A DNA stretch of 64,000 nt from positions 104,087 through 168,086 of the forward strand of contig CBFFRP010000020.1 of assembly GCA_965644295.1 (NCBI GenBank), in the 5' to 3' direction. A program made the translations under genes and the position numbers. Each line of letters begins with the position of its first letter. Within the stretch, counting starts at the first letter, position 1. Of this stretch, positions 1-64,000 are shown piece after piece. The DNA is from Paraphysomonas bandaiensis (Eukaryota; Protista; Chrysophyceae). The notes beneath the pieces were generated by a model. It saw only the letters and a list, made by a program, of their open reading frames with translations. It was not told the DNA's origin and did no database searches.

Positions 1-501
1 CTTCTGAAACGGTTCCTGGGCAAAGAGTCTGGCCATGGTAGGGTACTTGTCAACTACGTCGAACATGTACCGCCCAAATGAAGAAACTCGTGATATCATT
101 TTGTCAAAAGACTCGCGAATAGCATCAGGTCCTCCAGTCATTATAAAATGACGGCCAACATCTACCCGTTGAGGGAGGATGCATAATGTACGATCAACAT
201 TAGGAACCAAATAAGGGTGAGAGCATGTGCCATCGCTCTGTATGGGTTGAGCCTCTCCAATATGTTCGTGCTTGGCTTTAAACCCTCCTGTCTTGAGATC
301 AGCATCAATGTTACTTGGAAACTCCGCCATATCACGAATAATATCATTCAGTGCCTTAAAATCATTCTCAGGGATAAAGTTTTCAATATAGAGAGCCGTA
401 TGATTGAGATGATGAGGGGGGATATCGATACGAGGCAGTGTGAAGAGATACCAGTATACTGCCACAGACAATGCGATAACAATACCTGCGATATGCTTCA
501 T
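1..501 (-). CDS. Uncharacterised signal-anchored protein, 5' part; runs off the window
   Basis: Manual translation from ATG 501 is open for 167 codons to base 1: MKHIAGIVIALSVAVYWYLF...CSHPYLVPNVDRTLCILPQRVDVGRHFIMTGG...FQK. Hydrophobic N-terminus. Absent from the ORF track because there is no stop in the window. Confidence 0.75.
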   Translation of the reverse strand, partial: MKHIAGIVIALSVAVYWYLFTLPRIDIPPHHLNHTALYIENFIPENDFKALNDIIRDMAEFPSNIDADLKTGGFKAKHEHIGEAQPIQSDGTCSHPYLVPNVDRTLCILPQRVDVGRHFIMTGGPDAIRESFDKMISRVSSFGRYMFDVVDKYPTMARLFAQEPFQK

Positions 502-1078
502 GTTGTACTCTCTAGAGTTATAAGCAGTCAATAGATTTTGTGGGTAGGTTATGTAGAGGCAGATATCAGCTATACATACCTATGTATGTAGAGGGAGTAT
601 AGCTATACACATTACTGTATATGGAATACTCGAACAGAGATATTATACACATATACAATGCTATACGTATACAGATAGGTATACGTCGATATACTTTGTA
701 CATGATTGCATGCTTTACAGTGCGTACGATATCACAACTCTACGTCGTACAAGTACGAAGTACTTGATTTTTAGGTTTGTATGCAGTAAAGTGGAGTTTA
801 TGGCCCAAACCACACCCTAAAACTAAAATTTTCAGTATAAATTTTTGAGATTTGAGTTTTTTCGGCCATCTATCAAGTGGACTGGAGGATATTGAATAAG
901 GAAACCACTGCATACATTTAAGGTACATTCACTGTCATAAACAATCTGTAGGCTGAAAGGGCACATTCTCTTACGATTGCCCATCAGCCTTTTTTGTAAT
1001 CTACATTGTGATCGTGTTTAATTGGTGTGGAAGCATATAGTTATCGCTGTATTTCGTTTGCACAGATCTCACTGTACG

Positions 1079-2107
1079 ATGAATTTCACCGATCTTTTCA
1101 GAGCATGTGCTTGTGAGATGGAGAGTCATGAAGATCTTCCATCCCAACACTCAGAAGCAGCATCAGCAGTATCGTCGCAATCCACATCTAAAGCCACTAA
1201 TCATCAGGTTGTAATGCATTACAATCTCGGGTGCTCACTTCAAGAAGAAGGCAAGTTCAGTGAGGCGATTGAGAGCTACAAACGCGCTTTGCTTATAGAT
1301 CCAAACTACTGCGATGCTCAGTATAATCTTGCAAATGCCCTTCAATTGTCTGGTAGAGTGAAAGAGGCTGAGGTGGAATATAAGAAAACAATCGCACTCA
1401 ATCCTACTCATCAGCTAGCGTACTATAATCTGGGATACATATACTTCAACGACCTCAAGGATCCGTGGAAAGGAATCGAAATGTTAAAAAAGAGTCTTGA
1501 AATTGATCCTTCTGATGTGGATGCTCAAATTAACATGGCTTTAGCCCTCAACGATCTGGGCATGTTAGATGATGTAATAAACTGCTACCAGTATATCATA
1601 GAACACAATAAAGGGTGTGTCATGGCACACTTTAATCTTGGAAATGCTTATTTAGATGCTGGACGAATAGAAGAAGCGTTGTCGTCCTTTCAGGTACTTC
1701 AGTGTCACTTGATGCTTTTCTTGTTATATATTTTATCCATCCGTTTTATTGACGCAATTGTAGCACGTTGTCATGTTGGACCCCGAGCATGCAGATGCTT
1801 ACTTCAATTTAGCTCTTATGCACCAGGAGCAGGCCAACGACGAGTCATGTACTGGTACGGCTGTATATGTGTATTTCGCCACTATGTGAACATGTAATTA
1901 GTTTTTTCTCCTTGTGAGTTACAATACAAAACACTCTTGTGTTCACTCTTACACTCAGATGAGGTGGTGCGAAAGGCGGAGCTAGGCAAAGCACTCAGGT
2001 GCTATCGTGCAGTTGAGGATCTAGGAGGCAAGGTAGACCCTTCTTTGCTGGAGGAGGCCCGTCGGGCGATATATCAAATAGAAGCTCTACAAGTGTCGCT
2101 GAGTTAG
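1079..2107 (+). CDS. TPR-repeat protein (3 exons)
   Basis: Tandem TPR units (HYNLGCSL...AIESYKRALLIDPNYCDAQYNLANAL...). GT-AG introns at 1694-1763 and ~1855-1958 continue the frame to TAG at 2107. Confidence 0.85.
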
Positions 2108-2429
2108 TGATCTTTCATACTTTGATCTTTAGATACTGGCATGCTGGTATGAATGTACTATACACTGGTTTGCTCTCTAGTATATCTGCGATTTCAGTAT
2201 AGTCGGTGTACTTTTGAATGCGTATCAAAACTGAATTTCTGGTGTTCTATCAGTTGCCTTTTACCGGATCTCTTTTTCGACTGAATTTTATTAAGGTCAT
2301 TATATACGTTTGCTGATCACTTTATATGCATATATTTGTACAACTATGTGCATAGTCCGACAATGTAGTAATAATTAAGTCCATCGGTATTTTTCATTTA
2401 CATACTAAGATTCATCATGTTGTCAAATT

Positions 2430-2585
2430 TAACCACGGGTATTAAGGAGGCTATATCGTCCCGCGCTCAAATTTTTGAAACAAAATCAAAAAGCCCGAGT
2501 TTTAAAATTTAGACGAAGGACAATACCTATTATCCCTAGGTTAAGTTGTTGCTTAGGATTCCTAATATCTAGAATGAATAGGGTA
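2430..2585. repeat. Dispersed repeat, related copy at ~35682-35820
   Basis: Both loci share the blocks AACCACGGG...CCCGAGT(T/A)TTAAAATT...CCTAATATCTAGAATG. Confidence 0.45.
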
Positions 2586-3454
2586 CCTTCTTGTTGTCGT
2601 TGGCATCATTACACGCGTATGTACAATACGCTTAACCTCCGCAAGTGCAGCTGACTCGAATACTGTGTGTATGATATGAGGCACACAATTCTGAAAATCA
2701 CGGCCCTGAGTGGACTTGGCGTCATGCTTCAAATCAACTTTAGCATCTGATGTGGAATATTCTTGAAGTATTGTTTCGAAGTGATTATCGTATTGGCATC
2801 CTTTGTATATTTTTGGTCCAAGATGCCTCATATATTGAGACAACAATTATCTGTATTCCAGCCGTAGTTGTATTGCAATTATATAGAGGAATTTTGATTC
2901 AATATATTTCCGAAAAAGATGCTGACTGCCGATACGATAAGTTAAAATTGCTGGATATAATTAAATTACTTTCTAATGGCTGTCAATTAAGGTAAAGATA
3001 GTTACTGTTTGAACCAAATACTAAAGTTGAGAGTTTATATTTACCCGGTGTCAGCGTTCTGTTGAACCCAATTCAAGTTGAGAATTGAGACAATCATGAG
3101 TACGTAAGAATTCATTTTTATGATATTGATACGAAGTTAATTGTTGAGGAAGCTATTTTCTCAATGCAGATCCATTTTAATCTCAGCTCAGCGACAAGAG
3201 AAACAAATTAAAAGCAGTATTACAACCCATATAGTTCTGACATTCAATACTGAATGTTACACTCATTATTGAGTATTGCGTAAGTGTTTGTATCTGGAGA
3301 CTTTTCTACAATTCTATGAATAATTGCTAGTAAAACGTTATTTGTTCAAAAATTGAGAAATAATTAATGAAGTACTTAGTATCACATATGCATAAATTTA
3401 AACTAATTCCGTGTTGGTATTCTATTCCAATATCAATATCACATGATGATTACG

Positions 3455-3944
3455 TCAGTCATCATAGCTTGGTACCATGTTATAATCAAAGTTATTCCAA
3501 CCCATCCACGCCCCGAAGAGAACAAATGTCGCATAACTTCCAGGAACAAACACTGAGAATGAATAAGTATTCAAATTATGCCCAAATAATTGAGAGAAGT
3601 AACTTACTTATACCACCTAGCATAAGGAAAGTAAAGCCTTTATCTTTCTGTCGTTTACTGTCCCAAAACAATACTGCTCCAGAAATAAGGAATGCCTAAG
3701 ACAATAAGTCAGATTACGTATATATATGTAAATAGCGCCTACCAATCCGACAACAAAGAAAATCAATGCGGCACATGTAGTCTTTGGAGGGGGGAGGGAT
3801 GAGAATGACGTCTGCATCCGGGTACGTTGTCTTAACAGCGACCCCTCTGGGGCCTATTAACAATATAATAACCTGAGTGTAGAAGATATATATGTATCTT
3901 ACATCCATCTGCATTTGCCTCATTGGTCGTCGCTCCGCTTTCAT
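3455..3944 (-). CDS. TMEM230/TMEM134-family small membrane protein (spliced; start uncertain)
   Basis: Spliced translation gives ...PPPKTTCAALIFFVVGL/AFLISGAVLFW...GFTFLMLGG/FVPGSYATFVLFGAWMGWNNFDYNMVPSYDD*. Two TM segments and the family-typical C-terminus. Confidence 0.7.
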
Positions 3945-4361
3945 GTACAAATGCTCTTCCTCAGAGCGCTGAAGCTTCTCTTCAAGATCCGTTGAAATAT
4001 TAGAAAATAGTTGAGATCTATTTCTATATAGCAGAATGATTGTGATGAGGAGGTGACAGCCATGTGAGATCAGTTCATCTGTGCGTGTATTCCTCCTACG
4101 ACTACGAATAATACCAACAAAAATCACATATTTATTATACGTACATTACAAGTATATTTATAGCACTATAAATACATAGAGTTTTAGCAGTTTATATTTA
4201 GAAAACCCCTATTTTCGTATACCAAAGTGAAATATGGCTTTTTAAATTATTGAATTTGAGGGGGGTTGGTAGATAGAAGCGCAGCTCTTGATAGTTAGTG
4301 CTGTTAATATTCATTACCACCATTGGCTAGCTGGCAGAATTGGGAGTTGAATATATCTGCA

Positions 4362-6080
4362 ATGAATGGTATGTGTGTGATCTATATGACTAGAGGTAAC
4401 ACGTGTGTATAGAGGTACTTCCTCGTGTAAGAGTTCCCGATAGCTGTAAGGGAGTAGATGTAATAGTGGGTATAGATGAAGCAGGACGTGGACCTGTACT
4501 TGGTGAGCATATTGCTGAATATATCATATAGCCCTATGTTATTGGTGTTATAGGGTCTCTTGTGTACTGTGCAGCCTTCTGGCCAGTATCTGAGCATGAT
4601 GCTATAAACAAACTGGGATTTGATGACTCGAAAGCTCTGAAAGAAGGAGAGCGTGAGAGGTAATGTTGAATGATGATAGATGTTATATTGTACTCGAACT
4701 CATTATATTCTGACAATATTTTACTTTTAACCATTGCATTTTCGGCGCATATTTACAGGCTTTTGAAGGGAATCGCTGACCATCCTTCTATTGGCTGGGT
4801 AATCGAGGAGATATCCGCGAAAAAGATATCTGAGGTATTTGGTTTGTGTGTCTGGTTGTTATTATTGTTTATGATTCATCATCGATATATTTCACTAACT
4901 GTTGGGATTAATGCCTACCTGTATGTTGATTGCAGAATATGCTAAAGGCGAATCCTATATCTCTTAATGCAGTGTCATTTGACGGTGTCGTGCGCATGCT
5001 AGAAACTATTAGAGATACACCTAATGCTCCTTCTGTGCAGCACGTATACGTTGATACCGGTGAGTGCACATGCCTTTTCTATCCACGAGGCATAAAATAG
5101 AACTGTTGATATCTAGTGTGTAACGGTGCCCGCTTCTAACAAAGTGTATGCACAGTTGGTGACCCAGAGTCCTACCGTTCCCGGCTCGTCTCAGCAATGG
5201 GAAATGAATTCTCTGCCGAGGGTTTCACGGTAGAGAAGAAGGCCGATGCCACATACAAAGTTGTCTCCGCTGGTAAGTTGTTTGACGATATTATCCATTG
5301 TTTTCCATTGGCGTGACAGTAGTAATATGTTAATACATTTGTGTTGGAATTTCTTACTATGGTTTAGCAAGTATCATTGCAAAGGTAACTCGGGACACGC
5401 TACTAGAAAACTGGTCATGGTGCGGTAAGATTTGACATTTCCCTGCTCTAGTTGCCACAATGTATTCACTCCATCTTCGTATTCTGCACGGATTGCTCTG
5501 TAACGTGTATTTCCCTCCTCATATATATTTAGGAGTTTCTCTGAGTAAACCAGGGGCACTTGACAAGTTATACGGATCTGGCTATCCCGGAGATGAGCGA
5601 TGCGTACAATGGTGTGTTCATGAATGTTAACTTTTCTTTTTGCTTTTATGAATATTTCGCGTAGTGGTTTTCCTCTGTCTTTATATGTTCATTTTATTAT
5701 TGTCTTATAAGGTTGGAGCGGTCAATTCACCCAGTGTTTGGATATCCTTCGGAGTTAGTGAGATTTAGCTGGTCGACATGTAAGGAGGCACTGGAAAAAT
5801 ATGGCGCTGTTTCTGTAGAATGGTGAGTACCCGTTTTGTTTCTTATCCGTGCGCATTATTTGTGTAAGTCTAACTTCACACTCTACAGGCCATGCGATGA
5901 GGAGGAGAGGCAGGGTGCGGATATCACATCGTTCTTTGGTGGTATGTTAATTACTTTTGTGGCAGTGCTTTCCTTCATCTCTTTCGTCTAGGTGGAAAAA
6001 AGCGAAAGAAGCGTAATGATTTTTTCTTAAAGCGGAAAATGAAGCATATTACATCCTCCGATTTAAGTGGAAATAGATAA
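4362..6080 (+). CDS. RNASEH2A: Ribonuclease H2 subunit A (multi-exon; start approximate)
   Basis: Exons encode GIDEAGRGPVLG, FDDSKAL, VYVDTVGDP, KKADATYKVVSAASIIAKVTRD, GSGYPGD and VRFSWST, all RNase HII signatures. Stop TAA at 6080. Confidence 0.93.
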
Positions 6081-7199
6081 TGGGGCCATGTACATACGTA
6101 GTATTTTATACCTTGTCGTACAGGATGAATAGCAAGCGACATTTATCGTGTTGTTGCAGAAATATAAACGTAAGCGTCGACATGAGAAAGATGTTTCATT
6201 TGATGTAGATTTTGACATCAACATAAATATAACAAATTACTTAGTGTCCCGTTGAAGTAGCTGCAGCAATTGCAATTGTATAAGACCGTAGAAAACATAT
6301 AGCAATATTCTGTTCAATAATATAAATTATTATATATTATAAAGTATATTGTACAATGTATTGCAATTCAATATATTGTTTCCTAGCCCTGTTATATTAT
6401 ATACACTGTTCCCTCGCCCTATCTAAAAGCTACATTTCGTAGTCTTTCTTACTTCTTACTAATTCGTACAATGTGGGAAATCTGTCGTGAGTTCACTGTA
6501 CGAACACTACTCCAAGTATTGGTGTGGTGGTACCATTTCAAGTGTAAGGCCTTGCCTAGACATTACACATTACACCGCTGGGTACATTGCAGGTTTCTAC
6601 CTCTGGAATAGAAACTATACGCCCTCCTGCGTCATTACGGAACGCCTAAAATGTCAATTCTAGCACCATTAGAATTTTGCAGTATTCTGTGCATATCTAC
6701 CGAAGATTGTGCAAATTCGTCAGTGGGTGCACTTGCAATGTCATAAATATAGCCCGTAATACTTCAATGGATCTACCCTTAGGCAGCACAACGTATACAT
6801 TATTGTTTTCCATATTGTATGACACATGTACTCTTGTAATCCATTTGATACTAATGATACGAATGGTAGGGAAGTATAAACTCTCACAGTCTCAAACTAG
6901 AGGAAACGGTACCTTATATAAAGATGTATAGGGGCTGCAATGCACATTATACACATTTTGTGCTCTAATAGTTGTCTTCCAATCAACCTAGCTGTGTGCT
7001 TCTTCCAGATTTCGAATCTTTGTATGATCTTGCTGGTGGTCATATAGTGTATTGCAGTGTGTGTGTATGATATTCGTAGCTAACTGTCAGGCTGCTGTAT
7101 ATATGTATATAGCAGTATTTCATCTCTATAGGTATACACCTGGTAGTACAGCAGTATACAGGAGGGTGTTGCAATGTTCGCTCGGATGATATCTATGTA

Positions 7200-7380
7200 C
7201 AGGGGGTGGTTGTGCATATCGATTTCATCGATTTGTTCATCGTTTATTTCATCGAAAAATCATTGCTTTTTCAGTGAAAAGTAAAAAAAAGTGACTTTTT
7301 GATGAAAAAACGATGATTTTTCGATGAAATAAACGATGAACAAATCGATGAAATAAATCGATATGCACAACCAACCCCAG
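7200..7380. mobile_element. MITE-like inverted-repeat element with TA target duplication (Tc1/mariner-type)
   Basis: Imperfect inverted arms of ~70 bp (CAGGGGGTGGTTGTGCATATCGATTT...AAATCGATATGCACAACCAACCCCAG), flanked by TA at 7198-7199 and 7381-7382. Confidence 0.75.
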
Positions 7381-7581
7381 TATAGGGGTATACGTATATA
7401 CTACTGTTGTATGCTGAATCTACAGTACATATGTGTGTATGTATATGTCTGCATAGTTGCATTGTTGCATACAGCAGCAGCGACCTGCATATCAACCTCA
7501 TCGCTCTCATTACTACATCATCTCATTGCACAGCAACTACTCTACAATTAAAGTTGTTAATCTGTGTAAATTGTTCTTGAA

Positions 7582-10500
7582 ATGAGTGAAAATATTGTTA
7601 ATGGTAATTATATTCCTTCATATCCCCCTGAAAGAAATTTCTATGAGGGTCTTTGGAAATATGCGAATCCTACAGGAGGAGATACTCTTCCCGGTAATGC
7701 TGCTGTACCTTTCTTTCAAAAATCAGAAGTAGATAAAGGAATACTTCGTCAGGTTAAGTTGATTGATATGTATATAGTGAACTGTAGTCACACTGTATTC
7801 AGATATGGTCACTATCTGCGCCATCGAATATCATGAAGAAAGAAAACTTCTTCACTGCGATTCGATTCATTACAATGGTGCAGAATGGAGATATTCCCAT
7901 CTCTACTGGTTACTATAAATTATGTATTAGTTTATTGTGAATTGATGTGTGTATACAGAGAAGTTGATATCTTCGGCCAACACGCAACTTCCTCCACCGA
8001 AGTTTACTGGGGTCCAGCTTCCACGTAAGTGCCTATACTTCGCTCTAAGCGGGTATTAACTGCAGGTTTATAGCTGCTCCGGGACCGGGAGGGCCTCCTG
8101 GGCAGCTTCCCCCTCCTCAAGCTTATGCTGTAAGTCCCGATGAGAGGACGAAGTATGAAGGACTGTTCAAGACCTATGATAAGGACAAGACCGGGTAAAC
8201 AACAAAGCACCATGTGAATTGTACTAACTTATATTTGTGGACTATTACTTTATTCTATACACCTTATCTGTCATATCGAATCAGGTTTCTTCCTCAGGCA
8301 CAAATTATGCCTGTGTTTATGAAGTCAGGGCTAGATACTCAGGTATTAAGATCTACTTCGCAGTATGTTATATTCAATGCAGAAAATATAAATTATGACG
8401 TCTCAAGTTTCTTTTTGTGTGCAGTTATTGAATGCTGTGTGGCATATGTCTGACCACGACAAAGATGGAAGATTGAATCTCCCGGAGTTTATAGTAGCGT
8501 TTCATCTCATACTCTGTATCAGGTTAGTAACGAGAGACTTTCAGTTGTGTATATATCGTAGAATGTTTTTTTAATGTGTTTAATCTTGGATGCTTGGAAG
8601 TAATCTCTTATATCAACGGCACATGCATCACCTCATGCAGTCGTTTTCTTATTTTCTGCACAGCAAGAAGCGCCTGCCGTTGCCACCTGGGCTTCCACCA
8701 CCGCTCCTTGCTTTGTTCCAGCCTGCTCCCCCAGCATCCACACAGCAACCCCCTGTATCAACCCCCTCCCCAGTTCCGGTGAAGCAGTCAGTGTCAGATG
8801 CATTTGGGGATGTTGAAGATGATGTCAGTGTTGGCTCAGCCACAGGATCACTAGGTACTCATATTATTTAACCTACTGATGTAGACACACTGTGTGTTAC
8901 TGTGTCAGCAGGCTTCCAAGAGAACATTGCGTACTTGTCTCAACAGAATATTGATTGCTTTATATTTTCCTTGTCATTTCAGGGGGCTCTTTGGGAGGGT
9001 CTACTGCTGGTTCCTTTCATTCCGCGCCGTCCGCTCACAAGGACCGTGCACCCGTTCCTGCAGCAAACGCCACCCAGCCTCACCATACCCATCAATCGGG
9101 AGGCGGAGTGCAACACGGCCATAGCTCCTCACTTCCTTCACCTTCTAGCACTACATCGGGACCGGCTACCTGGGGACGCAGCGATTCGGTCAAAGATAAG
9201 GAGCAGGTACAATACGATTACATATACATAGCATTGTATATATATGATTATTTACACTGTTGTGGAGTAAGTAGTTTTGTTTTGGACTTTAAGAGTCACT
9301 GTGAATTGTCTTATGGAACTGTTTTGTATTAGTAGCACGACGTGAGGATGTGTGTGTCAGGCGCTTGTGTTGAGTTGCACGTCTAACTTCTAAACGTCAT
9401 ATATAGGGTGAACTGACTGACGGTGTTCAGCAATTAGCTGATGCCGCGAAACGAATGCATTCTGCACAGCAAGATGCAATGGAGGTAGATGCCGATTGTT
9501 TGCCGTGTTGTTAGTATCACATATATATGCTGTCACTCTTGATGTCAGTTGCGTGTTATTCGTTGTCTATGTTCTATGTAACCAGTATGTTCTTTGATCC
9601 AGATATCTCATGGAATGGGTGGCAATTTGAAGTATCTCATGCAGCGGGTAGCCACAGAGAAAATATCTCTTACAGCAGCTTTGGGTACAGTTGAGCAGGA
9701 TGTACAGGAGACTCGAGAGAGAATCCAAAGCACTGTTGATGACATAAATGGTCCGTCATTGCAATAGTGATATCCTTGGAAATGATATGCGTCATCACCA
9801 ATCAGTTACATCTTCACATCTATTGCATCATACGTATTTCATTCACACGCATTTGGTTCTACGTCGCGCTAATACATAGTGTTACTTTTAAGGCCTTCAA
9901 GACGAGATGGAAGAACTTAGAAAGCGGTTGCTGGCGGCATATGAAGCCAAGTCTAAAGCGCAGGTAAAGTTGACTGATATTTGTCCATGCGCTGCTATGT
10001 ACTATTGGTCCGTGTAATTTAATCCGTACATTCGCATACAGAACGATGATTCTCAGGCGAGGGCGGAAAAACAACGACTGATGACTGTCATCGCGGTAGG
10101 AACATTATATGATTTTCGTAAACGATGTACTCCTCCATAATAGAATCTCATAATCTTTACCATACTATTTTGTCTGACAAGTGCACAGGAGGGACGTAGA
10201 GAACTTGCAGCACTTGTTGGCGAACAAGTCCATGCGAGCAATTTGGTAAGTGTGCTCAATATCAAACTTTTACTGTTGATATCATTCCTGTTTTCCTTTA
10301 CTTTCTGCACAATTGATGCGTAATATGTATACAGTTGGGACAGATGGGTGAACAAGTAGCTGCAGCCGCTGCTGAAAACGCGCGCCTTGCTTCTGCAAGT
10401 GCTAGTGCCTCTATGGAAACCGCAGTGTTGACAGCAGAACTTGAAACGCTACGGAATGTATTGGCCTCGATCAATGAGGATAAGTAAGTATATATTGCCG

Positions 10501-12193
10501 TGACCTTAATGTCGTAAGTACTATGCTTTGCCGTATACTTGCACGTAGCTAATAGGCTTGTTTTACATGATTTTCTTTTACATGGACTTGACGTTGTGTT
10601 TCTTCATTTATTCAGGGAACACGCAAGCTCATCAGTCAAAAAACTTGAGGATAGTCTCACTGAAGCTCGTGGTGCTCTCGAGAAGGAAAGGAAGGCAGCT
10701 GCAGACCGCTCCATGGAGGTAAATGCAAGTCTTTGTAGCTGCGTTTTTGTGAAGAAATTAACAATATTAATGTAACGACGCCCGCTTCACTAACCACTAT
10801 TATTTGATAGTTGGCTGCTGTTGAAGCTGAAAACCAGCGTCTTCGTGACGAGATATCGGCAACCATGAAAGATCTTGCACTTGCGAAAGCCGTCGCAGCC
10901 TCAACTCCCATGCAGAAACCCACCACCGCACCGCCACCAGTTCCAGTTCGTCCTTCTTCTCCTCTAGCCCAAAAGGCCGCGCCTGTTAAAGGCAAGTCGT
11001 TCCAGGATGATAACATGAGTACGGCCAGCACCGGATTCGGAGGCTCTTCTGTAAATGGAGGAATGGATGATGATGCTTTCAGTGGCGTTTCGGGGTCCTT
11101 CTCTAATCAAAACGTGGGTAAAGACAATGCTTTTGGCGGAGAGGATGGGTTTGGATCTACTACAGGGTCGGACTTCGGTTCCACGGCCGGATCTGCATTT
11201 GCAGAAAGCACTGCGTCCCCAAAGCAGGAAACACAATTCGAAGCCCTTGACGAGACTGGATTCGATGATTTTGGGTCAAACAAGAATGATGACGGGTTTT
11301 CTGCGGGCTCTGGATTTGGTGACTTTGGTGCAACGGACGCTACCAATCCGGATTCAAACTCTGGATTTGAAGAATCATCCGCGAAAGCCGGAGATCATGG
11401 ATTTGGTGCAGCTGATTCTGGATTCGGTGACTTTGGGGACTCTAGTAATACTGCCGCAGACAGTGGGTTTGGTGATGCTGGATTTGGATCAACCACAGAC
11501 TCCGGATTTGGTGACTTTGGAGAAAACTCTTCGAAGGCCGCTGATAGCGGCTTCGGAGATTTCGGCGAATCTTCGCCGAAAGCTGCAGATGCCGGGTTTG
11601 GCTCTGCTGATGATGGATTTGGTTCCACTGCAGACTCTGGTTTTGGAGATTTTGGTGATAACAAGACTGTTGACAGTGCATTTGGATCCGCAGATGGCTC
11701 CGGATTTGGAGATTTCGGAGGATCTTCGACTAAAGCTGCAGATGACGGGTTCGGCACTGCTGCTAGTGCTGATAGTGGGTTTGGGGACTTTGGCGACGAT
11801 TCGAGCAGCAAGCCTGCTGATGAAGGCTTCGGCGACTTTGGATCCGCAGCTTCTACAGAAAACGCGGCTTCTACAGAAAAGCCCGATGCTGGTTTTGGAT
11901 CATTTGGAGATGATTCTTCTGCTGCAGCATCTGGTGGGGATGGCTTTGCAGCATTTGGTGATTCGACTCCAACACCGGCATCAAACGGAGATGGATTCGG
12001 AGCGTTTCCAGACTCAGGGTTTGGGGCATTTGAGGACACTGCAGGAGCTACACCATCAGGAGATGCCGGGTTTGCATCCTTTGGAGATGACAGCGGATTT
12101 GGAGCCTTCGGAGATGCCCCTGCTGACAGCGGTGATGGTTTTGGAGCCTTTGATGATTCATCGAATAAGAGCAAAGGCTTTGATGATTGGTAG
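7582..12193 (+). CDS. Eps15/synergin-like protein: 2 EH domains, coiled coil, long FGDF-repeat tail
   Basis: EH1 (FFQKSEVDKGILRQIWSLS) and EH2 (FMKSGLDTQ/LLNAVWHMSDHDKDGRLNLPEFIVAFHLI), Pro-rich linker, coiled-coil exons. Last exon 10811-12193 carries DSGFGDFG repeats. Confidence 0.85.
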
Positions 12194-13089
12194 GTTCAGA
12201 GCGACAAGCAAGAAACGATATAACCGTGTTCGAAAGTTATTACGTTCTTTTTAGCTGTCAGGGCGTTAATCTAGTACTGCTCTAAGTAAGAAAGTGGTGA
12301 TCACCTTTATAGCTATTAAATATTTACAAGAAAGCGGCTACTACATCAACATTTGACATATATATTAGGATGGTGAAATAACTTATGAAACGGAACTTGA
12401 ACTCGCGCAATATAATCAAGTAGTAGAAATATATTCAACATCTTTATAATCATTTATTGATATTCGCTACAAATATTTTCTCTCAATTCTCAATTATAAT
12501 CAGATCTCATATACACAATCTTATACAGTAAAAGAAAGTATTTCAGTTGAAACCTATTCCGGAAATTATATTTTATAGCATTCCTAAATTCCATTAGGAA
12601 GTATTAAATAATTTTTTTCTATATTATTATATATATAATACAAAATATAAAGTATATTTTAAATTGATAATTGATATATATTATTATATTTACATCATTA
12701 AAGTTATTACAGTAGTTGTATTACTAATTTAGTCGCTGGAGGAAAAGGAAGAGAATCACAGAAATAATGCCTATGCTGAAAGCGCTTCCCCCCTTCTATA
12801 CCTTGTGTGTCACAGTACATTACATTGAGATTCGTCACATCAGAGATAACTCCAATCATCAAGTTGTATTGCTTGAATCAAGAACAACCTTCTCATTATC
12901 ATGTCGTAGAATTCTCGAAATCTCCACTAGCCTAAGTTCATACCCGAAAGATCAAAGAACTCCTCTGGAACAATTGTTTTTCACTGAAGTCGGGCATATC
13001 TTTATCTTCTTCCAGCCTCCAGTGATCTGCGGAGATATTTCCCCGCCGGGAAAATAACGTGAGCAGCAGATAATTTTCTGCACACTTAT

Positions 13090-13375
13090 AGCCCAAATGC
13101 ACACTTAAACAGGCATCCGGGAATGAGGCCACCTCAAGGGCATCCGGGGTAGTGGGCTGCCTACTGAAGTCAAGCATCAGGGCTGTTCACCTTAAGGACA
13201 GAGAGCGATAGAGCGAGAAAGGTTGCATTTTGGTGTTTGCGGTGACGCACAAGCAGAGAGTAGGATACCAGAGTTAAGCGTGAGTTAGTTAAATCGTTTT
13301 GTTACATTAGCCTAGACTCTTACACGCCTATTGCTAAAAATAGGACATTCGCTATCACTAATCACTATATACTAT
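13090..13375 (+). repeat. Unclassified dispersed repeat family, copy 1
   Basis: Blocks GAGCGATAGAGCGA...ACGCACAAGCAG...CAGAGTT(A/G)AGC...GACTCTTACA(C/T)GCCTATTGCTAA recur at ~28680-29095 (+), ~25390-25700 (-) and ~41825-41950 (-). Confidence 0.7.
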
Positions 13376-13752
13376 ATGCAATATTTAAAGGGATTTCTTA
13401 GATTTTTTTATTTTTCTCATCCCACAAACTTTCAATTTTCATTAGTTCAAAAAACATAATGCACGCACATCTTCAGTTTACGTCTATCCGTTCTAATTCT
13501 TACAAAACTGCATAATATTATTCATAGTGTAGTGTGTAGTAATACCATCCATATTTAAATATTAATGGATATTCCAAAATTACGCAATACCCAATATACT
13601 ATACCCTTACCGATAAACTGCACACATTCGGTGATCCAATAAATGAATTACTTGCGTGACGAAAACAAATAGTACACAAGACGTTTAGAATGAAAAACAT
13701 GTGAAGTAGTTGTGTTTAGGTTCCGGATAAAATGGAACTCCAACACTCCTAT

Positions 13753-16700
13753 TTATTTCGTATATCGCATTGACATTCGAGCTTTGTGATGAGGAGCACG
13801 CAGCTTTTCCTGAAAGGATAAAATATAATGCCAAGTGATATAAAGTTTTGGCAAAAGAAACACCTGATACGATATCTCACACAATGGCTTGATAGCAGTA
13901 GGGGTCCATCCTTTCGTGATGGCCTCAAACACAGCGTCATGAACCTGTTGCACATCCATAATTAGATCAGAAATTGTGGTTAGTGGTGCACTATTCAATG
14001 CAGGTTCAGGTAAGACGCGCTAGACCTGACGGGACTCGTCACGCATCGCCATAATGGTCTGCCATATCTTCATGTACGCCCTACAGAAAATACGAATTTA
14101 CATATAATGTCCTTTACAATGAATTCCATGAATATATGCAACAATAACTGAATTCGCATGACAGGCAAAGATAAATTAGAAAGGCAGCTATATTACCCTC
14201 CAAAGTCTTGGTATAATTCGGTGCGAACAAACTGGGCCATACGCCTTAAATCCATGCGTAACACGGCAATTGTGTCATTTAAAGGTTTTAGCTAAATGAT
14301 TAAAGTTAATACTTCTAAACACAACACAAAACATAAATCACTACCTCTCTGTCAACAACATCTATATGCAGCCACATTGTCAGTTCTCTGAACGTGTGCT
14401 GCATAATCTGTTTCCAATATATATCACGGAAGGGAAAAGTCTATGCATCTGAACTTACCTCGAAATCTTCTTGCAGTCTCTCACCGACATTACCTGTGAC
14501 CAGCACGCCAGTGGTTAATAGTAGCTCCAAATAAGAACCCGCGACAACTTTTAACACCCCGAGAAGTACTTTTTTCACATGATTTTCAACTACCAGCCAT
14601 ATCTTCAGATCCTGTACATATTCTTGTAGCGTGACCCGGAGTGTCTCGGCTACCTGTCGACTCTCTACCCATTCTTCCTTGAACAGTCCCTCGCTCAACC
14701 CCTCCTTGAAATCAGCTGCTACCAGTTGCACAAGGATGTCCACACCACGTTCAGCTTCATCACGAAATGCTTTGATTGTCACATTGAAAGCATCGTATAT
14801 TTTTTCAGAGTCTGATATATCGTCTTCAATGAGTTCCTGTCTCTCTTGCAAAAGGAAAGCAAAGCGCAACATATTGTTGACGTAGGCGCACATACGCTCT
14901 GGAGGACACGTCCGGCCAACAGTTTCTGCCCAGGCATGCTGTAGGTGAATAAAGTCTGCAACACATATATTGTGTCACAGACAGATATTCACACAGTATT
15001 CGTCACTAATGAAAAAGCATTATCAACAGATACTATACCTGGAAGCATGTCCAACATAAGACAGATTACTTTTTCACTCGCATATATAGTTAATTCCTAC
15101 AACAAGAAATCGAATTAACTCAAACCTTATGATATGTAGAGTTCAACGTTCATTGTTATACGACATGCGGTAAGTGAACTTCAGAATGAAACAACCTGCA
15201 CTGCTAAGTTGAGGTGTTCTCCGACACATGCCATCAAATCTCCGGGCCAATGTGTGCACTGACCCAGCCCTTCTTGAACGTGACACTAAAAGAAACATAG
15301 TTTTAATGACCCAAACAATATAATAGACAATTGCCTAATCACGTGAACTCTTCTCATGAAAATAACATGCTATAGTAAAACATTTTGCGGATACATATGA
15401 ATTAGTATCTACCGCAATGGAGAGTACAATACCTCACTGTCTGGTTTGGTGTCAATATCGTGAATACGTGACATCCACGTCTTCATAAGTCGTTGAGTAA
15501 CCGATGTGTATTGCCTCAAAAGATCCGAGTTTAGGTCAGATATTACTTTTGTGTCCACCCCAAATTTCTCCAGCGTGTGCATTTGTGAGTCCGCGAATGA
15601 TAGGAGCGTCAGCAAATCTCTGGAAGCATACATTTCAATCTCAATGATGCACGTCCAGAACTATATATTATACTCGTACCGATTATTCATGTTGTCTTTG
15701 TTAGTCGCATAAAATGTCTTGATATCAGTCTTAATTTTCCTATTAGCTTTCTCCTGTATCTGTGTAAGGGATTCCAGTCAATGCTAAAGTCAATACGTAC
15801 CTGGAACATTGTTATGACGTTGAAATCATCCGGTAGAAGTGGCATTAAATCCTCAACAACTTGATCCAGCGTCTATATACACCACATATGAGATGCAGTA
15901 CACATCATCCATCAAAGCAGACTGGCTTAAGAAAGACGCGAATTTCAAATGGTTGAACAGCTCGAAATTATACCAATAGAAACATGCATCTCACCTCAAC
16001 CATTCTATTCACACTATTAAGCACACCCTCAATTGTACTCTCGCTGTATGGGTCAGACCCTTCTTCAAATGACATCTCAATAACCTATATAACACAAACT
16101 TCGATTTTAATAGGCAAATAATGCCAACAAGTATAATACCTGGTTAACAGTATTCACTGTTTCAGGTGAAAACAGCATATTCTCCCTATAAATAGGATCA
16201 GCGTTCAGGTCGGTGCAGAGCATAATTCATTGCGTTGATAGCATCTCATGGAAAGTCCTTACCTTGTGAGGCATTGTATTACTGCCATCAGCAATTCGGG
16301 TTCTTCAATAGGTAATGACATTTTTTGGCGAAGCATTCGTAGAAGCCAGTCCTTCGTGTCGTTGCTCCACTGTTCTCCATAGTGTAAAACATACCCATAC
16401 AGACTTTGCATCGCCGAAATGATTTCATAGGTATGAAACATCTGTGTGACAGCTCAGCACAATTACTAATTTAGAAATATCCATGACAACTTCGCTGTGC
16501 ATACTAACAAAATACTACACTAAACACTTATAACGTTCCGCAACCTGTTGTGGGTCATTTACTCCATGTTCAAATTGTGAGGTGATAATTTCATCAAAAC
16601 GCATAAAAAAAAGTTCCAGCTCGTTCACTTTATCCAAAAACACCTTTACTTGTTTTGAAGAGCTCTGCTTTAACACAGTGGTAATATCGTCCACGGCCTG

Positions 16701-19681
16701 AACGTCATAATGAGCATGTATACACACAATGGCCAACCCAGGTAGTAGTTGGGAAATTGAGCTGTTACCTCTGGTTTTGATGATGTAGCTGTGAAGAGAT
16801 TCTGTTTCTCTGTAGAACTGTCCGTTTTCTTCTTCGCCGCTATTTTGACTGTACCTGCACTTGGAAACCCATGGGCAACTGAATTCTCACTTAGTACTTT
16901 CACCCAGTCGAGTGCTTCTTTATCGGTTTCCGCAATTAGAGTCATCTATTAAGTATAGTTTATGAGATAGAGACAGCAGTTGAATGATAATAGTGATCCA
17001 CAACAATACATCATAAAAATCACATTGCCAAGTTTCCACCCACCTTTTTACCAGGAAGAGTGATACTGAGGTATCTGTAGTCAGTCTTGTCCACCATACA
17101 TCGACATTTGCGCACATCCCACTTCCCAGAGTGTCCGTTTTTCTTCTTCGCATCGGATTCTTTCTAAAAGAAATCACTATCAAATATTTAATATGTCGAT
17201 ACGTGTGATTCAAAATATATGTAATGGCTACATAAAAACTATAGGTGCGTATATCTGATAACCTTATAGCAGTACAATCTGCCATCTTTCTTCAGCACGA
17301 ACAAATGTGGAGTATAATGCTTGTTGAAGTAATTCTTTTTCTTCAAAATCCCTTCATGAACAAACACATTGTCATTTTCTTCGCTTTCGTCATCTTCCTG
17401 TTGCTCACGGTCGACTACACTGCGTCGCCCCTCTTCCATTTCCTCAACACTATTGGTGGATTCATTTGTTGAATTTTCTTCCATTGATGTTTGCGACGCC
17501 ACTACGCAATAGAAAGGACTTAAATATAGAAATAGCGCGACTATACACACCATCCCAGCAACTTTATATATATACCACATGTAACTACACGACTCTCTAT
17601 TTACATGATTCTCCACAACACGTACTTACCTGCTAATTTCTTCGGGCTAGACGGTGTACACAGAGCCGTATCTGACAGGGGAGGGACAGGAGGTGCTGGA
17701 GGCGCACCAACTAAGCCAGTGTCTCCCACACTAGTCTTTTCTAAATCAAATGACACATAGGTTAGCGAAACAGCATGGCAGACCAAAACAAATTGCAATT
17801 TAACATATATTGACAGTATAAGTGTAAAGCTGAAAGTGGGGTAATAATAATAATAAGTTACCTAAGACTGCCCTCTTTGCCTTTTGCCGTTCAGACTTTT
17901 CTCGTTTGACGTGTATGGACCTAGTCATGTACAGTGTTAGACATGTACCCATAGCACCGAGAAACAAACCTTAGTATACTATATTTTTTTCGAAGGTCTG
18001 CAAGTTCTTTCCTCAACAGAGCATTCTGCAGTTTCACAAGTCAGTCGAAATAATATAATATTCTGACCCCAGTATAATACCTCCTCTTCTTTTAGCTGCA
18101 TGGCCGCAAAAGTACTACCGAAATCTTCCCCATCACCCAAAATATTCTCCCCATCAGGCCCCGCAGGAGTGTGGTTTGCCTCAGGTATACCGTCTAATGG
18201 TGCTTTCGTTGCAGACCCCTCTGTAGACGCCTTGGATGACGAACTGCAATACGATACATGTCAGCTGCAATTCAGTAGATTTACGTAACATTATATTATC
18301 GTATTGTAGTTATTAAGAAAGTAAAAAGCTACGAATATATGGTACTTACAAAAATGAGAAGGATGATCGCTTATTCACGGCCTGAGGTGGGGTTTTGACA
18401 TCTACCCCTCCTGTGCTTGGGGCAGCAGGATATCCTGCAATCGACCCCCGTGTTGTAGAATCGTAGCAGAAACTCCCTCTAGAGCGAATAACCATTGACT
18501 GACGACCTGTGACGGCAAGATCTGATGTGTTAAGACTAGAGGCCGCAGTTTGGGGGGTGTTGAGACTAGGAGGAGCCTGTAATGCGAAGTGCAAGTTAAA
18601 ATGAGGCTAAAAAGTGGTAGCAAAAAAACAATAACACTTCCAGCTACCCACCTTTCCTCTCATTGAGCTGGACACATCATAAATTGGTACGACAAGTTTC
18701 GCACAGTCCAGGCCGTTTCTGCCCCACCTCACTGCACACAAGCTAGTCACACACTACAAAGCACATTCGTGCTAAACCTCATAGATGCGTAAGGAAGTAA
18801 TAACATGCCATTTCAACAACATATCAAATCAGGAAATACAAAAACGGATTGACAGCGACATAGTGACCGATGCCTCTACAAGTCTAAACACGCACAACAG
18901 AGATATAACTTTCGAATTCACATTTCCACTCATGCTCCTAAGCCTGTAATACCTATAATATCACCAATACACTCCTGTGCAGGGACAAGACAATACTGAG
19001 TTGAGTCCTTAATATCTTTTTCAACTTCAAAGAGCGCCACATTCACCGAAAAACAAATCTAATCCATAAAACGTAAGGTAAGGTTATAATATAATTTACG
19101 TTATTAGATACCTTTGCTGCAATATCTTGGGCTGTTACAGTTTCATCATAGAATACAGTCTTGAAAGATCCATCGAGGAAATAAATGCGACACAGGCTGT
19201 CAGAGACTTTAGATGTTGCATTCAGCAAAGCTAATTCTCGTTCGCGCTGGTAATTTGCTTCCATTTGTATTTGTTTCTTTATCTCCATTGTATCAAAACA
19301 GTCTACAAAGATGTTTTAGTACGGCAAAACTGTGCGATTGCGCCTAACATATGCGAAGCTGTATATCTTACCATCACAAACTCGCTGAGGCTCTGCTTCT
19401 TCATCTCCTGCGATCTTGAGTTTTCGTGCAGAACAATCTTTACAAACTAGTCTGCCACAGCGTCTGCAGTGATCTACAGAACAATCAAACACGTAATCTC
19501 CATATGTTAAACTTACGTCTTCTATTCTTTAATGTCCACGGGCTTTGGCATATTAAGCACCCCCTACAACCACATTTAATAAACCCTTTTATGCTTATTA
19601 ATAAAGTAATTACGGGCTAAAGTCATCCGGCATCCACTCAATGCCATCTTTCTGTGTAACTAACTTAACTTGACTGGTCAT
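13753..19681 (-). CDS. Multi-exon protein: FYVE + RA/FERM-N-like + PH + Sec6/EXOC3-like helical domain
   Basis: Spliced translation from ATG 19681: WMPDD..CLIC..RRHHCRRCGRLVCKDCS..RVCDDC (FYVE); LCRIYFLDGSFKTVFYDETVTAQDI (ubiquitin-like/FERM-N); HEGILKKKNYFNKHYTPHLFVL...LIAETDKEALDWVKVL (PH); KTWMSRI, WPGDLM, CAYVNN, LFKEEW..TLRVTLQEYVQDL (Sec6-like). Exons between FYVE and PH join in frame via GT-AG. Confidence 0.75.
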
Positions 19682-20382
19682 CTATCCAAACTATGCTTTA
19701 CAATTAAAGTAAACAAAGTTCAGATGAGTAATATAAACGATAATGGTACAATCATTGCTAAGAAAAGTGGAAGCTACAGCTAGTTAAAACATGTGAGTAA
19801 TTTACATACATGACTATTAAACATAACATACAGCACACTACACACACCCAAAATCACAAAACTACTCGTTTTATAACTCAATTCCATATGAATTCCGATT
19901 TCCACCCAGAAAACAACACATTTATGTGTATAAACCAAACCCTATTCACATTTCATAGGAAAGTAGGGTGACTACTACTGCTGCTGCTGCTGCTGCTGTA
20001 TGGCAATGTTATAGCTTCTGGAATACGGAATACATGAATACTACAAACCAGGAATACGTTACCAAAATTGGGTGGTATCTTTCTGATCAAAAAACACACA
20101 CATCGAATCCACGTATTGAAGAGTGCTGTAGGGGGGACGGGGCGGAGGATCATAGAAAATGTAACGTGTAAAAATGACGAAGCAGAAGTTCATAATACCT
20201 CAAAATGTCGTATGAGGTGATGGTAGTATATATGCATATGGAAGAAGTGTAGTGGTTAATATCTCAGTTAACTATACTCATATTCCCTAATAATGTTACA
20301 TACCTGTAACTTATTTAGTCTCATTGTCTTATCATGATCATAATATGATCTCGATGTCTACTTAGAGATTGTTTATTTCATC

Positions 20383-23222
20383 ATGAGTACAGTGATTAAT
20401 GATGACGATAAGAGTGACTATGGTATGTTTAATCAGACCTATAATGAGCTTCAGCTATTTGGTGCCTTTGCATTAGTTGCTGCTTATCTTACTCTATGCT
20501 CAGAAGGCCTTAACGTGGTCGAGCGTATGACTGTTGGGACATCTTATCACCTCATGCTTCAGCGTATATACCGAGAGATCATGATGGTTGGGTTTGCATC
20601 TTTTGCATTCACTATTTTTGATCACACGAATGTGTCTCTTCAGTCGGGATTTTATGTTGCTTTCGGGTTTGCTGATTTATGTTGTTTCGTGATGGCATGT
20701 GTGTTTTGCTTTCAAGGATGTTTAATCATGCTCGGTTCTGTTGGGCAGTCACGTTTATGGCATATCGCTGCTAATATCTCTTCTCCGCAGCTCCATGTAG
20801 ATGTTGAAAAAGTTAGAAATACACTGGCTTGGAAATGGAGATATTTTCCATTCTGCACTACTCGAGACGAAGTCGAGTTTCGCATACTACGCACAATATT
20901 TCAGTCAGCATACACGATCAGTACAGCCGTGGGCGATTTTGATTTTGGTATGTTTCTTCGGGCTACTCATGAAGCTAATATTCTAAGTATAATCGAGATA
21001 TCGGCAATCAAGTGGTGCCTTGTGCTGTTCTTAACGGCAGTCACATGTATAGAGATTGCTGTCTGGGCCCATCACTGCAATACGAGCGATTGCAATGCCA
21101 GCATGAGTATATGGATATTCTCGGGTGGAGGGTGCATCAACCTATTTCTCGCGATAGTACTCTACTATTGGGGAAGGACGAGTGAGCTACGACTGCTACA
21201 GACCAGTGGTGTGATGGACTGTGAAGACTATGTAGCATTTGTTTTGACTGAAGACGACGCTCATGATGCCCTTCAGGACACCGCTAAAAAGAATAATTAT
21301 GTTCGCGATACTATTACTGAGTTGATTGCCGAAGAAAGAGAAAAGAAGCTTCTGGAGCAGAAGAAACAATTCAAGGCGCGCTTCACGGGTACTCTGTCTC
21401 AAGCCTCAATGATCAATAAAATAAAAATGATACGCGAGCGGTCGAAGACGATCTTTACTTCCAGGCAGAACCTTCGTGTATCTCCTTCACGGTCAGATTC
21501 TAATAATGACTCAGAGGGTGTAACTGGAGCAGCCTCCTCTGAGAGTGCACAATGTGTACGTGCAGGGAGTCAAACGGATGCAAAGTTATATACAGAAATT
21601 CAAGCTATTCCTGAAGGACACCCGGATTGTTTGGCTGAGATGGATGAGGAGTCGTCGTCGATATCTTCTCGAGCCCCTTTCGGTGACAATAAGCCTATTG
21701 TTGATACTGATAAGAGGGTAAAAGAAGCAACACCTGGTACAAATATGTTAGAAGGGTCTAATCCCGGCTTTGGTGGCGTTTTGTCACCCAAGAGCAATGG
21801 TGCATCTGCCATGCCACCCAAAAACCTTTCCTCACACAGTGGCACAGAGGTCACTCAGGCGGACCACCCTGACAGTTTGGTAACCGAAGATATTTCATCA
21901 AGAACACGTCCAAGTACACGTAGTGGCTATAAGCCGGCTGAGAAAGAGACAGGGGCCGGTGCAGATGTGTTAGCGGAGCCTCATGGCGGAGAGAGATGTG
22001 TTGCCGTTGACGAGGTTAAAGATGGAATCGACGATGTTTTTTCGTCTCCCAAGAGCAATGCTGCACCTATTTTGTCTCCCAAGATACGATCTCTTACATT
22101 TCCCGTGCCATCTCCCAAAAGAAACAATGGGCTTCAGATGGTTGACATAGATGCCATCGAAGAAATAGAAGCGACAGATAATTCAACCTCAACATCCTCC
22201 AGAAAGTATGGTGAGCTTGTTAGTCGTCAGGTATCTAAACGGCCTTTCGCATTGGGAAGAGAGGAATCCGAGTCTCAGTGGAGAAAGAGTCTTAAGAATT
22301 TCATCACCACAGGCATAACACAGTTCCGAGATAAAGCTAAAAAGCATTCGAAGAAAGCATTCAAGAGTCGCCTTAAGCGAAATACAAATCGACAGAATTT
22401 TCGAGATGTGTTTCCATTAGGGAAGCCGGAGTTGTTTTATGGGCTCATTAGTTTCGTTATGACATGTAATTCATTATATTTGGCATGGTGGTTTACCCGC
22501 GTTATTCCTTATGCATTTGGCAGTGGTGTTTCCTCTCCTGATCGTGTAGTGATGTTTGCAGTTCTGTCTCTGCTTCCTTCCCTGCTAGCGTTTCCGATCC
22601 TTGCTCTTGCAATCCGTTCATCCTCTATTCTGAAGGCCATTACTTTTTTAAATCTGAATATCGTTGGAGCGGTGATGGACAAAACTGCGGCCAACAATGC
22701 TGCGCTTGAAGAATTTCGTACCAAGTTTTTAGAGAGCTGTCGTAAAGAAGATCCTTTGAACCATAAGATAGGAATGTTGAAAATATGCCGACGATACAGT
22801 AGTGATGGAATAATGCTATCTCGTACCGAGTTTGGGGACATGGTTCTTGCCTGTGGATTACTGTATTCACCGGAGAAGCTGAAGTTTATATTCAGTTATG
22901 TAGATATCAATGGTGGTGCCACAGTCGACATGGGAGTAAGTTTACTATCAAAAGCTGTATTGATTTCACTGACTTTACATTTTCATAGGAATTTGAATCT
23001 TTCTTATTTACAGAAGACAAAAAGAAATTCGAAGAGAAGAGAAGGCAATTGCAGAACAAGATGAATAGTCAATATCTTATTACGATTGGAAAAAGGAACG
23101 TGGCGAAGAAAATTATAGAAAATCTCAGCCCGTTCACGAAGACCGGTGTTGTGATGCATCGCGCAGCGTCAGAGTCCAGTATAAGCGATCGCCTTCTTGC
23201 TACTGTTAGGAAAAGGTTATAG
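20383..23222 (+). CDS. MLO-like multipass membrane protein with C-terminal EF-hand
   Basis: MLO-like motifs REIMMVGFASF, DFDFGMFL and FPLGKPELF; about 7 hydrophobic segments with a large loop; EF-hand VDINGGATVDMG/EF across the intron at 22936-22988. Stop TAG at 23222. Confidence 0.7.
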
Positions 23223-24599
23223 CAACATTTATATTCATTTTCGAAAGGTTACCATTGTTTTGTTGAAAATATTTTTTTATCGATATAGCTAACGTCGTTA
23301 TTGCGTTAGGTATACTCCTTGTATTCGATATATATATGTTGTCACTACGTATATCTTTACGATGTTTGTTCTCTACTAGTATAGCGTTAATTTAAAAAGG
23401 AGTTGAAAGAATAGCGTTACCACAATATATGGCTTCTTATAATGCATGAATTAGTATGCCATCGTAAGATAATCTGATGCACATGGAGCAACAAATGAAT
23501 TAACTACGAGATATTGAAACTCGCTGTAGAGAATAGAAAGGTTGATAACAATGACTGTTATTATTCAAGTACCTTTTTCATTTAGCAGTCGAATACTGCG
23601 ATTTTAACACGAAATTGCCAATTAAATGCTGCATATATACATTTTCGTTATATTGAAGTTTAAGACAATCTCTGTGTCGCGAGATATAAGGTTTCAAAAA
23701 ACTGACCTTTACACATGCAAATTATATTCAGCTTTAACCAGATAAAATATGCATTATTGCAGAGCATGATGGTCTTGGCTATCTGAATTCTAACTATACC
23801 TTCAGCCCTTCAGTCTTCAGGGGTCCTTAAAAGTAAAAAAATAAAATTGATACGTTGCGATAAAAGATACAACATACAACTACACCTCTGCAATAGACCC
23901 CGATATCAAAGATAGTCTTCAGGACCACTATTAACAACCCCTATTGTCGTGGCTTTTATTTATACGTCTTCGGTAATTCGGGTGGCTTGAGGGGTTCAAC
24001 TGCCAAATTGGTCGTAAGAGACGTATCAAAAAAAAAAAAGAATTGCAAAGCTGTACGACATTTGCCACAAGAGGATCAGTGGGGTCACAATTTATGATCC
24101 CAACAGATAAGTTGTATCCGTTAGTATAGCTCAGCGATAATTTATTCGTTGTCCGCTGCATGAAAAGGGGATAGTAGCCCATGGCGAAAAATCCTCTAGG
24201 GTATCCAAAAAATCGAGATAGTAGAGGCTTCTCGGGCCCATATATACATCCCTGTGCTTTTAGAGTTTTAACCAATCCTCACCAACAACGATGACCTACA
24301 AGAAGATAAATCATCAAGGTTGGAAAATTATATGTCGTACCTGCTGTGAATAAATTTGTACACACGGGATCCAGCACGAAGCACGAACTGCTGTACACAA
24401 GCACGGTGTGGTTTCTACTTATGGTGAATATGTTTTTTTCTCGGCATCGAAGTACTACCCTCCCCAAAGTCTCTTGTGTCCATTGCATAGCATGAGGATT
24501 GAAGCCTCCAACCAACCTGATAAACGGGTGTAGCATATATAGGATGGAGAGGCGACTATAAAGCTCTAATCATGCTCTGCAGATGATAAGCTCAGACTA

Positions 24600-25376
24600 T
24601 TTTACCAGGTTTTGTTCAACAATGGTGGATAGTATACAGTGTATAATCCCAAGCGAAGTGGATCATGCCAGGATAGGAGTGTTGTCACATTTAGAGAGAT
24701 TTAACATCGTCTGTAAACTTATTTGCAATCTGATCGAGATGAACAGCTTGATCTAGATGATGATGTCCGAGTACAATTTGATGATTTAATTCGTCAGTAC
24801 CCTGGTGGGATGAAATTCCACCTGGGTGCAGACGCGGACATTGTTCAAAATGCAGATTTCGAGAGAGCAGTAGTTAAAATTCCGCGTGGTGGTAGGGAAG
24901 AAGATCTGAACCGCGCTGAAAAAGCACAGGTGCGACGGTTTTTGATAAATGATGTACCTGCACACGAAAAGGTGAACTCGATGAAGAGAAAGATGAGGAG
25001 GAGGAAGACGAGGCCATTCGTTTACTTAAAGACAACCGAAAGCGCAAAAAAGCCCGCATCAAACTGCCAACACAATATCGTTGCACGAAGCATTTGTATA
25101 GCACTACCAATGTTTGTGAGAGGTTGTTTTTAGCAGAGCTAAGATTGTTATGACTGATTTTCGCAAGCGAATGGCACCTAGACACCTTGAAATGTTGATG
25201 TTTCTGCGTGCAAATCGGTATCTTTGGGATGAGATTATAGTTCAGAAGGTTATTCTAAAATCTAGCAATAGAATTGAAGGCAATTAATTGCATTGCCAAT
25301 AATTGTATGCTTGATTAATAATTGCAATTATTATTGTTGGACATCTATCACCAATTAATTGTTACGCAAAAGCCTG
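24600..25376 (+). pseudogene. Degenerate hAT-like transposase 3' part with right terminus
   Basis: Frameshifted coding with hAT dimerisation-like STTNVCERLFSRAKIVMTDFRKRMAPRHLEMLMFLRANRYLWD. The end AATTGTTACGCAAAAGCCTG matches the TIR of the 42069-42532 element. Confidence 0.75.
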
Positions 25377-25389
25377 GTATACACTCAAA

Positions 25390-25700
25390 GTTACAGTCAG
25401 GAGTGTAAGAGTCAGAGCTAAAATGTATCTGATATCCTGATATATAACGTTACGGAAGCTGCTTGTGCGTCATCAAAAGCACCAAGGTGCAACCAATTTT
25501 GCTCTATTACTCAAAGCAAACGTCGTGAGGAAGCAGAATGTTGATATACCTGATATCTGCCGACTTCAGGATTTTTGAATCCTTGAGGTGAACACCCCGG
25601 ATGCTTGACATCAGCAAACAGCCCACTACCTAGGTTACCATTGAGGTGGACCCAGTCCCGGATGCCTCTTTATTCTTCAAGGTCCAAAGACGTCTACACA
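25390..25700 (-). repeat. Unclassified dispersed repeat family, copy 2
   Basis: Reverse-complement similarity to 13090-13375 (CTGCTTGTGCGTCA, GGTGAACA, CCCGGATGC, CAGCCCACTACC). Confidence 0.65.
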
Positions 25701-26129
25701 AGAGACACTTCTATTAGTGTCCCTTGTACCACATAAGCATTCGGCTATGAGCGGGCAGAAGTGACGAATATGACACAGGTAAAAACTTATTCTTTCGACC
25801 CTATGTCTAATACTTTAGTACCAGCTTGCTAATTCTAAACATTATATATCGCCCTTTGGCCGTGATACGCACTGTCTACAGAAGAAATCTGACATTAACG
25901 TAACATTCTCCACAAAAAAGTTGTTTTAAGAGTAAAACCCAAGCCCAACGTATGAACACTTTACAGTCATATATACATATCTGCATTTTACACCATATGC
26001 ACTTACATAGCGCGTATTCTCATGCTTATTTTCATTCGTAATACACGACAATAGTAACACACTTTGATAAAATGAAATATATTCTACCAATCATCCCAGT
26101 CATCATCATTTCCCCCTGATGAAGCTACA

Positions 26130-27433
26130 CTATCGCTCATTCCTGCACACTACATGACCTTCCCTGTTCAACGAATAATAAAACACACCTTCTAATTCAC
26201 TCTTAGAGGCCACTTTCGTGGCCAATGAAGTGTTCTCTCCTTGTTTTCCATGCCTACTGCTCGATCCATTACCTGTTTCTTTACTTTTCTGCAACGTCGC
26301 CTTGAGCTCGTCAAAATCAGATAGCGCAGATGAGGAATGTTTAGTACCATCTGCCCCAATCCATTTCCCGAAGGACTCAACAACATTCTCCACAATCGAC
26401 TCTGTTATTGTAGTAATTCGAATAGGTGTATGTCCATGATCTAGTATAAAATATCAACTAATAGTTTACAAATGAATAGCACGGTATCCATTGGATTCAA
26501 TGCACTAAGAATGGGCTTATCGGAAAAGGCTAGCAATAGCATGTACCTCTTAATGTCATGAAGTCGTTGTTGTTATGCTCATTTTCAGGGCAGCTGTGAG
26601 AAAAGTTGTGTGATGGAGCAAAACAGCCAGCACGAGCTTGAATTAAACAATGTGCCGCGTTCCTGCAATTATACAATAAGACACTCCATGCGTCGAAGAT
26701 GAAGCATTGATGAGTACAATTTGCACTGAGCCTACCTTATATCATCATCAAACACAACTGATATACAAGGCGCTTCAATCCACTGCACAATAGTTCTATT
26801 TAACATTGATAGCTCTATAACCCCATCTATTGTGGCCAGCTTCAGTCTGTCATTGGGGGCTTTATTTGATTGAGCCACCATATCAAAGCTGCACCTTGCT
26901 TCAAAGGCCTTTTCGTCAATATTTACCACAAACATACTTTTACTTGCAGTACACGATATGTTCAAATCGCGGTTTTTGTAATAGTTCTCAATACCAATAT
27001 ATACATCTGCGTAAATGCTCTGATTAGCAAAGCGCCAGATATCATCCAATCTTGTTTCATAAAAAATATCACCAATTTCCTCCCTATTAGTAGTTTCAGT
27101 ACCATTATAGATCACCTTAAAATCCATTCTATTCAGCTCTGTATCTATAGTATAATGGGAGAGTTTGGCGTTCTCGAGATAGTACATGATGAACTTCGAA
27201 TACACCGTTGACCTATCCAGCTCACAGTTGATTCTATCTCTCATATCTGCGTCCGCTAAATCAATCATAAATGATTTGAAAGAGTTGAATACATCCTCTA
27301 CTTCATGTGTTACAGTTAGAGAGGTGTCCAGATCACTGCTGTCGGCCCTTGAGCTCACACTAGTCGATTTCCTGATCGATGTAGTCTTCTTACTCTTCTC
27401 TATATCTTTTAAAAGGGTATCTAGTCCATCCAT
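26130..27433 (-). CDS. Hypothetical protein (multi-exon; 3' end uncertain)
   Basis: 233-codon first exon from ATG 27433 ending at a GT donor, plus further open exon-like segments (26130-26440). No recognisable domain. Confidence 0.55.
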
Positions 27434-27623
27434 ACCTCACCTCGCTTGTTATCTGCTAGTCTACCTTCACATTAGAGTAGTGTGGTGTTGGTTGTTGAGT
27501 TTTACACATAAGATGCATGTATATGATGCCCTTCAGAGTACAGTGTATTCCTACCTTCACACTACTTCTTCGTATTGCATGTCTCTGTATTCCGGTATGT
27601 GTATCTATGGAGCGGATATGATA

Positions 27624-28330
27624 TCAGGTTGCTTCTACTTGTATCATAGGCATAGAGAAATATGTACTTCTGACCAATCGAATAGGAATACATCGCATAT
27701 GATTGGCTACCCTGGACCAATCAACCCATCCACTGCTCCAGCTCCACAACTCATACACAGATTGCTTTAATGAACTGAAGAAAGGAAAAACGAGTGATCT
27801 ATACATTTCCTTGCATTGAAATATTTCTAATGCCTTAGTGGTCCACACTGGTGTGTGCGCTCCTATTGGTTCCTTCAGCTTATGGTTGTAGTTTGTTGGA
27901 TATGTAAATGACGAGCTCTCACGTGAGGCAGTACTCCAGTGCAGTGATTGTGTTATTCAAGCTGAACAATACATATATATATTGTATTAACATATCGGAG
28001 TAAAGTAATCCCTAACTAGATTAATGCTATGCATGATCGTCCTGAAGAAGTTTTCTATAGAGAGGGAGCTTGCCAATAGCTTGCTAGAGCTGTACAAACC
28101 TTTTCGAGAGCCATGCGTGGCCATAAGAAAGTCCGCATATTCTTTGTCGAGGGAGGGGTATGTGGCTATCACGGATGGTGACGGTAGAGTGACCCATATA
28201 GAATCTGTCCGCGTTCTATATGGGCAGCCGAAATTATGATGAAGGTAACTGCGTAGAATCGGCGCGAAATTATAGCAATATATGTACCGGTGCGCCTACA
28301 GTATAGCCACGCTGTCGGAATATGCAGCAA
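27624..28330 (-). CDS. Possible hypothetical gene or gene fragment
   Basis: Two same-strand ORF segments (27987-28172 and 27624-27848) separated by intron-like sequence. No motif recognised. Confidence 0.25.
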
Positions 28331-28679
28331 CATTTTCCACGAATATCTACAAATTCAGTAGAATTTTGGACATACAGCCACTAACATACAGTCTTGATGT
28401 CTACGTTAAATCTCGTTGTGTAGTATAGCGTTTACTGGTGATTACAATATAACTGAAGTTGTTCAGTGCTATTTGAGCACTTCGTTATACAGATTTTCTA
28501 CGCCTCCACATCGCTCCATCTCACGTTTCCATGGAACACTATCCTCCCATATACATAAATCTTACCCTCCCTTAAAGCAACGTCGCGGACCCCTACCCCG
28601 AATGGCGTCCCCCTGTCTATCTAGGCACCTCTATCTAGACACTGAAGGACTACATGTCCGTGGGCAGCTCTCACATTTA

Positions 28680-29095
28680 CTTAAAGACTCAGAATTCTGA
28701 AGTCAGCAGATGCCAGGTATATCAAAAGTCTGCTTGCTCAATACGATTGCTTTGAGCGATAGAGCGAAAGTGGTTGTATCTTTGTGCTTGACGAGGTAAC
28801 GCACAAGCAGCTTTTGTAGCGCTAAATAGTAGTATATCAGAGTTGAGCACTAGCTAGTTAAATTATTTGCTACATTAGTTGTGACCAGGGCCTGGTAACC
28901 GTTAATGGCCCATTAATGGATTAATGGTAGTCCAGTTCCCGGTAATTATAATGGCATTAATGAAAAGTGTCCCGGCAATTATAATGGCATTACCATTTAT
29001 GGCCATTAATGCCATTACCATTAACGGTTACCAGGCCCTGGCTGTGACTCTTACATGCCTATTGCTAATAATCAGACATTTGCTACGCGCTACTA
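28680..29095 (+). repeat. Unclassified dispersed repeat family, copy 3 (interrupted by a MITE)
   Basis: Colinear with 13190-13375 on both sides of the 28886-29040 insertion. Confidence 0.7.
28886..29040. mobile_element. hAT-type MITE (155 bp)
   Basis: Perfect 23-bp TIR CAGGGCCTGGTAACCGTTAATGG; 8-bp TSD GTTGTGAC/GCTGTGAC (1 mismatch); internal CCATTAATGG motifs. Confidence 0.88.
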
Positions 29096-29686
29096 TAACT
29101 GCCAGGATCTATTTCATTAATTGCCATTATATTTGCCAGGAACTGGGCACTCATTAATGGATTAATGGTCACCAGGCCTTGGTCTCAGCTACCTTGGAAA
29201 GCAAACGAACAAAGTAATATTGTTATGAGTACTATCCATTCCGATAATGGCACAGAGAATGCTACACCTCAACTATCAAACAGCTCTGAACACTAGTGTC
29301 CGATCGTTTCATGTATATAAATTGTACTATTCGGAGAAGAAAGGAGTACCTTAAAGCACTTTCATACGTGTGAACTAATAGTAGAAAATCCAGGCGTCGA
29401 TGACAATTACGAGGGATAATCATAAACTTACTACTATATTATGCTTAGAATGCAGTAATTCATAGGGGTCGTCTTCTTCAAAAATGTCACACACTAAACG
29501 ATATCATCGCGTAGTGGGTAGAAATTAAATATTGTTTGCTGTCAATATGTTTCGTAGGAAAGAAGATGACTGATAAACTTCGTAAACAGCGGTATAACTA
29601 CAGCAAAGCGCAGGGTAGTGTAGATCAATTGCACAACACAAACCCGCATATGAATTATCATAATATGAGAGGTTAGATGATTTAAT

Positions 29687-31747
29687 CTAAGAGAACGACA
29701 CATACTCATTTTCTCCACCCGAAGGGGAGGTATTGGGGCGAGGTGACGGAGTATCGCGAAAAGAAGTATATGTGGAACTCTGATCGCCAGTAACTGCGGC
29801 GGGTTGTTTTTGTACAGGAGTGGAAGACTCCACAAAGCCTACAGTGTCACTATAGATACATGTAATTATATTTCGTAACAAGAAAATAGAGGTACCTGTT
29901 GTCTGCTGAAAATGAAGGTAAGTGCTCCACTGGCCTTGCTTCATCTGCCTCGTCGTCAAATGTTGCAGTCTCCGAGGAGCTCAAAACATCCCCCTTCCAT
30001 GGTGTCTGCTTGGCATCCTTGTCTCGAAAAGAACGGTCTGACTCAGGGCATGCTAGCGCCTAGTCGCACAAAACATGACTTACATGCTAGAAAGTAGGTA
30101 CAAATGCAGAACACAACAATATCATGAAGAATAGTGCATCATGCACTGCAAAGCGATAATATGAACACATAGTCTAAGATCAAGGCAATATGATATATCT
30201 GGATATATACCTGAACAAAGTGGACCACGATAGGGCGAGGCAGATGTTTTAGCATGCGAACCACACCTACAAAATCATAAATATTACAGCACAACCCCTC
30301 AAGACAGGTTCGGGAATATAACAATGAGTACCATTAAATGTTAGTGATCCCGTGGCATTTCCATTTATTTTGCTCACAATATCTCCTGCTAGTAGCCCCA
30401 TGCAGGAATCAGGATTCTATAAACAATATTAACATTATGCATACATATACATAAACATAAGTCGAGCATATACTACATACACAGCAAGAAGGAAACACAA
30501 ACTGCATAGTACAAACAGCAATCCCTAGGTATCACCTGAATAAATCCAATAACAGCAGGAGTTCCAGGGGAATCGCAGGGGATTAGAGTAATACCAATAG
30601 TCTGTGTTGTAAACACCAAAGACGTTTCCCGAACCTACAAATATCCATTACCCGCGCAGTACCATATTTGGATGAAAAAACCTTTTCCATCAGTCCTAAG
30701 AACGCCTTCGTCGAAGTTAAGTCCGATACATGGGGGACCCGAATCAAAGAGGTTAAATACGTCTGCCAGTTGTAAAGTAAGGTTACAAATACTAAAATAT
30801 GAGCAGCGATGACTGATATCTAAATATTTTCATATTCTCCATAATAACGCCGCTGCAATAATTTAGTGCATAATGCTATACCTGCAGCTGCGTCTCTCTC
30901 TCTGTAAGAAATGCTGGATCATTATGATCCGTCACTACGATATCCATTAATATTGGAAATTATAGTTTACAAACACCTACTCATTTTCGATTTCCTCTCA
31001 GGAAGGGATGGTAAACTGAGCATCAACACGATTAGATCAGCACCACAATCGTATTAACAAGGATATAAAATCGCAATAGCTCTCATACATTCAAAACACA
31101 ATACTTCAAAATAACTTGCCTTGACAGCAGGTGATGTCCCTTAAAATGCTGCCTTATATCGGAGTTCAAGTTGACAAAATCTTTGAAGCGCCTGTAACCA
31201 ACAGAATTTAACAACTCACTTGTACACACGGTTATTATAACATAAGTATACATAATCTATAAGTAGCAAAGTTTCATGACATCATAATGTTTTCACGCTA
31301 CCTGTGCACGGTGTTCGTATAACCATCGGCCAGGCGTGTGGTTTCTATTAAATACCAAGTGATCATATCTTCGCTATATCCATCTGACCCAGATCGATGC
31401 TCTGCTATTTTAATGTCATAAACCTCCTCGCCCTGACTCTGTGATATCTTCTGAGTTAGCTCAACAAGTTTTTCTCCTCCAACAATACATTCGTAGTCGA
31501 ACCCAAACCAACCGACTTTCTTTATCTCTATGTACCCAGACACACCGCGTATACTGAATAGTATCCTATGTCCGGAATTTTCCATGAACATACTGCTGTT
31601 CCCCAAGGATCCTGGTATTTCTTCGTGGTTCAACATGGCACTTCTTACCCCTGTCAGAGGATCGTGATATACGCTGATAACATGCACGACCCCGCCCCTA
31701 ATATAGTTCCAGGTTCTCGTTAACTGACCGTCAATCACTGTCACCAT
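29687..31747 (-). CDS. Sorting-nexin-like protein: FAIM-like + PX + PDZ domains
   Basis: TWNYIRGGVVHVISVYHDPLTGVRSAM..FDYECIVGGEKL (FAIM-like); TWYLIET..VHR/RFKDFVNLNSDI..LPSLPERK..FLTERETQLQTYL (PX); IGITL..GLTAGDIVSKING..VVRMLKHLPRPIVVHF (PDZ). Confidence 0.78.
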
Positions 31748-32437
31748 AATTACTACTGAAACTATAAGTCCAAAGTAGTTAATATTATGTGGCAACGCTC
31801 TATTGGGTTTATTGAGACCAGGATGCTGTGCTGAGCCACCGAGCATATGTATATGCATATATACTGCTGCTGTACATGTATATGGAGCTGTAGACCAGAC
31901 CACAATCGAGTTGGGACAAACAGGCTTTTACATAAACAATCAGTTCTTGGATACGGGGAATCAGGCCCAATAATCCAGGGATTTTAGTTGTATTTTGTTT
32001 TTTGATGATTAGCACATCGAAAAAATGGTAATTTTTGTGTAATTCCACCGTCCACACAGCAGTAGAACTTCTTATACGTAGTGCAACATACCATACACAC
32101 AGCAATAGTACATATAGTATCCTACATATCGCTCTTTAGGGTATTCCTTATAGATTTAGGAACATGTTTTTAGGAACATTTTCAGGAACATTTGTTGCTG
32201 GAATTTTGCAAAAACCCCCCCTTATACATTTTCAGCAACATTTTCAGGAACATTTTCAGCAACATTTGTTCCTGGCAAAGTCGGCAGCAGGCGTTTTTGC
32301 CAGCAACATAGGCCAATGTTCCTGGCAAAACGAATTTTTTCCAGCAACACAGGAACATTGTGACGTGCATGAATATATACTTTAAAGTGTATATTATTAC
32401 ATGAATTTACTATACCTAAAACAGTTATTGTTGACAT

Positions 32438-33117
32438 ATGGAGGAAATCGATGTTAATGTGGAGGCTGCCGATGAGGTCGGCAACACTGACACCGCTGTC
32501 GACGAAGCTGAGGACCAGCCAGAACCGGTGGTCAAGTTCACCTCAGCCGCTCCCTTGCTGAAACTGTTACAAGAGAAAGACCTAGGAGGTTCGGGTTATA
32601 TATTGTGATTCTACACAACTCTTCTATTTTTTCTGTTGCCTTGCCGGTGAGAGTTCGTCACAAACTTCCATGAGCAAGGTAGAGATCAGGAGAGAGATTA
32701 TGCAGTAAAATTCTTATTCTGGTTGCGAGATATTGGTACACCAGACGAGCACGTTCAGGGCATCTTGCGACACGCTGAGTCTCTCTCAAACCCAACCTAC
32801 ACAAATGAGTGGGCCAAAAAGAAGGATCCAGGGAGGGTGCGTGCTCCAGAAGATATTCCAGCTGTCTATTCCTAGGCAGACCAGCTTGTAATAACTGCAG
32901 GGGCTTCATGTCTGGTAAGGCTGTCGATATGTCAGTAAATCGTCTGCAAGATATCAAGGATATGGCACCTAAGCATACAAGAGCCCCCATAATCACCAGC
33001 CTCAAGGATCGTCTTGAGACTCTAAAGGAAATGGGCTATGACCGAAATGATCCACCCTACCTCTCGCTTTCGCAGGAGCTACTTAAGGAACAAGAAGCTG
33101 AGACTATGGAGTTGTGA
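32438..33117 (+). pseudogene. Gene fragment inside the Harbinger-like element (acidic N-terminus, helical C-terminus)
   Basis: ATG 32438 gives MEEIDVNVEAADEVG...LLQEKDLG, then a GT donor. ORF 32809-33117 follows on the same strand. No DDE transposase motif seen. Confidence 0.4.
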
Positions 33118-33338
33118 GCTCTTATCACTGAACCTGCAACAGAAGTAAATAACAACGGGTAGAGTTGATATTGAACTGCTTGAAAGTTGTGCATTGACTG
33201 GTTACAGTCATAATAAATATGACCAACTTTCTAAATTAATTGTTTTGTCGTAGATCAGCTACTTAACTTAACACATTAATACAAGTTAAGTATTAAAATC
33301 AAAATCCTCTACCATATGAAGTTGTTAATATTATTTCC

Positions 33339-33480
33339 TCGTGCGGGTGGATTCTTGTGAAACACCAACCTCTATCGTGCGGTTGGATTCTTGTGAAACA
33401 CCAATCTCTATCGTGCGGTTGGATTCTTGTGAAACACCAATCTCTATCGTGCGGTTGGATACTTGTGAAACACCAATCCT
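33339..33480. repeat. 36-bp tandem repeat, about 4 copies
   Basis: TCGTGCGG(G/T)TGGATTCTTGTGAAACACCAA(C/T)CTCTA head-to-tail, no spacers. Confidence 0.92.
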
Positions 33481-33569
33481 ATCTACAAGCAACTTATAGA
33501 GTGAAGAAATTGCATCTTATTATCAATAATCAATATAATATGTTCACTTAAAGCATATACAATAGAGAT

Positions 33570-34050
33570 CATAGCGTCCGATAGCTGTTTATTACACTTG
33601 GTACGCAGCATTTCGTTCTAAATTTTCTTGACATGGTGTCTACTTTCAGTTGACAATAAGCTCGCACTAACTTTGTAGGATCATTTCTATACCTAGTGTT
33701 ATGCTTGCTATTGAAATAACTAGCTAAGACTTACCATTACGATAGGCACGGTAGCAATCAAGATTGAAATTTTCAGCCAGTTGTAAGATGTATCCACCTT
33801 CACCTAGGCGGTCACGTTCTATCCTTTGTTCGTCTGTGAACCAATCATCCCCTTCGTATACAGCAATGACATCTCCGTTGTTGTAGGCTATGTGAGAAAG
33901 AAGGCCATGACCCGTGCTCGAGGTGTATGTCTGACCATTGCTGTCGCGAGCTACAAGCAAAGAAGGTCTGTGGTATAGTGCTCGCTTACTCTGTTCCTCT
34001 ATCCTGGCATCGAAAACTAGAATTTGGAGGCGGTTCAAATGTGTGGGCAA
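33570..34050 (-). pseudogene. Frameshifted SET-domain-like sequence carried in the transposon
   Basis: GHGLLSHIAYNNGDVIAVYEG..GYILQLAENFNLDC, then after a frameshift near 33726 LASYFNS. This is the SET motif order GxGL / GxxIxxYxG / YxxxL / ID / AxxxNH. Confidence 0.6.
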
Positions 34051-36304
34051 CTAACAAGTCTTTTGCATTTTCTTCTATATGAAACATTTCAATAATAATA
34101 CTTTCCCTATTGGCAGGCAAATCAAAAGGTTGAGGCAATTCAGGTGCCACCTCAATATCCATTTCAACTCCGTGGCATACTCCATCTCCTCTTTAATCTT
34201 CAAAGTCCATAGGTATGGCTTCAGTGTTATATAACGGTTGTCAAACTATGAGATGTACTATGTTAAAGTTGGCGAACACATAGTCCCTTCAAACTGATAA
34301 TGTTGCTGGCAAAATGTTGCTGAAAATGTTCCTAAATCTATAAAGGGGCTTTTTTCAGCAACATTTTTAGGAAGAAAAACATGCGAGGAACATGTTCCTC
34401 AAAATGTTCCTAAAAAAATGTTCCTAAATGTATAAGGGATACCCTTAGTGTGGTATCATAAAACGCCTTTAAGAATTTAATTCATTTTTTCCTTTTAAGT
34501 CGCCGGTTTGGTGGTCTGGTCAGTGAAATCGTAGTTTGGAATCACTCTGAATTGTTTCAAACTGTGTAATCACGATCGTTCAACACAGAGATATTACATT
34601 CCGTTGAGTGCTCCATCTCAGTGGCTCCTGGTACCTGTGGTTTAACCCTTAGCAATTCTTAAATGATTGTATTTAGCTGAGTATGATGATACGTTACAAT
34701 TACACGAACCCACACCCATTCATAGGTGTATAGCATAGTTCAGGCTCCTACAGTGCTTGTCCCTAATTACAGTACAGTGAAAGGGTTTACACTACAAGGT
34801 GTCAGGGTCATTTATTAGTGGTATTAAATCATTGGGCGTTCTATGTTGCGTAAAGACTACTCAAACAAGGTTTTACCCGTTCGCGTCCACTTTACTGAAG
34901 GTACCTGTATAAAGTTATGACGAGACTATTTTCCTTGAAAGAGCAGAAGCGGTTGTAAAGAAGTTATTTAATATGCACGTGTTGTTGATTTTGCGGCATT
35001 CGATTCTTACGAAGTTAGTGGTGGTATGCAAATATCTGAACCAGGAAGGAACTATTTTTAGTATCGGGATGTAAGTTATTGTGGTTATGCAAGGGGGTAG
35101 ATGTAGCAGCTCAATTTGGACTATTGATATCGAAAATATTGCCTTCATGAGCATATATTAGGTCCGGCGCAATTCCTTAACATTCAAGGAGACATCTTAC
35201 CATAGAAATATATACAAACAGTATTTTAATATTAGTTACCTGCTGAACAGCTCAAAGTTTTTCTTCCTTGCACAGTGTTCTATGTCTCATATAAAGTTGC
35301 TGGTATCGTCATCCATGCGTGCTCTATGTGACTATGTAAATGACTTAGGTGGGAAAAAGGATATAGCACTATTGTAACAATATCTTAACTACTAATATTC
35401 CCTAAGTTTTATCATTTTAAAAGGATTTCGTCAACACTTATGAACTATTACTACTCTACTTTACAACTACTGCATGGAGCTATACTTCTATATTAGTTTA
35501 ACTGAATAATTTTTGTTATTAATTCTATAGATTAACGTTAGAATATACCCGTAAAATGTACTATATTATTAACATTTAGGATGGCTAAATTTACAATTTA
35601 CGTAATTGAATTGAAAATTGAATTGAATTGCCAGCTCACACACTAAACTCATCACTATGGTTATTCACTACAGTTATACTTAACCACGGGTTGAAAGGCG
35701 AAAGACCCGAGTATTAAAATTCGGACAAGGGACGATACTCCATATCCATAGGATATAGGATATAGGATAAGATGTAGTATACCCTTATGATGTTGAAACC
35801 TAATATCTAGAATGTATAGCTATTTGTATCATGCTTGCAGTAAGCGGATATAGGATATAGAAGTTCAATATTAAGAAAACGAATGAAAAATCAACGCAGG
35901 CGTGTAATATATATTACTATATCGAGTATGCGCGTACAATGTACATTGAGTTGTAATTATAAACACCTTATCAACCTCATCATCGATGAAATCTACTTTG
36001 TAATATTTGAGGATTTTTAATCCATTCTAAAAGGTAGTTTAATTAGGTACGAGGAGCCATTTCAACTGCTTCGACGAGGTTGTATAACTGTATACCACAT
36101 CCCGAAACATCTAAAATGGAGTCAATAAAACTAAAATCCACTGCTGTGGCAGTAATGTTGTAGTTCGCTGTTCGGTAGTAATCAGCGCTCAAAATCTTAG
36201 CAGCTTACCAGTACATATTGGATTCAATTTACAAGCATTACTAGCCGATCTCAAAAATGGCTACAAGCACCTACAAATGCATGCTTTCGTTTGAATATGT
36301 CTAA

Positions 36305-38460
36305 TTAAAGGAGGAGTGTAATGGGATTCTGGGCGTACTCCTTGAATGCTTGAAGCCACTCCGCCCCGACAGCTCCATCGACAACGCGATGGTCACACGA
36401 GAGCGTTGTGACCATAACCGGGGCGATCTGTACAGTCATACATATTATATAATAGATGATAAAATTCGGCATGCTGTGCTTACCGCCCACTTTTCTTGAC
36501 CTTCCTCCGCAGCCCTTGGGTTCGGGATGACAGTATCGGTAATTGTGCCAAGAGCAAGGGCGCACGCCTGAGGGGTCAAAACGATGGGTGCAGCGCTCTT
36601 CACTCCAAACACACCTACATTGAATCATGAGTATATAAGATACTGCGACGGCGATAAAAACAAAACACCCTACTACACAACCATATACCCGCTATCTACT
36701 CATGCGTACACTGCAACACACCTAGGTTATGAATAGAAAATGTTCCCATTGCCAGCTCTTCGCCATTTTCACTGCTGGTCATAGTTGAAAGCTACAGATA
36801 AAAAGAGTGAGTATTCATTATACTGTGACATCGGTTTCTTCGCATATATTGATAGATCATTTCGTCGCACAAAAATGAAGTAATAAATGTGTATGAGTAA
36901 AAATAAATGTGCAAGTGATATACACCTCTTCAGCGATTGCAGCTAAGCCCTTGGAGTCCGCACCCTTGAGTACGGGTGCTCTAATGGTTGACCCGCTCCC
37001 GACTAACACATTGATATCGACCTACAGGGGCATCAGCACGGCATACGTACATAAGATCGGATACCTGGTCATATCTACGAACAAAGCTGTCCATCCAATG
37101 AGAGTTTACAACTGGAACCTGCATGAAAATTATATAGGGAAAAACTTGCGCGTAATAGAATAAAGGATGCCATGTCAGCATTAAGTACAAACAACAGCTT
37201 GATGTAAAAACAACAGTTACCTTAGTCATCGCTTTCGCAGCAGCCTTCACAAGAAAGTCTTGAACAGACACCTCATGGTCTCCGTCGTTGTTCAGCTGCT
37301 CTCTGAGAGCCATGAGCTTGGAGAGGTTGACCTCTACAGACAAGAAGTAATGTGGGACCACTTTCTTTGAGTGGGCAAACATATCGATTAGAGACCCTGC
37401 AGCGCCTGTTGTACTAGGGGCAGTTGTCGAAGAGGTAGAGACATGTGTGTTGGACTCAGTAGATAATGTAGAGGACTCAGAGGCACTCGAACTTGTGCTG
37501 CTCGTGATTCCCTTACTAATAGCAGCCTCCACGTCGGCTGCAATGATGCGATTGTTTGGACCAGAAGCGAAACCATGAGCAGGAAGTGTAGTCAAGTCAA
37601 GTCGAGCGTCCCGAGCAAGATTCCGTGCGTATGGGGACGCAAATACACGATCTCCAGAAGGCGCTGCTGTGGAAGCAGGGGCTTCGGGTTTAACTGGAGT
37701 TCGGTCAGGCTGGGGTTCGCTCTCAGCTGGGACTGCGGTGGCCTCTGCAACTGATGTAGTAGACTGCCCAGAAGAAGCATCCGCTAGAGTATAGTTGGCA
37801 AAGGCAGACACGCTTGATTCATCTTCCACAGTGATCATCATAGGCTCACCGACCTACATAAGGGTAACATAAGGGAATAGAACATCCATAGCAGCACTTG
37901 AACAATTACTGGCAGGCACTATACGCCGAGCACACAGCTTCTCAATAGCAACCGACCTTGAGTTCACCAGAGCCTACAAGTATCTTCGCTATATATCCAT
38001 CATCAGTCGCTTCATAAGTGACAGTTGCTTTGTCAGTTTCAACTTCACAGATAGCGACTCCTGGCTCGAAACCATCGCCTTCCTTCAACAGCCAATTAGC
38101 AATTGAGCCAGATTCCATTGTCTGAATTGAAAGGTAAGGAATAAGGTATTAAAATGCTATCACGCTGAGCTTACAGGAGAGAGAGCAGGCATCGGGACTA
38201 CTGTGTGGCTGGGATACGAGGAGAACATCATCGCCTGCTGCCTGAAAGGAGAAGTGTAAAATCCAAAGACAGATGCTGTCTTGAAATTGTGTGCAGCAGT
38301 GCGCCCCGATATTTTTCTATAGTATAATTAGATTAAAAAACACAGAGTGCTGCAGTGCAGTGCACCTCCCGCTCGTGACCCCCATCAGCCGCCCCACCTT
38401 CACGCTGCTGTTTCTAACTCCATTTACACTGACTCGAGACCTCCATGCCAATCGCATCAT
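36305..38460 (-). CDS. DLAT: Mitochondrial pyruvate dehydrogenase E2-family protein (single lipoyl domain; divergent catalytic domain)
   Basis: Arg/Ser-rich presequence; [19 protein letters not shown] lipoyl motif; ASPYARNLA subunit-binding domain; VPHYFL; [16 protein letters not shown]. Confidence 0.82.
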
Positions 38461-38731
38461 CTCGCTGTCAATTAAATAAGCAGAGCTATGACTACAATAC
38501 AGCAATTGCTTGTCAAATGCTGGTATGAAAGCACCGCACAATTATAGATATAACACTGTAGTGATGCAAGTATTTCAGGTATTTTATTCCTCTGTCTATG
38601 ACCAGCAGTGCCCAGCAGTGGCATGTGTGATTATCACTAAAACAAACCCCATACCACTGCTGCACCATCATCCACAATACCAAGAATACACTGTATTACG
38701 GAAGTACATGTACTCTATTGTACAATCAAAG

Positions 38732-38820
38732 TGTACCAGTCTAGATGTACCAGTCTAGATGTACCAGTCTAGATGTACCAGTCTAGATGTACCAGTCTAG
38801 ATGTACCAGTCTAGATGTAC
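38732..38820. repeat. 14-bp minisatellite (TGTACCAGTCTAGA) x6.3
   Basis: Perfect tandem copies in the intergenic region between two divergent genes. Confidence 0.95.
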
Positions 38821-39169
38821 ATGTTATCCTATAACATGAAAATTTAGGTACTTCGGCCCACCTCCAGAGTCTGCAGTACATGATGGGCATGTGATGTAGA
38901 TGAGATATTAAGACTGGTACTTATATTTGTTGGTTTGATAGTTAATTAACGGTACATAGTGTATAGCGGTGTACCAGAGACAGTGCATTGGCTTCTGAAT
39001 AGGACTATTAAACGGATTAGGTGGGTTACTGTATCGATGAGCTTATGTGGTTTAATATACAGACATAGACACACATCTTGTTATTAATAATACTTGTGGG
39101 ATTCTGATATTGTGCATAGGATTTGTTATTGCTGCAAGGAATATTCTTTCTCGTTGGAATACAGTGGCT

Positions 39170-41561
39170 ATGGAAGAATATGGGAAGCCCTCTAATTCAA
39201 GCCCACAGTCTTCAGATATAGATATAGCTACCTGGCTGGTGTCTACAGTTGACATACTTCCCTCTCGGTCGGTACAGTATACTGCAGTGTTAAGGGAAAA
39301 GCATGGATTAGAAACCGTGAATGATTTATCGAATATTCTTCTCGTTGATAATGCTGCTCTAGAGGGTCTCGATATTGACAATGATGATCTCGAAGAAATC
39401 ACGGAGCACATCGAGATGTACCGATCCCTGTCCAAATCCCCTCCACCTACTATTGCCAAGGGTAGAGTTACAGTAGCCCATCATGATAGTAGCAGTGATG
39501 ACGATGATGAGCCTGATGCAGTACTATCTGTTTCCTATTTATCACCTTGTACGGATGAGAACCAGGATCCGCCAACAAACAACGAGCCAATACTTGCTGA
39601 ACAGATGAGTATTTTGGATGATTGTGAGGCAGATGTGCAAGTTGAAAAATATTTCGAAGACCCTTTTCAGTACACAACAGGAGAAGATCCAATCAGTAGT
39701 ATCAAAGATGTTGACCCTCAGAAAGAAGGTTGTCTTGAGCAAGAAGGTGGCATCGAAAAAGAACAGTGTAGTGGGATAGACAGTGAAGCAGAACCCAAAC
39801 CAGTAATAACTAACTCTAAAAGAAAGAAAAAAAAATCAAAGAAGAAGAAGAAAGGGAAAAATGTGGAGGCTGACACAGTCGAAGCTCCAACTCCTTGTGA
39901 GCGTTTGAGCGGTATCGAAGTGATCTCTGTAGGTACATCAAAAGATGTGGAAGTGTCACCTGCTGATAACGTATCGTATTGCACCGATGTGACCGCTCAT
40001 GAAAATTTACCAAGTCTTGAAGCAGTGTGCTCTCAGGGTAATGTGGAAGACGATCATGAATTGGTTTATCAAGATTCTGCACCGAGTAATACCGAAGACA
40101 CTTCTCTATGTCATATCCCACATGATATAGAGGTTAACCCTGATAAAAATAGAACTATCTGTGAAGGAGAACCCTGCTCTAGTGTCTCATGTGAAGATGT
40201 TTCCGATACCCACGACCCTAAAGATGTGCCCGGAGATCATGATTGTCCAACACACAGCGTCCCATGCACACCCAATGGGTCCCGTGGATACTCTGATCAC
40301 AGCCATGAGATGAATGCACAGGTTTCTCCTGAGGTTTACTTAGACTCTGGAAATGAAATTATGAAGGCGGACAGGGACACTGAACTAACGGGGAACACTT
40401 TGAACAGCAATGATGCGATGCACGTCGGTATCGATGATAAATGTGAGCGTTCGACCAGTGGGTCGCAGCTGATGAATCTTTCCTGGCGAGAGAGATGGGG
40501 AAATATCTCGATGTGTTCCAGTTCTGATTCGGAGAGTGAAAAGTCTCATGATGAGATACACAAAGATAGTCATAATACGGACAGCAGTGACAGCGAAGAT
40601 GATCGTATTCAACCATACGTGAAGTCGTCCATAAGAAACGATTCTGTGGATACCGGAATGACACCTGCTCATAAGTCAGGGCGCCGTGTGTTCAAAGTCT
40701 CGCTACAACAGTGGATGGATGGTGTTTTGAAAGGTGAGTGATAGTGGAATATTTTTATTATATTATATCGCTCACTACCCCTGGTGTGTAGAGGTTCCCA
40801 AGTTTGTTCGGCAGACAATGGAGTGTATGAACACCCTTGGTGTAAGCTCCATGGACGACCTTTGGCATAAACGTAAGCGGTTGAATCTCAGAGAGCTGAA
40901 ACGTGTGAATTTGCCTACTCCGGCTGCATGGGCTGTTTGTCGCGCACTTCATGACCTTCACACTCTGTCGTATATTGACAGCGATGGTGCGACTACTTCA
41001 ACTCCCAGCGGTTATTTACCTCAAGTTCCCGATTGCATCAGCGAGCGCCAGGATCAAAACACTTCTTCGTTGAGTGAGGAGTCGTCATTTGCTCCAAGCA
41101 CTCTGAATGAAAGGGCACACAAGGCGAATTCAGATGCGGATCAATCCGCCACTATGACTAAATCCTTACTGGATAACAGTATATATAATGACGTCGTAGA
41201 AACCAATCAGTGGCGTAGAAGTTTGTCCAGCAGTTCTGATGAAAGTGAAGGTATCAGTAGTTTTCACGAGGGAACTGTACTTGACAATGAAGCGACAGCT
41301 TCCACCATATTCCCCTCGGAAGCAGCTATTAGTGACACGGGCAAATCTGAGGAGACATCAGTATCTTGTCATGTCTGGGCAAATGCCACGCGCATAATAG
41401 AAGATAGCAGTAGCTCTGATGACGATGACATGATACAACCTTTATACCCTGCAAAAACGCATGTTGCAGTCCGCCCAACTAATCGAGTAGAACAATGTGA
41501 TTCACCAAATATGCTTGCTAACTCAAATGGAGTAGTGAGTTTGAGGAATTTAAGTCTCTAA
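39170..41561 (+). CDS. Largely disordered acidic protein with two SAM-like helical segments (2 exons)
   Basis: Long ORFs joined by an intron at ~40735-40791. DIATWL..LREKHGLETVNDL and SLQQWM..LGVSSMDDL resemble SAM domains. Poly-Lys NLS-like tract. Confidence 0.6.
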
Positions 41562-41824
41562 GTGTGATCAGATGTATATTCGCTGGTTTCAATTAGTATA
41601 AAGTAAAGTAAGTCTAAAGCTGTAGTACCATGAGCTGCTTTTGCCTTCTAACGTGATATTATCTATTAGAAGAGTGGTATAAAATTCTAGACGCTTTATA
41701 GAATTCTGTTACTATAAGTAGTAAAGGTCCTATTCCATAGAGTAGTGGCAGCGATAGAATAGCTTGAATTAGAGCTATTCACTTGAAGCGTTTGCTGTCT
41801 CAGCAGATGCAGCCTTATGTATCT

Positions 41825-41950
41825 TACAATTTAACTAACTAGTGCTTAACTCTGATATCCTACTATTTGGCGCTACGAAAGCTGCTTGTGCGTCACAGCA
41901 AGCACCAACTACTTTCTCTCCATGTCCTCAAGGTGAACAGCCCGGAAAAG
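41825..41950 (-). repeat. Unclassified dispersed repeat family, copy 4 (partial)
   Basis: TTTAACTAACTAGTGCTTAACTCTGATATCCTACT...AGCTGCTTGTGCGTCAC...AAGGTGAACAGCCC matches the reverse complement of the 13.2-kb and 28.8-kb copies. Confidence 0.65.
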
Positions 41951-42045
41951 GTGCGAGTCCGCCTTTGTTAGAGTTTTTAAAACCAATTAATTTAATTGGC
42001 AACTCAATTAATTGTTATGCTAACATGCTAACCGGTACTCTACTA

Positions 42046-42628
42046 CAGATCCTGGGAAACGTTAGTGGCAGGCTTGCGTAATAATTAATTGGTTTTCAAT
42101 TTATTGGCAATTTTGATTATTCGGTTTTGAAAGTGATAATTGCAATTATTATTATTGGTAATTGTTGCTATTTGTTTACTTAAAGACAACCGAAAGCGCA
42201 AAAAAACACGCATCAAACTTCCAACACGATATACGATATTCGATATTCGTACAGCACTACCAACATTTATGAGAGGTTGTTTAGCAGAGCTAAGATTGCT
42301 GTGACTAGATTTTTGCAAGCGAATATAACCTAGACACCTTGAAATGTGAAAATGTTAGTGTTTCTTTGGCTGAGATTATTGTTCAGAAAGTTATTCTAAA
42401 ATCTATCAATAAAATTAAAGCCAATTAATTGGCAATTATTGCCAATTAATTGCATTGCCAATAATTCGATGCTTGATTAATAATTGCAATTATTATTGTT
42501 GGACACTAGTCACCAATTGTTACGCAAGCCTAGTTAATGGCCCATTCACCATTAATGGGTGTCCAGAGCCCCCTGTAACTTTAATGGCAATTAATGAAAT
42601 ATGTACCATTAACAGTTTCCAGGCCCTG
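42046..42628. mobile_element. hAT MITE (same family as 28886-29040) containing a nested element
   Basis: Ends CAGATCCTGGGAAACGTT... and ...CCATTAACAGTTTCCAGGCCCTG; perfect 8-bp TSD CTCTACTA (42038-42045 and 42629-42636). Confidence 0.85.
42069..42532 (+). mobile_element. Internally deleted hAT element nested in the MITE
   Basis: TIR (C/T)AGGCTTGCGTAA(T/C)AATT; 8-bp TSD GTTAGTGG/GTTAATGG; interior matches the 25020-25370 transposase 3' end. Confidence 0.85.
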
Positions 42629-42895
42629 CTCTACTAAAATTGTGTAGTATTTTATATATTAGTACGTATTAGCAAAATTCTATATGGCTCATCAACTGTG
42701 AAACGACATTTCGAATACGAGAGTGTATCAGTGGCTGATATAAGTACCGATATTACTCCATACCCGTATAGCTGAGATGCTCGTTTGCAGAATTCGATGT
42801 CCACAGAAAGATGGACAAATGTGTGCTCTGAATTCATTTTTTGAACGAAAGTCTGCTTAATTTACCACAATACACACACAATGAGCGTCTACACC

Positions 42896-45800
42896 TCAGT
42901 GCCACTCTCCTTTCTTATCTTTATTATGTCGCATTCGAGATTGCTCCACAACAGCCTTTTGTTCCTCGAGTGAAGCCCTTACGACAAATATACAGTTACA
43001 AAATGCAATTAAAAGAAATTCTATTCACAACCTTGACTCCATCAACCTCTCTTCAAGATCCGGGTCAATACAAATATAGCTTGTACGTCTACCCTCTCTA
43101 TATATATTTATCAGCTATCAGCATACCGAGTACACTAGGCAATACTTACTTGTTCTCCTTCTTTTCGCTTGATTTTATGGTTGGTGTTGAGCCCTACGCA
43201 TACGTAAGTGTCACGGCACTAACACAATGTAGCACACGTAATATAGACCTTCATGACAACTTTAGGAGATCGCCGTGGTGTGACTGAGGGCGATGTCTTC
43301 GACGGAGACATTTTGGGGGAACGGTATTTAGGGGAGCCCATCGAGGAGTACCTTGAAGGCATGGTTCGAGATGCTCTAACCTTGGGTGATGCACTTGATG
43401 GCAAAGAACCACTACTCACAGAGGACGAAGGGGAGCTTGTGTGTGATGACTTCTTCGTCGGTGTCTTTATTGGCGATTTATGGGGTGACGAAATATCATA
43501 TTGCTTCCTGACATACTGTTCCTGTTGATCTCTCTTTTCCATTTGTTTGTTCAGTCTTACAACGGGCGCAGCCTTAGTGGGTGACAAATGCAGCGCTCCT
43601 ATGGCAAAGTTACATGAGTGATTACCGTACCTATGCACCTACATACCTAGGGCGGCCTGAACAGAGGCTGGAGTGTTGCCCAGTATCATATCGACGTCCA
43701 TATGTAAACTACGAATAACATATATAGATGAGCGCGCATCTGCTGGGCGTAATCCGTAAAACTCTCCCTCTTCTTCCCTACATACAGATTCTTCTGATCT
43801 CTGTCGTCCAATGTCCACTATCTCGGGATACTTCCAGGTACAATATACTTTAGACCACTTGTACAGCCTGATATACAACTCCAACTGTTCACGCGATACC
43901 GCAACAGCAGCTAGTTTAGCACGTAGAGCCTTCATTGAAGCTTTGTCGCCCTTATTCGCACATATTTCATGGCATATACTAAGTACCTCGTCGGTTAGGC
44001 GTCCCATACCCTCATCATTCTGGACTGGAGCAAGCTGTTCCTCAAATTCAAGCATCTTAAGCAAACTCCTAGCAGATCGTAATTCCATCTCGCCGAATCC
44101 AGGAAAATGTTCTTGAAGACTACTGATTTCAACCATCGACTCTTCAATACCACTCTTATCAATTGTCTCAATAGCGCGTCGGAGTTTGTTCCTTGCACGT
44201 AAACGAGGCGACGCATTTTCATATATTCGCTGTACCTTAGCTACGAAATCAGCGTCAACTTCAAGCTCTTTAGCAAGTTTCAAGGCTTCAGGTACTAGTT
44301 CGCATATGTCCCCGTTCTCGTGTTTTAAGAAGTCCATTAGAGTTCTCATTACAGACCGCTTCTTATTCAGGAAATCCAACTTAATCCTTGCCTTACCAAC
44401 AGATGGGTGGGTCGACATATCCAGCTTAATGCTCTTAGCAAGGAGGTGGTTGAGTGCCTCCACATTTTCAGTGGCTATTGCATTGTCCATGTCTTTGACA
44501 CACTTATCTTGAAGTCTAATAAGCTTAACCATAGCTTTGGCTATATCTATTTCCCTTTTAAATACAGAAGAGATTACCTCACCTTCATACTCCTTTGATA
44601 TACTTTGCAGAATAACCTGGGTAATACAAAAATTAAAATGACTACACAGAATCGAGAACTTTACCTCAATCCCCTCTACATTTCTAGCATCTAATTCTCT
44701 CCTAAGGTTGACCAGATTTCCCATTGTCAACATTGATTTCCGAACAAGAAAACCACGAATTATCTTTTGAATAGTTTCGGCAGCTACGTTAACTTTTTCT
44801 TGTCGGATAGCTTCCTTTTTAGCCTCCATTAACCGCGCGTGTTTCTTCTCATAAAGTTTAAGACGGATAAGCGAGCTCCGGGCAAATGCTTGAATTCGAA
44901 TTGCAAACACTTCAACACGCTTAATTCTTTGGCGCTCCAGCTGCAACCGGTCTTGGTTGGCTTTTATAAATACTTTGGTCCGTCCCACACACCAGACTCT
45001 GCGATCAAGAATCCCATTTTTACTGGCATCGTCGAGTATAATTTGTGCTGCATCAGCCTCAGAAACTGTGTTGGATTGCAGACGCAATGAAAGTCCATCT
45101 ACTAATGTAACGAATTGCCTTGCAAACGCACCATGGGTAACACGATAAGCGAACCCACTCTGTCGAATACGAATAGCCTCAAACAACCCTGCATACCTCA
45201 GTTGACGCAAAGCCAGTTGACCGTCGAATATTCCTGGTTTTTTCTGATGATTCGGCTTTACACATCGTACAAAATGCGGCTCTGTTTCTCCGAGACTTGA
45301 AACCAGCCCAACAACTTGGTTTCTGAACTGACCAGCCAAAGTGCTTTTAACCGTGCTTCTGCGCTTGGAACCCGACCCACCATCAGGCTCCCCGGCAAAT
45401 AAGTCTGCTACTAGTGAGAGGGATGACAGCGCTGCTACCTCATGCAATGTGATGCTAAGTGTGTCCCTGTTTTTTTCAAGGAAATTTGTCACAACGTACT
45501 CTACAGGCCCTGCAAAGTGATGCACTGTGAAGGCTTCTGGTCGGGTCCTGTGTTTGGTAAAAAATCGATTTTCGCACTTCTTGTCTTTACCAAACACCTG
45601 TTCAATTTTACTCGCGTAAGTAAGGTCCGTAGCTTTACCCAGAGAGCACTCTTCATCCAACAAACTCAGCAGCCCCATCGGCTTGTTCTCAATTAGAGCC
45701 ACACATTGCCCATTGTCCACAAATGATATCTCTTCCGAAGGAACACCTTCTTCAGAATACATTTTCATTTCTTCATTGAATATGACCTGTACAGAACATA

Positions 45801-47371
45801 TAATTGAAAATTAGTACAACGATCTGCCCTATACCTCATTAAAATGAAATTGAAGCTTTTCATTGGCATAGTTGATACATAATTGTTCAAATGAATTCAC
45901 TTCGAAGACTTCAAAGCCAAAAATGTCGAGTATACCTATAGTAAATGGAGCAGACTGGGTTTTTAAAGTGTCATTTACTTTCCTGTCACATATATTAGAA
46001 AAAAGTGTGAGATTTGTAGTATTGCAACATACAATATAATCCAATCGAACATATTGCTGTATAGTGCTTTGGCCAAGGTATCCTTGCTGTCTAGAGCTTG
46101 CGAAGGATTTAACTTAATACTCACAACACTCCCTCTCCCAACTTGAACACGCTTCTCCGTTAGTGCATACTTAAAGGAATCGATTTGAAGTCCCAGCATA
46201 TCGCAACTGATTTCCATCGCCTGTTGGGCAGATGAGTTCACTTCAGACGACCCCTCGGCTTTTCCAGCGGAAAAGCTTATGTTGCCTATCCATAGGACGG
46301 CAGCAATAATGAGCAGAATCTGGTTTTGAATATCAGTACTGAACTGTAACGTATCCATGGCTTGCTTTACTTCTGTGAAGTCCGAGGCATCGTCCACCCC
46401 ATCGATGGTGTAACAGCCTGTGGAATTTAAGTACGCATAGTTTTCACAAGGAAGCAGCTGACATCGGGCCTTAAACTCGTCATTAGCACCAGCAAGTAGC
46501 TGATAAAACATGTGATAATTGCGTTCTCCTGTGCTTTGGGAAACAATACGACTCTTCTCCAATAGGTAATTTACTATCTCACATCCTTGAATTCTGAAGT
46601 TATGATCGAAATTCTGATAGTGCCAACGCACAAATTACATAAGCTAATAACATGATCAATATGCTACTTACAACTTTCATCCATTTCCCAAATCTACTGC
46701 TATTATTGTTTCTCAATGTCTTTGCATTTCCAAGAGCTTCAAGTAGAGGGTTGCTTTGCAAAATTTTTTCCTCAATGCCAGGCTCGGAATTTTGTTTACT
46801 CTTAATACCAGGTGCAACATTCGCAAGATAATTTAGAACCTTTTTCGTAGTCTCTGTTTTACCGGCCCCAGATTCTCCACTAATTAGCACAGACTGATTT
46901 TTGAGATTTAGACGGAGTTGTTGGTACGCAGCGGATGCGGTTATAAATATATGTGGATATGAGTTCACGACGTTAGAAGCCTTCCTGATTTCATCTTCAC
47001 CATATATATTTAACCGTTCAAATGGGTTCACTGCAACTAGAATAGCACCAACATGTGTATAGATAACCTTTTTTTGGAATCTCTTTCTTGTGTGGTGCAG
47101 TATGGCACCCTGGAGACACGTTAACGTACATAAGAGTCATGAAGCACAGATACCATACCTCACTAAGCTCATCAAGATCTACTAGGTTATCAATCGTAGC
47201 ATCAATATGACTCCCACAGTGATCGAGTAGCTGAACTTGATTGGAACTCATTTTAATGTTTCCCATTTCAGTGCTGATCTCGGCATCAGAGGGCGTCAGT
47301 TTAATCACTGTCCCGCACAACCAGGCCTGCTCTTCATGAGGAACCCATACCTTGTCACCTATATCCACCAT
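42896..47371 (-). CDS. Myosin heavy chain (SH3-like N-terminus, motor, IQ motifs, helical and Ser/Pro-rich tail)
   Basis: GESGAGKT P-loop, [58 protein letters not shown] and IQKIIRG. Last exon ends at TGA 42896. Confidence 0.95.
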
Positions 47372-47914
47372 CTTAAATACTCACTGTGCTAAATCAAGCA
47401 TCATTGTTTATGTGAGCTCTATCTATGCAGGTGGTAAGATCTCGCTCACACTGTCAACTGTCGCTCGACTGTGGTTACTATACCAGCATAGTACTGCTGT
47501 ATAGTACTGCTGTATAGTACTGCTGTATATTCTACGAGTACTGCTGTACCATGTCTAGTTGTACTGTACGACCAGCTCGAACAAGACATCCTCATACAGC
47601 TGATACCAAAAATACAGTTGAGTACTGAGTACTACAGTCTTTTTGTCAGTGTGTCAACTCCACTATGGGCATATACTGTAGGTATACCGTATACAGAGTA
47701 CAGTAGGCAGCAGGCAGCAGTGTACTATGGTGCGACTGTCGTTCAGTGCTCTCTCTCACTCTAACTAATAGTGCCATTTGCTAGACCTGTTCTTTTACAG
47801 TATCCAGCCCACAGCTAGCAATGCAGTGATCGGTCATCTTGTATATATTTTCACTATTGCTAATGGTGATTGAGACTGGCAGTGCAGCTGTGTAACTCAC
47901 ACTATCTGAATGAG

Positions 47915-49159
47915 ATGAGACAGATCGTCATATATACAGTTGTCGTCGTGTTAACTCTGTGGGCTGCAATTCATTTTACAGTCCTCTCTGGAAATATGTC
48001 TCATAACAGAGCGGTGGGAGGCTCGTCACAAAGGCTGGACAAACTAATGGAGGAGGCAAGCGCAACAATAGCAAAGCTATCGAAAGTGAACTCCTCTTCT
48101 TTGGGTGATGCGGATGTGAGAAGATGGCACCACGATCAAGCGAAGATCAAGCAAGAAGTTCTTAACTTTCAAAACTCTAATGCTGAATTAGAAAAAAAAT
48201 TGCAGCACTGTGAGTTGGAACTGGCGACATCGGGCCGATGCTCTCATGACAGTTCTGGTGGAGGGCAAAACGTGCTTGATAAGTGGCTTGTAATTGGCAT
48301 CCCGACAATAGGGCGGAGAAATAATGAAGACTATCTTCTCACATCTTTACGCGCCATCGCTGCCCAGCTCCCATCCAGCCCGTCTGATTTACTATATGGT
48401 AAGGTACTCGTGGTAGTGGTAAGCATGGCCCCTAGCCCAGACGCGCACAAGAGATATCTTGAAGCGAAGGCCGAATTTACTGCTGCCCATAATCCAAAAC
48501 GCATTTACTTTGAATTTCACGATCATGCTGCAGCTGACGAGAACCCTTACCCAGGAAAGACTGATCGAGGCACACCCAATAAACCTGGATATATGGTACG
48601 CAAGCAAACGAGAGATGTTGTAAAAGTGATGCGAGTATGTGACAAGAAAGCGAGGTACTACTTGTTTATGGAAGATGACATGGTCCTATGTCCCTCGGGC
48701 TTTACGACTATACAATATATGCTCAACAAAGCTTCAGTGTATCATCCCAACTGGTTGGCCATTAGGGCCTCCTACGGCATGAACGGCATATTCATGCATC
48801 AACACGATTTATCTGTGTTTGCGGCCTACCTGACGAAGCATCAAGCTCGACGCCCCCCGGATCATTTGGTGGTTGAGTGGTTTGCCGGTGAGACAGCAGA
48901 GAGTCGAGCACACAAAGGAAATAGAGCAAACATAGGTTTCAGATACAATATATTTGATCACTTGGGATCGGTGTCCACTCTCAGGGCGAGCGCCTCACCG
49001 GGTTACTTACGCTGCTACGATGAGCTCCTCTCGCCTACTGTCTTTGAAGTAGAAGCTTTTAATAAGAAGCAGTGTCCAGCTGACGATATATGGCCCTGTG
49101 ATGTTGACAAAAAACTTAGGTCACCTCGTTTGGATTTTTCGTCACTCAAGAAGCAGTAG
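47915..49159 (+). CDS. MGAT4/GT54-family N-acetylglucosaminyltransferase, type II membrane protein
   Basis: N-terminal TM anchor, coiled stem, LVIGIPTIGRRNNEDYLLTSL, KQTRD, YYLFMEDD, FDHLGSVSTL. Intronless. Confidence 0.82.
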   Translation: MRQIVIYTVVVVLTLWAAIHFTVLSGNMSHNRAVGGSSQRLDKLMEEASATIAKLSKVNSSSLGDADVRRWHHDQAKIKQEVLNFQNSNAELEKKLQHCELELATSGRCSHDSSGGGQNVLDKWLVIGIPTIGRRNNEDYLLTSLRAIAAQLPSSPSDLLYGKVLVVVVSMAPSPDAHKRYLEAKAEFTAAHNPKRIYFEFHDHAAADENPYPGKTDRGTPNKPGYMVRKQTRDVVKVMRVCDKKARYYLFMEDDMVLCPSGFTTIQYMLNKASVYHPNWLAIRASYGMNGIFMHQHDLSVFAAYLTKHQARRPPDHLVVEWFAGETAESRAHKGNRANIGFRYNIFDHLGSVSTLRASASPGYLRCYDELLSPTVFEVEAFNKKQCPADDIWPCDVDKKLRSPRLDFSSLKKQ

Positions 49160-50341
49160 CCCATTACTTCAGTCTTGTCGAGGGTATGTTGAGTAGTTTT
49201 TGTTGTACACTTTCGTCAGTAGCGTAGTAATATGATTTTTTTAAACGAAATTTTCAGTCGTTCTCACTTATTCGTCATAGAATCTTCTGCTCTGAGGAAT
49301 GCTATTCGTTGGGACTGCATACTCTATATCTATATATTTGCTACGGTGATGTATTCTGACGGATTTTAGTGGATATTTGTATAGTTATGATGTGAACACA
49401 GTTTGAATCAGATTTTGAGTACAGTACAATGGTAGATACTTTAACTGCTTTATTGAGACGATAGTTTCACAGATTAACGAAATGACGACTGAAATTTTAC
49501 ATACGTAGTATGGCTCAGGGCTCTGCAAAAATATCTTGATTGGTGAACTGGTCAAAAATTCTATCAATATTGTTTCTGTTAAAGTAGTTCACAATATATA
49601 TTGATATGGAAAGCTTCTTAACTGTAAAGTGCAGAATATAGGTCCATGTATCACGTATTCTCTTTGCCTTCCACTTTCCAGCGTAGTGGGTTTGGTTAGT
49701 TTAGTTACCCTGCTATCTGTTATCATGTACTATGTGATAATGACTATAGTACTAAAAATAGATTCTATGGATGTGTTTACGTGCTTACATTCGGTAATGA
49801 TACTAATATATTGCAATAGTATTGTTGGTCCGGTTTAACACCTTCATCAATATTATTGATGACATGATGCTATAGCATTGCCATATATTGTTCCATATCT
49901 CTGATATTGCTGAGATATTGTAACACCTGCGTTTGTACATATACTTTACACGTCGCTGAAATGCTAAGACACACACAGAGAGAGGGGGGGGGGGTCTTCG
50001 ACCCTAGCCGTGTTAACCGTGACCATAAAAACTATTAATTTACACCAACCCTTACCCCTATGGTATCGCTGTGTATCACGTACAAGTGCTTCCAATATTG
50101 TACATTACATTTTTTTATACACTTTTTTACATAAAAAATGTCGTGTCACCTTTCACAATAAAAAATGCAAAAAAAATGTTATTTTCACAAATTTTGCAAC
50201 AGTATACACTACATTTTTTACAACATTTTTCTTAAAAAAAAACTTTTTTCTAAAAAATAAATATCAGAAATAAATATTTTCAACAAAAATGTCAAAAAAA
50301 ATGCAATCAAAATAAAATAATACTATACATATTAACCCCAG

Positions 50342-50405
50342 CGATCAACCGACCCTATTAACCAAACGATCAACCGACCCTATTAACAAACGATAGACCA
50401 ACCCT
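50342..50405 (+). repeat. Direct repeats of ~25 bp in the presumed terminal region
   Basis: CGATCAACCGACCCTATTAAC(C)AAA twice, plus a degenerate third copy CGATAGACCAACCCT. Confidence 0.85.
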
Positions 50406-50495
50406 GACTTAAACACCGAACAATTACAACAGATAGACGGAACAACAGACCTGTTTAACACTATATATAGACATGCCGTGATTTTACTCCCTGTT

Positions 50496-50548
50496 TTACA
50501 TATGTAAGAATATAAAATAATTAAAAAAAAATATATAGTTATATTATA
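50496..50548 (+). promoter_or_regulatory. Viral promoter cassette, duplicated at 51394-51447
   Basis: Palindrome TTACATATGTAA followed by AATATAAAATAATT..AAAAAAATATATAGT..ATATTATA directly before the ATG at both loci. Confidence 0.75.
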
Positions 50549-50980
50549 ATGTCAAAAGAATTAAAATATTTTAGTTGTTGTGAAAATGTTGATTCCGAGC
50601 GTAACGGTAAGTACTACTACAAACATAAAAAGTACATTCATAATGATCCATTTGACTGTCTAAAACATAAGTTAAATAGGCCAGCTGATGAAGTCAATGA
50701 TATAATAAGCAAACGGTTTGAAAAGGGTTTTTTAAGTAGCAATTTTTTTACTTTTAGACCAGTAAACAATACACCTGAATGTTACGATTGGCATGAAAAA
50801 TTTATTATTAAATCAGGTTTAAGAGAAAACGAATGTGATGATGTTCAAGATGAATTTTATCTTAAAAATAAGTTTTGGGAATCAGTTGTTTATATCATTG
50901 AAAATGACGGCGATAAAGAGAAAATGGAAACGGATAAGTGGGTATATTCAATGAATGCTATTGATAAACTAACGTTTTAA
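50549..50980 (+). CDS. PLV hypothetical protein (143 aa)
   Basis: ORF preceded by the conserved viral promoter motif; AT-rich codon use. Confidence 0.75.
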   Translation: MSKELKYFSCCENVDSERNGKYYYKHKKYIHNDPFDCLKHKLNRPADEVNDIISKRFEKGFLSSNFFTFRPVNNTPECYDWHEKFIIKSGLRENECDDVQDEFYLKNKFWESVVYIIENDGDKEKMETDKWVYSMNAIDKLTF

Positions 50981-51019
50981 AAACATTATAGAATTATTTT
51001 TTTGTAATGATACATTATA

Positions 51020-51349
51020 ATGTCAAAGGCCGAAAGTAATAAATTTTTCTTTATGGAAATGGAAGGTAAAATTTTTAGTGTTAAACGTGATCACAAAACA
51101 AACGTACAGGACGAAATAGAACAAGGCAAAAAGGAAATGAACATTTTAATAGATAAACAGAATAGCATAAAAGAAGAATTATTAAAACTTAACAATAAAA
51201 TAAGTGATAAAAAAATGTCTTTGTTAACAAAGAGGCAGCTATTAGAATTATACCGCGGCAAGAGACGCATACCGTGCTTGAATTTATTCAAAAAAAATGT
51301 TACCGATGTTTATATTGATGATGACACAGACAGCGACGAGGACTGTTAA
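51020..51349 (+). CDS. PLV small coiled-coil protein (paralog of 51448-51732)
   Basis: ATTATA-ATG context; MEGKIFSVKRDH..VQDEI..LLTKRQLLELY. Confidence 0.75.
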   Translation: MSKAESNKFFFMEMEGKIFSVKRDHKTNVQDEIEQGKKEMNILIDKQNSIKEELLKLNNKISDKKMSLLTKRQLLELYRGKRRIPCLNLFKKNVTDVYIDDDTDSDEDC

Positions 51350-51447
51350 CAGCAATGAAACATTGACCATTAAATTATAATTTATTTCAATTATTACATA
51401 TGTAAAAATATAAAATAATTTAAAAAAATATATAGTCATATATTATA

Positions 51448-51732
51448 ATGAGTGAGTATTTATTAAAGTTGAAAGGTGAAGTATACAGTATTAGAAAAAC
51501 GCATATGCCAAAAATTCAGGAAGAGATAAGGAATTTAGACAGAGAAATAGAAGATATGAAAATTACATTATCAGAACTTCAGAAACAAAAGAAAGAGTTA
51601 CAAGTAGAGCTATTAAATGAACGGCAATTAATCATATATGAAAATAAAGACGAAGATAAAAGGACTGAATTATTAAGAAAATATGATTTTCTACACGGTG
51701 AATATCGCAGTGATTCTGTAGGATGGAAATAA
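51448..51732 (+). CDS. PLV small coiled-coil protein (paralog of 51020-51349)
   Basis: Preceded by the promoter cassette; LKGEVYSIRKTH..IQEEI..LLNERQLIIY. Confidence 0.75.
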   Translation: MSEYLLKLKGEVYSIRKTHMPKIQEEIRNLDREIEDMKITLSELQKQKKELQVELLNERQLIIYENKDEDKRTELLRKYDFLHGEYRSDSVGWK

Positions 51733-51774
51733 AATATTATAAAAAAATGCAACTGATAAACTGATAAGGTAAAT

Positions 51775-51817
51775 TAAGGGATAAAAATCCCTAAATTTTC
51801 GGGGAAATTATCCCTTA
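51775..51817 (+). terminator. Intergenic hairpin (putative transcription-end signal)
   Basis: Perfect 10-bp stem TAAGGGATAA / TTATCCCTTA, extended by an inner TCCC/GGGA pairing. Lies between the terminal ORF cluster and the capsid module. Confidence 0.6.
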
Positions 51818-51857
51818 GATGTAAAATATATAAATATATTATGTGATATACTTATAT

Positions 51858-52088
51858 ATGGACGGCCTTGAATGGGAAATAAACTATGATAATTATGAAT
51901 TTCCAAAAAAAAATATTATAGACTTAGACAGAGTGATTAACTTAGACACACCAAAATTAAACAGAAATAATAATATAGATACAGACATGTTGACTTATGA
52001 TTTTGCAGAAATAAAAATATCTAATAATGTTAATGGAGAAAATACAGATTGTTCTAAACAGCAAGACAGCAAACCAATACCTAAATAA
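51858..52088 (+). CDS. PLV small hypothetical protein (76 aa) overlapping the minor capsid start
   Basis: ATG 51858 after TATAT, in frame with the track ORF 51843-52088. Confidence 0.5.
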   Translation: MDGLEWEINYDNYEFPKKNIIDLDRVINLDTPKLNRNNNIDTDMLTYDFAEIKISNNVNGENTDCSKQQDSKPIPK

Positions 52089-52764
52089 TAAAACTACTGA
52101 TTGTATTTTTATATTACCAAAGATAGATGTTAAACGACGTCATAAAGCCTATATATCAGTAATTGATGCCTCTATCCCATATTCATTTTATAATGTTAAT
52201 TCAACCAATAACACACTGAATTATACATTAAATAGTATCCCATATTCACTTACAATTACAAAAGCCAATTATAATATTAGAACTTTAATAAGTTTTTTAC
52301 AGTCCAATTTAGAGCCAGGATTTACAATAACTTATAACTCATCAACTAATAAATTACAATTTACCCATAGTACTTATGATTTTTCTTTTTCAAATACTTC
52401 AACCTGTTTTGAATTATTAGGATTTGAAGATAATACAACCTATTATTCAGATTCATTAATATTATTATCAACAATTGGTATAAATTTATTTACAGTAAGA
52501 AACGTTTTAATAGCATCGTCAAATTTTGTTTTAAATAATATAAATAGTGCCACACCTAATAAAGCCTCTATTATTACCTCTGTACCTGTTGATGTTAACG
52601 CAGGATCTATTATTAATTATAAAAATATTAATAATATTAAGAGCTTAGTACATGATATACATAATATAAATACTCTACATGTCCAATTATTAGACCAAGA
52701 CGCAGATATATTAGAATTAAACGGTTTACATTGGTCTTTAAATTTATTATTAACTATTGAATAA
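52027..52764 (+). CDS. Minor capsid protein (penton, single jelly roll)
   Basis: ISVIDASIPYSFYNVNSTNN, ITKANYN, ITYNSSTNKLQF, ELLGF, SVPVDVNAGSIINY and LHVQLLDQD..LELNGLHWSLNL match the PLV/virophage penton pattern. Start may be ATG 52033. Confidence 0.85.
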   Translation: MLMEKIQIVLNSKTANQYLNNKTTDCIFILPKIDVKRRHKAYISVIDASIPYSFYNVNSTNNTLNYTLNSIPYSLTITKANYNIRTLISFLQSNLEPGFTITYNSSTNKLQFTHSTYDFSFSNTSTCFELLGFEDNTTYYSDSLILLSTIGINLFTVRNVLIASSNFVLNNINSATPNKASIITSVPVDVNAGSIINYKNINNIKSLVHDIHNINTLHVQLLDQDADILELNGLHWSLNLLLTIE

Positions 52765-52794
52765 AAAATATTTCTCTCAATATAGTATATATAC

Positions 52795-53235
52795 ATGTCA
52801 AAACTAGGCAAAAAGCTAAATCGTAAATTTCGTAAACTAGGTCGTAAGGCCGATCACAGAATACATAAACTAGGACAAAAAACACACGACGTATTAGACA
52901 AGGTTCAGAGTGGAGTAAATAAAGGACTTGATAAATCAGCAAAGGCAATTAACGTAGCAGATAAAATATTAGGCGTCGGTGATAAAACTATACACGCTAT
53001 TAATAAAGCAGGATTAAATACAATGCCCGTTGTTGGATCAGCATCTAGACTATTGGAAGCAGGATTACACGAAGGACATAAAGGAGTACATAAGCTACAT
53101 AAGCTACACAATAAAGCCGATAAACACAGTAAACAAGCATTTAAAAAGGCTCATAACGCAGGTAATAAATTAGAAAAACACAACACAAGAAAAGCTTTAG
53201 CTAAGTTAACACAAGATGACAGCACATTTATATAA
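52795..53235 (+). CDS. Highly basic Lys/His-rich protein between the capsid genes (candidate core or membrane-lytic protein)
   Basis: MSKLGKKLNRKFRKLGRKADHRIHKLGQK..., amphipathic helices, position between mCP and MCP. Confidence 0.7.
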   Translation: MSKLGKKLNRKFRKLGRKADHRIHKLGQKTHDVLDKVQSGVNKGLDKSAKAINVADKILGVGDKTIHAINKAGLNTMPVVGSASRLLEAGLHEGHKGVHKLHKLHNKADKHSKQAFKKAHNAGNKLEKHNTRKALAKLTQDDSTFI

Positions 53236-53283
53236 ATTATATTTTATTATACTATAAAAAATATTTATCTATTTATAGTATAT

Positions 53284-54633
53284 ATGTCAGGATTACCAAA
53301 AAACGTATTATATACAAATAATATAAATTCAAGTTATGCGCGTAATTATCAGAATAATATAGCTCCACAAAATGGTTTGGGGCCATATGGTGCAGGAGAG
53401 ACCATAATTATTAATATTCCTACCGGTCGTAATCTCGTAATGTCTGGTGCTGATTCACTTTTAAAATTAAGCTTAATAGTAAACACAGCAACAACTACGG
53501 CGGTTTCAGAATTCGTAAGACTAGATAAAGCCGGTATTCATTCCCTAATTTCTAGAGTGCGAGTATTTCATGGCTCTACTTTACTTTCAGATATTCAGAA
53601 TTATAATAATCTAGTCGGTGAGCTCATGGCTTTGCAACAGTCTAACGACTCTTTTATTAACAAACACACAATTTTATCAGGAACGGAAAGTTTCAGTATT
53701 GTTGACAGCACAACAAGCACAAACGAGGGTTTAATTGTTGGTGAAAGACTTAATGAATTCACACAAGTTGCAGATGGGGGCAGTACAACTAAACGATATT
53801 ATACAGTACCAATAATGAATTTTTTAAGCTACAGTGATAAATATATTCCACTGTTCGCAATGACCGGCGCACCTTTACGACTAGAAATAGTTCTGGTTAA
53901 TAATCCATTAGAGGGCATTTGTTGCGATAAAGCCATAGATTCAATAGCTATTAATGACGTTGAATATGTTTGTAATTTTATGGAGTTATCAGATGACGCA
54001 ATGAATAAAATTAATTTGGCATCAAATGGACCTTTAAGGTGGGTTGTACAAGATTACAGAAATTATTCACATACTGGAAATATTGCCGCTAACGTTGAAC
54101 TTAGTGTTCCCGTACCCGCTAAATATAACTCTTTAAGATCTCTATTTTTCAGTATGCGTGATAAACACGCTGGAGCAGTCACCTATTTCCCTCTGTCATC
54201 AAATCATTTCGGTCTAGAGTCATACAGTGTTAGATTAGGTAGTAAGACCGTACCAACTAAAGCACCTAGTTGCCTTCCTGAATTTTTCGGCGAATTGATC
54301 AGAGCAATTGGAAGCGTAAGCGATTTGAATCATGAACCAAGCATTAATATAAATACTTATGATATGCAAGCGTCAGCAGCCAATAGCGAGACAGCAGCCG
54401 ATTATGACGGGTGTGCAGTATCATCCAACTTTTATTTAGGTTTAGATCTAGAAAGTTACAGCAGCTCAGGCATGGAAACAGTTTACCAGGGTTATAACAG
54501 TAGCACTGACGATATATTTTTTATGCCTCGTTTTTCCTCAAGTGCCCCCACTGTGACCGCACGCATAGATACATACGCTTATTTTGATCAAGTCATTTTG
54601 ATTGAAAACGGTTTTGCAACATTGCAATATTAA
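53284..54633 (+). CDS. Major capsid protein (double jelly roll, PLV type), intact 449 aa
   Basis: IAPQNG..Y.AGETIIINIP, IHSLISRVRVFHGSTLLSDIQNYNNL, KYIPLFAM..LRLEI, SLRSLFFS, FYLGLDLE, YAYFDQVILI. Size and synteny with the penton gene agree. Confidence 0.9.
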   Translation: MSGLPKNVLYTNNINSSYARNYQNNIAPQNGLGPYGAGETIIINIPTGRNLVMSGADSLLKLSLIVNTATTTAVSEFVRLDKAGIHSLISRVRVFHGSTLLSDIQNYNNLVGELMALQQSNDSFINKHTILSGTESFSIVDSTTSTNEGLIVGERLNEFTQVADGGSTTKRYYTVPIMNFLSYSDKYIPLFAMTGAPLRLEIVLVNNPLEGICCDKAIDSIAINDVEYVCNFMELSDDAMNKINLASNGPLRWVVQDYRNYSHTGNIAANVELSVPVPAKYNSLRSLFFSMRDKHAGAVTYFPLSSNHFGLESYSVRLGSKTVPTKAPSCLPEFFGELIRAIGSVSDLNHEPSININTYDMQASAANSETAADYDGCAVSSNFYLGLDLESYSSSGMETVYQGYNSSTDDIFFMPRFSSSAPTVTARIDTYAYFDQVILIENGFATLQY

Positions 54634-54716
54634 ATTTATAAAAAACCTTTAGATTTTTAAAAAAATAAAAAATTAAAAAATTTATTATTTAAAAAATAAT
54701 ATATATTTGTATATTA

Positions 54717-57700
54717 ATGAGTACAAAAGAGAGTTTTGAAGAGTTTGATTTAGAACACCTTGATAACCTGACTTATGAACAGTTGTAACTTTTCTGTGCC
54801 CGCAGATGACTCACAAACCGTGACTCAACTCTGAATGGACCAAGAAAAGATGATCTCTTGTCTAGACTCTACAACCCACCAAAATAGTATCCGCCAGCGG
54901 GCTGCGATACTGTCCAGGGCGCAACGACGGGCGCACTGCCAGAAACACTAACAAACCGTAGGTGCTCTTTAAGAAAAGTAAATTATAAAGTCAGTGACAA
55001 GAATGAGCAAACACCCATCTCGTTCAACGTAGATCAACACTACACTACGATCAACACTTCACACTCGAAAAACAATATTCACGTACTAAAACCAATATTC
55101 ACATACGAAAACTTCGACTATCTACGAAATCACGTATTTTGTACTAAAACTTCGAAGTTCTGGACTTCAGTCCAAATCAAATGTGAATCGCCGTCAGAAA
55201 CTGAAAAACGTATCTCAGCTACTAAACTGAAAACCTCGAATGTCGTAAACTGATAAAGGTAAGTCCCAAATACAGTGAATATACCCTGTATATGACAACC
55301 TCTATATGCATATGTATACCATATATATACCATATACTGCTCCAGATATATGCGATATATACACACTATATACAGCACAGTATTCTATATACAAATACAC
55401 GCAGTGTATACTGCTGCGTGACACTACCCTCTTTTTCCTTCCAACGGATAAGAGATTCCGGAAATTAGGAAAATTCTAAATTAAGAGAGGATATTGGGAA
55501 ATCTGGCACAGACGGCGGAGTCTACCAGAACCATGGTGTCAGGGTTAAAATCTTGTGTAGTTCCATAGTTCTGGATAGGCTGACCATTCAAAAGTAGAGT
55601 TAAAGAGAGAACAATACACATCAATAGTGATCCTTTTGCGGCCCGCCCAACGCTTATAGACACATTGAACTACATAAAGAGTATCATATGCATTAGGTAA
55701 TTCTAAAGCGTCATAGAAGTCTGCACCCCACGCTCGAAGATTAACAAAGACAACGTCTCCAGGTATGACAGTGGATATAACACACTTCTTGAGTTTAGTC
55801 TTCTGTTGCACTGCTTCCTTTGCAGTAAAACGTAAGGGAAACAATTCAGGGACACTGAAAATATATTCATGAAAAGATTCACTTGTCGCAAGATCAGTAG
55901 AATATGGCATCCACAACAACGATTGATCGGAGAAGAGAACTCTGAAATCCATAGTAGTTCTTTTTTCGGGGTCCCCTCTATAAGCCACCACTTTGTCAAG
56001 AAAAAATTGCCTATAGTCAATCATTGCTATGCGAAAAGCCTCCTCCTTGCTACCAAAGAATGGCTTCAACCAGGACATATGTAACGTTACATCAAACCGC
56101 ATTACTAAATGAGTACAAATAACATCGGCCTTGTACGTGGATACTACTTCATACGGTCCTTTGAATCGAGGATATAATTTGGACGGCTTATGTTTCGTTA
56201 CATCCAGTTTAAACAAAACAAGCTGGCCTGGTTGATATTGATTCATTTTCTCTGCTGGGGTTTTGGACATACGTTTATTCTGAATTTTCTTCTGAACTTC
56301 ACACGCAATTTTCCTGATAGCTTTAAGGTTATCATTGAAATTGGAAATATAAGTCGAAGAAGCAAATTCATCTGAAGAACTGTCAGGGATATGAAAATAC
56401 TTTGAATCCATTGTTCCAAACGTAAACTCAAAAGGTGAAAGACCCGTCTCACTTGAAATTTCATCGTTGAGAATGAATTGTATCAACAAATAGCATTCTG
56501 GGTCACTCCAATTTTCTAATCTTTCGTCATGAACCAATGCACTAAGAAAACGCAATAATTCCCGATTACTTCGTTCCACCATGTTGGACTCACGTCTATT
56601 CACTAACGACATTCTAAAGCGGACTCCAAACCATTTCAGGAGTAACTGAACAACCCTAGCTGTGATATTCGAACCTGGATCCGATACCATCACTTCAGAA
56701 ATCCCATATGTGACAAAGTAACTGAACAAAGCACGTGCCACTCCCTCTGCTGAGTAATTACGAGCTGGATATATTCCTACTAGGCGAGATGGTAATTGTT
56801 TCACCACATGAATACAACAATAACCATTAGCATCTACCGGAGTAACAGTCAATGTATCGAAACCCACAAAATGTCTGCAATTATCAAGATTTAATGCTCT
56901 TATCGGTGCTTGCAACGATGTACTCATATCATAACCTAACTTTTGACAAATAGGACATCGATCAATAAAATCTTGGATAATTTCTGTTGTCAAGGTATGA
57001 CCCGGAAATACCTTACTAAGTTTCAACCATGTTCTCTTAGCTCCACGATGACCCATTCTACCATTGTGTACTAGATCAAAAGCTTCTTTTAGAGACTTTG
57101 GCTGTAAATTCTGATTAGCTAACTCATCCAAGGCTTTGACTAGTTCCTCTGGGAATTCTGAAACACAAGCAAGATCTTCTGCCTCCGCTGACAACATACC
57201 ACTCTCATCATACATAAAAAGTTGGTCTTCCGACAACAGACTAGAATTCTCATACTCCACTCCTAGACACAATTCAATATCTGAACATGAATCTTGAAGA
57301 CACATATCTAACAACATGACACAAGAAGCTGCTCTCTCCTGTCCCATTCTTGATAACCAATCCGCGAAACGATTTAGTTTACCTTTGAAATGTAACCAAT
57401 CCATATCAAAGTTTTGCATGAACATTCTCATTCGAACTATTCGGTCAACCACTGAAATTTCCATCCACTTTAGATTTGCATGATCCGTCATAATCGTAAA
57501 GTGTTTTCCTCTCAAGTAGTACGACAACTTAAAGATAGAATAGAATATACCAAAACATTCCTTGTTTATAGTTGACCATTTGAAAGCAAGATCTTAAAAT
57601 TTTTTAGAAACCATAGAAAGAAATCAAGTACATTCTCTTGTTGAGATATTGACACACAGACTCAATACCCACATCATAGATAGCCTTTTTTGTCGACTGG

Positions 57701-60700
57701 AAATCTGTATAACACTTACATGGAAAAGGAAACCTGGAAATTATATAAAACATCAAGTTAACTGCAGAACTTCCATGTTGAACTTTGACTCATTGATTCC
57801 CACATAGTTACTCAGAACAATGTATAACCACCAGTTTTGATACACTCATAGAATCAATTTTCAACTCAGGAATACATAGCATCTGATAGTTCTCTGACAT
57901 TAGAGTTCGAACAACAGACTTTCTATCACATCACTGACACAGGATCTCACTCATTACCCTGAACTGTTTGAGAAGTGACAACCTCGAAAGAATTTTACAT
58001 TCCAAGAAAATAATATAATATCATCAAACTCAAACAACTTATTTTGAATCAAGGAATTCAAAATTGTAGGTACATTTCAAATACCATCACAATAGCACTC
58101 TGGAAGTTTAGATACCACCGAACAAAATATTTTCAGTAACCTTCTTGTACTCAACACTTCAAGTTTAAATGCAAAGAACCGTTGAAAAAACTAACAACAT
58201 CTCTCTTGTCTTTTGAAGAAAACATCACTTTCACTCGCATCACATTCTGAATCTCACAATATCACCACCATACTGACAAGCAATGTAATCGGAGATAACT
58301 CCTGATGAAGAACAATGAATGTCGAAAACACTCCCTCACAGAAGAATCTGCTCTCACTTGATTCAAAATTTCAATTGGCAATAGACATTCAAACTCTCTC
58401 AATACAATTGCAGCACAATACCAGACACATGTGCAACAACACTGTCCACAGAATGAACTATGTATATCATCGAACAATGTATCCAACTTGGAAAACTTAT
58501 GAACGATAATGTCACGAGAAGATTCACGTAATTTGACAAGATGGCTCCCATTTAATCTGTAACACGTTTGAAACATTTTCAAGAAACTTCAGAAACTCCT
58601 CTTGCAACCATCATTGAAATGAAATTAAACAGTATGACGTTACATCATTGGCCAACATACTATTGAACTCACTGACAGAATTTTCGCTCTTAACTCTCAG
58701 TCTAACTCAATACAACTTTAGTATTTTGACACCTCACTTTGCAAAACACAAACTTCAACTCTCAAAACAAATCTGAACTTCAAACAATTGAACAACTCAA
58801 TAGTAATGGACTCTCAAATCGAAAACATTAATCATATATATCTCATCGAAATTATTGAACAACAAATAAATCAAACTGAACCAGAAAAGAAACAATCGCT
58901 AATATTGAATAGCTCATTCTCGATTATATACAATATATAGTATTATATAAGTATCATCGGTATATAGTATAGGTAAAATGATATCACGTATGTCGAATCT
59001 GTACAATTTGAAACACAGGCTCATTGAACTCTCCATTCCAGGAATACAAAGAAAACTCCACCGGCCTTGCTTCTACAATATCTTAATATATATGAACATA
59101 AAATATGATACAAATTCACAACTGACTCTCGCACCCACATCGAACACATTCACATTGACGCCATGAAACATCACTCAATCATTTGAACACTGCACCCCAT
59201 GTAGACACTCCACAACAAACTGCTGTTGACTAGCTTCTCTGCTCAACACACACTTGATTCTAAGAACATAGTATTCACTGACAACATATGTTCGAATTGA
59301 CTCTGGTGTAGACACTCATCACAACAAACTGAATTTGAACTGACAAAATATCGGACAAAATATTTACAATACAATACAATCTCTCCATCGCAAGCATTGC
59401 ACAACGAATCCTCTGAGACAGAAACTCATGAAGACATTCGTTACAATACAACACTATCTCACATCCAAACCGAAATGAAATGAATAGGCACACTGATGAT
59501 AATGTAACTCCATTAGTAATACAACATCAACATCTGGTACAACCACATTTCATTATTCCAACAGGTTGAACTTAGAATTGAAAAAGACACACCGATTTGG
59601 CAATAGGCGGTCCAGGACCATGCTCATCGCACAACACAAGTTCTTTAAAACACACGTCTAGTTTCTCAACCATCATTTTACAGTAAAGAAAACTGACCAC
59701 TTCAAGCTGACTCAATGACAACACAACATGCTCTTCCATAATCTGTCCTAGCACTGCACAATAGCTTAATGGAATCAATGTACCACTAGCAACCATGGCA
59801 TTCCATATGGCTAATTGAACGATTGAGACAACAGATGAATCACAGCCAATATCGTCCTTGACAGTAGGTTCCTCATGTGAAAGCTGATTCACTGAAACAA
59901 CCGGTACAGAAGAACAACCATTGAATTGCACAACAGGTCCATCGATCTGCTGCTCCTGATCAATCTTTGAGACAACATTGCTTATCATCTTCTCAACAAG
60001 TATCACAACATCTGACTCAACATGCACGGGGCTAATGCACTGTTCCTTGACACACATAACAGGGCATTCCACTTCTGAGTCCACGTTCTGAGGGGAATTT
60101 GAATCCTTATCATAAGAATCAGGAAACACTGAAAAACTATTCTCCACCTCAGCAGGTAATTCCATAATATCAGAGACAACAATATCTTGCATTAACAAAG
60201 GCTCCACCTTGGCAGAATTGATACTCTCAATATGAACATCCGAAGGCTGATTCACAACGCAAACAACTTCCTTGACTTTTGAATCATCAAATGGAATTTG
60301 GGAAATTTCCTTTACAGGAAGAGGTGAAACTTTTTCTTTGGAAACAACTGAAGCTACTGGTGAAGTCCTCCGAGATCTTATCTCTTCGACTGCTGTAAGA
60401 CGTTGAGTAACTTCCACTCGAAACTCATTGAAATTCTCCTCCTGCCTTAGCTGTTGCTGATTAAGCTGATGCATGTCCTCCCGAAGCTGTTGCTGAATAT
60501 CGTCCCGAAGCTGCTGATTTTGCTGTTGAATCTCATCCCGAAGCTCGTCTCTTAGTTGCTGAAATTGTTGACTGAACATGTTGACCATGTCTTGGAAGCC
60601 TTGAGGCTCCATGGCTCAATCACACGAAAACTAAACACACTTATCTCTTGGGCTCAATATATATTAACTTGGTACAAATATACTGCTAAGCTAAGCTAAG

Positions 60701-62816
60701 TAATATTACTGTAACTTTTCTGTGCCCGCAGATGACTCACAAACCGTGACTCAACTCTGAATGGACCAAGAAAAGATGATCTCTTGTCTAGACTCTACAA
60801 CCCACCAAAATAGTATCCGCCAGCGGGCTGCGATACTGTCCAGGGCGCAACGACGGGCGCACTGCCAGAAACACTAACAAACCGTAGGTGCTCTTTAAGA
60901 AAAGTAAATTATAAAGTCAGTGACAAGAATGAGCAAACACCCATCTCGTTCAACGTAGATCAACACTACACTACGATCAACACTTCACACTCGAAAAACA
61001 ATATTCACGTACTAAAACCAATATTCACATACGAAAACTTCGACTATCTACGAAATCACGTATTTTGTACTAAAACTTCGAAGTTCTGGACTTCAGTCCA
61101 AATCAAATGTGAATCGCCGTCAGAAACTGAAAAACGTATCTCAGCTACTAAACTGAAAACCTCGAATGTCGTAAACTGATAAAGGTAAGTCCCAAATACA
61201 GTGAATATACCCTGTATATGACAACCTCTATATGCATATGTATACCATATATATACCATATACTGCTCCAGATATATGCGATATATACACACTATATACA
61301 GCACAGTATTCTATATACAAATACACGCAGTGTATACTGCTGCGTGACACAGTCCAAAGCTTACGTAACAAATTATTTTTTCCCACTTACAAACGGCGCA
61401 CATGCACTTAGAACAGGACATAAAAAATTTAGCATTATGGAACACAAAAAAGTTAAAGAAACGTATTTTAACAGAATGGATAAACGGATAGCAAAATATT
61501 ATTTCACTGAATTTAAAGGGCTTCGTAAAATGGTTTATGAGCTTGGCAAAGGTATATTCCCTGATAAAAAGAAATTAAATTTAGCCGCTCAGTTTGCACA
61601 TGACTATAAACCATATGAAGACTTTGATGATGAGAGTAAGGAAGGTGTACAGGCGTTTTTATCATATATTAAAGAAATATTGGCATCCAATGATCAGGTA
61701 CAATATGAATATTTATTAAAGTGGTTTGCCAATATGACAAAGGGTAATAAAAACGAATCTATCATTTTCCTAAAAGGTCCTCAGGGCATAGGTAAATCAA
61801 CCATATCCCTATTTATGAATACTTACGTACTTGGCCGTGACCTGTGTTTAGAAGCTGGCGCGGACGTATTGACATCTAAATTTAATTCAGATCTAGGAGG
61901 TAAATTATTTGTATATTTTGAAGAATTAGAAAAACAAAGCAGGGCTGATTGGGACGCAATCAATACTAAATTAAAACGATATACGACGAGCGACGTTTAT
62001 ATAATAAATCCAAAGCATGAGTCAACATATCAGGCTGCAAATATTAATAATTATTTAATTAATGCAAATTATAGTTTAAATGAAGAATGCGGAAGAAGGT
62101 ATTTTATTTGTGATGTTTGTTGTAAAAAACGTAATGACTTAAAATATTTTGGATGGCTACGTAATCTATGCTTTAATAACGAGGTAGGACATGCTTTTTA
62201 CTGTTATTTAATGGAATACAACACAGAAAAATTTTATAGTCAAAATTTCCCTATCACAAAAAACAAGTTAGACGCATACGCCAAGAGATTAGGAAGCGTT
62301 GAAATGTTTTTAAAGGATGAATTTGTATTAAAGAGATTGGATATAAATAATATACTTGTTAAAGAAATATTTAACCATTATATCCAGTATTGCACTCAAA
62401 ATAATATTAAACCAGTTAAACATACAATTGATTTTAATAAGGTCATGAGTGAATTAAATTTTATTCACAAAAAGAATAAAGATAGGCGTAATGTGTACAA
62501 TGTTACATTAGACGAATTAAATAAAGTTTCTGAATCTTTACATTGGGTTCATGAATTAGATGAATATGATGATGGCCCTGATGTAGAATATAATATTAAA
62601 GATAAAATTAAAAAACGTTGCAATACAAATACCATTACAAGCGCTATTAAAAAGATTAGCAATAAACAAAGCGATAAAACAGATGAAGATACAGATGATG
62701 ATACAGATGAAGATGAAGATGAAGATACAGATGAAGATGATGATGAAGATGAAACACCCCGTGTAAGTCAGAAGACAGTGAAAGATATAATGAAAACTTA
62801 CGGAATAAATATTTAA
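54717..62816 (+). CDS. SF3/D5-like helicase, interrupted after codon 22 by the LTR element (54717-54783 joined to 61354-62816 = 509 aa)
   Basis: Walker A GPQGIGKS, Walker B VYFEE, motif C INAN, GRRYF. MSTKESFEEFDLEHLDNLTYEQ joins SKAYVTNYFF in frame once the element and one TSD are removed. Confidence 0.9.
54784..55423 (-). repeat. 3' LTR
   Basis: TGTAACTTTT...GCGTGACA, identical by eye to 60710-61349. Confidence 0.95.
55424..55442 (-). other. Polypurine tract
   Basis: Minus strand GGAAGGAAAAAGAGGGTAG abuts the 3' LTR. Confidence 0.85.
55545..57620 (-). CDS. pol remnant: partial RNase H, integrase (HHCC, DDE, GPY/F), chromodomain-like and extra C-terminal domain
   Basis: WSTINKECFGI..FTIMTDHANL..ADWLSR (RNase H); H..GH..CPIC; FDTL / SDPGSN / VERSN; KLYPRFKGPYEV; LDKVVAYRG..FRVLF..WMP. 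In-frame TAA at 57594-57596; open for 660+ codons downstream of it. Confidence 0.88.
59572..60612 (-). CDS. Gag-position ORF (Gln-rich coiled-coil N-terminus)
   Basis: 346-aa ORF starting ~100 bp inside the 5' LTR boundary. No zinc knuckle recognised. Confidence 0.6.
   Translation of the reverse strand: MEPQGFQDMVNMFSQQFQQLRDELRDEIQQQNQQLRDDIQQQLREDMHQLNQQQLRQEENFNEFRVEVTQRLTAVEEIRSRRTSPVASVVSKEKVSPLPVKEISQIPFDDSKVKEVVCVVNQPSDVHIESINSAKVEPLLMQDIVVSDIMELPAEVENSFSVFPDSYDKDSNSPQNVDSEVECPVMCVKEQCISPVHVESDVVILVEKMISNVVSKIDQEQQIDGPVVQFNGCSSVPVVSVNQLSHEEPTVKDDIGCDSSVVSIVQLAIWNAMVASGTLIPLSYCAVLGQIMEEHVVLSLSQLEVVSFLYCKMMVEKLDVCFKELVLCDEHGPGPPIAKSVCLFQF
60710..61349 (-). repeat. 5' LTR
   Basis: 640 bp, identical by eye to 54784-55423. 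Confidence 0.95.
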
Positions 62817-62865
62817 AAAAATAAAAAATAATTTATTTAAAAAATTAATATATAAATATATATTA

Positions 62866-63120
62866 ATGAGAGATAAATTTATAGTAGAAATATATGATAA
62901 TAATAATAATCTGATTACATCACAACACTTTACATCCTATAAAGCAATAGCACAGGAATACGATATACAATATTCAGAAGCTAGGAAACTTAACGCTTTA
63001 TGTGAGTCACGTACAACATGTAAATACTTACATCCATCATTAAAGCGACTGATTAACAGAATAAAAATTTATGATATTAATAATATAAATAATTATGATA
63101 TTAAAAAAATAAAAATTTAA
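62866..63120 (+). CDS. PLV small protein, NUMOD1/HTH-like DNA-binding candidate
   Basis: VEIYDNNNNLITSQHFTSYKAIAQEYDI resembles NUMOD1. Conserved upstream motif TTATTTAAAAAATTAATATATA..TATATTA-ATG. Confidence 0.65.
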   Translation: MRDKFIVEIYDNNNNLITSQHFTSYKAIAQEYDIQYSEARKLNALCESRTTCKYLHPSLKRLINRIKIYDINNINNYDIKKIKI

Positions 63121-63152
63121 TTATTTAAAAAATTAATATATAGTATATATTA

Positions 63153-63485
63153 ATGGACAAATATAAGTTTTATAAGATTGATGAGAAGGACTTTAAAAAC
63201 TCAGTTGAAATTACGACCAGATTCAGACACAGAAAGAAAGGTAAAGAATTAGACGTTCCTGATATGCACTTTTTATATAATATGGTTGAGGAAAACTTAC
63301 CAGAAGATGCCAATATAATGGTTAGAGCGTTAAATGGTCATAGATACTTTACATTTAAAGGGTATACTAGTTACCAGCTGAACGTGCAGGATTTTGATGA
63401 CTATTATAAAAGCTCAGTCAAGAATACTGAGAAATTTGAGAAGTTTGAATTTATTGATATAACGGTGTTCATGTCTACGACATGA
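63153..63485 (+). CDS. PLV hypothetical protein (110 aa)
   Basis: ORF with the same upstream motif as 62866 and 63576. Confidence 0.72.
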   Translation: MDKYKFYKIDEKDFKNSVEITTRFRHRKKGKELDVPDMHFLYNMVEENLPEDANIMVRALNGHRYFTFKGYTSYQLNVQDFDDYYKSSVKNTEKFEKFEFIDITVFMSTT

Positions 63486-63575
63486 TCCATACGTTAACTC
63501 CTGTTTTTATGGAAAAATAAATAATTAAAAAATTAAAAAATTAAATATTTAAAAAATAATATATAGTATATATTA

Positions 63576-64000
63576 ATGAGCTATATATTATTTTGTCGTT
63601 TGCTTTCCGGTTTTAGAATATTTGACACAAGCGTTAAAGAATTTAAGACTATAAATAAATATCCTAGTGAACATCACAGCTTTGAATTAATGAAAGGATA
63701 TGAACCAACTGATGAAGACTTAAAAAGATACGCAGAGGATTTTAAAAAGTGGTGCGATGAACTAAAGGACCCTGAAAATTTTCTTACTATAGACTATTCT
63801 AATTATGTTTCTCATTCTTACGCAGTGAGAAATACATATAAACGCATGAAAAAGAATAAGTTTAAAAATGTAAAGGAAATAACATTTAGTAAAGTAACAA
63901 AAGCAGAACACTTTTATATGTCACAGTGCAATAATGGACCTTTAATGTACTGTCAGCAATATCAAGGGCCATGTTTTGGATATGATTACAGCCAGTATTA
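63576..64000 (+). CDS. Probable protein-primed family B DNA polymerase, N-terminal part (cut by window end)
   Basis: Open for 141 codons from ATG 63576. Ends ...FYMSQCNNGPLMYC..GPCFGYDYSQY, resembling the YxGG region and the start of PolB motif A (YDxxSxYP). Confidence 0.65.
   Translation, partial: MSYILFCRLLSGFRIFDTSVKEFKTINKYPSEHHSFELMKGYEPTDEDLKRYAEDFKKWCDELKDPENFLTIDYSNYVSHSYAVRNTYKRMKKNKFKNVKEITFSKVTKAEHFYMSQCNNGPLMYCQQYQGPCFGYDYSQY

What the first reader, a model, noticed from the sequence alone, without database searches (positions are those of the whole stretch)
49969..64000. Endogenous Polinton-like virus with an intact capsid module integrated in a protist chromosome
Seen: the sequence switches sharply from intron-rich host genes to AT-rich, intronless, single-strand ORFs with uninterrupted penton, basic protein, MCP, helicase and PolB-like genes. 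Known: PLVs and virophages integrate in protist genomes, and mavirus-like elements can reactivate on giant-virus infection. Inference: a recent, possibly reactivatable provirus, perhaps of an undescribed lineage. No packaging ATPase, protease or integrase is in the window; they may lie downstream.
Basis: partly seen in the sequence, partly recalled or inferred. Interest (0 to 1): 0.85.

Follow-up and report, generated by a model that had tools for sequence, protein, structure and literature searches.

The report
Protist provirus split by nested retrotransposon
This is a copy of a Polinton-like virus lying next to the genes of a likely marine protist; a likely recent retrotransposon has landed inside its DNA-unwinding gene and likely disables this copy, a known kind of nesting, although the virus's unusually short DNA polymerase may be an undescribed design.

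Summary
The 449-aa protein folds as a double jelly-roll capsid, the 245-aa protein is penton-like, and the last ORF begins a phi29-like protein-primed polymerase. The genes are not uninterrupted or single-stranded, though. A 6,566-bp Ty3/Gypsy-type LTR element (54784-61349, minus strand) sits 22 codons into the SF3 helicase gene; it has identical 640-bp LTRs, a 4-bp target duplication, and no reverse transcriptase ORF was found. The 532-aa 'helicase' ORF starts inside the LTR. A natural uninterrupted allele exists (P0150), and three DNA runs show many variant copies. This copy is therefore likely crippled or helper-dependent, while sister copies may be active. The host-virus junction was not bridged by any listed contig. 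Endogenous PLVs, nested retrotransposons, and exonuclease-poor polymerase plus separate SF3 helicase are all published. The possibly new part is a widespread ~400-aa polymerase family lacking the usual fused terminal-protein and vOTU domains, with a candidate stand-alone terminal protein gene just upstream (untested).

The parts
47915..49159 (+). Last host gene before the virus: MGAT4-like glycosyltransferase, single exon, 414 aa
   Evidence: Pfam PF04666 E 7.6e-15; exact protein held from an MMETSP source; covered by RNA contigs
49410..49968 (.). Multi-copy stretch left of the virus, likely a diverged host repeat; its edges are approximate
   Evidence: Single-copy flank contigs end at 49409 (X5) and 49597 (X1); summed depth jumps in bin 49341-49696; loose ends at 49553, 49795, 49805; no second copy in the window
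49969..50548 (.). Likely left terminal region (inverted-repeat arm) beginning with AC and AG dinucleotide runs and a G run; partner arm and target duplication lie outside the window
   Evidence: Sequence; non-coding, with three 19-25-bp direct repeats at 50338-50405; TIR status inferred
50549..51732 (+). Three small accessory ORFs (143, 109 and 94 aa) of no known family, variable among copies
   Evidence: no homologue in 95 loci; joints 50982>51376 and ~51745>50555 in other copies
51858..52088 (+). Small conserved ORF (76 aa) that follows the packaging ATPase in close relatives
   Evidence: tblastn to L076, L078, L080, L082, L088
52027..52764 (+). Minor capsid (penton) protein, 245 aa
   Evidence: Profile of 58 sequences hits PBCV-1 P1v1 at E 5e-6; DUF5901; homologue in 80 of 95 loci; not folded
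52795..53235 (+). Basic protein, 146 aa, pI 10.4; likely DNA-condensing core protein (inferred)
   Evidence: homologue in 32 of 95 loci
53284..54633 (+). Double jelly-roll major capsid protein, 449 aa, intact
   Evidence: AlphaFold2 pLDDT 91.1; Foldseek to iridovirus and PBCV-1 MCP E ~4e-18, TM ~0.6; 382 homologues
54717..54783 (+). 5' piece of the SF3 helicase gene (22 codons); the frame meets a stop on entering the LTR
   Evidence: 22 of 22 residues identical to the N-terminus of P0150
54784..55423 (-). 3' LTR of the nested retroelement (640 bp, TGT...ACA), preceded on its own strand by a polypurine tract
55545..57593 (-). Pol remnant: C-terminal part of RNase H followed by integrase (HHCC, DDE-region motifs, SH3-like)
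   Evidence: Pfam RT_RNaseH 9.9e-12, Integrase_H2C2, rve; Ty3-G Gag-Pol E 2.5e-14; motifs
57594..59571 (-). About 2 kb without a long ORF, where protease and reverse transcriptase would be expected
   Evidence: Three-frame translation is full of stops; longest open stretch 108 aa
59572..60612 (-). 346-aa ORF in the gag position; no family match
   Evidence: gag role inferred from position
60710..61349 (-). 5' LTR, identical to the other; its opposite strand holds an ATG (61218) in frame with the helicase 3' piece
   Evidence: 0 of 640 mismatches; 4-bp duplication CAGT at 54780-54783 and 61350-61353
61350..62816 (+). 3' piece of the SF3 helicase gene (DUF5906, Walker A at 61776)
   Evidence: Pfam E 1.8e-14; 97% identical to the 505-aa uninterrupted P0150
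62866..63120 (+). 84-aa ORF, syntenic with a 111-aa ORF in L067
   Evidence: blastp E 1e-5; exact protein in an 11-member cluster
63153..63485 (+). 110-aa ORF directly upstream of the polymerase; candidate stand-alone terminal protein (unproven)
   Evidence: Homologue in the same position in L067; strand-helix pattern judged by eye against the TP description in PMC11161782; not folded
63576..64000 (+). First 141 codons of a compact (~408-aa) protein-primed family B polymerase
   Evidence: 87% identical to full-length P0270; model pLDDT 95.6; phi29 polymerase Z 19.0, rmsd 4.9 over 338 residues

Best explanation
This is the left part of one copy of a multi-copy Polinton-like virus, likely integrated in the chromosome of a marine protist, whose helicase gene is split by a likely recent, likely non-autonomous Ty3/Gypsy-type retrotransposon that likely leaves this copy unable to replicate alone. 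Shown: capsid fold, penton similarity, SF3 helicase, phi29-like polymerase fold of the full-length allele, LTR anatomy, position of the break, an uninterrupted natural allele, many variant copies. Inferred mechanism: intact family members would copy a linear genome by protein priming, using an exonuclease-poor polymerase of about 400 aa and a separate helicase, as in mavirus, with the primer likely supplied by the 110-aa gene upstream; they would integrate with an rve integrase expected beyond the window and be packaged in a double jelly-roll capsid, likely after activation by a giant virus. The retroelement was likely copied by reverse transcriptase supplied in trans by an autonomous relative.
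For: MCP: pLDDT 91.1; best structural matches are iridovirus and PBCV-1 capsids. Penton. LTRs 0 of 640 mismatches, TG..CA ends, CAGT duplication, polypurine tract, RNase H-integrase order, Ty3-G match. P0150 matches both helicase pieces (22 of 22; 196 of the first 200) in one ORF. In the 3 DNA runs laid (X8 and X1 listed as DNA, X5 of unstated kind), summed contig depth over the virus is roughly 10 to 70 times that over the single-copy flank, with many variant sites and rearranged accessory genes; X1 matches the host flank with 0 differences over 5,597 bases. L067 has the same order helicase - small ORF - small ORF - compact PolB, followed by an rve integrase. A TATAGT motif lies within 25 nt upstream of 6 of 11 viral starts against 9 of 1,024 ATGs in the host part (motif picked by eye from the same starts).
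Against: Contig depth is not a copy number. The right end, target duplication, ATPase and viral integrase are unseen. The host is not identified beyond an MMETSP-held protein and marine metagenome hits. Terminal-protein identity of the 110-aa ORF found no profile support. The LTR supplies an in-frame ATG, so a fusion helicase is not excluded. Giant-virus dependence is by analogy only.
Confidence: 0.78

Rival explanations
1. This copy is still mobile: the LTR-derived ATG at 61218 gives a 532-aa fusion helicase, or sister copies complement it, and the virus carries the retroelement as a passenger.
For: ORF 61218-62816 is open and holds the whole ATPase domain. An in-frame ATG 40 or more codons before the LTR end arose in 1.7% of 5,000 shuffles. 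All other visible viral ORFs are intact. In Cafeteria, a virophage was recovered whose integrated form held an Ngaro element (PMC10945749, passages).
Against: Any in-frame ATG arose in 18% of shuffles, and the threshold of 40 was set after seeing the result. The ATG is on the LTR's antisense strand and lacks the A-rich viral upstream motif. An extra 6.6 kb would strain packaging (inference). Reactivated Cafeteria virophages lacked full retroelements (PMC10945749).
Confidence: 0.1
2. The family has lost its packaging ATPase and spreads as a helper-dependent or transposon-like element; the capsid genes are used only with another virus's motor.
For: In L076, L078, L079, L080, L082, L083 and L088 (7 of 7 close relatives with enough upstream DNA) the ATPase is directly upstream of the small ORF; here unrelated ORFs and the element's end are there.
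Against: In other relatives with the penton-basic-MCP block the ATPase lies 5 kb or more away (for example L028, L036, L037, L062). Only about 7.5 kb of viral DNA is visible, against contigs of 15-21 kb for many relatives.
Confidence: 0.07
3. The contig is a chimera or mosaic: host flank, repeat, virus copies and retroelement were joined by the assembler through repeats.
For: The junction lies in multi-copy, low-complexity sequence, and at several viral sites all contig depth in X1 shows another letter than the window. Such artefacts are described in PMC10120064.
Against: The exact 4-bp duplication and TG..CA ends inside a gene are a biological insertion signature; ORFs have no frameshifts; dropped rare variants explain the differing sites.
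Confidence: 0.05

Closest known systems
Endogenous Polinton-like viruses of protists (PMC10120064; Aquintoviricetes in bioRxiv 10.64898/2026.06.19.733378)
   Same: AT-rich insertion, double jelly-roll MCP, penton, helicase, pPolB, many variant copies per genome; Ty3/Gypsy elements inside or near PLVs were reported in Hydrurus, Synura and Dinobryon.
   Different: ATPase, integrase and right end unseen here; placement in a named MCP group not tested.
Mavirus and EMALEs of Cafeteria burkhardae (PMC8547959, PMC10945749)
   Same: Exonuclease-poor pPolB with separate SF3 helicase; nested ~6-kb retrotransposon, once reported in a primase/helicase gene; insertion near host repeats.
   Different: The MCP is PLV-like: Sputnik ranks 47th in the fold search and no virophage is among the top matches. 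The nested element is an LTR/DDE-integrase type, not tyrosine-recombinase Ngaro. Mavirus pPolB is TP-vOTU-palm in one chain.
pMVRE group 1, palm-retaining truncated pPolB with DUF5906 (PMC13215967)
   Same: Truncated pPolB plus DUF5906 helicase, the combination the paper gives for group 1.
   Different: No tree with its reference sequences was possible; the parts read do not describe a ~400-aa form with a separate terminal protein.
Ty3/Gypsy LTR retrotransposons, non-autonomous derivatives
   Same: TG..CA LTRs, target duplication, polypurine tract, RNase H then integrase.
   Different: No protease or reverse transcriptase ORF; no tRNA-type TGG start after the 5' LTR.

Membership tests
Polinton-like virus | Double jelly-roll MCP | tested here: met
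Polinton-like virus | Minor capsid (penton) protein | tested here: met
   Profile hit to PBCV-1 P1v1, E 5e-6; not folded
Polinton-like virus | A32-like packaging ATPase | tested here: inconclusive
   Not in the window; in 70 of 95 related loci; element runs off the window
Polinton-like virus | Terminal inverted repeats and target duplication | not testable with these tools
   Only one end is visible; no genome is held; the terminal pattern found nothing in metagenome contigs
Polinton-like virus | Integration in a host chromosome (junction-spanning molecules) | tested here: inconclusive
   Flank and virus occur in the same runs, but no listed contig bridges the junction
Named PLV MCP group (TsV, PgVV, GKS, Trimcap and others) | MCP clusters with the group's references | not testable with these tools
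   The tree holds only unnamed relatives; the preprint's HMM set could not be seen; motif search in one supplement was empty
Maverick-Polinton (Polintoviricetes) | Full-length pPolB with TP, vOTU and exonuclease domains | tested here: not met
   408-aa polymerase aligns only to residues 362-664 of the 694-aa fused relative
Maverick-Polinton (Polintoviricetes) | Cysteine maturation protease and own rve integrase | tested here: inconclusive
   Not in the visible part
Virophage (Virophaviricetes) | Virophage-type MCP | tested here: inconclusive
   Sputnik MCP matches only at rank 47, 11% identity, below giant-virus capsids; no tree with references
pMVRE group 1 | Palm-retaining truncated pPolB with motifs A, B, C | tested here: met
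   D137, K268, D366 invariant in 104 of 104 rows; phi29 fold; tested on allele P0270
pMVRE group 1 | DUF5906 SF3 helicase | tested here: met
   E 1.8e-14; gene interrupted in this copy
pMVRE group 1 | pPolB falls in the mavirus-containing clade | not tested
   No reference sequences in hand (one search found none)
Ty3/Gypsy LTR retrotransposon | LTRs with TG..CA, target duplication, polypurine tract | tested here: met
Ty3/Gypsy LTR retrotransposon | RNase H before integrase | tested here: met
Autonomous Ty3/Gypsy element | Protease and reverse transcriptase | tested here: not met
   No long ORF in 57594-59571

The most novel reading that the evidence does not exclude
This virus represents a widespread PLV replication module in which the protein-primed polymerase has shrunk to about 400 residues, shedding the terminal-protein and vOTU protease domains that eukaryotic pPolBs otherwise carry, while the terminal protein survives as a separate 110-aa gene just upstream: a minimal two-part, phage-like priming system re-evolved in a eukaryotic virus.
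Probability: 0.35. Interest if true: 0.65.

Novelty: new variant of a known kind. Interest (0 to 1): 0.45.

Why it matters
As a provirus it adds one more example to thousands known. Two things are useful. First, interrupted and uninterrupted alleles of a multi-copy PLV seem to exist for a host that is represented in MMETSP, so one can ask whether retrotransposons inactivate proviruses or ride in them. Second, PMC11161782 states that all eukaryotic pPolBs have extended N-terminal regions with a terminal-protein and/or vOTU domain; a family of ~400-aa polymerases without either would add a step to that scheme and offer one of the smallest protein-primed polymerases to assay.

Tried and rejected
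No whole genome was held, so the right end, ATPase, integrase and copy count stay open. Sequence searches of the MCP against Pfam, PHROGs, PDB and phage records gave no meaningful match; 43 of 106 aligned relatives hit Capsid_N. The terminal 25-mer matched nothing in metagenome contigs. Single-protein scans of viral contigs with the MCP, P0270 and the retroelement integrase found no relative; profile scans for the compact and the fused polymerase returned only contigs already held, so the terminal-protein alignment has 2 rows. Profile comparison of the 110-aa ORF with the fused polymerases gave probability 0.3% and an HMM scan nothing convincing: too shallow to decide. The complex prediction of P0270 with the 110-aa protein gave no verdict. 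The Atlas gave no answer. A chromodomain-like stretch at the integrase C-terminus was seen by eye but had no Pfam hit, so heterochromatin targeting was dropped as a claim. No self-priming complement was found for the primer-binding region. I rejected 49795-49805 as the viral end: by eye, the loose letters at 49795 resemble the window's own upstream bases, which points to diverged repeat copies. RNA run X15 has no cover over most viral bins; that is no evidence of silence. The organism behind the JACKZZ loci was not found. Earlier scan findings: nothing in 3 look-ups.
Full report
Observation. The window is eukaryotic up to about 49.2 kb: myosin, an MGAT4-like gene whose exact protein is held from MMETSP, and a GT..AG intron removed in an RNA contig. 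Runs holding the stretch 47000-56500 are four coded organisms and marine metagenomes (20 of 24 listed rows hold some part, 9 half or more). A marine protist host is inferred; its taxon is not established. GC is 40.9% before 49969 and 28-30% in the viral parts.

Capsid module. The 449-aa ORF has 382 homologues. Folded with 106 sequences it reaches pLDDT 91.1, and its best matches are iridovirus and PBCV-1 capsids (E 3e-18 to 4e-18, TM about 0.6). A 58-sequence profile of the 245-aa ORF hits PBCV-1 P1v1 at E 5e-6. The 146-aa protein has pI 10.4. Profile scans fetched 75 viral and 20 metagenomic loci (at least two contigs appear twice). Of these 95, 80 carry the penton, 70 an A32-like ATPase and 32 the basic protein. 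In a tree of 124 MCPs (full-length locus MCPs plus the best 40 database hits of 400 aa or more; no named references) the window's protein sits on a long branch with P0001, inside a supported clade of 54 that includes L076-L088.

Two identical 640-bp repeats lie at 54784-55423 and 60710-61349 (0 mismatches, 95% upper bound on divergence 0.47%). They have TG..CA ends, are flanked by a duplicated CAGT, and have a polypurine tract on the minus strand. Between them are a 346-aa ORF in the gag position, about 2 kb without a long ORF, and an RNase H-integrase remnant matching Ty3-G Gag-Pol (E 2.5e-14). This is a young Ty3/Gypsy-type element without reverse transcriptase, so likely non-autonomous. It lies 22 codons into the helicase gene: database protein P0150 (505 aa) matches the 5' piece at 22 of 22 residues and the 3' piece at 196 of the first 200. 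The apparent 532-aa helicase ORF starts at an ATG inside the LTR; any in-frame ATG arose in 18% of shuffles and one this far upstream in 1.7%, so chance is not excluded.

Reads. Four of the 24 listed runs were laid, on 44001-54660 only, all as contigs. X1 matches the host flank without a difference over 44001-49597 at depth 41; viral bins sum to 430-1,389. X5 shows 79 against 990-5,733, and X8 about 0-5 against 48-126. These sums are not copy numbers, but with many variant sites and joints that delete or reorder accessory ORFs they indicate a family of variant copies. A separate multi-copy stretch starts left of the virus (bin 49341-49696). No listed contig bridges 49969. The polyA RNA run X15 holds host gene contigs and three MCP contigs about 95% identical to the window; that is a weak hint that a sister copy is transcribed.

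Replication module. The last ORF is 87% identical to the start of P0270, 408 aa. P0270 has 1,102 cluster representatives at E up to 0.001 and 233 at 1e-30; among the best 150, median length is 418 aa, 119 are 370-470 aa and none exceeds 600 (some are fragments). Folded with 104 selected near-full-length rows it reaches pLDDT 95.6 and matches phi29 polymerase (E 1.3e-7; Z 19.0, rmsd 4.9, 338 aligned, against about 10 for RNA-primed PolBs). Catalytic D137, K268 and D366 are invariant. Relatives L080 and L025 encode ~700-aa versions, whose N-terminal part shows a vOTU-like Cys and His by eye; P0270 aligns only to residues 362-664 of L080's protein (probability 99.9%). The start at 63576 follows an AT-rich spacer with the shared upstream motif, so the short form looks real. 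L067 has the same gene order and a homologue of the 110-aa ORF directly upstream of its 404-aa polymerase. By eye this ORF fits the four-strand, two-helix terminal-protein pattern described in PMC11161782, but the profile test was empty. Loss of proofreading is inferred from size and by analogy to mavirus.

Mechanism and rivals. Most likely (0.78) this is an integrated family member disabled or made helper-dependent by the insertion. Rivals are continued mobility through a fusion helicase or complementation (0.10), an ATPase-less family (0.07) and assembly chimerism (0.05).

What is known. Protist genomes hold tens to thousands of such elements, and Ty3/Gypsy insertions in PLVs are reported (PMC10120064: parts 1-3 of 7 read, supplement list, term searches, one part of Table S2; that file is cut). 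Nested retroelements are also described in PMC8547959, PMC12220804 (passages and section 11), PMC10945749 and bioRxiv 10.64898/2026.07.28.741278 (passages). Truncated pPolB with DUF5906 is described in PMC13215967 (passages, parts 1-2 of 6). Domain architecture of pPolBs comes from PMC11161782 (passages, part 2 of 6, section 9). PLV classes come from bioRxiv 10.64898/2026.06.19.733378 (parts 1-3 of 5; its supplementary HMMs were not seen and could name the MCP group). PMC7805220 was seen as passages; PMC12721341 only as a listing. Two searches listed 3 and 2 papers on truncated pPolB, vOTU and terminal proteins; in what I read none describes a form lacking both domains, but unseen supplements of PMC13215967 and the unread PMC12721341 may. 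That terminal dinucleotide runs suit protein priming is recalled, not from a call.

Verdict. A real endogenous PLV of a known kind, not intact in this copy; the compact polymerase module makes it a modest new variant. Interest 0.45.

Noticed in passing
window 13106-13354, 25013-25672, 28693-29134, 41814-42601: Several diverged copies (78-93% alike, both orientations) of a host interspersed repeat; a short ORF at 24717-25133 looks like a decayed transposase end by eye, with no Pfam hit.
   Followed up: partly
window 7189-7391: Long near-perfect hairpin: 61-nt arms 92% complementary, extended by 37-nt arms; possibly a MITE.
   Followed up: no
window 32138-34445: 54-nt inverted repeats 2.2 kb apart with internal 12-nt repeats and a 36-nt tandem at 33339-33478; possibly a non-autonomous DNA transposon.
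   Followed up: no
window 38709-38834: 14-bp tandem array, about 7 copies.
   Followed up: no
L076, L077, L079, L083, L088, L090: Six contigs with one accession prefix carry related capsid modules (48-64% MCP identity); L077 and L090 abut eukaryote-like kinase sequence, suggesting another host with several endogenous, partly decayed copies.
   Followed up: partly
P0036 cluster; P0155, P0158: MCP and helicase homologues on contigs of 93-388 kb, two with the same lengths (123,732 and 93,253), suggesting linked integrated relatives in long host or giant-virus contigs.
   Followed up: no
P0289, P0305, P0312 and other longer polymerase homologues: N-terminal NUMOD4/HNH-like domains are fused to some compact polymerases.
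   Followed up: partly
L019/L020: One 32-kb viral contig holds two inverted copies of an ATPase-penton-basic-MCP module.
   Followed up: no

What the first reader, a model, noticed from the sequence alone, without database searches (positions are those of the whole stretch)
50496..63578. Two promoter classes in the provirus, one resembling the giant-virus late TCTA motif
Seen: non-structural genes (50549, 51448, 54717, 62866, 63153, 63576) share TTAAAAAA-(W)-ATATATA..ATATT(AT)A directly before the ATG. The capsid genes instead have AT-flanked TATCTA: TCTA at 52020-52023 (9 nt before ATG 52033) and 53268-53271 (12 nt before the MCP ATG), with a TCTC variant before 52795. Known: AT-flanked TCTA is the CroV late promoter also used by mavirus. 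Inference: a staged programme in which capsid genes depend on a co-infecting giant virus, i.e. a virophage-like lifestyle and possible antiviral defence.
Basis: partly seen in the sequence, partly recalled or inferred. Interest (0 to 1): 0.75.

Follow-up and report, generated by a model that had tools for sequence, protein, structure and literature searches.

The report
Giant-virus-style promoters in protist provirus
A small virus integrated in the genome of a marine single-celled eukaryote has two kinds of AT-rich signal just before its genes, one matching the published late-gene signal of mimiviruses, so its genes are likely switched on by a co-infecting giant virus, though the four-letter TCTA word is not capsid-specific in relatives.

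Summary
The sequence observation holds. Six genes of an integrated polinton-like virus (PLV) carry TTAAAAAA..ATATA with TTAAA at -27 to -29 (6 hits in 64 kb, 0.09 expected). TCTA lies before the penton and major capsid (MCP) genes. The interpretation needs changing. In 49 related elements TCTA is not capsid-specific (21/99 capsid vs 14/58 replication genes, p=0.69), and none of the 6 closest MCP relatives has it at -20..-11. What is conserved is the published mimivirus late layout, W8-TCT-N4-W5-RTAKA, with a free fourth base: 58/386 genes vs 3.9 in shuffles, on replication genes too. In the window it matches perfectly before 52795 and the MCP gene but not before the penton. Both classes share a proximal TATAGT-ATAT box. 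TTAAA near -28 leaned to replication genes in the discovery set (16/57 vs 16/194) but only partly replicated in a hold-out set (7/39 vs 7/48; ACTTAA 5/39 vs 0/48). Verdict: the promoters are likely read by a giant virus; a two-stage programme is possible but unproven; antiviral defence is untested. The helicase gene is split by a young LTR element. This scan noted TCTA-type promoters in PLVs of other genomes before.

The parts
49977..50520 (.). Left terminal non-coding region of the element (likely terminal inverted repeat; starts AGAGAG then a G run). The right end is outside the window.
   Evidence: sequence; GC drop to 0.27-0.28; related ends in run contigs; AG-rich polinton ends are recalled, not tested
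50521..50548 (+). Class-1 promoter-like motif, TTAAA at -28
50549..50980 (+). Orphan gene g1, 143 aa
   Evidence: no homologue in 109 loci; contig in an RNA library (X18)
51020..51349 (+). Orphan gene g2, 109 aa, without either motif; absent from some copies
51420..51447 (+). Class-1 motif, TTAAA at -28; part of a 48-nt repeat (83%) shared with the g1 upstream region
51448..51732 (+). Orphan coiled-coil gene g3, 94 aa
51858..52088 (+). Small conserved gene (76 aa) overlapping the penton start; holds the penton TCTA in its coding sequence
   Evidence: cluster of 7 loci
52020..52023 (+). TCTA at -13 from ATG 52033; likely a remnant of the TATCT box seen before 4 of the 5 closest penton genes; no match to the full late consensus even at 2 mismatches
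52033..52764 (+). Likely minor capsid (penton) gene; second in-frame ATG at 52027
   Evidence: DUF5901; 92-member cluster lying between ATPase and MCP in relatives; fold not run
52765..52789 (+). Perfect match to the mimivirus late consensus W8-T[AC]T-N4-W5-RTAKA (TCT core at -22)
52795..53235 (+). Conserved basic 146-aa gene between penton and MCP; inferred virion or core protein
   Evidence: 24-member cluster; no Pfam family above cut-off
53258..53282 (+). Perfect match to the mimivirus late consensus (TAT core at -18; TCT core at -16 with 1 mismatch); holds TCTA 53268-53271
53284..54633 (+). Double jelly-roll major capsid protein gene, 449 aa
   Evidence: model pLDDT 87; Foldseek to giant-virus MCPs, TM about 0.6; 382 homologues
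54689..54716 (+). Class-1 motif, TTAAA at -28
54717..54783 (+). 5' stub (22 codons) of the SF3 helicase gene
54784..61349 (-). LTR retrotransposon (integrase-bearing) inserted in the helicase gene; two identical 640-nt LTRs (54784-55423, 60710-61349), 4-nt target duplication
61350..62816 (+). 3' part of the SF3 (D5-like) helicase gene
   Evidence: DUF5906 E 2e-14
62837..62865 (+). Class-1 motif, TTAAA at -29
62866..63120 (+). 84-aa gene, homologue in L016
63125..63152 (+). Class-1 motif, TTAAA at -28
63153..63485 (+). 110-aa gene, homologue in L016 (30% identity)
63549..63575 (+). Class-1 motif, TTAAA at -27
63576..64000 (+). 5' part of a likely short B-family DNA polymerase gene (runs off the window)
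   Evidence: 408-aa homologue at 87%; polymerase-like motifs read by eye in alignment; no Pfam or PDB hit; model too poor to use

Best explanation
The element is an integrated polinton-like virus whose AT-rich upstream signals match the published mimivirus late-promoter layout and are likely read by the RNA polymerase of a co-infecting giant virus. Shown: the motifs, their fixed distance from the ATG, their absence from 50 kb of host DNA and their enrichment in relatives. The layout is an optional TTAAA near -28, a T(C/A)T core at -16 to -22, a short spacer, and a TATA-like box touching the ATG. Inferred: this is one post-replicative promoter family; in this copy the replication and terminal genes use the TTAAA/A-tract form and the capsid-module genes the T-rich TCT form, probably tuning timing or strength; the strong likeness within each form is partly due to copying of promoter cassettes inside the element. 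Inferred: the provirus stays mostly silent until a giant virus supplies the machinery, as for mavirus. This copy is probably unable to replicate on its own gene set because its helicase is interrupted.
For: Published consensus W8-T[AC]T-N4-W5-RTAKA (PMC11464507, passage) has 3 perfect matches in 64 kb (0.05 expected); the 2 on + are before 52795 and MCP; 2 of 3 capsid-module genes, P=0.0004-0.003. In 386 conserved genes of 49 related elements the TCT-core form (at most 1 mismatch) is in 58, against 3.9+-2.0 shuffled and 7 on the reverse strand; TCT 58 vs TGT 20 vs next core 11, spacer 4 gives 58 vs 18 and 13 for spacers 3 and 5. Hold-out loci: TCT form in 30 of 152 labelled genes, TGT 5, ACA 0. 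WWTCT peaks at -21..-16 (157/386 vs 88+-6). Giant-virus loci with TFIIB and the AAAATTGA early motif show TTAAA near -28 (27 gene families: 0.26 vs 0.15 upstream, p=0.018) and WWTCT (0.18 vs 0.045, p=0.026). No RNA polymerase or late transcription factor among 34+68 representative proteins of relatives. Precedent: only EMALEs with the CroV late motif are reactivated by CroV (PMC10945749, passages).
Against: The consensus is AT-rich: 1 of the 3 perfect matches is on the minus strand with no gene behind it, and over all 11 genes 2 perfect matches is borderline (P=0.05-0.07). Only 58 of 386 genes (15%) carry the TCT form, and spacer 6 also scores 37. The penton, 51020, 51858 and 63576 genes do not match within 1 mismatch. 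In the giant-virus sample the exact 4-nt spacer did not stand out (TCT 24, ACA 16; spacer 7 gave 39); those loci are syntenic around one gene and are not shown to infect this host. Relatives share ancestry, so counts are not independent. Some PLVs replicate alone in the nucleus (TSV; 10.64898/2026.06.19.733378, passage). An RNA library holds contigs of g1, g2 and g3, which would also fit host transcription. No transcription start site was mapped.
Confidence: 0.6

Rival explanations
1. A true two-stage helper programme: TTAAA(-28) plus the shared TATA box is an intermediate-stage giant-virus promoter for replication genes, and the TCT form is the late promoter for capsid genes.
For: TTAAA at -27..-29 in 6 of 6 class-1 genes and 0 of 5 others. 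Discovery set: 16/57 replication vs 16/194 structural genes (p=4e-4), MCP 0/47; ACTTAA 9/57 vs 0/194 (p=1e-6, best of 100 six-mers). L016 keeps TTAAA at -27..-29 in all four syntenic genes if the helicase starts at its second Met. Hold-out ACTTAA 5/39 vs 0/48 (p=0.016). Zamilon expresses replication genes before morphogenesis genes by an unknown signal (PMC11464507); poxvirus intermediate and late promoters share an initiator and differ upstream (PMC5294985).
Against: Hold-out family loci: TTAAA -33..-24 7/39 vs 7/48 (p=0.77); paired helicase/polymerase vs MCP 2/8 vs 2/8. The TCT form is at least as common before replication genes in the hold-out (21/87 vs 9/65), often in tandem with TTAAA. 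No timing data.
Confidence: 0.3
2. Class 1 is a host RNA polymerase II TATA-type promoter giving helper-independent expression of the replication and terminal genes; only the capsid module waits for a helper.
For: TTAAAAA near -28 is at a TATA-box-like distance (recalled). A metatranscriptome run has three contigs 99%+ alike inside g1, g2 and g3 (X18).
Against: g2 has no class-1 motif yet is covered; depth is 2.6-4.5 and contigs cannot rank genes; DNA carry-over is not excluded. Neither motif occurs in 50 kb of host DNA and six host or retrotransposon ATGs look different. The same TTAAA position occurs in giant-virus loci.
Confidence: 0.2
3. The two classes are only a by-product of recent copying of promoter cassettes within modules of different origin; all genes use one promoter type with no difference in timing.
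For: Upstream regions form repeat families: g1/g3 (48 nt, 83%), 52795/MCP (52 nt, 77%) and the helicase-polymerase module; g1 and g2 are missing as cassettes in some copies; close relatives have far less uniform promoters.
Against: TTAAA position is kept in L016 at 44% MCP identity and skews to replication genes in unrelated helicase families. This rival is compatible with the best explanation.
Confidence: 0.35
4. Chance patterns in very AT-rich, short intergenic DNA.
For: TCTA alone is near chance in relatives (69/386 vs 58+-6, shuffle maximum 78).
Against: Class-1 motif 6 vs 0.09 expected; core, spacer and strand specificity of the TCT form.
Confidence: 0.05

Closest known systems
Megamimivirinae late promoter, also used by Sputnik and Zamilon virophages (consensus [AT]8 T[AC]T N4 [AT]5 [AG]TA[TG]A; PMC11464507, PMC11998528)
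   Same: Perfect matches before 52795 and MCP; family-wide enrichment of core and spacer; present on replication genes too, as for early-expressed Sputnik genes.
   Different: Here on a polinton-like virus, not a virophage; helper unknown; an extra TTAAA near -28 on part of the genes.
CroV / ChlorV late motif TCTA, mavirus and type-4 EMALEs (PMC8547959, PMC10945749, PMC13196603, PMC5294985)
   Same: AT-flanked TCT shortly before the ATG of an integrated small DNA virus in a marine protist; retrotransposon inserted inside the provirus.
   Different: The fourth base is free in this family (A55, C42, T36, G22); TCTA is not fixed before capsid genes; the insert is an LTR element, not a Ngaro; MCP is not mavirus-like (TM 0.43).
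Gezel-14T (PgVV), helper-dependent PLV of Phaeocystis globosa (10.1101/2022.07.28.501842)
   Same: PLV sharing promoter motifs with giant viruses.
   Different: Gezel carries the early AAAATTGA motif; this family has it in only 2 of 386 genes and carries a late-type layout instead.
Poxvirus and ASFV intermediate/late promoters (PMC5294985, PMC12917281)
   Same: Bipartite design: AT-rich upstream core plus an initiator at the start; ASFV late genes need TATA at the initiation site.
   Different: Analogy only; no sequence identity tested and no start site mapped.

Membership tests
Polinton-like virus (PLV) | Double jelly-roll major capsid protein | tested here: met
Polinton-like virus (PLV) | Minor capsid (penton) gene beside the MCP | tested here: inconclusive
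   DUF5901 hit and conserved position; fold not run
Polinton-like virus (PLV) | A32-like packaging ATPase | tested here: inconclusive
   Present in relatives (Pox_A32) just upstream of the 51858-like gene, absent at that place in the window; the element runs off the window
Polinton-like virus (PLV) | Replication module (SF3 helicase and/or B-family polymerase) | tested here: met
   helicase domain, interrupted; polymerase only by motif
Polinton-like virus (PLV) | Terminal inverted repeats, target duplication, integrase | not testable with these tools
   right end outside the window; no genome held; relatives have rve integrases
Virophage (mavirus/Sputnik class) | Virophage-type MCP and maturation protease | tested here: not met
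   best fold matches are giant-virus MCPs; mavirus TM 0.43, Sputnik 0.56; no protease among proteins scanned
CroV-type TCTA late promoter | Fixed tetramer TCTA shortly before the ATG of late genes | tested here: not met
   7/47 MCP, 5/40 penton, 10/58 replication genes at -20..-11; fourth base free. The -20..-11 range is recalled from the CroV genome paper, which was not held
Megamimivirinae-type late promoter | W8-T[AC]T-N4-W5-RTAKA within 100 nt of the ATG | tested here: met
   (met for 52795 and MCP; not for the penton)
Megamimivirinae-type late promoter | Late expression driven by the giant-virus machinery | not testable with these tools
   only assembled contigs of RNA runs, no infection series
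Helper-dependent antiviral provirus | Reactivation by, and inhibition of, a giant virus | not testable with these tools
   needs culture

The most novel reading that the evidence does not exclude
TTAAA near -28 joined to a TATA box at the ATG is the so far undescribed intermediate-stage promoter of mimivirus-like giant viruses, and a large PLV family has copied both it and the late TCT promoter, so that the helper's own cascade fires PLV replication genes first and capsid genes later.
Probability: 0.25. Interest if true: 0.75.

Novelty: new variant of a known kind. Interest (0 to 1): 0.45.

Why it matters
For most PLVs it is unknown whether they need a giant virus. A late-type giant-virus promoter across a widespread, uncultured PLV family would be a sequence test for helper dependence and a way to look for the helper. 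My searches found late motifs in print for virophages and an early motif for one PLV, but no late-type motif for a PLV and no TTAAA(-28) element; the library is incomplete. A review passage says no intermediate promoter was described for mimiviruses as of 2017. The result also warns against reading a bare TCTA as a capsid or CroV signal.

Tried and rejected
TCTA as a capsid-specific signal: rejected. Early motif AAAATTGA in the family: 2 of 386 genes vs 1.4 expected. The window's exact class-1 string in relatives: 3 of 386, all before ATPase genes; a near-exact class-1 pattern found 0 matches in viral contigs. Single-sequence locus scans with MCP and helicase found nothing; the polymerase alignment gave only an already held contig. 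The polymerase model had pLDDT 41 and was not used. Atlas look-ups gave no result. A capsid search of long contigs reached 2 of 5 records and found nothing, controls silent. RNA: X17, X18 and X19 have no contigs over the capsid module while DNA run X1 covers all 30 bins; this absence is no evidence (contigs only, low depth, X17 and X19 only guessed to be RNA). Only 49900-54660 was laid, so the helicase-polymerase module has no read data. Transcript-end hairpins: one hairpin of 12+ pairs in the element; 3 of 6 intergenic pieces fold with z below -2; no general rule shown. PMC12945077 has no passage on promoters. The MCP tree is the quick version only. No PLV subgroup was assigned. Several long loci showed no peak for either motif.
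Full report
What the region is. From about 49977 the GC content falls from about 0.40 to 0.27 and intron-rich eukaryotic genes (myosin, MGAT4, Sec6) give way to compact plus-strand ORFs. The 449-aa ORF at 53284 folds as a double jelly-roll capsid protein (pLDDT 87; best matches giant-virus MCPs at TM about 0.6) and has 382 database homologues. Relatives carry an A32 ATPase, lipase-like, helicase, integrase and polymerase genes. It is an integrated polinton-like virus. The host is likely a marine stramenopile: the one myosin homologue with an organism name is from a brown-alga record (57% over half the query) and marine runs hold the DNA. An LTR retrotransposon with identical 640-nt LTRs sits at 54784-61349 inside the helicase gene. 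The ATPase is missing from the place where close relatives have it; the element runs off the window and no genome is held.

Observation. The coordinates are right. The class-1 pattern has 6 matches in 64 kb, all before the named ATGs, against 0.09 expected; TTAAA starts at -27 to -29 in these six and in none of the other five genes. TCTA before 2 of 3 capsid-module genes is modest (P 0.051 or 0.007 by background). The classes are not separate near the ATG: TATAGT-ATAT is shared by four class-1 genes, 52795 and the MCP gene. The penton TCTA lies in the coding sequence of a conserved small gene.

Relatives, discovery set. An alignment of 36 MCPs fetched 29 metagenome loci and the best 80 of 134 viral loci. 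They collapse to 52 groups at 85% MCP identity, the window included; starts were refined by homology, truncated ORFs and those with under 60 nt upstream were dropped (622 to 606), leaving 386 genes in families of 3 or more, from 49 elements. TCTA at -30..-8 is in 69 of 386 against 58+-6 shuffled, with a small peak at -17/-16 (24 hits), and does not separate capsid (21/99) from replication or integration genes (14/58, p=0.69). WWTCT is in 157 of 386 against 88+-6, peaks at -21..-16, leans to capsid genes (51/99 vs 19/58, p=0.03) and has a free fourth base. None of the 6 closest MCP relatives has TCTA at -20..-11, while 4 of the 5 closest pentons have TATCT at -16..-19, mostly followed by C.

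A better match. PMC11464507 gives the Megamimivirinae late consensus as W8-T[AC]T-N4-W5-RTAKA. The window has 3 perfect matches: before 52795, before the MCP, and one on the minus strand with no gene behind it. The penton does not match. In relatives the TCT-core form is in 58 of 386 genes against 3.9+-2.0 shuffled and 7 reversed, with core and spacer specificity (TGT 20; spacers 3, 5 and 6 give 18, 13 and 37). It is on capsid (21/99) and replication genes (10/58) alike.

The second class. TTAAA at -33..-24 is in 16 of 57 replication and 16 of 194 structural genes (p=4e-4), in 0 of 47 MCP genes; ACTTAA was the top discriminating six-mer, 9/57 vs 0/194. L016, with the same helicase-62866-63153-polymerase module, has TTAAA at -27..-29 in all four if the helicase starts at its second Met, and has TCTA before two of them; L034 has TCTA before its helicase and none before MCP or penton. 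For a hold-out I took 124 new loci found with other proteins, dropped 15 that overlapped the discovery set and kept 72 groups, 19 with a family MCP or penton hit (labels by best BLAST hit, so some are loose). With motifs fixed beforehand, TTAAA did not replicate in family loci (7/39 vs 7/48), ACTTAA did (5/39 vs 0/48, p=0.016; all loci 9/87 vs 0/65, p=0.01), TCTA showed no class bias (3/39 vs 4/48), and the late TCT form was in 21/87 replication and 9/65 structural genes against 5 and 0 for TGT and ACA controls. Paired within elements, TTAAA favoured replication genes 11 to 5 (14 ties) and 8 to 3 (14 ties); helicase or polymerase against MCP was 8/18 vs 1/18 in discovery and 2/8 vs 2/8 in hold-out. 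So the class split is sharp in this copy and soft in the family. Promoter cassette copying explains part of the sharpness.

Giant viruses. A giant-virus-like contig (ribonucleotide reductase, RFC, helicase) seeded the best 80 of at least 601 loci; 55 of at least 8 kb gave 48 groups and 609 conserved genes. They encode TFIIB and show AAAATTGA at -52..-41, TTAAA peaking at -28..-25, WWTCT at -24..-17 and TATATA near the ATG. Per gene family (27), TTAAA and WWTCT exceed upstream controls (p 0.02-0.03). The exact 4-nt spacer did not stand out. These loci are syntenic and not linked to this host, so they show only that the same words occur at the same places in giant viruses.

Expression. One run on record as RNA has three contigs, 99%+ alike, inside g1, g2 and g3 at depth 2.6-4.5; two runs guessed to be RNA hold end-region and g3 pieces. 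Contigs cannot show strand, start or level.

Mechanism. Shown: motifs, positions, enrichment, absence from host DNA. Inferred: reading by a giant-virus RNA polymerase after its DNA replication (0.6); a real two-stage order (0.3); host Pol II use of class 1 (0.2). Antiviral defence rests only on analogy with mavirus and EMALE04 and Tetraselmis PLVs.

Papers. Passages found by term search: PMC8547959, 10.1101/2022.07.28.501842, 10.64898/2026.07.28.741278, PMC11464507, PMC5294985, PMC13196603, 10.1101/2025.10.09.676808, 10.64898/2026.10.09.758095, PMC12917281, PMC8400408, PMC10945749, PMC11998528; passages and section 6 of 10.64898/2026.06.19.733378; PMC12945077 had no promoter passage. The CroV genome paper was not held; its -11 to -20 position is recalled. 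Motif logos in figures and supplements (EMALE motifs, mesomimivirus motifs of the Gezel preprint, Halocafeteria Fig. S7 and Table S6, ChlorV Fig. S6) were not seen and may already show a TTAAA- or TCT-type motif. Earlier notes of this scan report TCTA- or TCT-type promoters in PLVs of other genomes, seen after my own counts; none held the TTAAA words and none matched this MCP.

Verdict. A real, orderly promoter code of giant-virus late type in an endogenous PLV; the TCTA-equals-capsid reading is wrong as stated; the two-stage reading stays open.

Noticed in passing
window 54784-61349: Young LTR retrotransposon (0 of 640 LTR differences, 4-nt target duplication) inside the PLV helicase gene, a parallel to Ngaro elements inside Cafeteria virophages.
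   Followed up: partly
window 51733-51857: A G+C-richer hairpin (z -2.6) lies where close relatives carry the packaging ATPase; contigs of X17 and X19 skip 51729-51775. Possible rearrangement junction.
   Followed up: partly
window 50527-51392: DNA run X1 shows copies lacking g1 or g2 as whole cassettes (joints 50527-50954 and 50982-51376), so the left-end orphan genes are exchangeable.
   Followed up: no
window 63576-64000; P0121; L034:13801-15015; L016:2-385: Family of about 400-aa proteins with B-family polymerase-like motifs and no room for an exonuclease domain; no Pfam or PDB hit.
   Followed up: partly
window 62857-62881, minus strand: Perfect late-consensus match facing away over the start of gene 62866, with no ORF behind it; chance or antisense.
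   Followed up: no
L235-L312, ribonucleotide reductase small subunit genes: 41 of 48 giant-virus genes have WWTCT at -26..-14 and 23 of 48 TTAAA at -33..-24, often as TTAAAATCT followed by TATATT.
   Followed up: partly
L003:5324-7771; L023:1974-2828: Close MCP relatives are flanked by eukaryote-type genes (protein kinase, pseudouridine synthase), so they too are likely endogenous.
   Followed up: no
L047:4731-5486; L034:1366-1944: Relatives carry a TET-associated glycosyltransferase and a SET-domain gene.
   Followed up: no
window 50337-50400: Short direct repeats (25 nt, 92%) in the left terminal region.
   Followed up: no

What the first reader, a model, noticed from the sequence alone, without database searches (positions are those of the whole stretch)
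54717..62816. Three-level nesting: a young Gypsy element inserted precisely into the provirus helicase gene
Seen: 640-bp LTRs identical by eye, a CAGT TSD, and exact restoration of a 509-aa helicase ORF on excision, so the insertion is recent and hit an intact virus. Known: Ngaro (tyrosine-recombinase) retrotransposons nest in Cafeteria endogenous virophages, and chromodomain integrases can target heterochromatin. Inference: a DDE-integrase LTR element that prefers silenced proviruses, either disabling them or hitch-hiking in capsids when complemented in trans.
Basis: partly seen in the sequence, partly recalled or inferred. Interest (0 to 1): 0.85.

Follow-up and report, generated by a model that had tools for sequence, protein, structure and literature searches.

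The report
Defective Gypsy jumped into protist provirus
A jumping gene that lacks its own copying enzyme recently landed in the helicase gene of a virus integrated in a marine single-celled eukaryote, likely disabling that copy; such nesting is already known, and nothing here shows that the element seeks out viruses.

Summary
Observation confirmed: identical 640-bp LTRs (54784-55423, 60710-61349), a CAGT duplication, and 509 codons of helicase without the insert. The uninterrupted gene is real: its junction appears in 4 of 4 runs laid and as a 99% identical 505-aa protein. So a helper likely moved it. A chromodomain-like fold is present but lacks the third cage aromatic. Preference for proviruses is neither shown nor excluded: no genome was held, and the tests on relatives (0 of 80, 0 of 15) had little power. 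Gypsy or LTR elements inside Polinton-like viruses, including gene-disrupting ones, are published (PMC10120064, PMC12220804, PMC12747079), and this scan noted similar nests in other genomes (unchecked). New member of a known kind.

The parts
49985..64000 (+). Endogenous Polinton-like virus (left arm; runs off the window); left edge approximate, at a G-run after the last host gene
   Evidence: GC 0.41 host vs 0.30/0.28 viral arms; capsid and helicase genes below; right end, terminal repeats and target duplication not in the window
52027..52764 (+). Probable minor capsid protein, 245 aa
   Evidence: PF19254 E 2.4e-7; homologue in 11 of 15 viral loci found with the MCP; the label 'minor capsid' is inferred
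52795..53235 (+). Basic 146-aa ORF between the capsid genes (possible core protein, inferred)
   Evidence: homologue in 8 of 15 viral loci
53284..54633 (+). Major capsid protein, 449 aa, double jelly roll
   Evidence: 382 homologues, closest 96%; model pLDDT 85.5; Foldseek PBCV-1 Vp54 E 8.7e-18
54717..54783 (+). Helicase gene, 5' piece (22 codons, ends in the first CAGT); read into the LTR it stops two codons later
   Evidence: sequence; same N-terminus in P0209/P0210
54780..54783 (.). Target-site duplication CAGT, left copy
54784..55423 (-). 3' LTR, 640 bp
55424..55445 (-). Polypurine tract
55545..57616 (-). RNase H C-terminal remnant + integrase (HHCC, D-D-E, GPY) + chromodomain-like fold; in-frame stop at 57594-57596 upstream, 5-nt deletion near the C-terminus relative to the four runs
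   Evidence: Pfam RT_RNaseH, Integrase_H2C2, rve; motifs and substitutions; indel table; fold
57617..60343 (-). 2.7-kb segment in place of most of gag, protease and reverse transcriptase
   Evidence: 0 of 57 pol homologues hit 57681-60369 at E<0.1; partner contigs leave the window sequence at 57616 and 60344
59572..60612 (-). ORF1, 346 aa: about 90 residues of Gag-like coiled coil fused to an unrelated acidic tail
   Evidence: one of 57 homologues hits the N-terminus, E 2e-4; only 2 relatives among 1.84 billion representatives
60710..61349 (-). 5' LTR, 640 bp; no tRNA-type primer site seen after it
61350..61353 (.). Target-site duplication CAGT, right copy
61350..62816 (+). SF3 (D5-like) helicase, 3' piece; an ATG inside the LTR (61218) opens a 532-aa chimeric frame
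   Evidence: PF19263 E 1.8e-14; phrog_1156 E 4.6e-22; 307 homologues; ORF list

Best explanation
A Ty3/Gypsy LTR retrotransposon without protease or reverse transcriptase sits, with identical LTRs and a 4-bp duplication, 67 bases into the helicase gene of an integrated Polinton-like virus; it was likely copied and inserted by a full-length helper of the same family and likely persists because damage to one of several virus copies costs the host little, not because it aims at viruses. Steps: (1, shown) the gene was whole before the insertion; (2, shown) the element lacks PR/RT and its integrase frame has no upstream frame and is frameshifted; (3, inferred) an already decayed RT-less source copy was transcribed, packaged and reverse-transcribed by the partner seen in the same runs, which reset the LTRs to identity, and the partner's integrase made the 4-nt staggered cut; (4, inferred) the viral promoter now yields a 23-residue stub, and the LTR-started chimera lacks a conserved N-terminal stretch, so this copy likely makes no working helicase; (5, established knowledge) DDE LTR elements do not excise precisely, so the damage would be permanent, unlike Ngaro.
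For: LTR identity, TSD, PPT. Uninterrupted junction in 4 of 4 runs and P0209. No PR/RT hit from 57 homologues. Loose ends at 57616 (X1, X2) read in frame into the RNase H N-part, like P0001; X8 has one contig joining 57616 to 60344 through other sequence; its depth (221) plus the spacer's (333-389) about equals the integrase's (572-603) (the tool warns that depth is no copy number). 11 of 14 changed codons non-synonymous against a neutral 79%, window derived in 5 of 6 polarised codons including the His of the conserved RHESN motif. Internal divergence 0.85% would predict about 11 LTR-LTR differences if gathered in place; 0 seen, P 2e-5. Four different contigs abut the LTR edge in each of X2 and X8, so the family has other sites. 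Near-exact precedent with a copy outside PLVs (PMC12747079 section 14).
Against: The other insertion sites could not be read, so neutrality is assumed, not measured. The family keeps a chromodomain-like fold with two of three cage aromatics, and chromodomains can steer integration (as stated in PMC11541908). Strong provirus preference exists for Ngaro type 1 (91% in EMALEs, PMC8547959 section 11), and Gypsy elements are 'often observed near' viral insertions in Synura/Dinobryon (PMC10120064). The helper's reverse transcriptase was not itself read, only the contig ends that lead to it. LTR identity could be inflated by gene conversion or assembly polishing; the LTR also differs less from the runs (0/579, 0/298, 2/574, 5/556) than the interior does. 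No listed contig shows the filled junction in any of the four runs (485 pieces not shown).
Confidence: 0.68

Rival explanations
1. The family's integrase (supplied by the helper) is steered by its chromodomain to silenced chromatin in general, of which proviruses are one part; the virus is hit more often than chance, but so are other repeats.
For: Chromodomain-like fold conserved across 70 relatives; stramenopile Gypsy ECR-1 with a chromodomain is confined to centromeres (PMC11541908, passages); retrotransposons reported near PLVs in several protists (PMC10120064, PMC12721341, passages).
Against: Third cage aromatic absent (G in 58 of 70); fold match is middling (Z 5.5 at best); chromatin state of this provirus unknown; post-insertion selection gives the same clustering.
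Confidence: 0.18
2. One reading: the family specifically targets proviruses, disabling them or riding in their capsids when an intact copy complements the helicase.
For: One insertion in a PLV; intact helicase copies in the same runs make complementation possible; Ngaro precedent for specific targeting (PMC8547959); shuttle idea raised for PLV-155 (PMC12747079).
Against: 0 of 80 loci of related integrases carry PLV genes and 0 of 15 related viral loci carry this pol (low power); no LTR match in viral, metagenome or genome contigs; an RT-less passenger cannot spread alone; 6.6 kb extra load; reactivated virophages carried no full Ngaro (PMC10945749).
Confidence: 0.1
3. The perfect LTR identity or the nesting is partly an assembly product (collapsed or polished repeats), and the insertion is older than it looks.
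For: Interior 0.85% from the runs' majority while the LTR is near 0%; PMC10120064 warns of polishing artefacts in multi-copy viral elements.
Against: Exact 4-bp duplication with frame restoration is not an assembly signature; polishing would have pulled the interior to the majority too; the helicase is still 99% identical to an intact copy.
Confidence: 0.04

Closest known systems
Ty3/Gypsy retrotransposon embedded in a PLV of the chrysophyte Hydrurus foetidus; Gypsy elements near viral insertions in Synura and Dinobryon (Bellas et al. 2023, PMC10120064, passages read)
   Same: Gypsy inside an endogenous PLV of a protist
   Different: No junction, age or autonomy analysis in the passages read; here the element is RT-less and the junctions are resolved
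PLV-27 of Tyrannomonas regina (PMC12747079, section 14 read)
   Same: Degraded retrotransposon with about 600-bp direct repeats disrupting a core PLV gene; judged a target, not a vehicle
   Different: There 9.8 kb, in rve-INT, with a near-identical copy mapped outside PLVs; here 6.6 kb, in the helicase, other copies unmapped
Nested RT/rve-INT retrotransposons in cryptophyte and ochrophyte PLVs (PMC12220804, passages read)
   Same: 4-9.5-kb elements with direct repeats, in genes or spacers; immobilisation, shuttle and trans-complementation already proposed
   Different: Those were found by RT domains, so an RT-less element like this one could be missed
Ngaro retrotransposons in Cafeteria EMALEs (PMC8547959 section 11; PMC10945749 passages)
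   Same: Retrotransposon nested in an integrated small DNA virus, once in a primase/helicase gene
   Different: Tyrosine recombinase, split repeats, measured preference (91% for type 1), apparently excised on reactivation; this element is DDE-type with a TSD and no measured preference
Chromodomain-bearing stramenopile Metaviridae such as Ectocarpus ECR-1 (PMC11541908, passages)
   Same: 6.6 kb, 4-bp TSD, integrase with C-terminal chromodomain
   Different: ECR-1 is autonomous, centromeric and keeps all three cage aromatics; relationship to this family not tested
Non-autonomous LTR retrotransposons (LARD/TRIM/Morgane-type; recalled, not from a call)
   Same: Moved in trans by an autonomous partner with shared LTRs
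   Different: Keeps a long integrase frame and a Gag-fusion ORF1; an ORF1 of the same build occurs in another lineage at 41% identity

Membership tests
Ty3/Gypsy (Metaviridae) LTR retrotransposon | Direct LTRs TG...CA, 4-6-bp TSD, PPT | tested here: met
Ty3/Gypsy (Metaviridae) LTR retrotransposon | Order RT-RH-INT and DDE integrase with HHCC and GPY/F | tested here: met
   RH precedes INT in the window; homologues carry PR-RT-RH-INT; family profile's best solved match is Ty3 Gag-Pol, E 1.3e-91
Ty3/Gypsy (Metaviridae) LTR retrotransposon | Primer-binding site (tRNA or self-priming) | tested here: inconclusive
   no TGG start after the 5' LTR and no complement of 7 nt or more to the LTR within the first 30 offsets; host tRNA set not available
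Autonomous Gypsy element | Intact gag, protease and reverse transcriptase | tested here: not met
   0 of 57 homologues align to 57681-60369; no long frame there
Non-autonomous LTR element | Autonomous partner with the same LTR and termini in the same organism | tested here: inconclusive
   partner contigs branch at 57616 and 60344, but their RT was not read
Chromodomain integrase (chromovirus-like) | Chromo fold at the integrase C-terminus | tested here: met
   model residues about 50-103 align to chromo/chromoshadow domains in most top rows, Z 5.5 or less, 47-55 residues, rmsd 1.8-3.8; Atlas neighbours rve+Chromo at 0.96; Pfam weak in 4 of 70, none for the window; Foldseek no E<=0.001
Chromodomain integrase (chromovirus-like) | Three aromatic cage residues for methyl-lysine binding | tested here: not met
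   first F/Y in 59 of 70, second F/Y in 70 of 70, third G in 58 of 70; mapping to HP1 by eye from recall
Chromovirus clade proper | RT phylogeny inside the chromovirus clade | not tested
   no named reference set on hand; the window copy has no RT
Polinton-like virus | Double-jelly-roll major capsid protein and minor capsid protein | tested here: met
Polinton-like virus | Packaging ATPase, integrase, terminal repeats with TSD | not testable with these tools
   element runs off the window; no genome held
Provirus-targeting retrotransposon (Ngaro type 1-like behaviour) | Most copies inside proviruses | not testable with these tools
   other flanks seen only as mixed loose ends; indirect tests 0 of 80 and 0 of 15 with little flank

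The most novel reading that the evidence does not exclude
A Gypsy family whose altered chromodomain steers both the helper and an old, conserved RT-less satellite into silenced Polinton-like proviruses, so that a DDE retrotransposon works as a permanent off-switch for the host's endogenous viruses, the first such measured preference outside the Ngaro elements.
Probability: 0.13. Interest if true: 0.68.

Novelty: new member of a known kind. Interest (0 to 1): 0.3.

Why it matters
As it stands it is a clean, base-resolved example of a known nesting and shows one way in which protist proviruses (some of which protect hosts from giant viruses) are lost. It is a convenient system for the open question whether retrotransposons aim at proviruses or merely survive there, because the family is young, has few copies, includes a helper and a passenger, and the uninterrupted virus gene exists in the same samples. 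If a preference were measured, it would extend provirus targeting from tyrosine-recombinase Ngaros to DDE integrases.

Tried and rejected
No whole genome was held, so copies could not be mapped. Exact LTR-end patterns found nothing in metagenome, viral or genome contigs; single-protein scans for helicase and MCP in viral contigs found nothing until an alignment was used; ORF1 found nothing in genome contigs. 80 of 305 related integrase loci were kept; 0 of 80 had a PLV protein hit at E<=1e-4, but most contigs end at or inside the LTRs, so this is weak. 5 viral contigs carry distant pol relatives (21-31%) and no PLV gene. Reads were laid only on 55424-62600, so the left junction and host single-copy depth were not measured and depth cannot be turned into copy number. 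Self-priming site: none found; ends of LTR-bearing relatives were too incomplete to compare. Rescue of the helicase by the LTR's ATG was considered: 2 of 6 LTR frames offer such an open ATG, the upstream sequence fits the viral promoter motif poorly, and the lost N-terminal stretch is conserved in 45-50% identical relatives (by eye), so chance is favoured. No other copy of the LTR or interior lies in the window. Paper searches gave no paper measuring PLV preference for a DDE LTR family; supplements (e.g. Fig. S7 and tables of PMC12220804, Supplementary file 1 of PMC8547959) were not opened and may bear on this.
Full report
1. Observation. The repeat scan and a direct comparison give two LTRs, 54784-55423 and 60710-61349, identical over 640 bp, starting TG and ending CA, each outer end flanked by CAGT. 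A purine tract abuts the left LTR on the minus strand, so the element reads leftwards, against the viral genes. The 67 nt from the ATG at 54717 and the 1463 nt after the second CAGT make 510 codons, 509 residues and a stop, with no internal stop. The right piece is an SF3/D5-type helicase (PF19263, E 1.8e-14; phrog_1156). These may be other copies of the virus family rather than the empty allele of this locus: the X1 contig differs at 8 of 332 letters.

2. The host and the virus. Left of about 49,985 lie eukaryotic genes (myosin, TPR, MGAT4-like) at 41% GC; the viral arms are 30% and 28%. The holders are marine. No call named the host; a stramenopile protist is my inference. The 449-aa gene folds as a double jelly roll (pLDDT 85.5; PBCV-1 Vp54 E 8.7e-18) and has 382 homologues. 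In 15 viral loci found with an MCP alignment, 11 carry the neighbouring 245-aa gene and 8 the 146-aa gene. This is a Polinton-like virus; its right end, integrase and ATPase are outside the window and no genome was held, so 'intact virus' holds only for the genes seen.

3. The element is not autonomous. 57 long pol homologues (best 62%) align only from about 57,620 downward: the end of RNase H, integrase and a C-terminal domain. None hits 57,681-60,369 at E<0.1; one hits the first 80 codons of ORF1. An in-frame stop lies at 57594-57596, just upstream of the long frame. In the runs, contigs leave the window sequence at 57616 (X1, X2 among the rows shown; 79 rows hidden) with letters that read in frame as the missing RNase H stretch, matching P0001 by eye, and at 60344 (X1); in X8 one contig joins both points through other sequence. 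Its depth (221) and the spacer's (333-389) add up to about the integrase's (572-603); X1, X2 and X5 also show integrase deeper than spacer (the tool warns that depth is no copy number). So an RT-less form and a likely full-length partner share LTR and integrase. The RT-less form is covered in all four runs, so it is a family, not a one-off deletion. Its ORF1 has only two relatives among 1.84 billion representatives (96% and 41%); the 41% cluster includes a 304-aa protein of the same build and a transcriptome member, a hint that this build is old.

4. Young insertion of an old, decaying sequence. Against the runs' majority letters the window's RNase H-integrase frame differs in 14 codons (16 letters taken from the 40 of 254 table rows shown; X1's contig over this part has 18 differences in all): 11 non-synonymous, 3 synonymous, against a neutral 79%. 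Where P0001 sides with one version, the window is derived in 5 of 6, including the His of the RHESN motif that the alignment-based scan picked as conserved. It also lacks 5 nt near the C-terminus that all four runs have (table 4). Had 0.85% divergence been gathered in place, the LTRs should differ at about 11 sites; none do (P 2e-5; upper 95% bound on LTR-LTR divergence 0.47%). The simplest reading is a recent copy of an already decayed source, made by a helper. Gene conversion or polishing are not excluded.

5. Chromodomain. Pfam finds none in the window and weak hits in 4 of 70 relatives; Foldseek gives no E<=0.001. The model (pLDDT 90.3) aligns over residues of about 50-103 to chromo and chromoshadow domains in most top rows, at middling Z (5.5 or less), and Atlas neighbours of P0001's integrase are rve+Chromo clusters (0.96). 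I accept the fold. Of the three cage aromatics (mapped by eye from recalled HP1) the first is F/Y in 59 of 70, the second in 70 of 70, the third is G in 58 of 70. Binding to methylated histones is therefore not implied, though cage-less plant CRM chromodomains still go with centromere targeting (PMC11541908, passages).

6. Targeting. One insertion cannot show preference. Four different contigs abut the LTR edge in each of X2 and X8, so other sites exist, but only a mixed consensus was printed. 0 of 80 loci of related integrases (35-46% identical; 80 of 305 kept) show PLV genes and 0 of 15 related viral loci show this pol; both tests are weak. Chrysophyte genomes hold 33-104 MCP genes each (PMC10120064, passage), and insertions there are likely neutral, so nested copies are expected without targeting.

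7. Mechanism and consequence. Helper-made cDNA was likely inserted with a 4-nt stagger. The viral promoter now gives 23 residues; an ATG in the right LTR opens a 532-aa chimera that keeps all but the first 21 residues, but that stretch looks conserved in relatives and 2 of 6 LTR frames offer such an ATG. DDE LTR elements do not excise precisely (established knowledge), so this copy is likely disabled for good unless other copies supply helicase. Riding in capsids is unlikely: 6.6 kb on a genome whose relatives lie on contigs of up to 18.7 kb, an RT-less passenger, and no full Ngaro in reactivated virophages (PMC10945749, passages).

8. What is known. Ty3/Gypsy inside a Hydrurus PLV (PMC10120064, passages); nested 4-9.5-kb RT/rve elements with direct repeats in cryptophyte and ochrophyte PLVs, with the immobilise, shuttle and trans-complement ideas already stated (PMC12220804, passages); PLV-27 with a core gene split by a degraded element with 595-bp repeats and a copy outside PLVs (PMC12747079, section 14); Copia near Oxyrrhis PLVs (PMC12721341, passages); measured Ngaro preference (PMC8547959, section 11). 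Gao et al. 2008 was seen only as a citation. Seven searches returned no measurement of PLV preference for a DDE LTR family; supplements were not opened. Two unchecked notes of this scan describe similar nests in other genomes as ordinary pile-ups.

9. Verdict. Real, precise and recent, but a new member of a known kind. The small additions are the RT-less/helper pair and the altered chromodomain. Interest 0.3; 0.68 if a true preference were shown (probability about 0.13).

Noticed in passing
window 50519-50548, 51418-51447, 52765-52794, 53254-53283, 54687-54716, 62836-62865, 63123-63152, 63546-63575: Eight of ten viral genes examined share an upstream TATA-rich motif ending at the ATG (roughly TATATAGTATATATTA-ATG), a likely viral promoter.
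   Followed up: partly
window 61218-62816: ATG inside the right LTR opens a 532-aa LTR-helicase chimera; it would survive solo-LTR formation. Probably chance.
   Followed up: partly
window 60641-60709 (minus strand): No tRNA-type primer site after the 5' LTR; instead a 10-bp palindrome and three TTAGC repeats; priming mode unexplained.
   Followed up: partly
window 59572-60612; P0330, P0331, P0332: The Gag-stub + acidic tail ORF1 recurs at 41% in another lineage, one member from a transcriptome; many members of the P0001 cluster are integrase pieces that start inside the catalytic core, suggesting RT-less satellites in a sister family too.
   Followed up: partly
window 58594-59878: A second repeat family shares patches of the spacer in the runs (joints at 58594-59517, 59540-59636, 59715-59878; deep in X8).
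   Followed up: no
window 63576-64000: Open frame running off the window ends in a YDYSxY stretch that recalls motif A of protein-primed polymerase B (recalled; no Pfam or PHROG hit).
   Followed up: partly
window 49985-50410: G-run and short direct repeats at the probable left end of the virus; may be part of a terminal inverted repeat whose partner is outside the window.
   Followed up: no
window 13106-13354, 25013-25672, 28693-29134, 41814-42601: Four 80-90% alike copies of a non-coding dispersed repeat in the host part, both orientations.
   Followed up: no
window 32138-34445: 2.3-kb stretch bounded by 54-bp inverted repeats (93%) with an inner 36-bp tandem array at 33339-33478; possible non-autonomous DNA transposon.
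   Followed up: no
window 7189-7391: 200-bp near-perfect hairpin, MITE-like.
   Followed up: no
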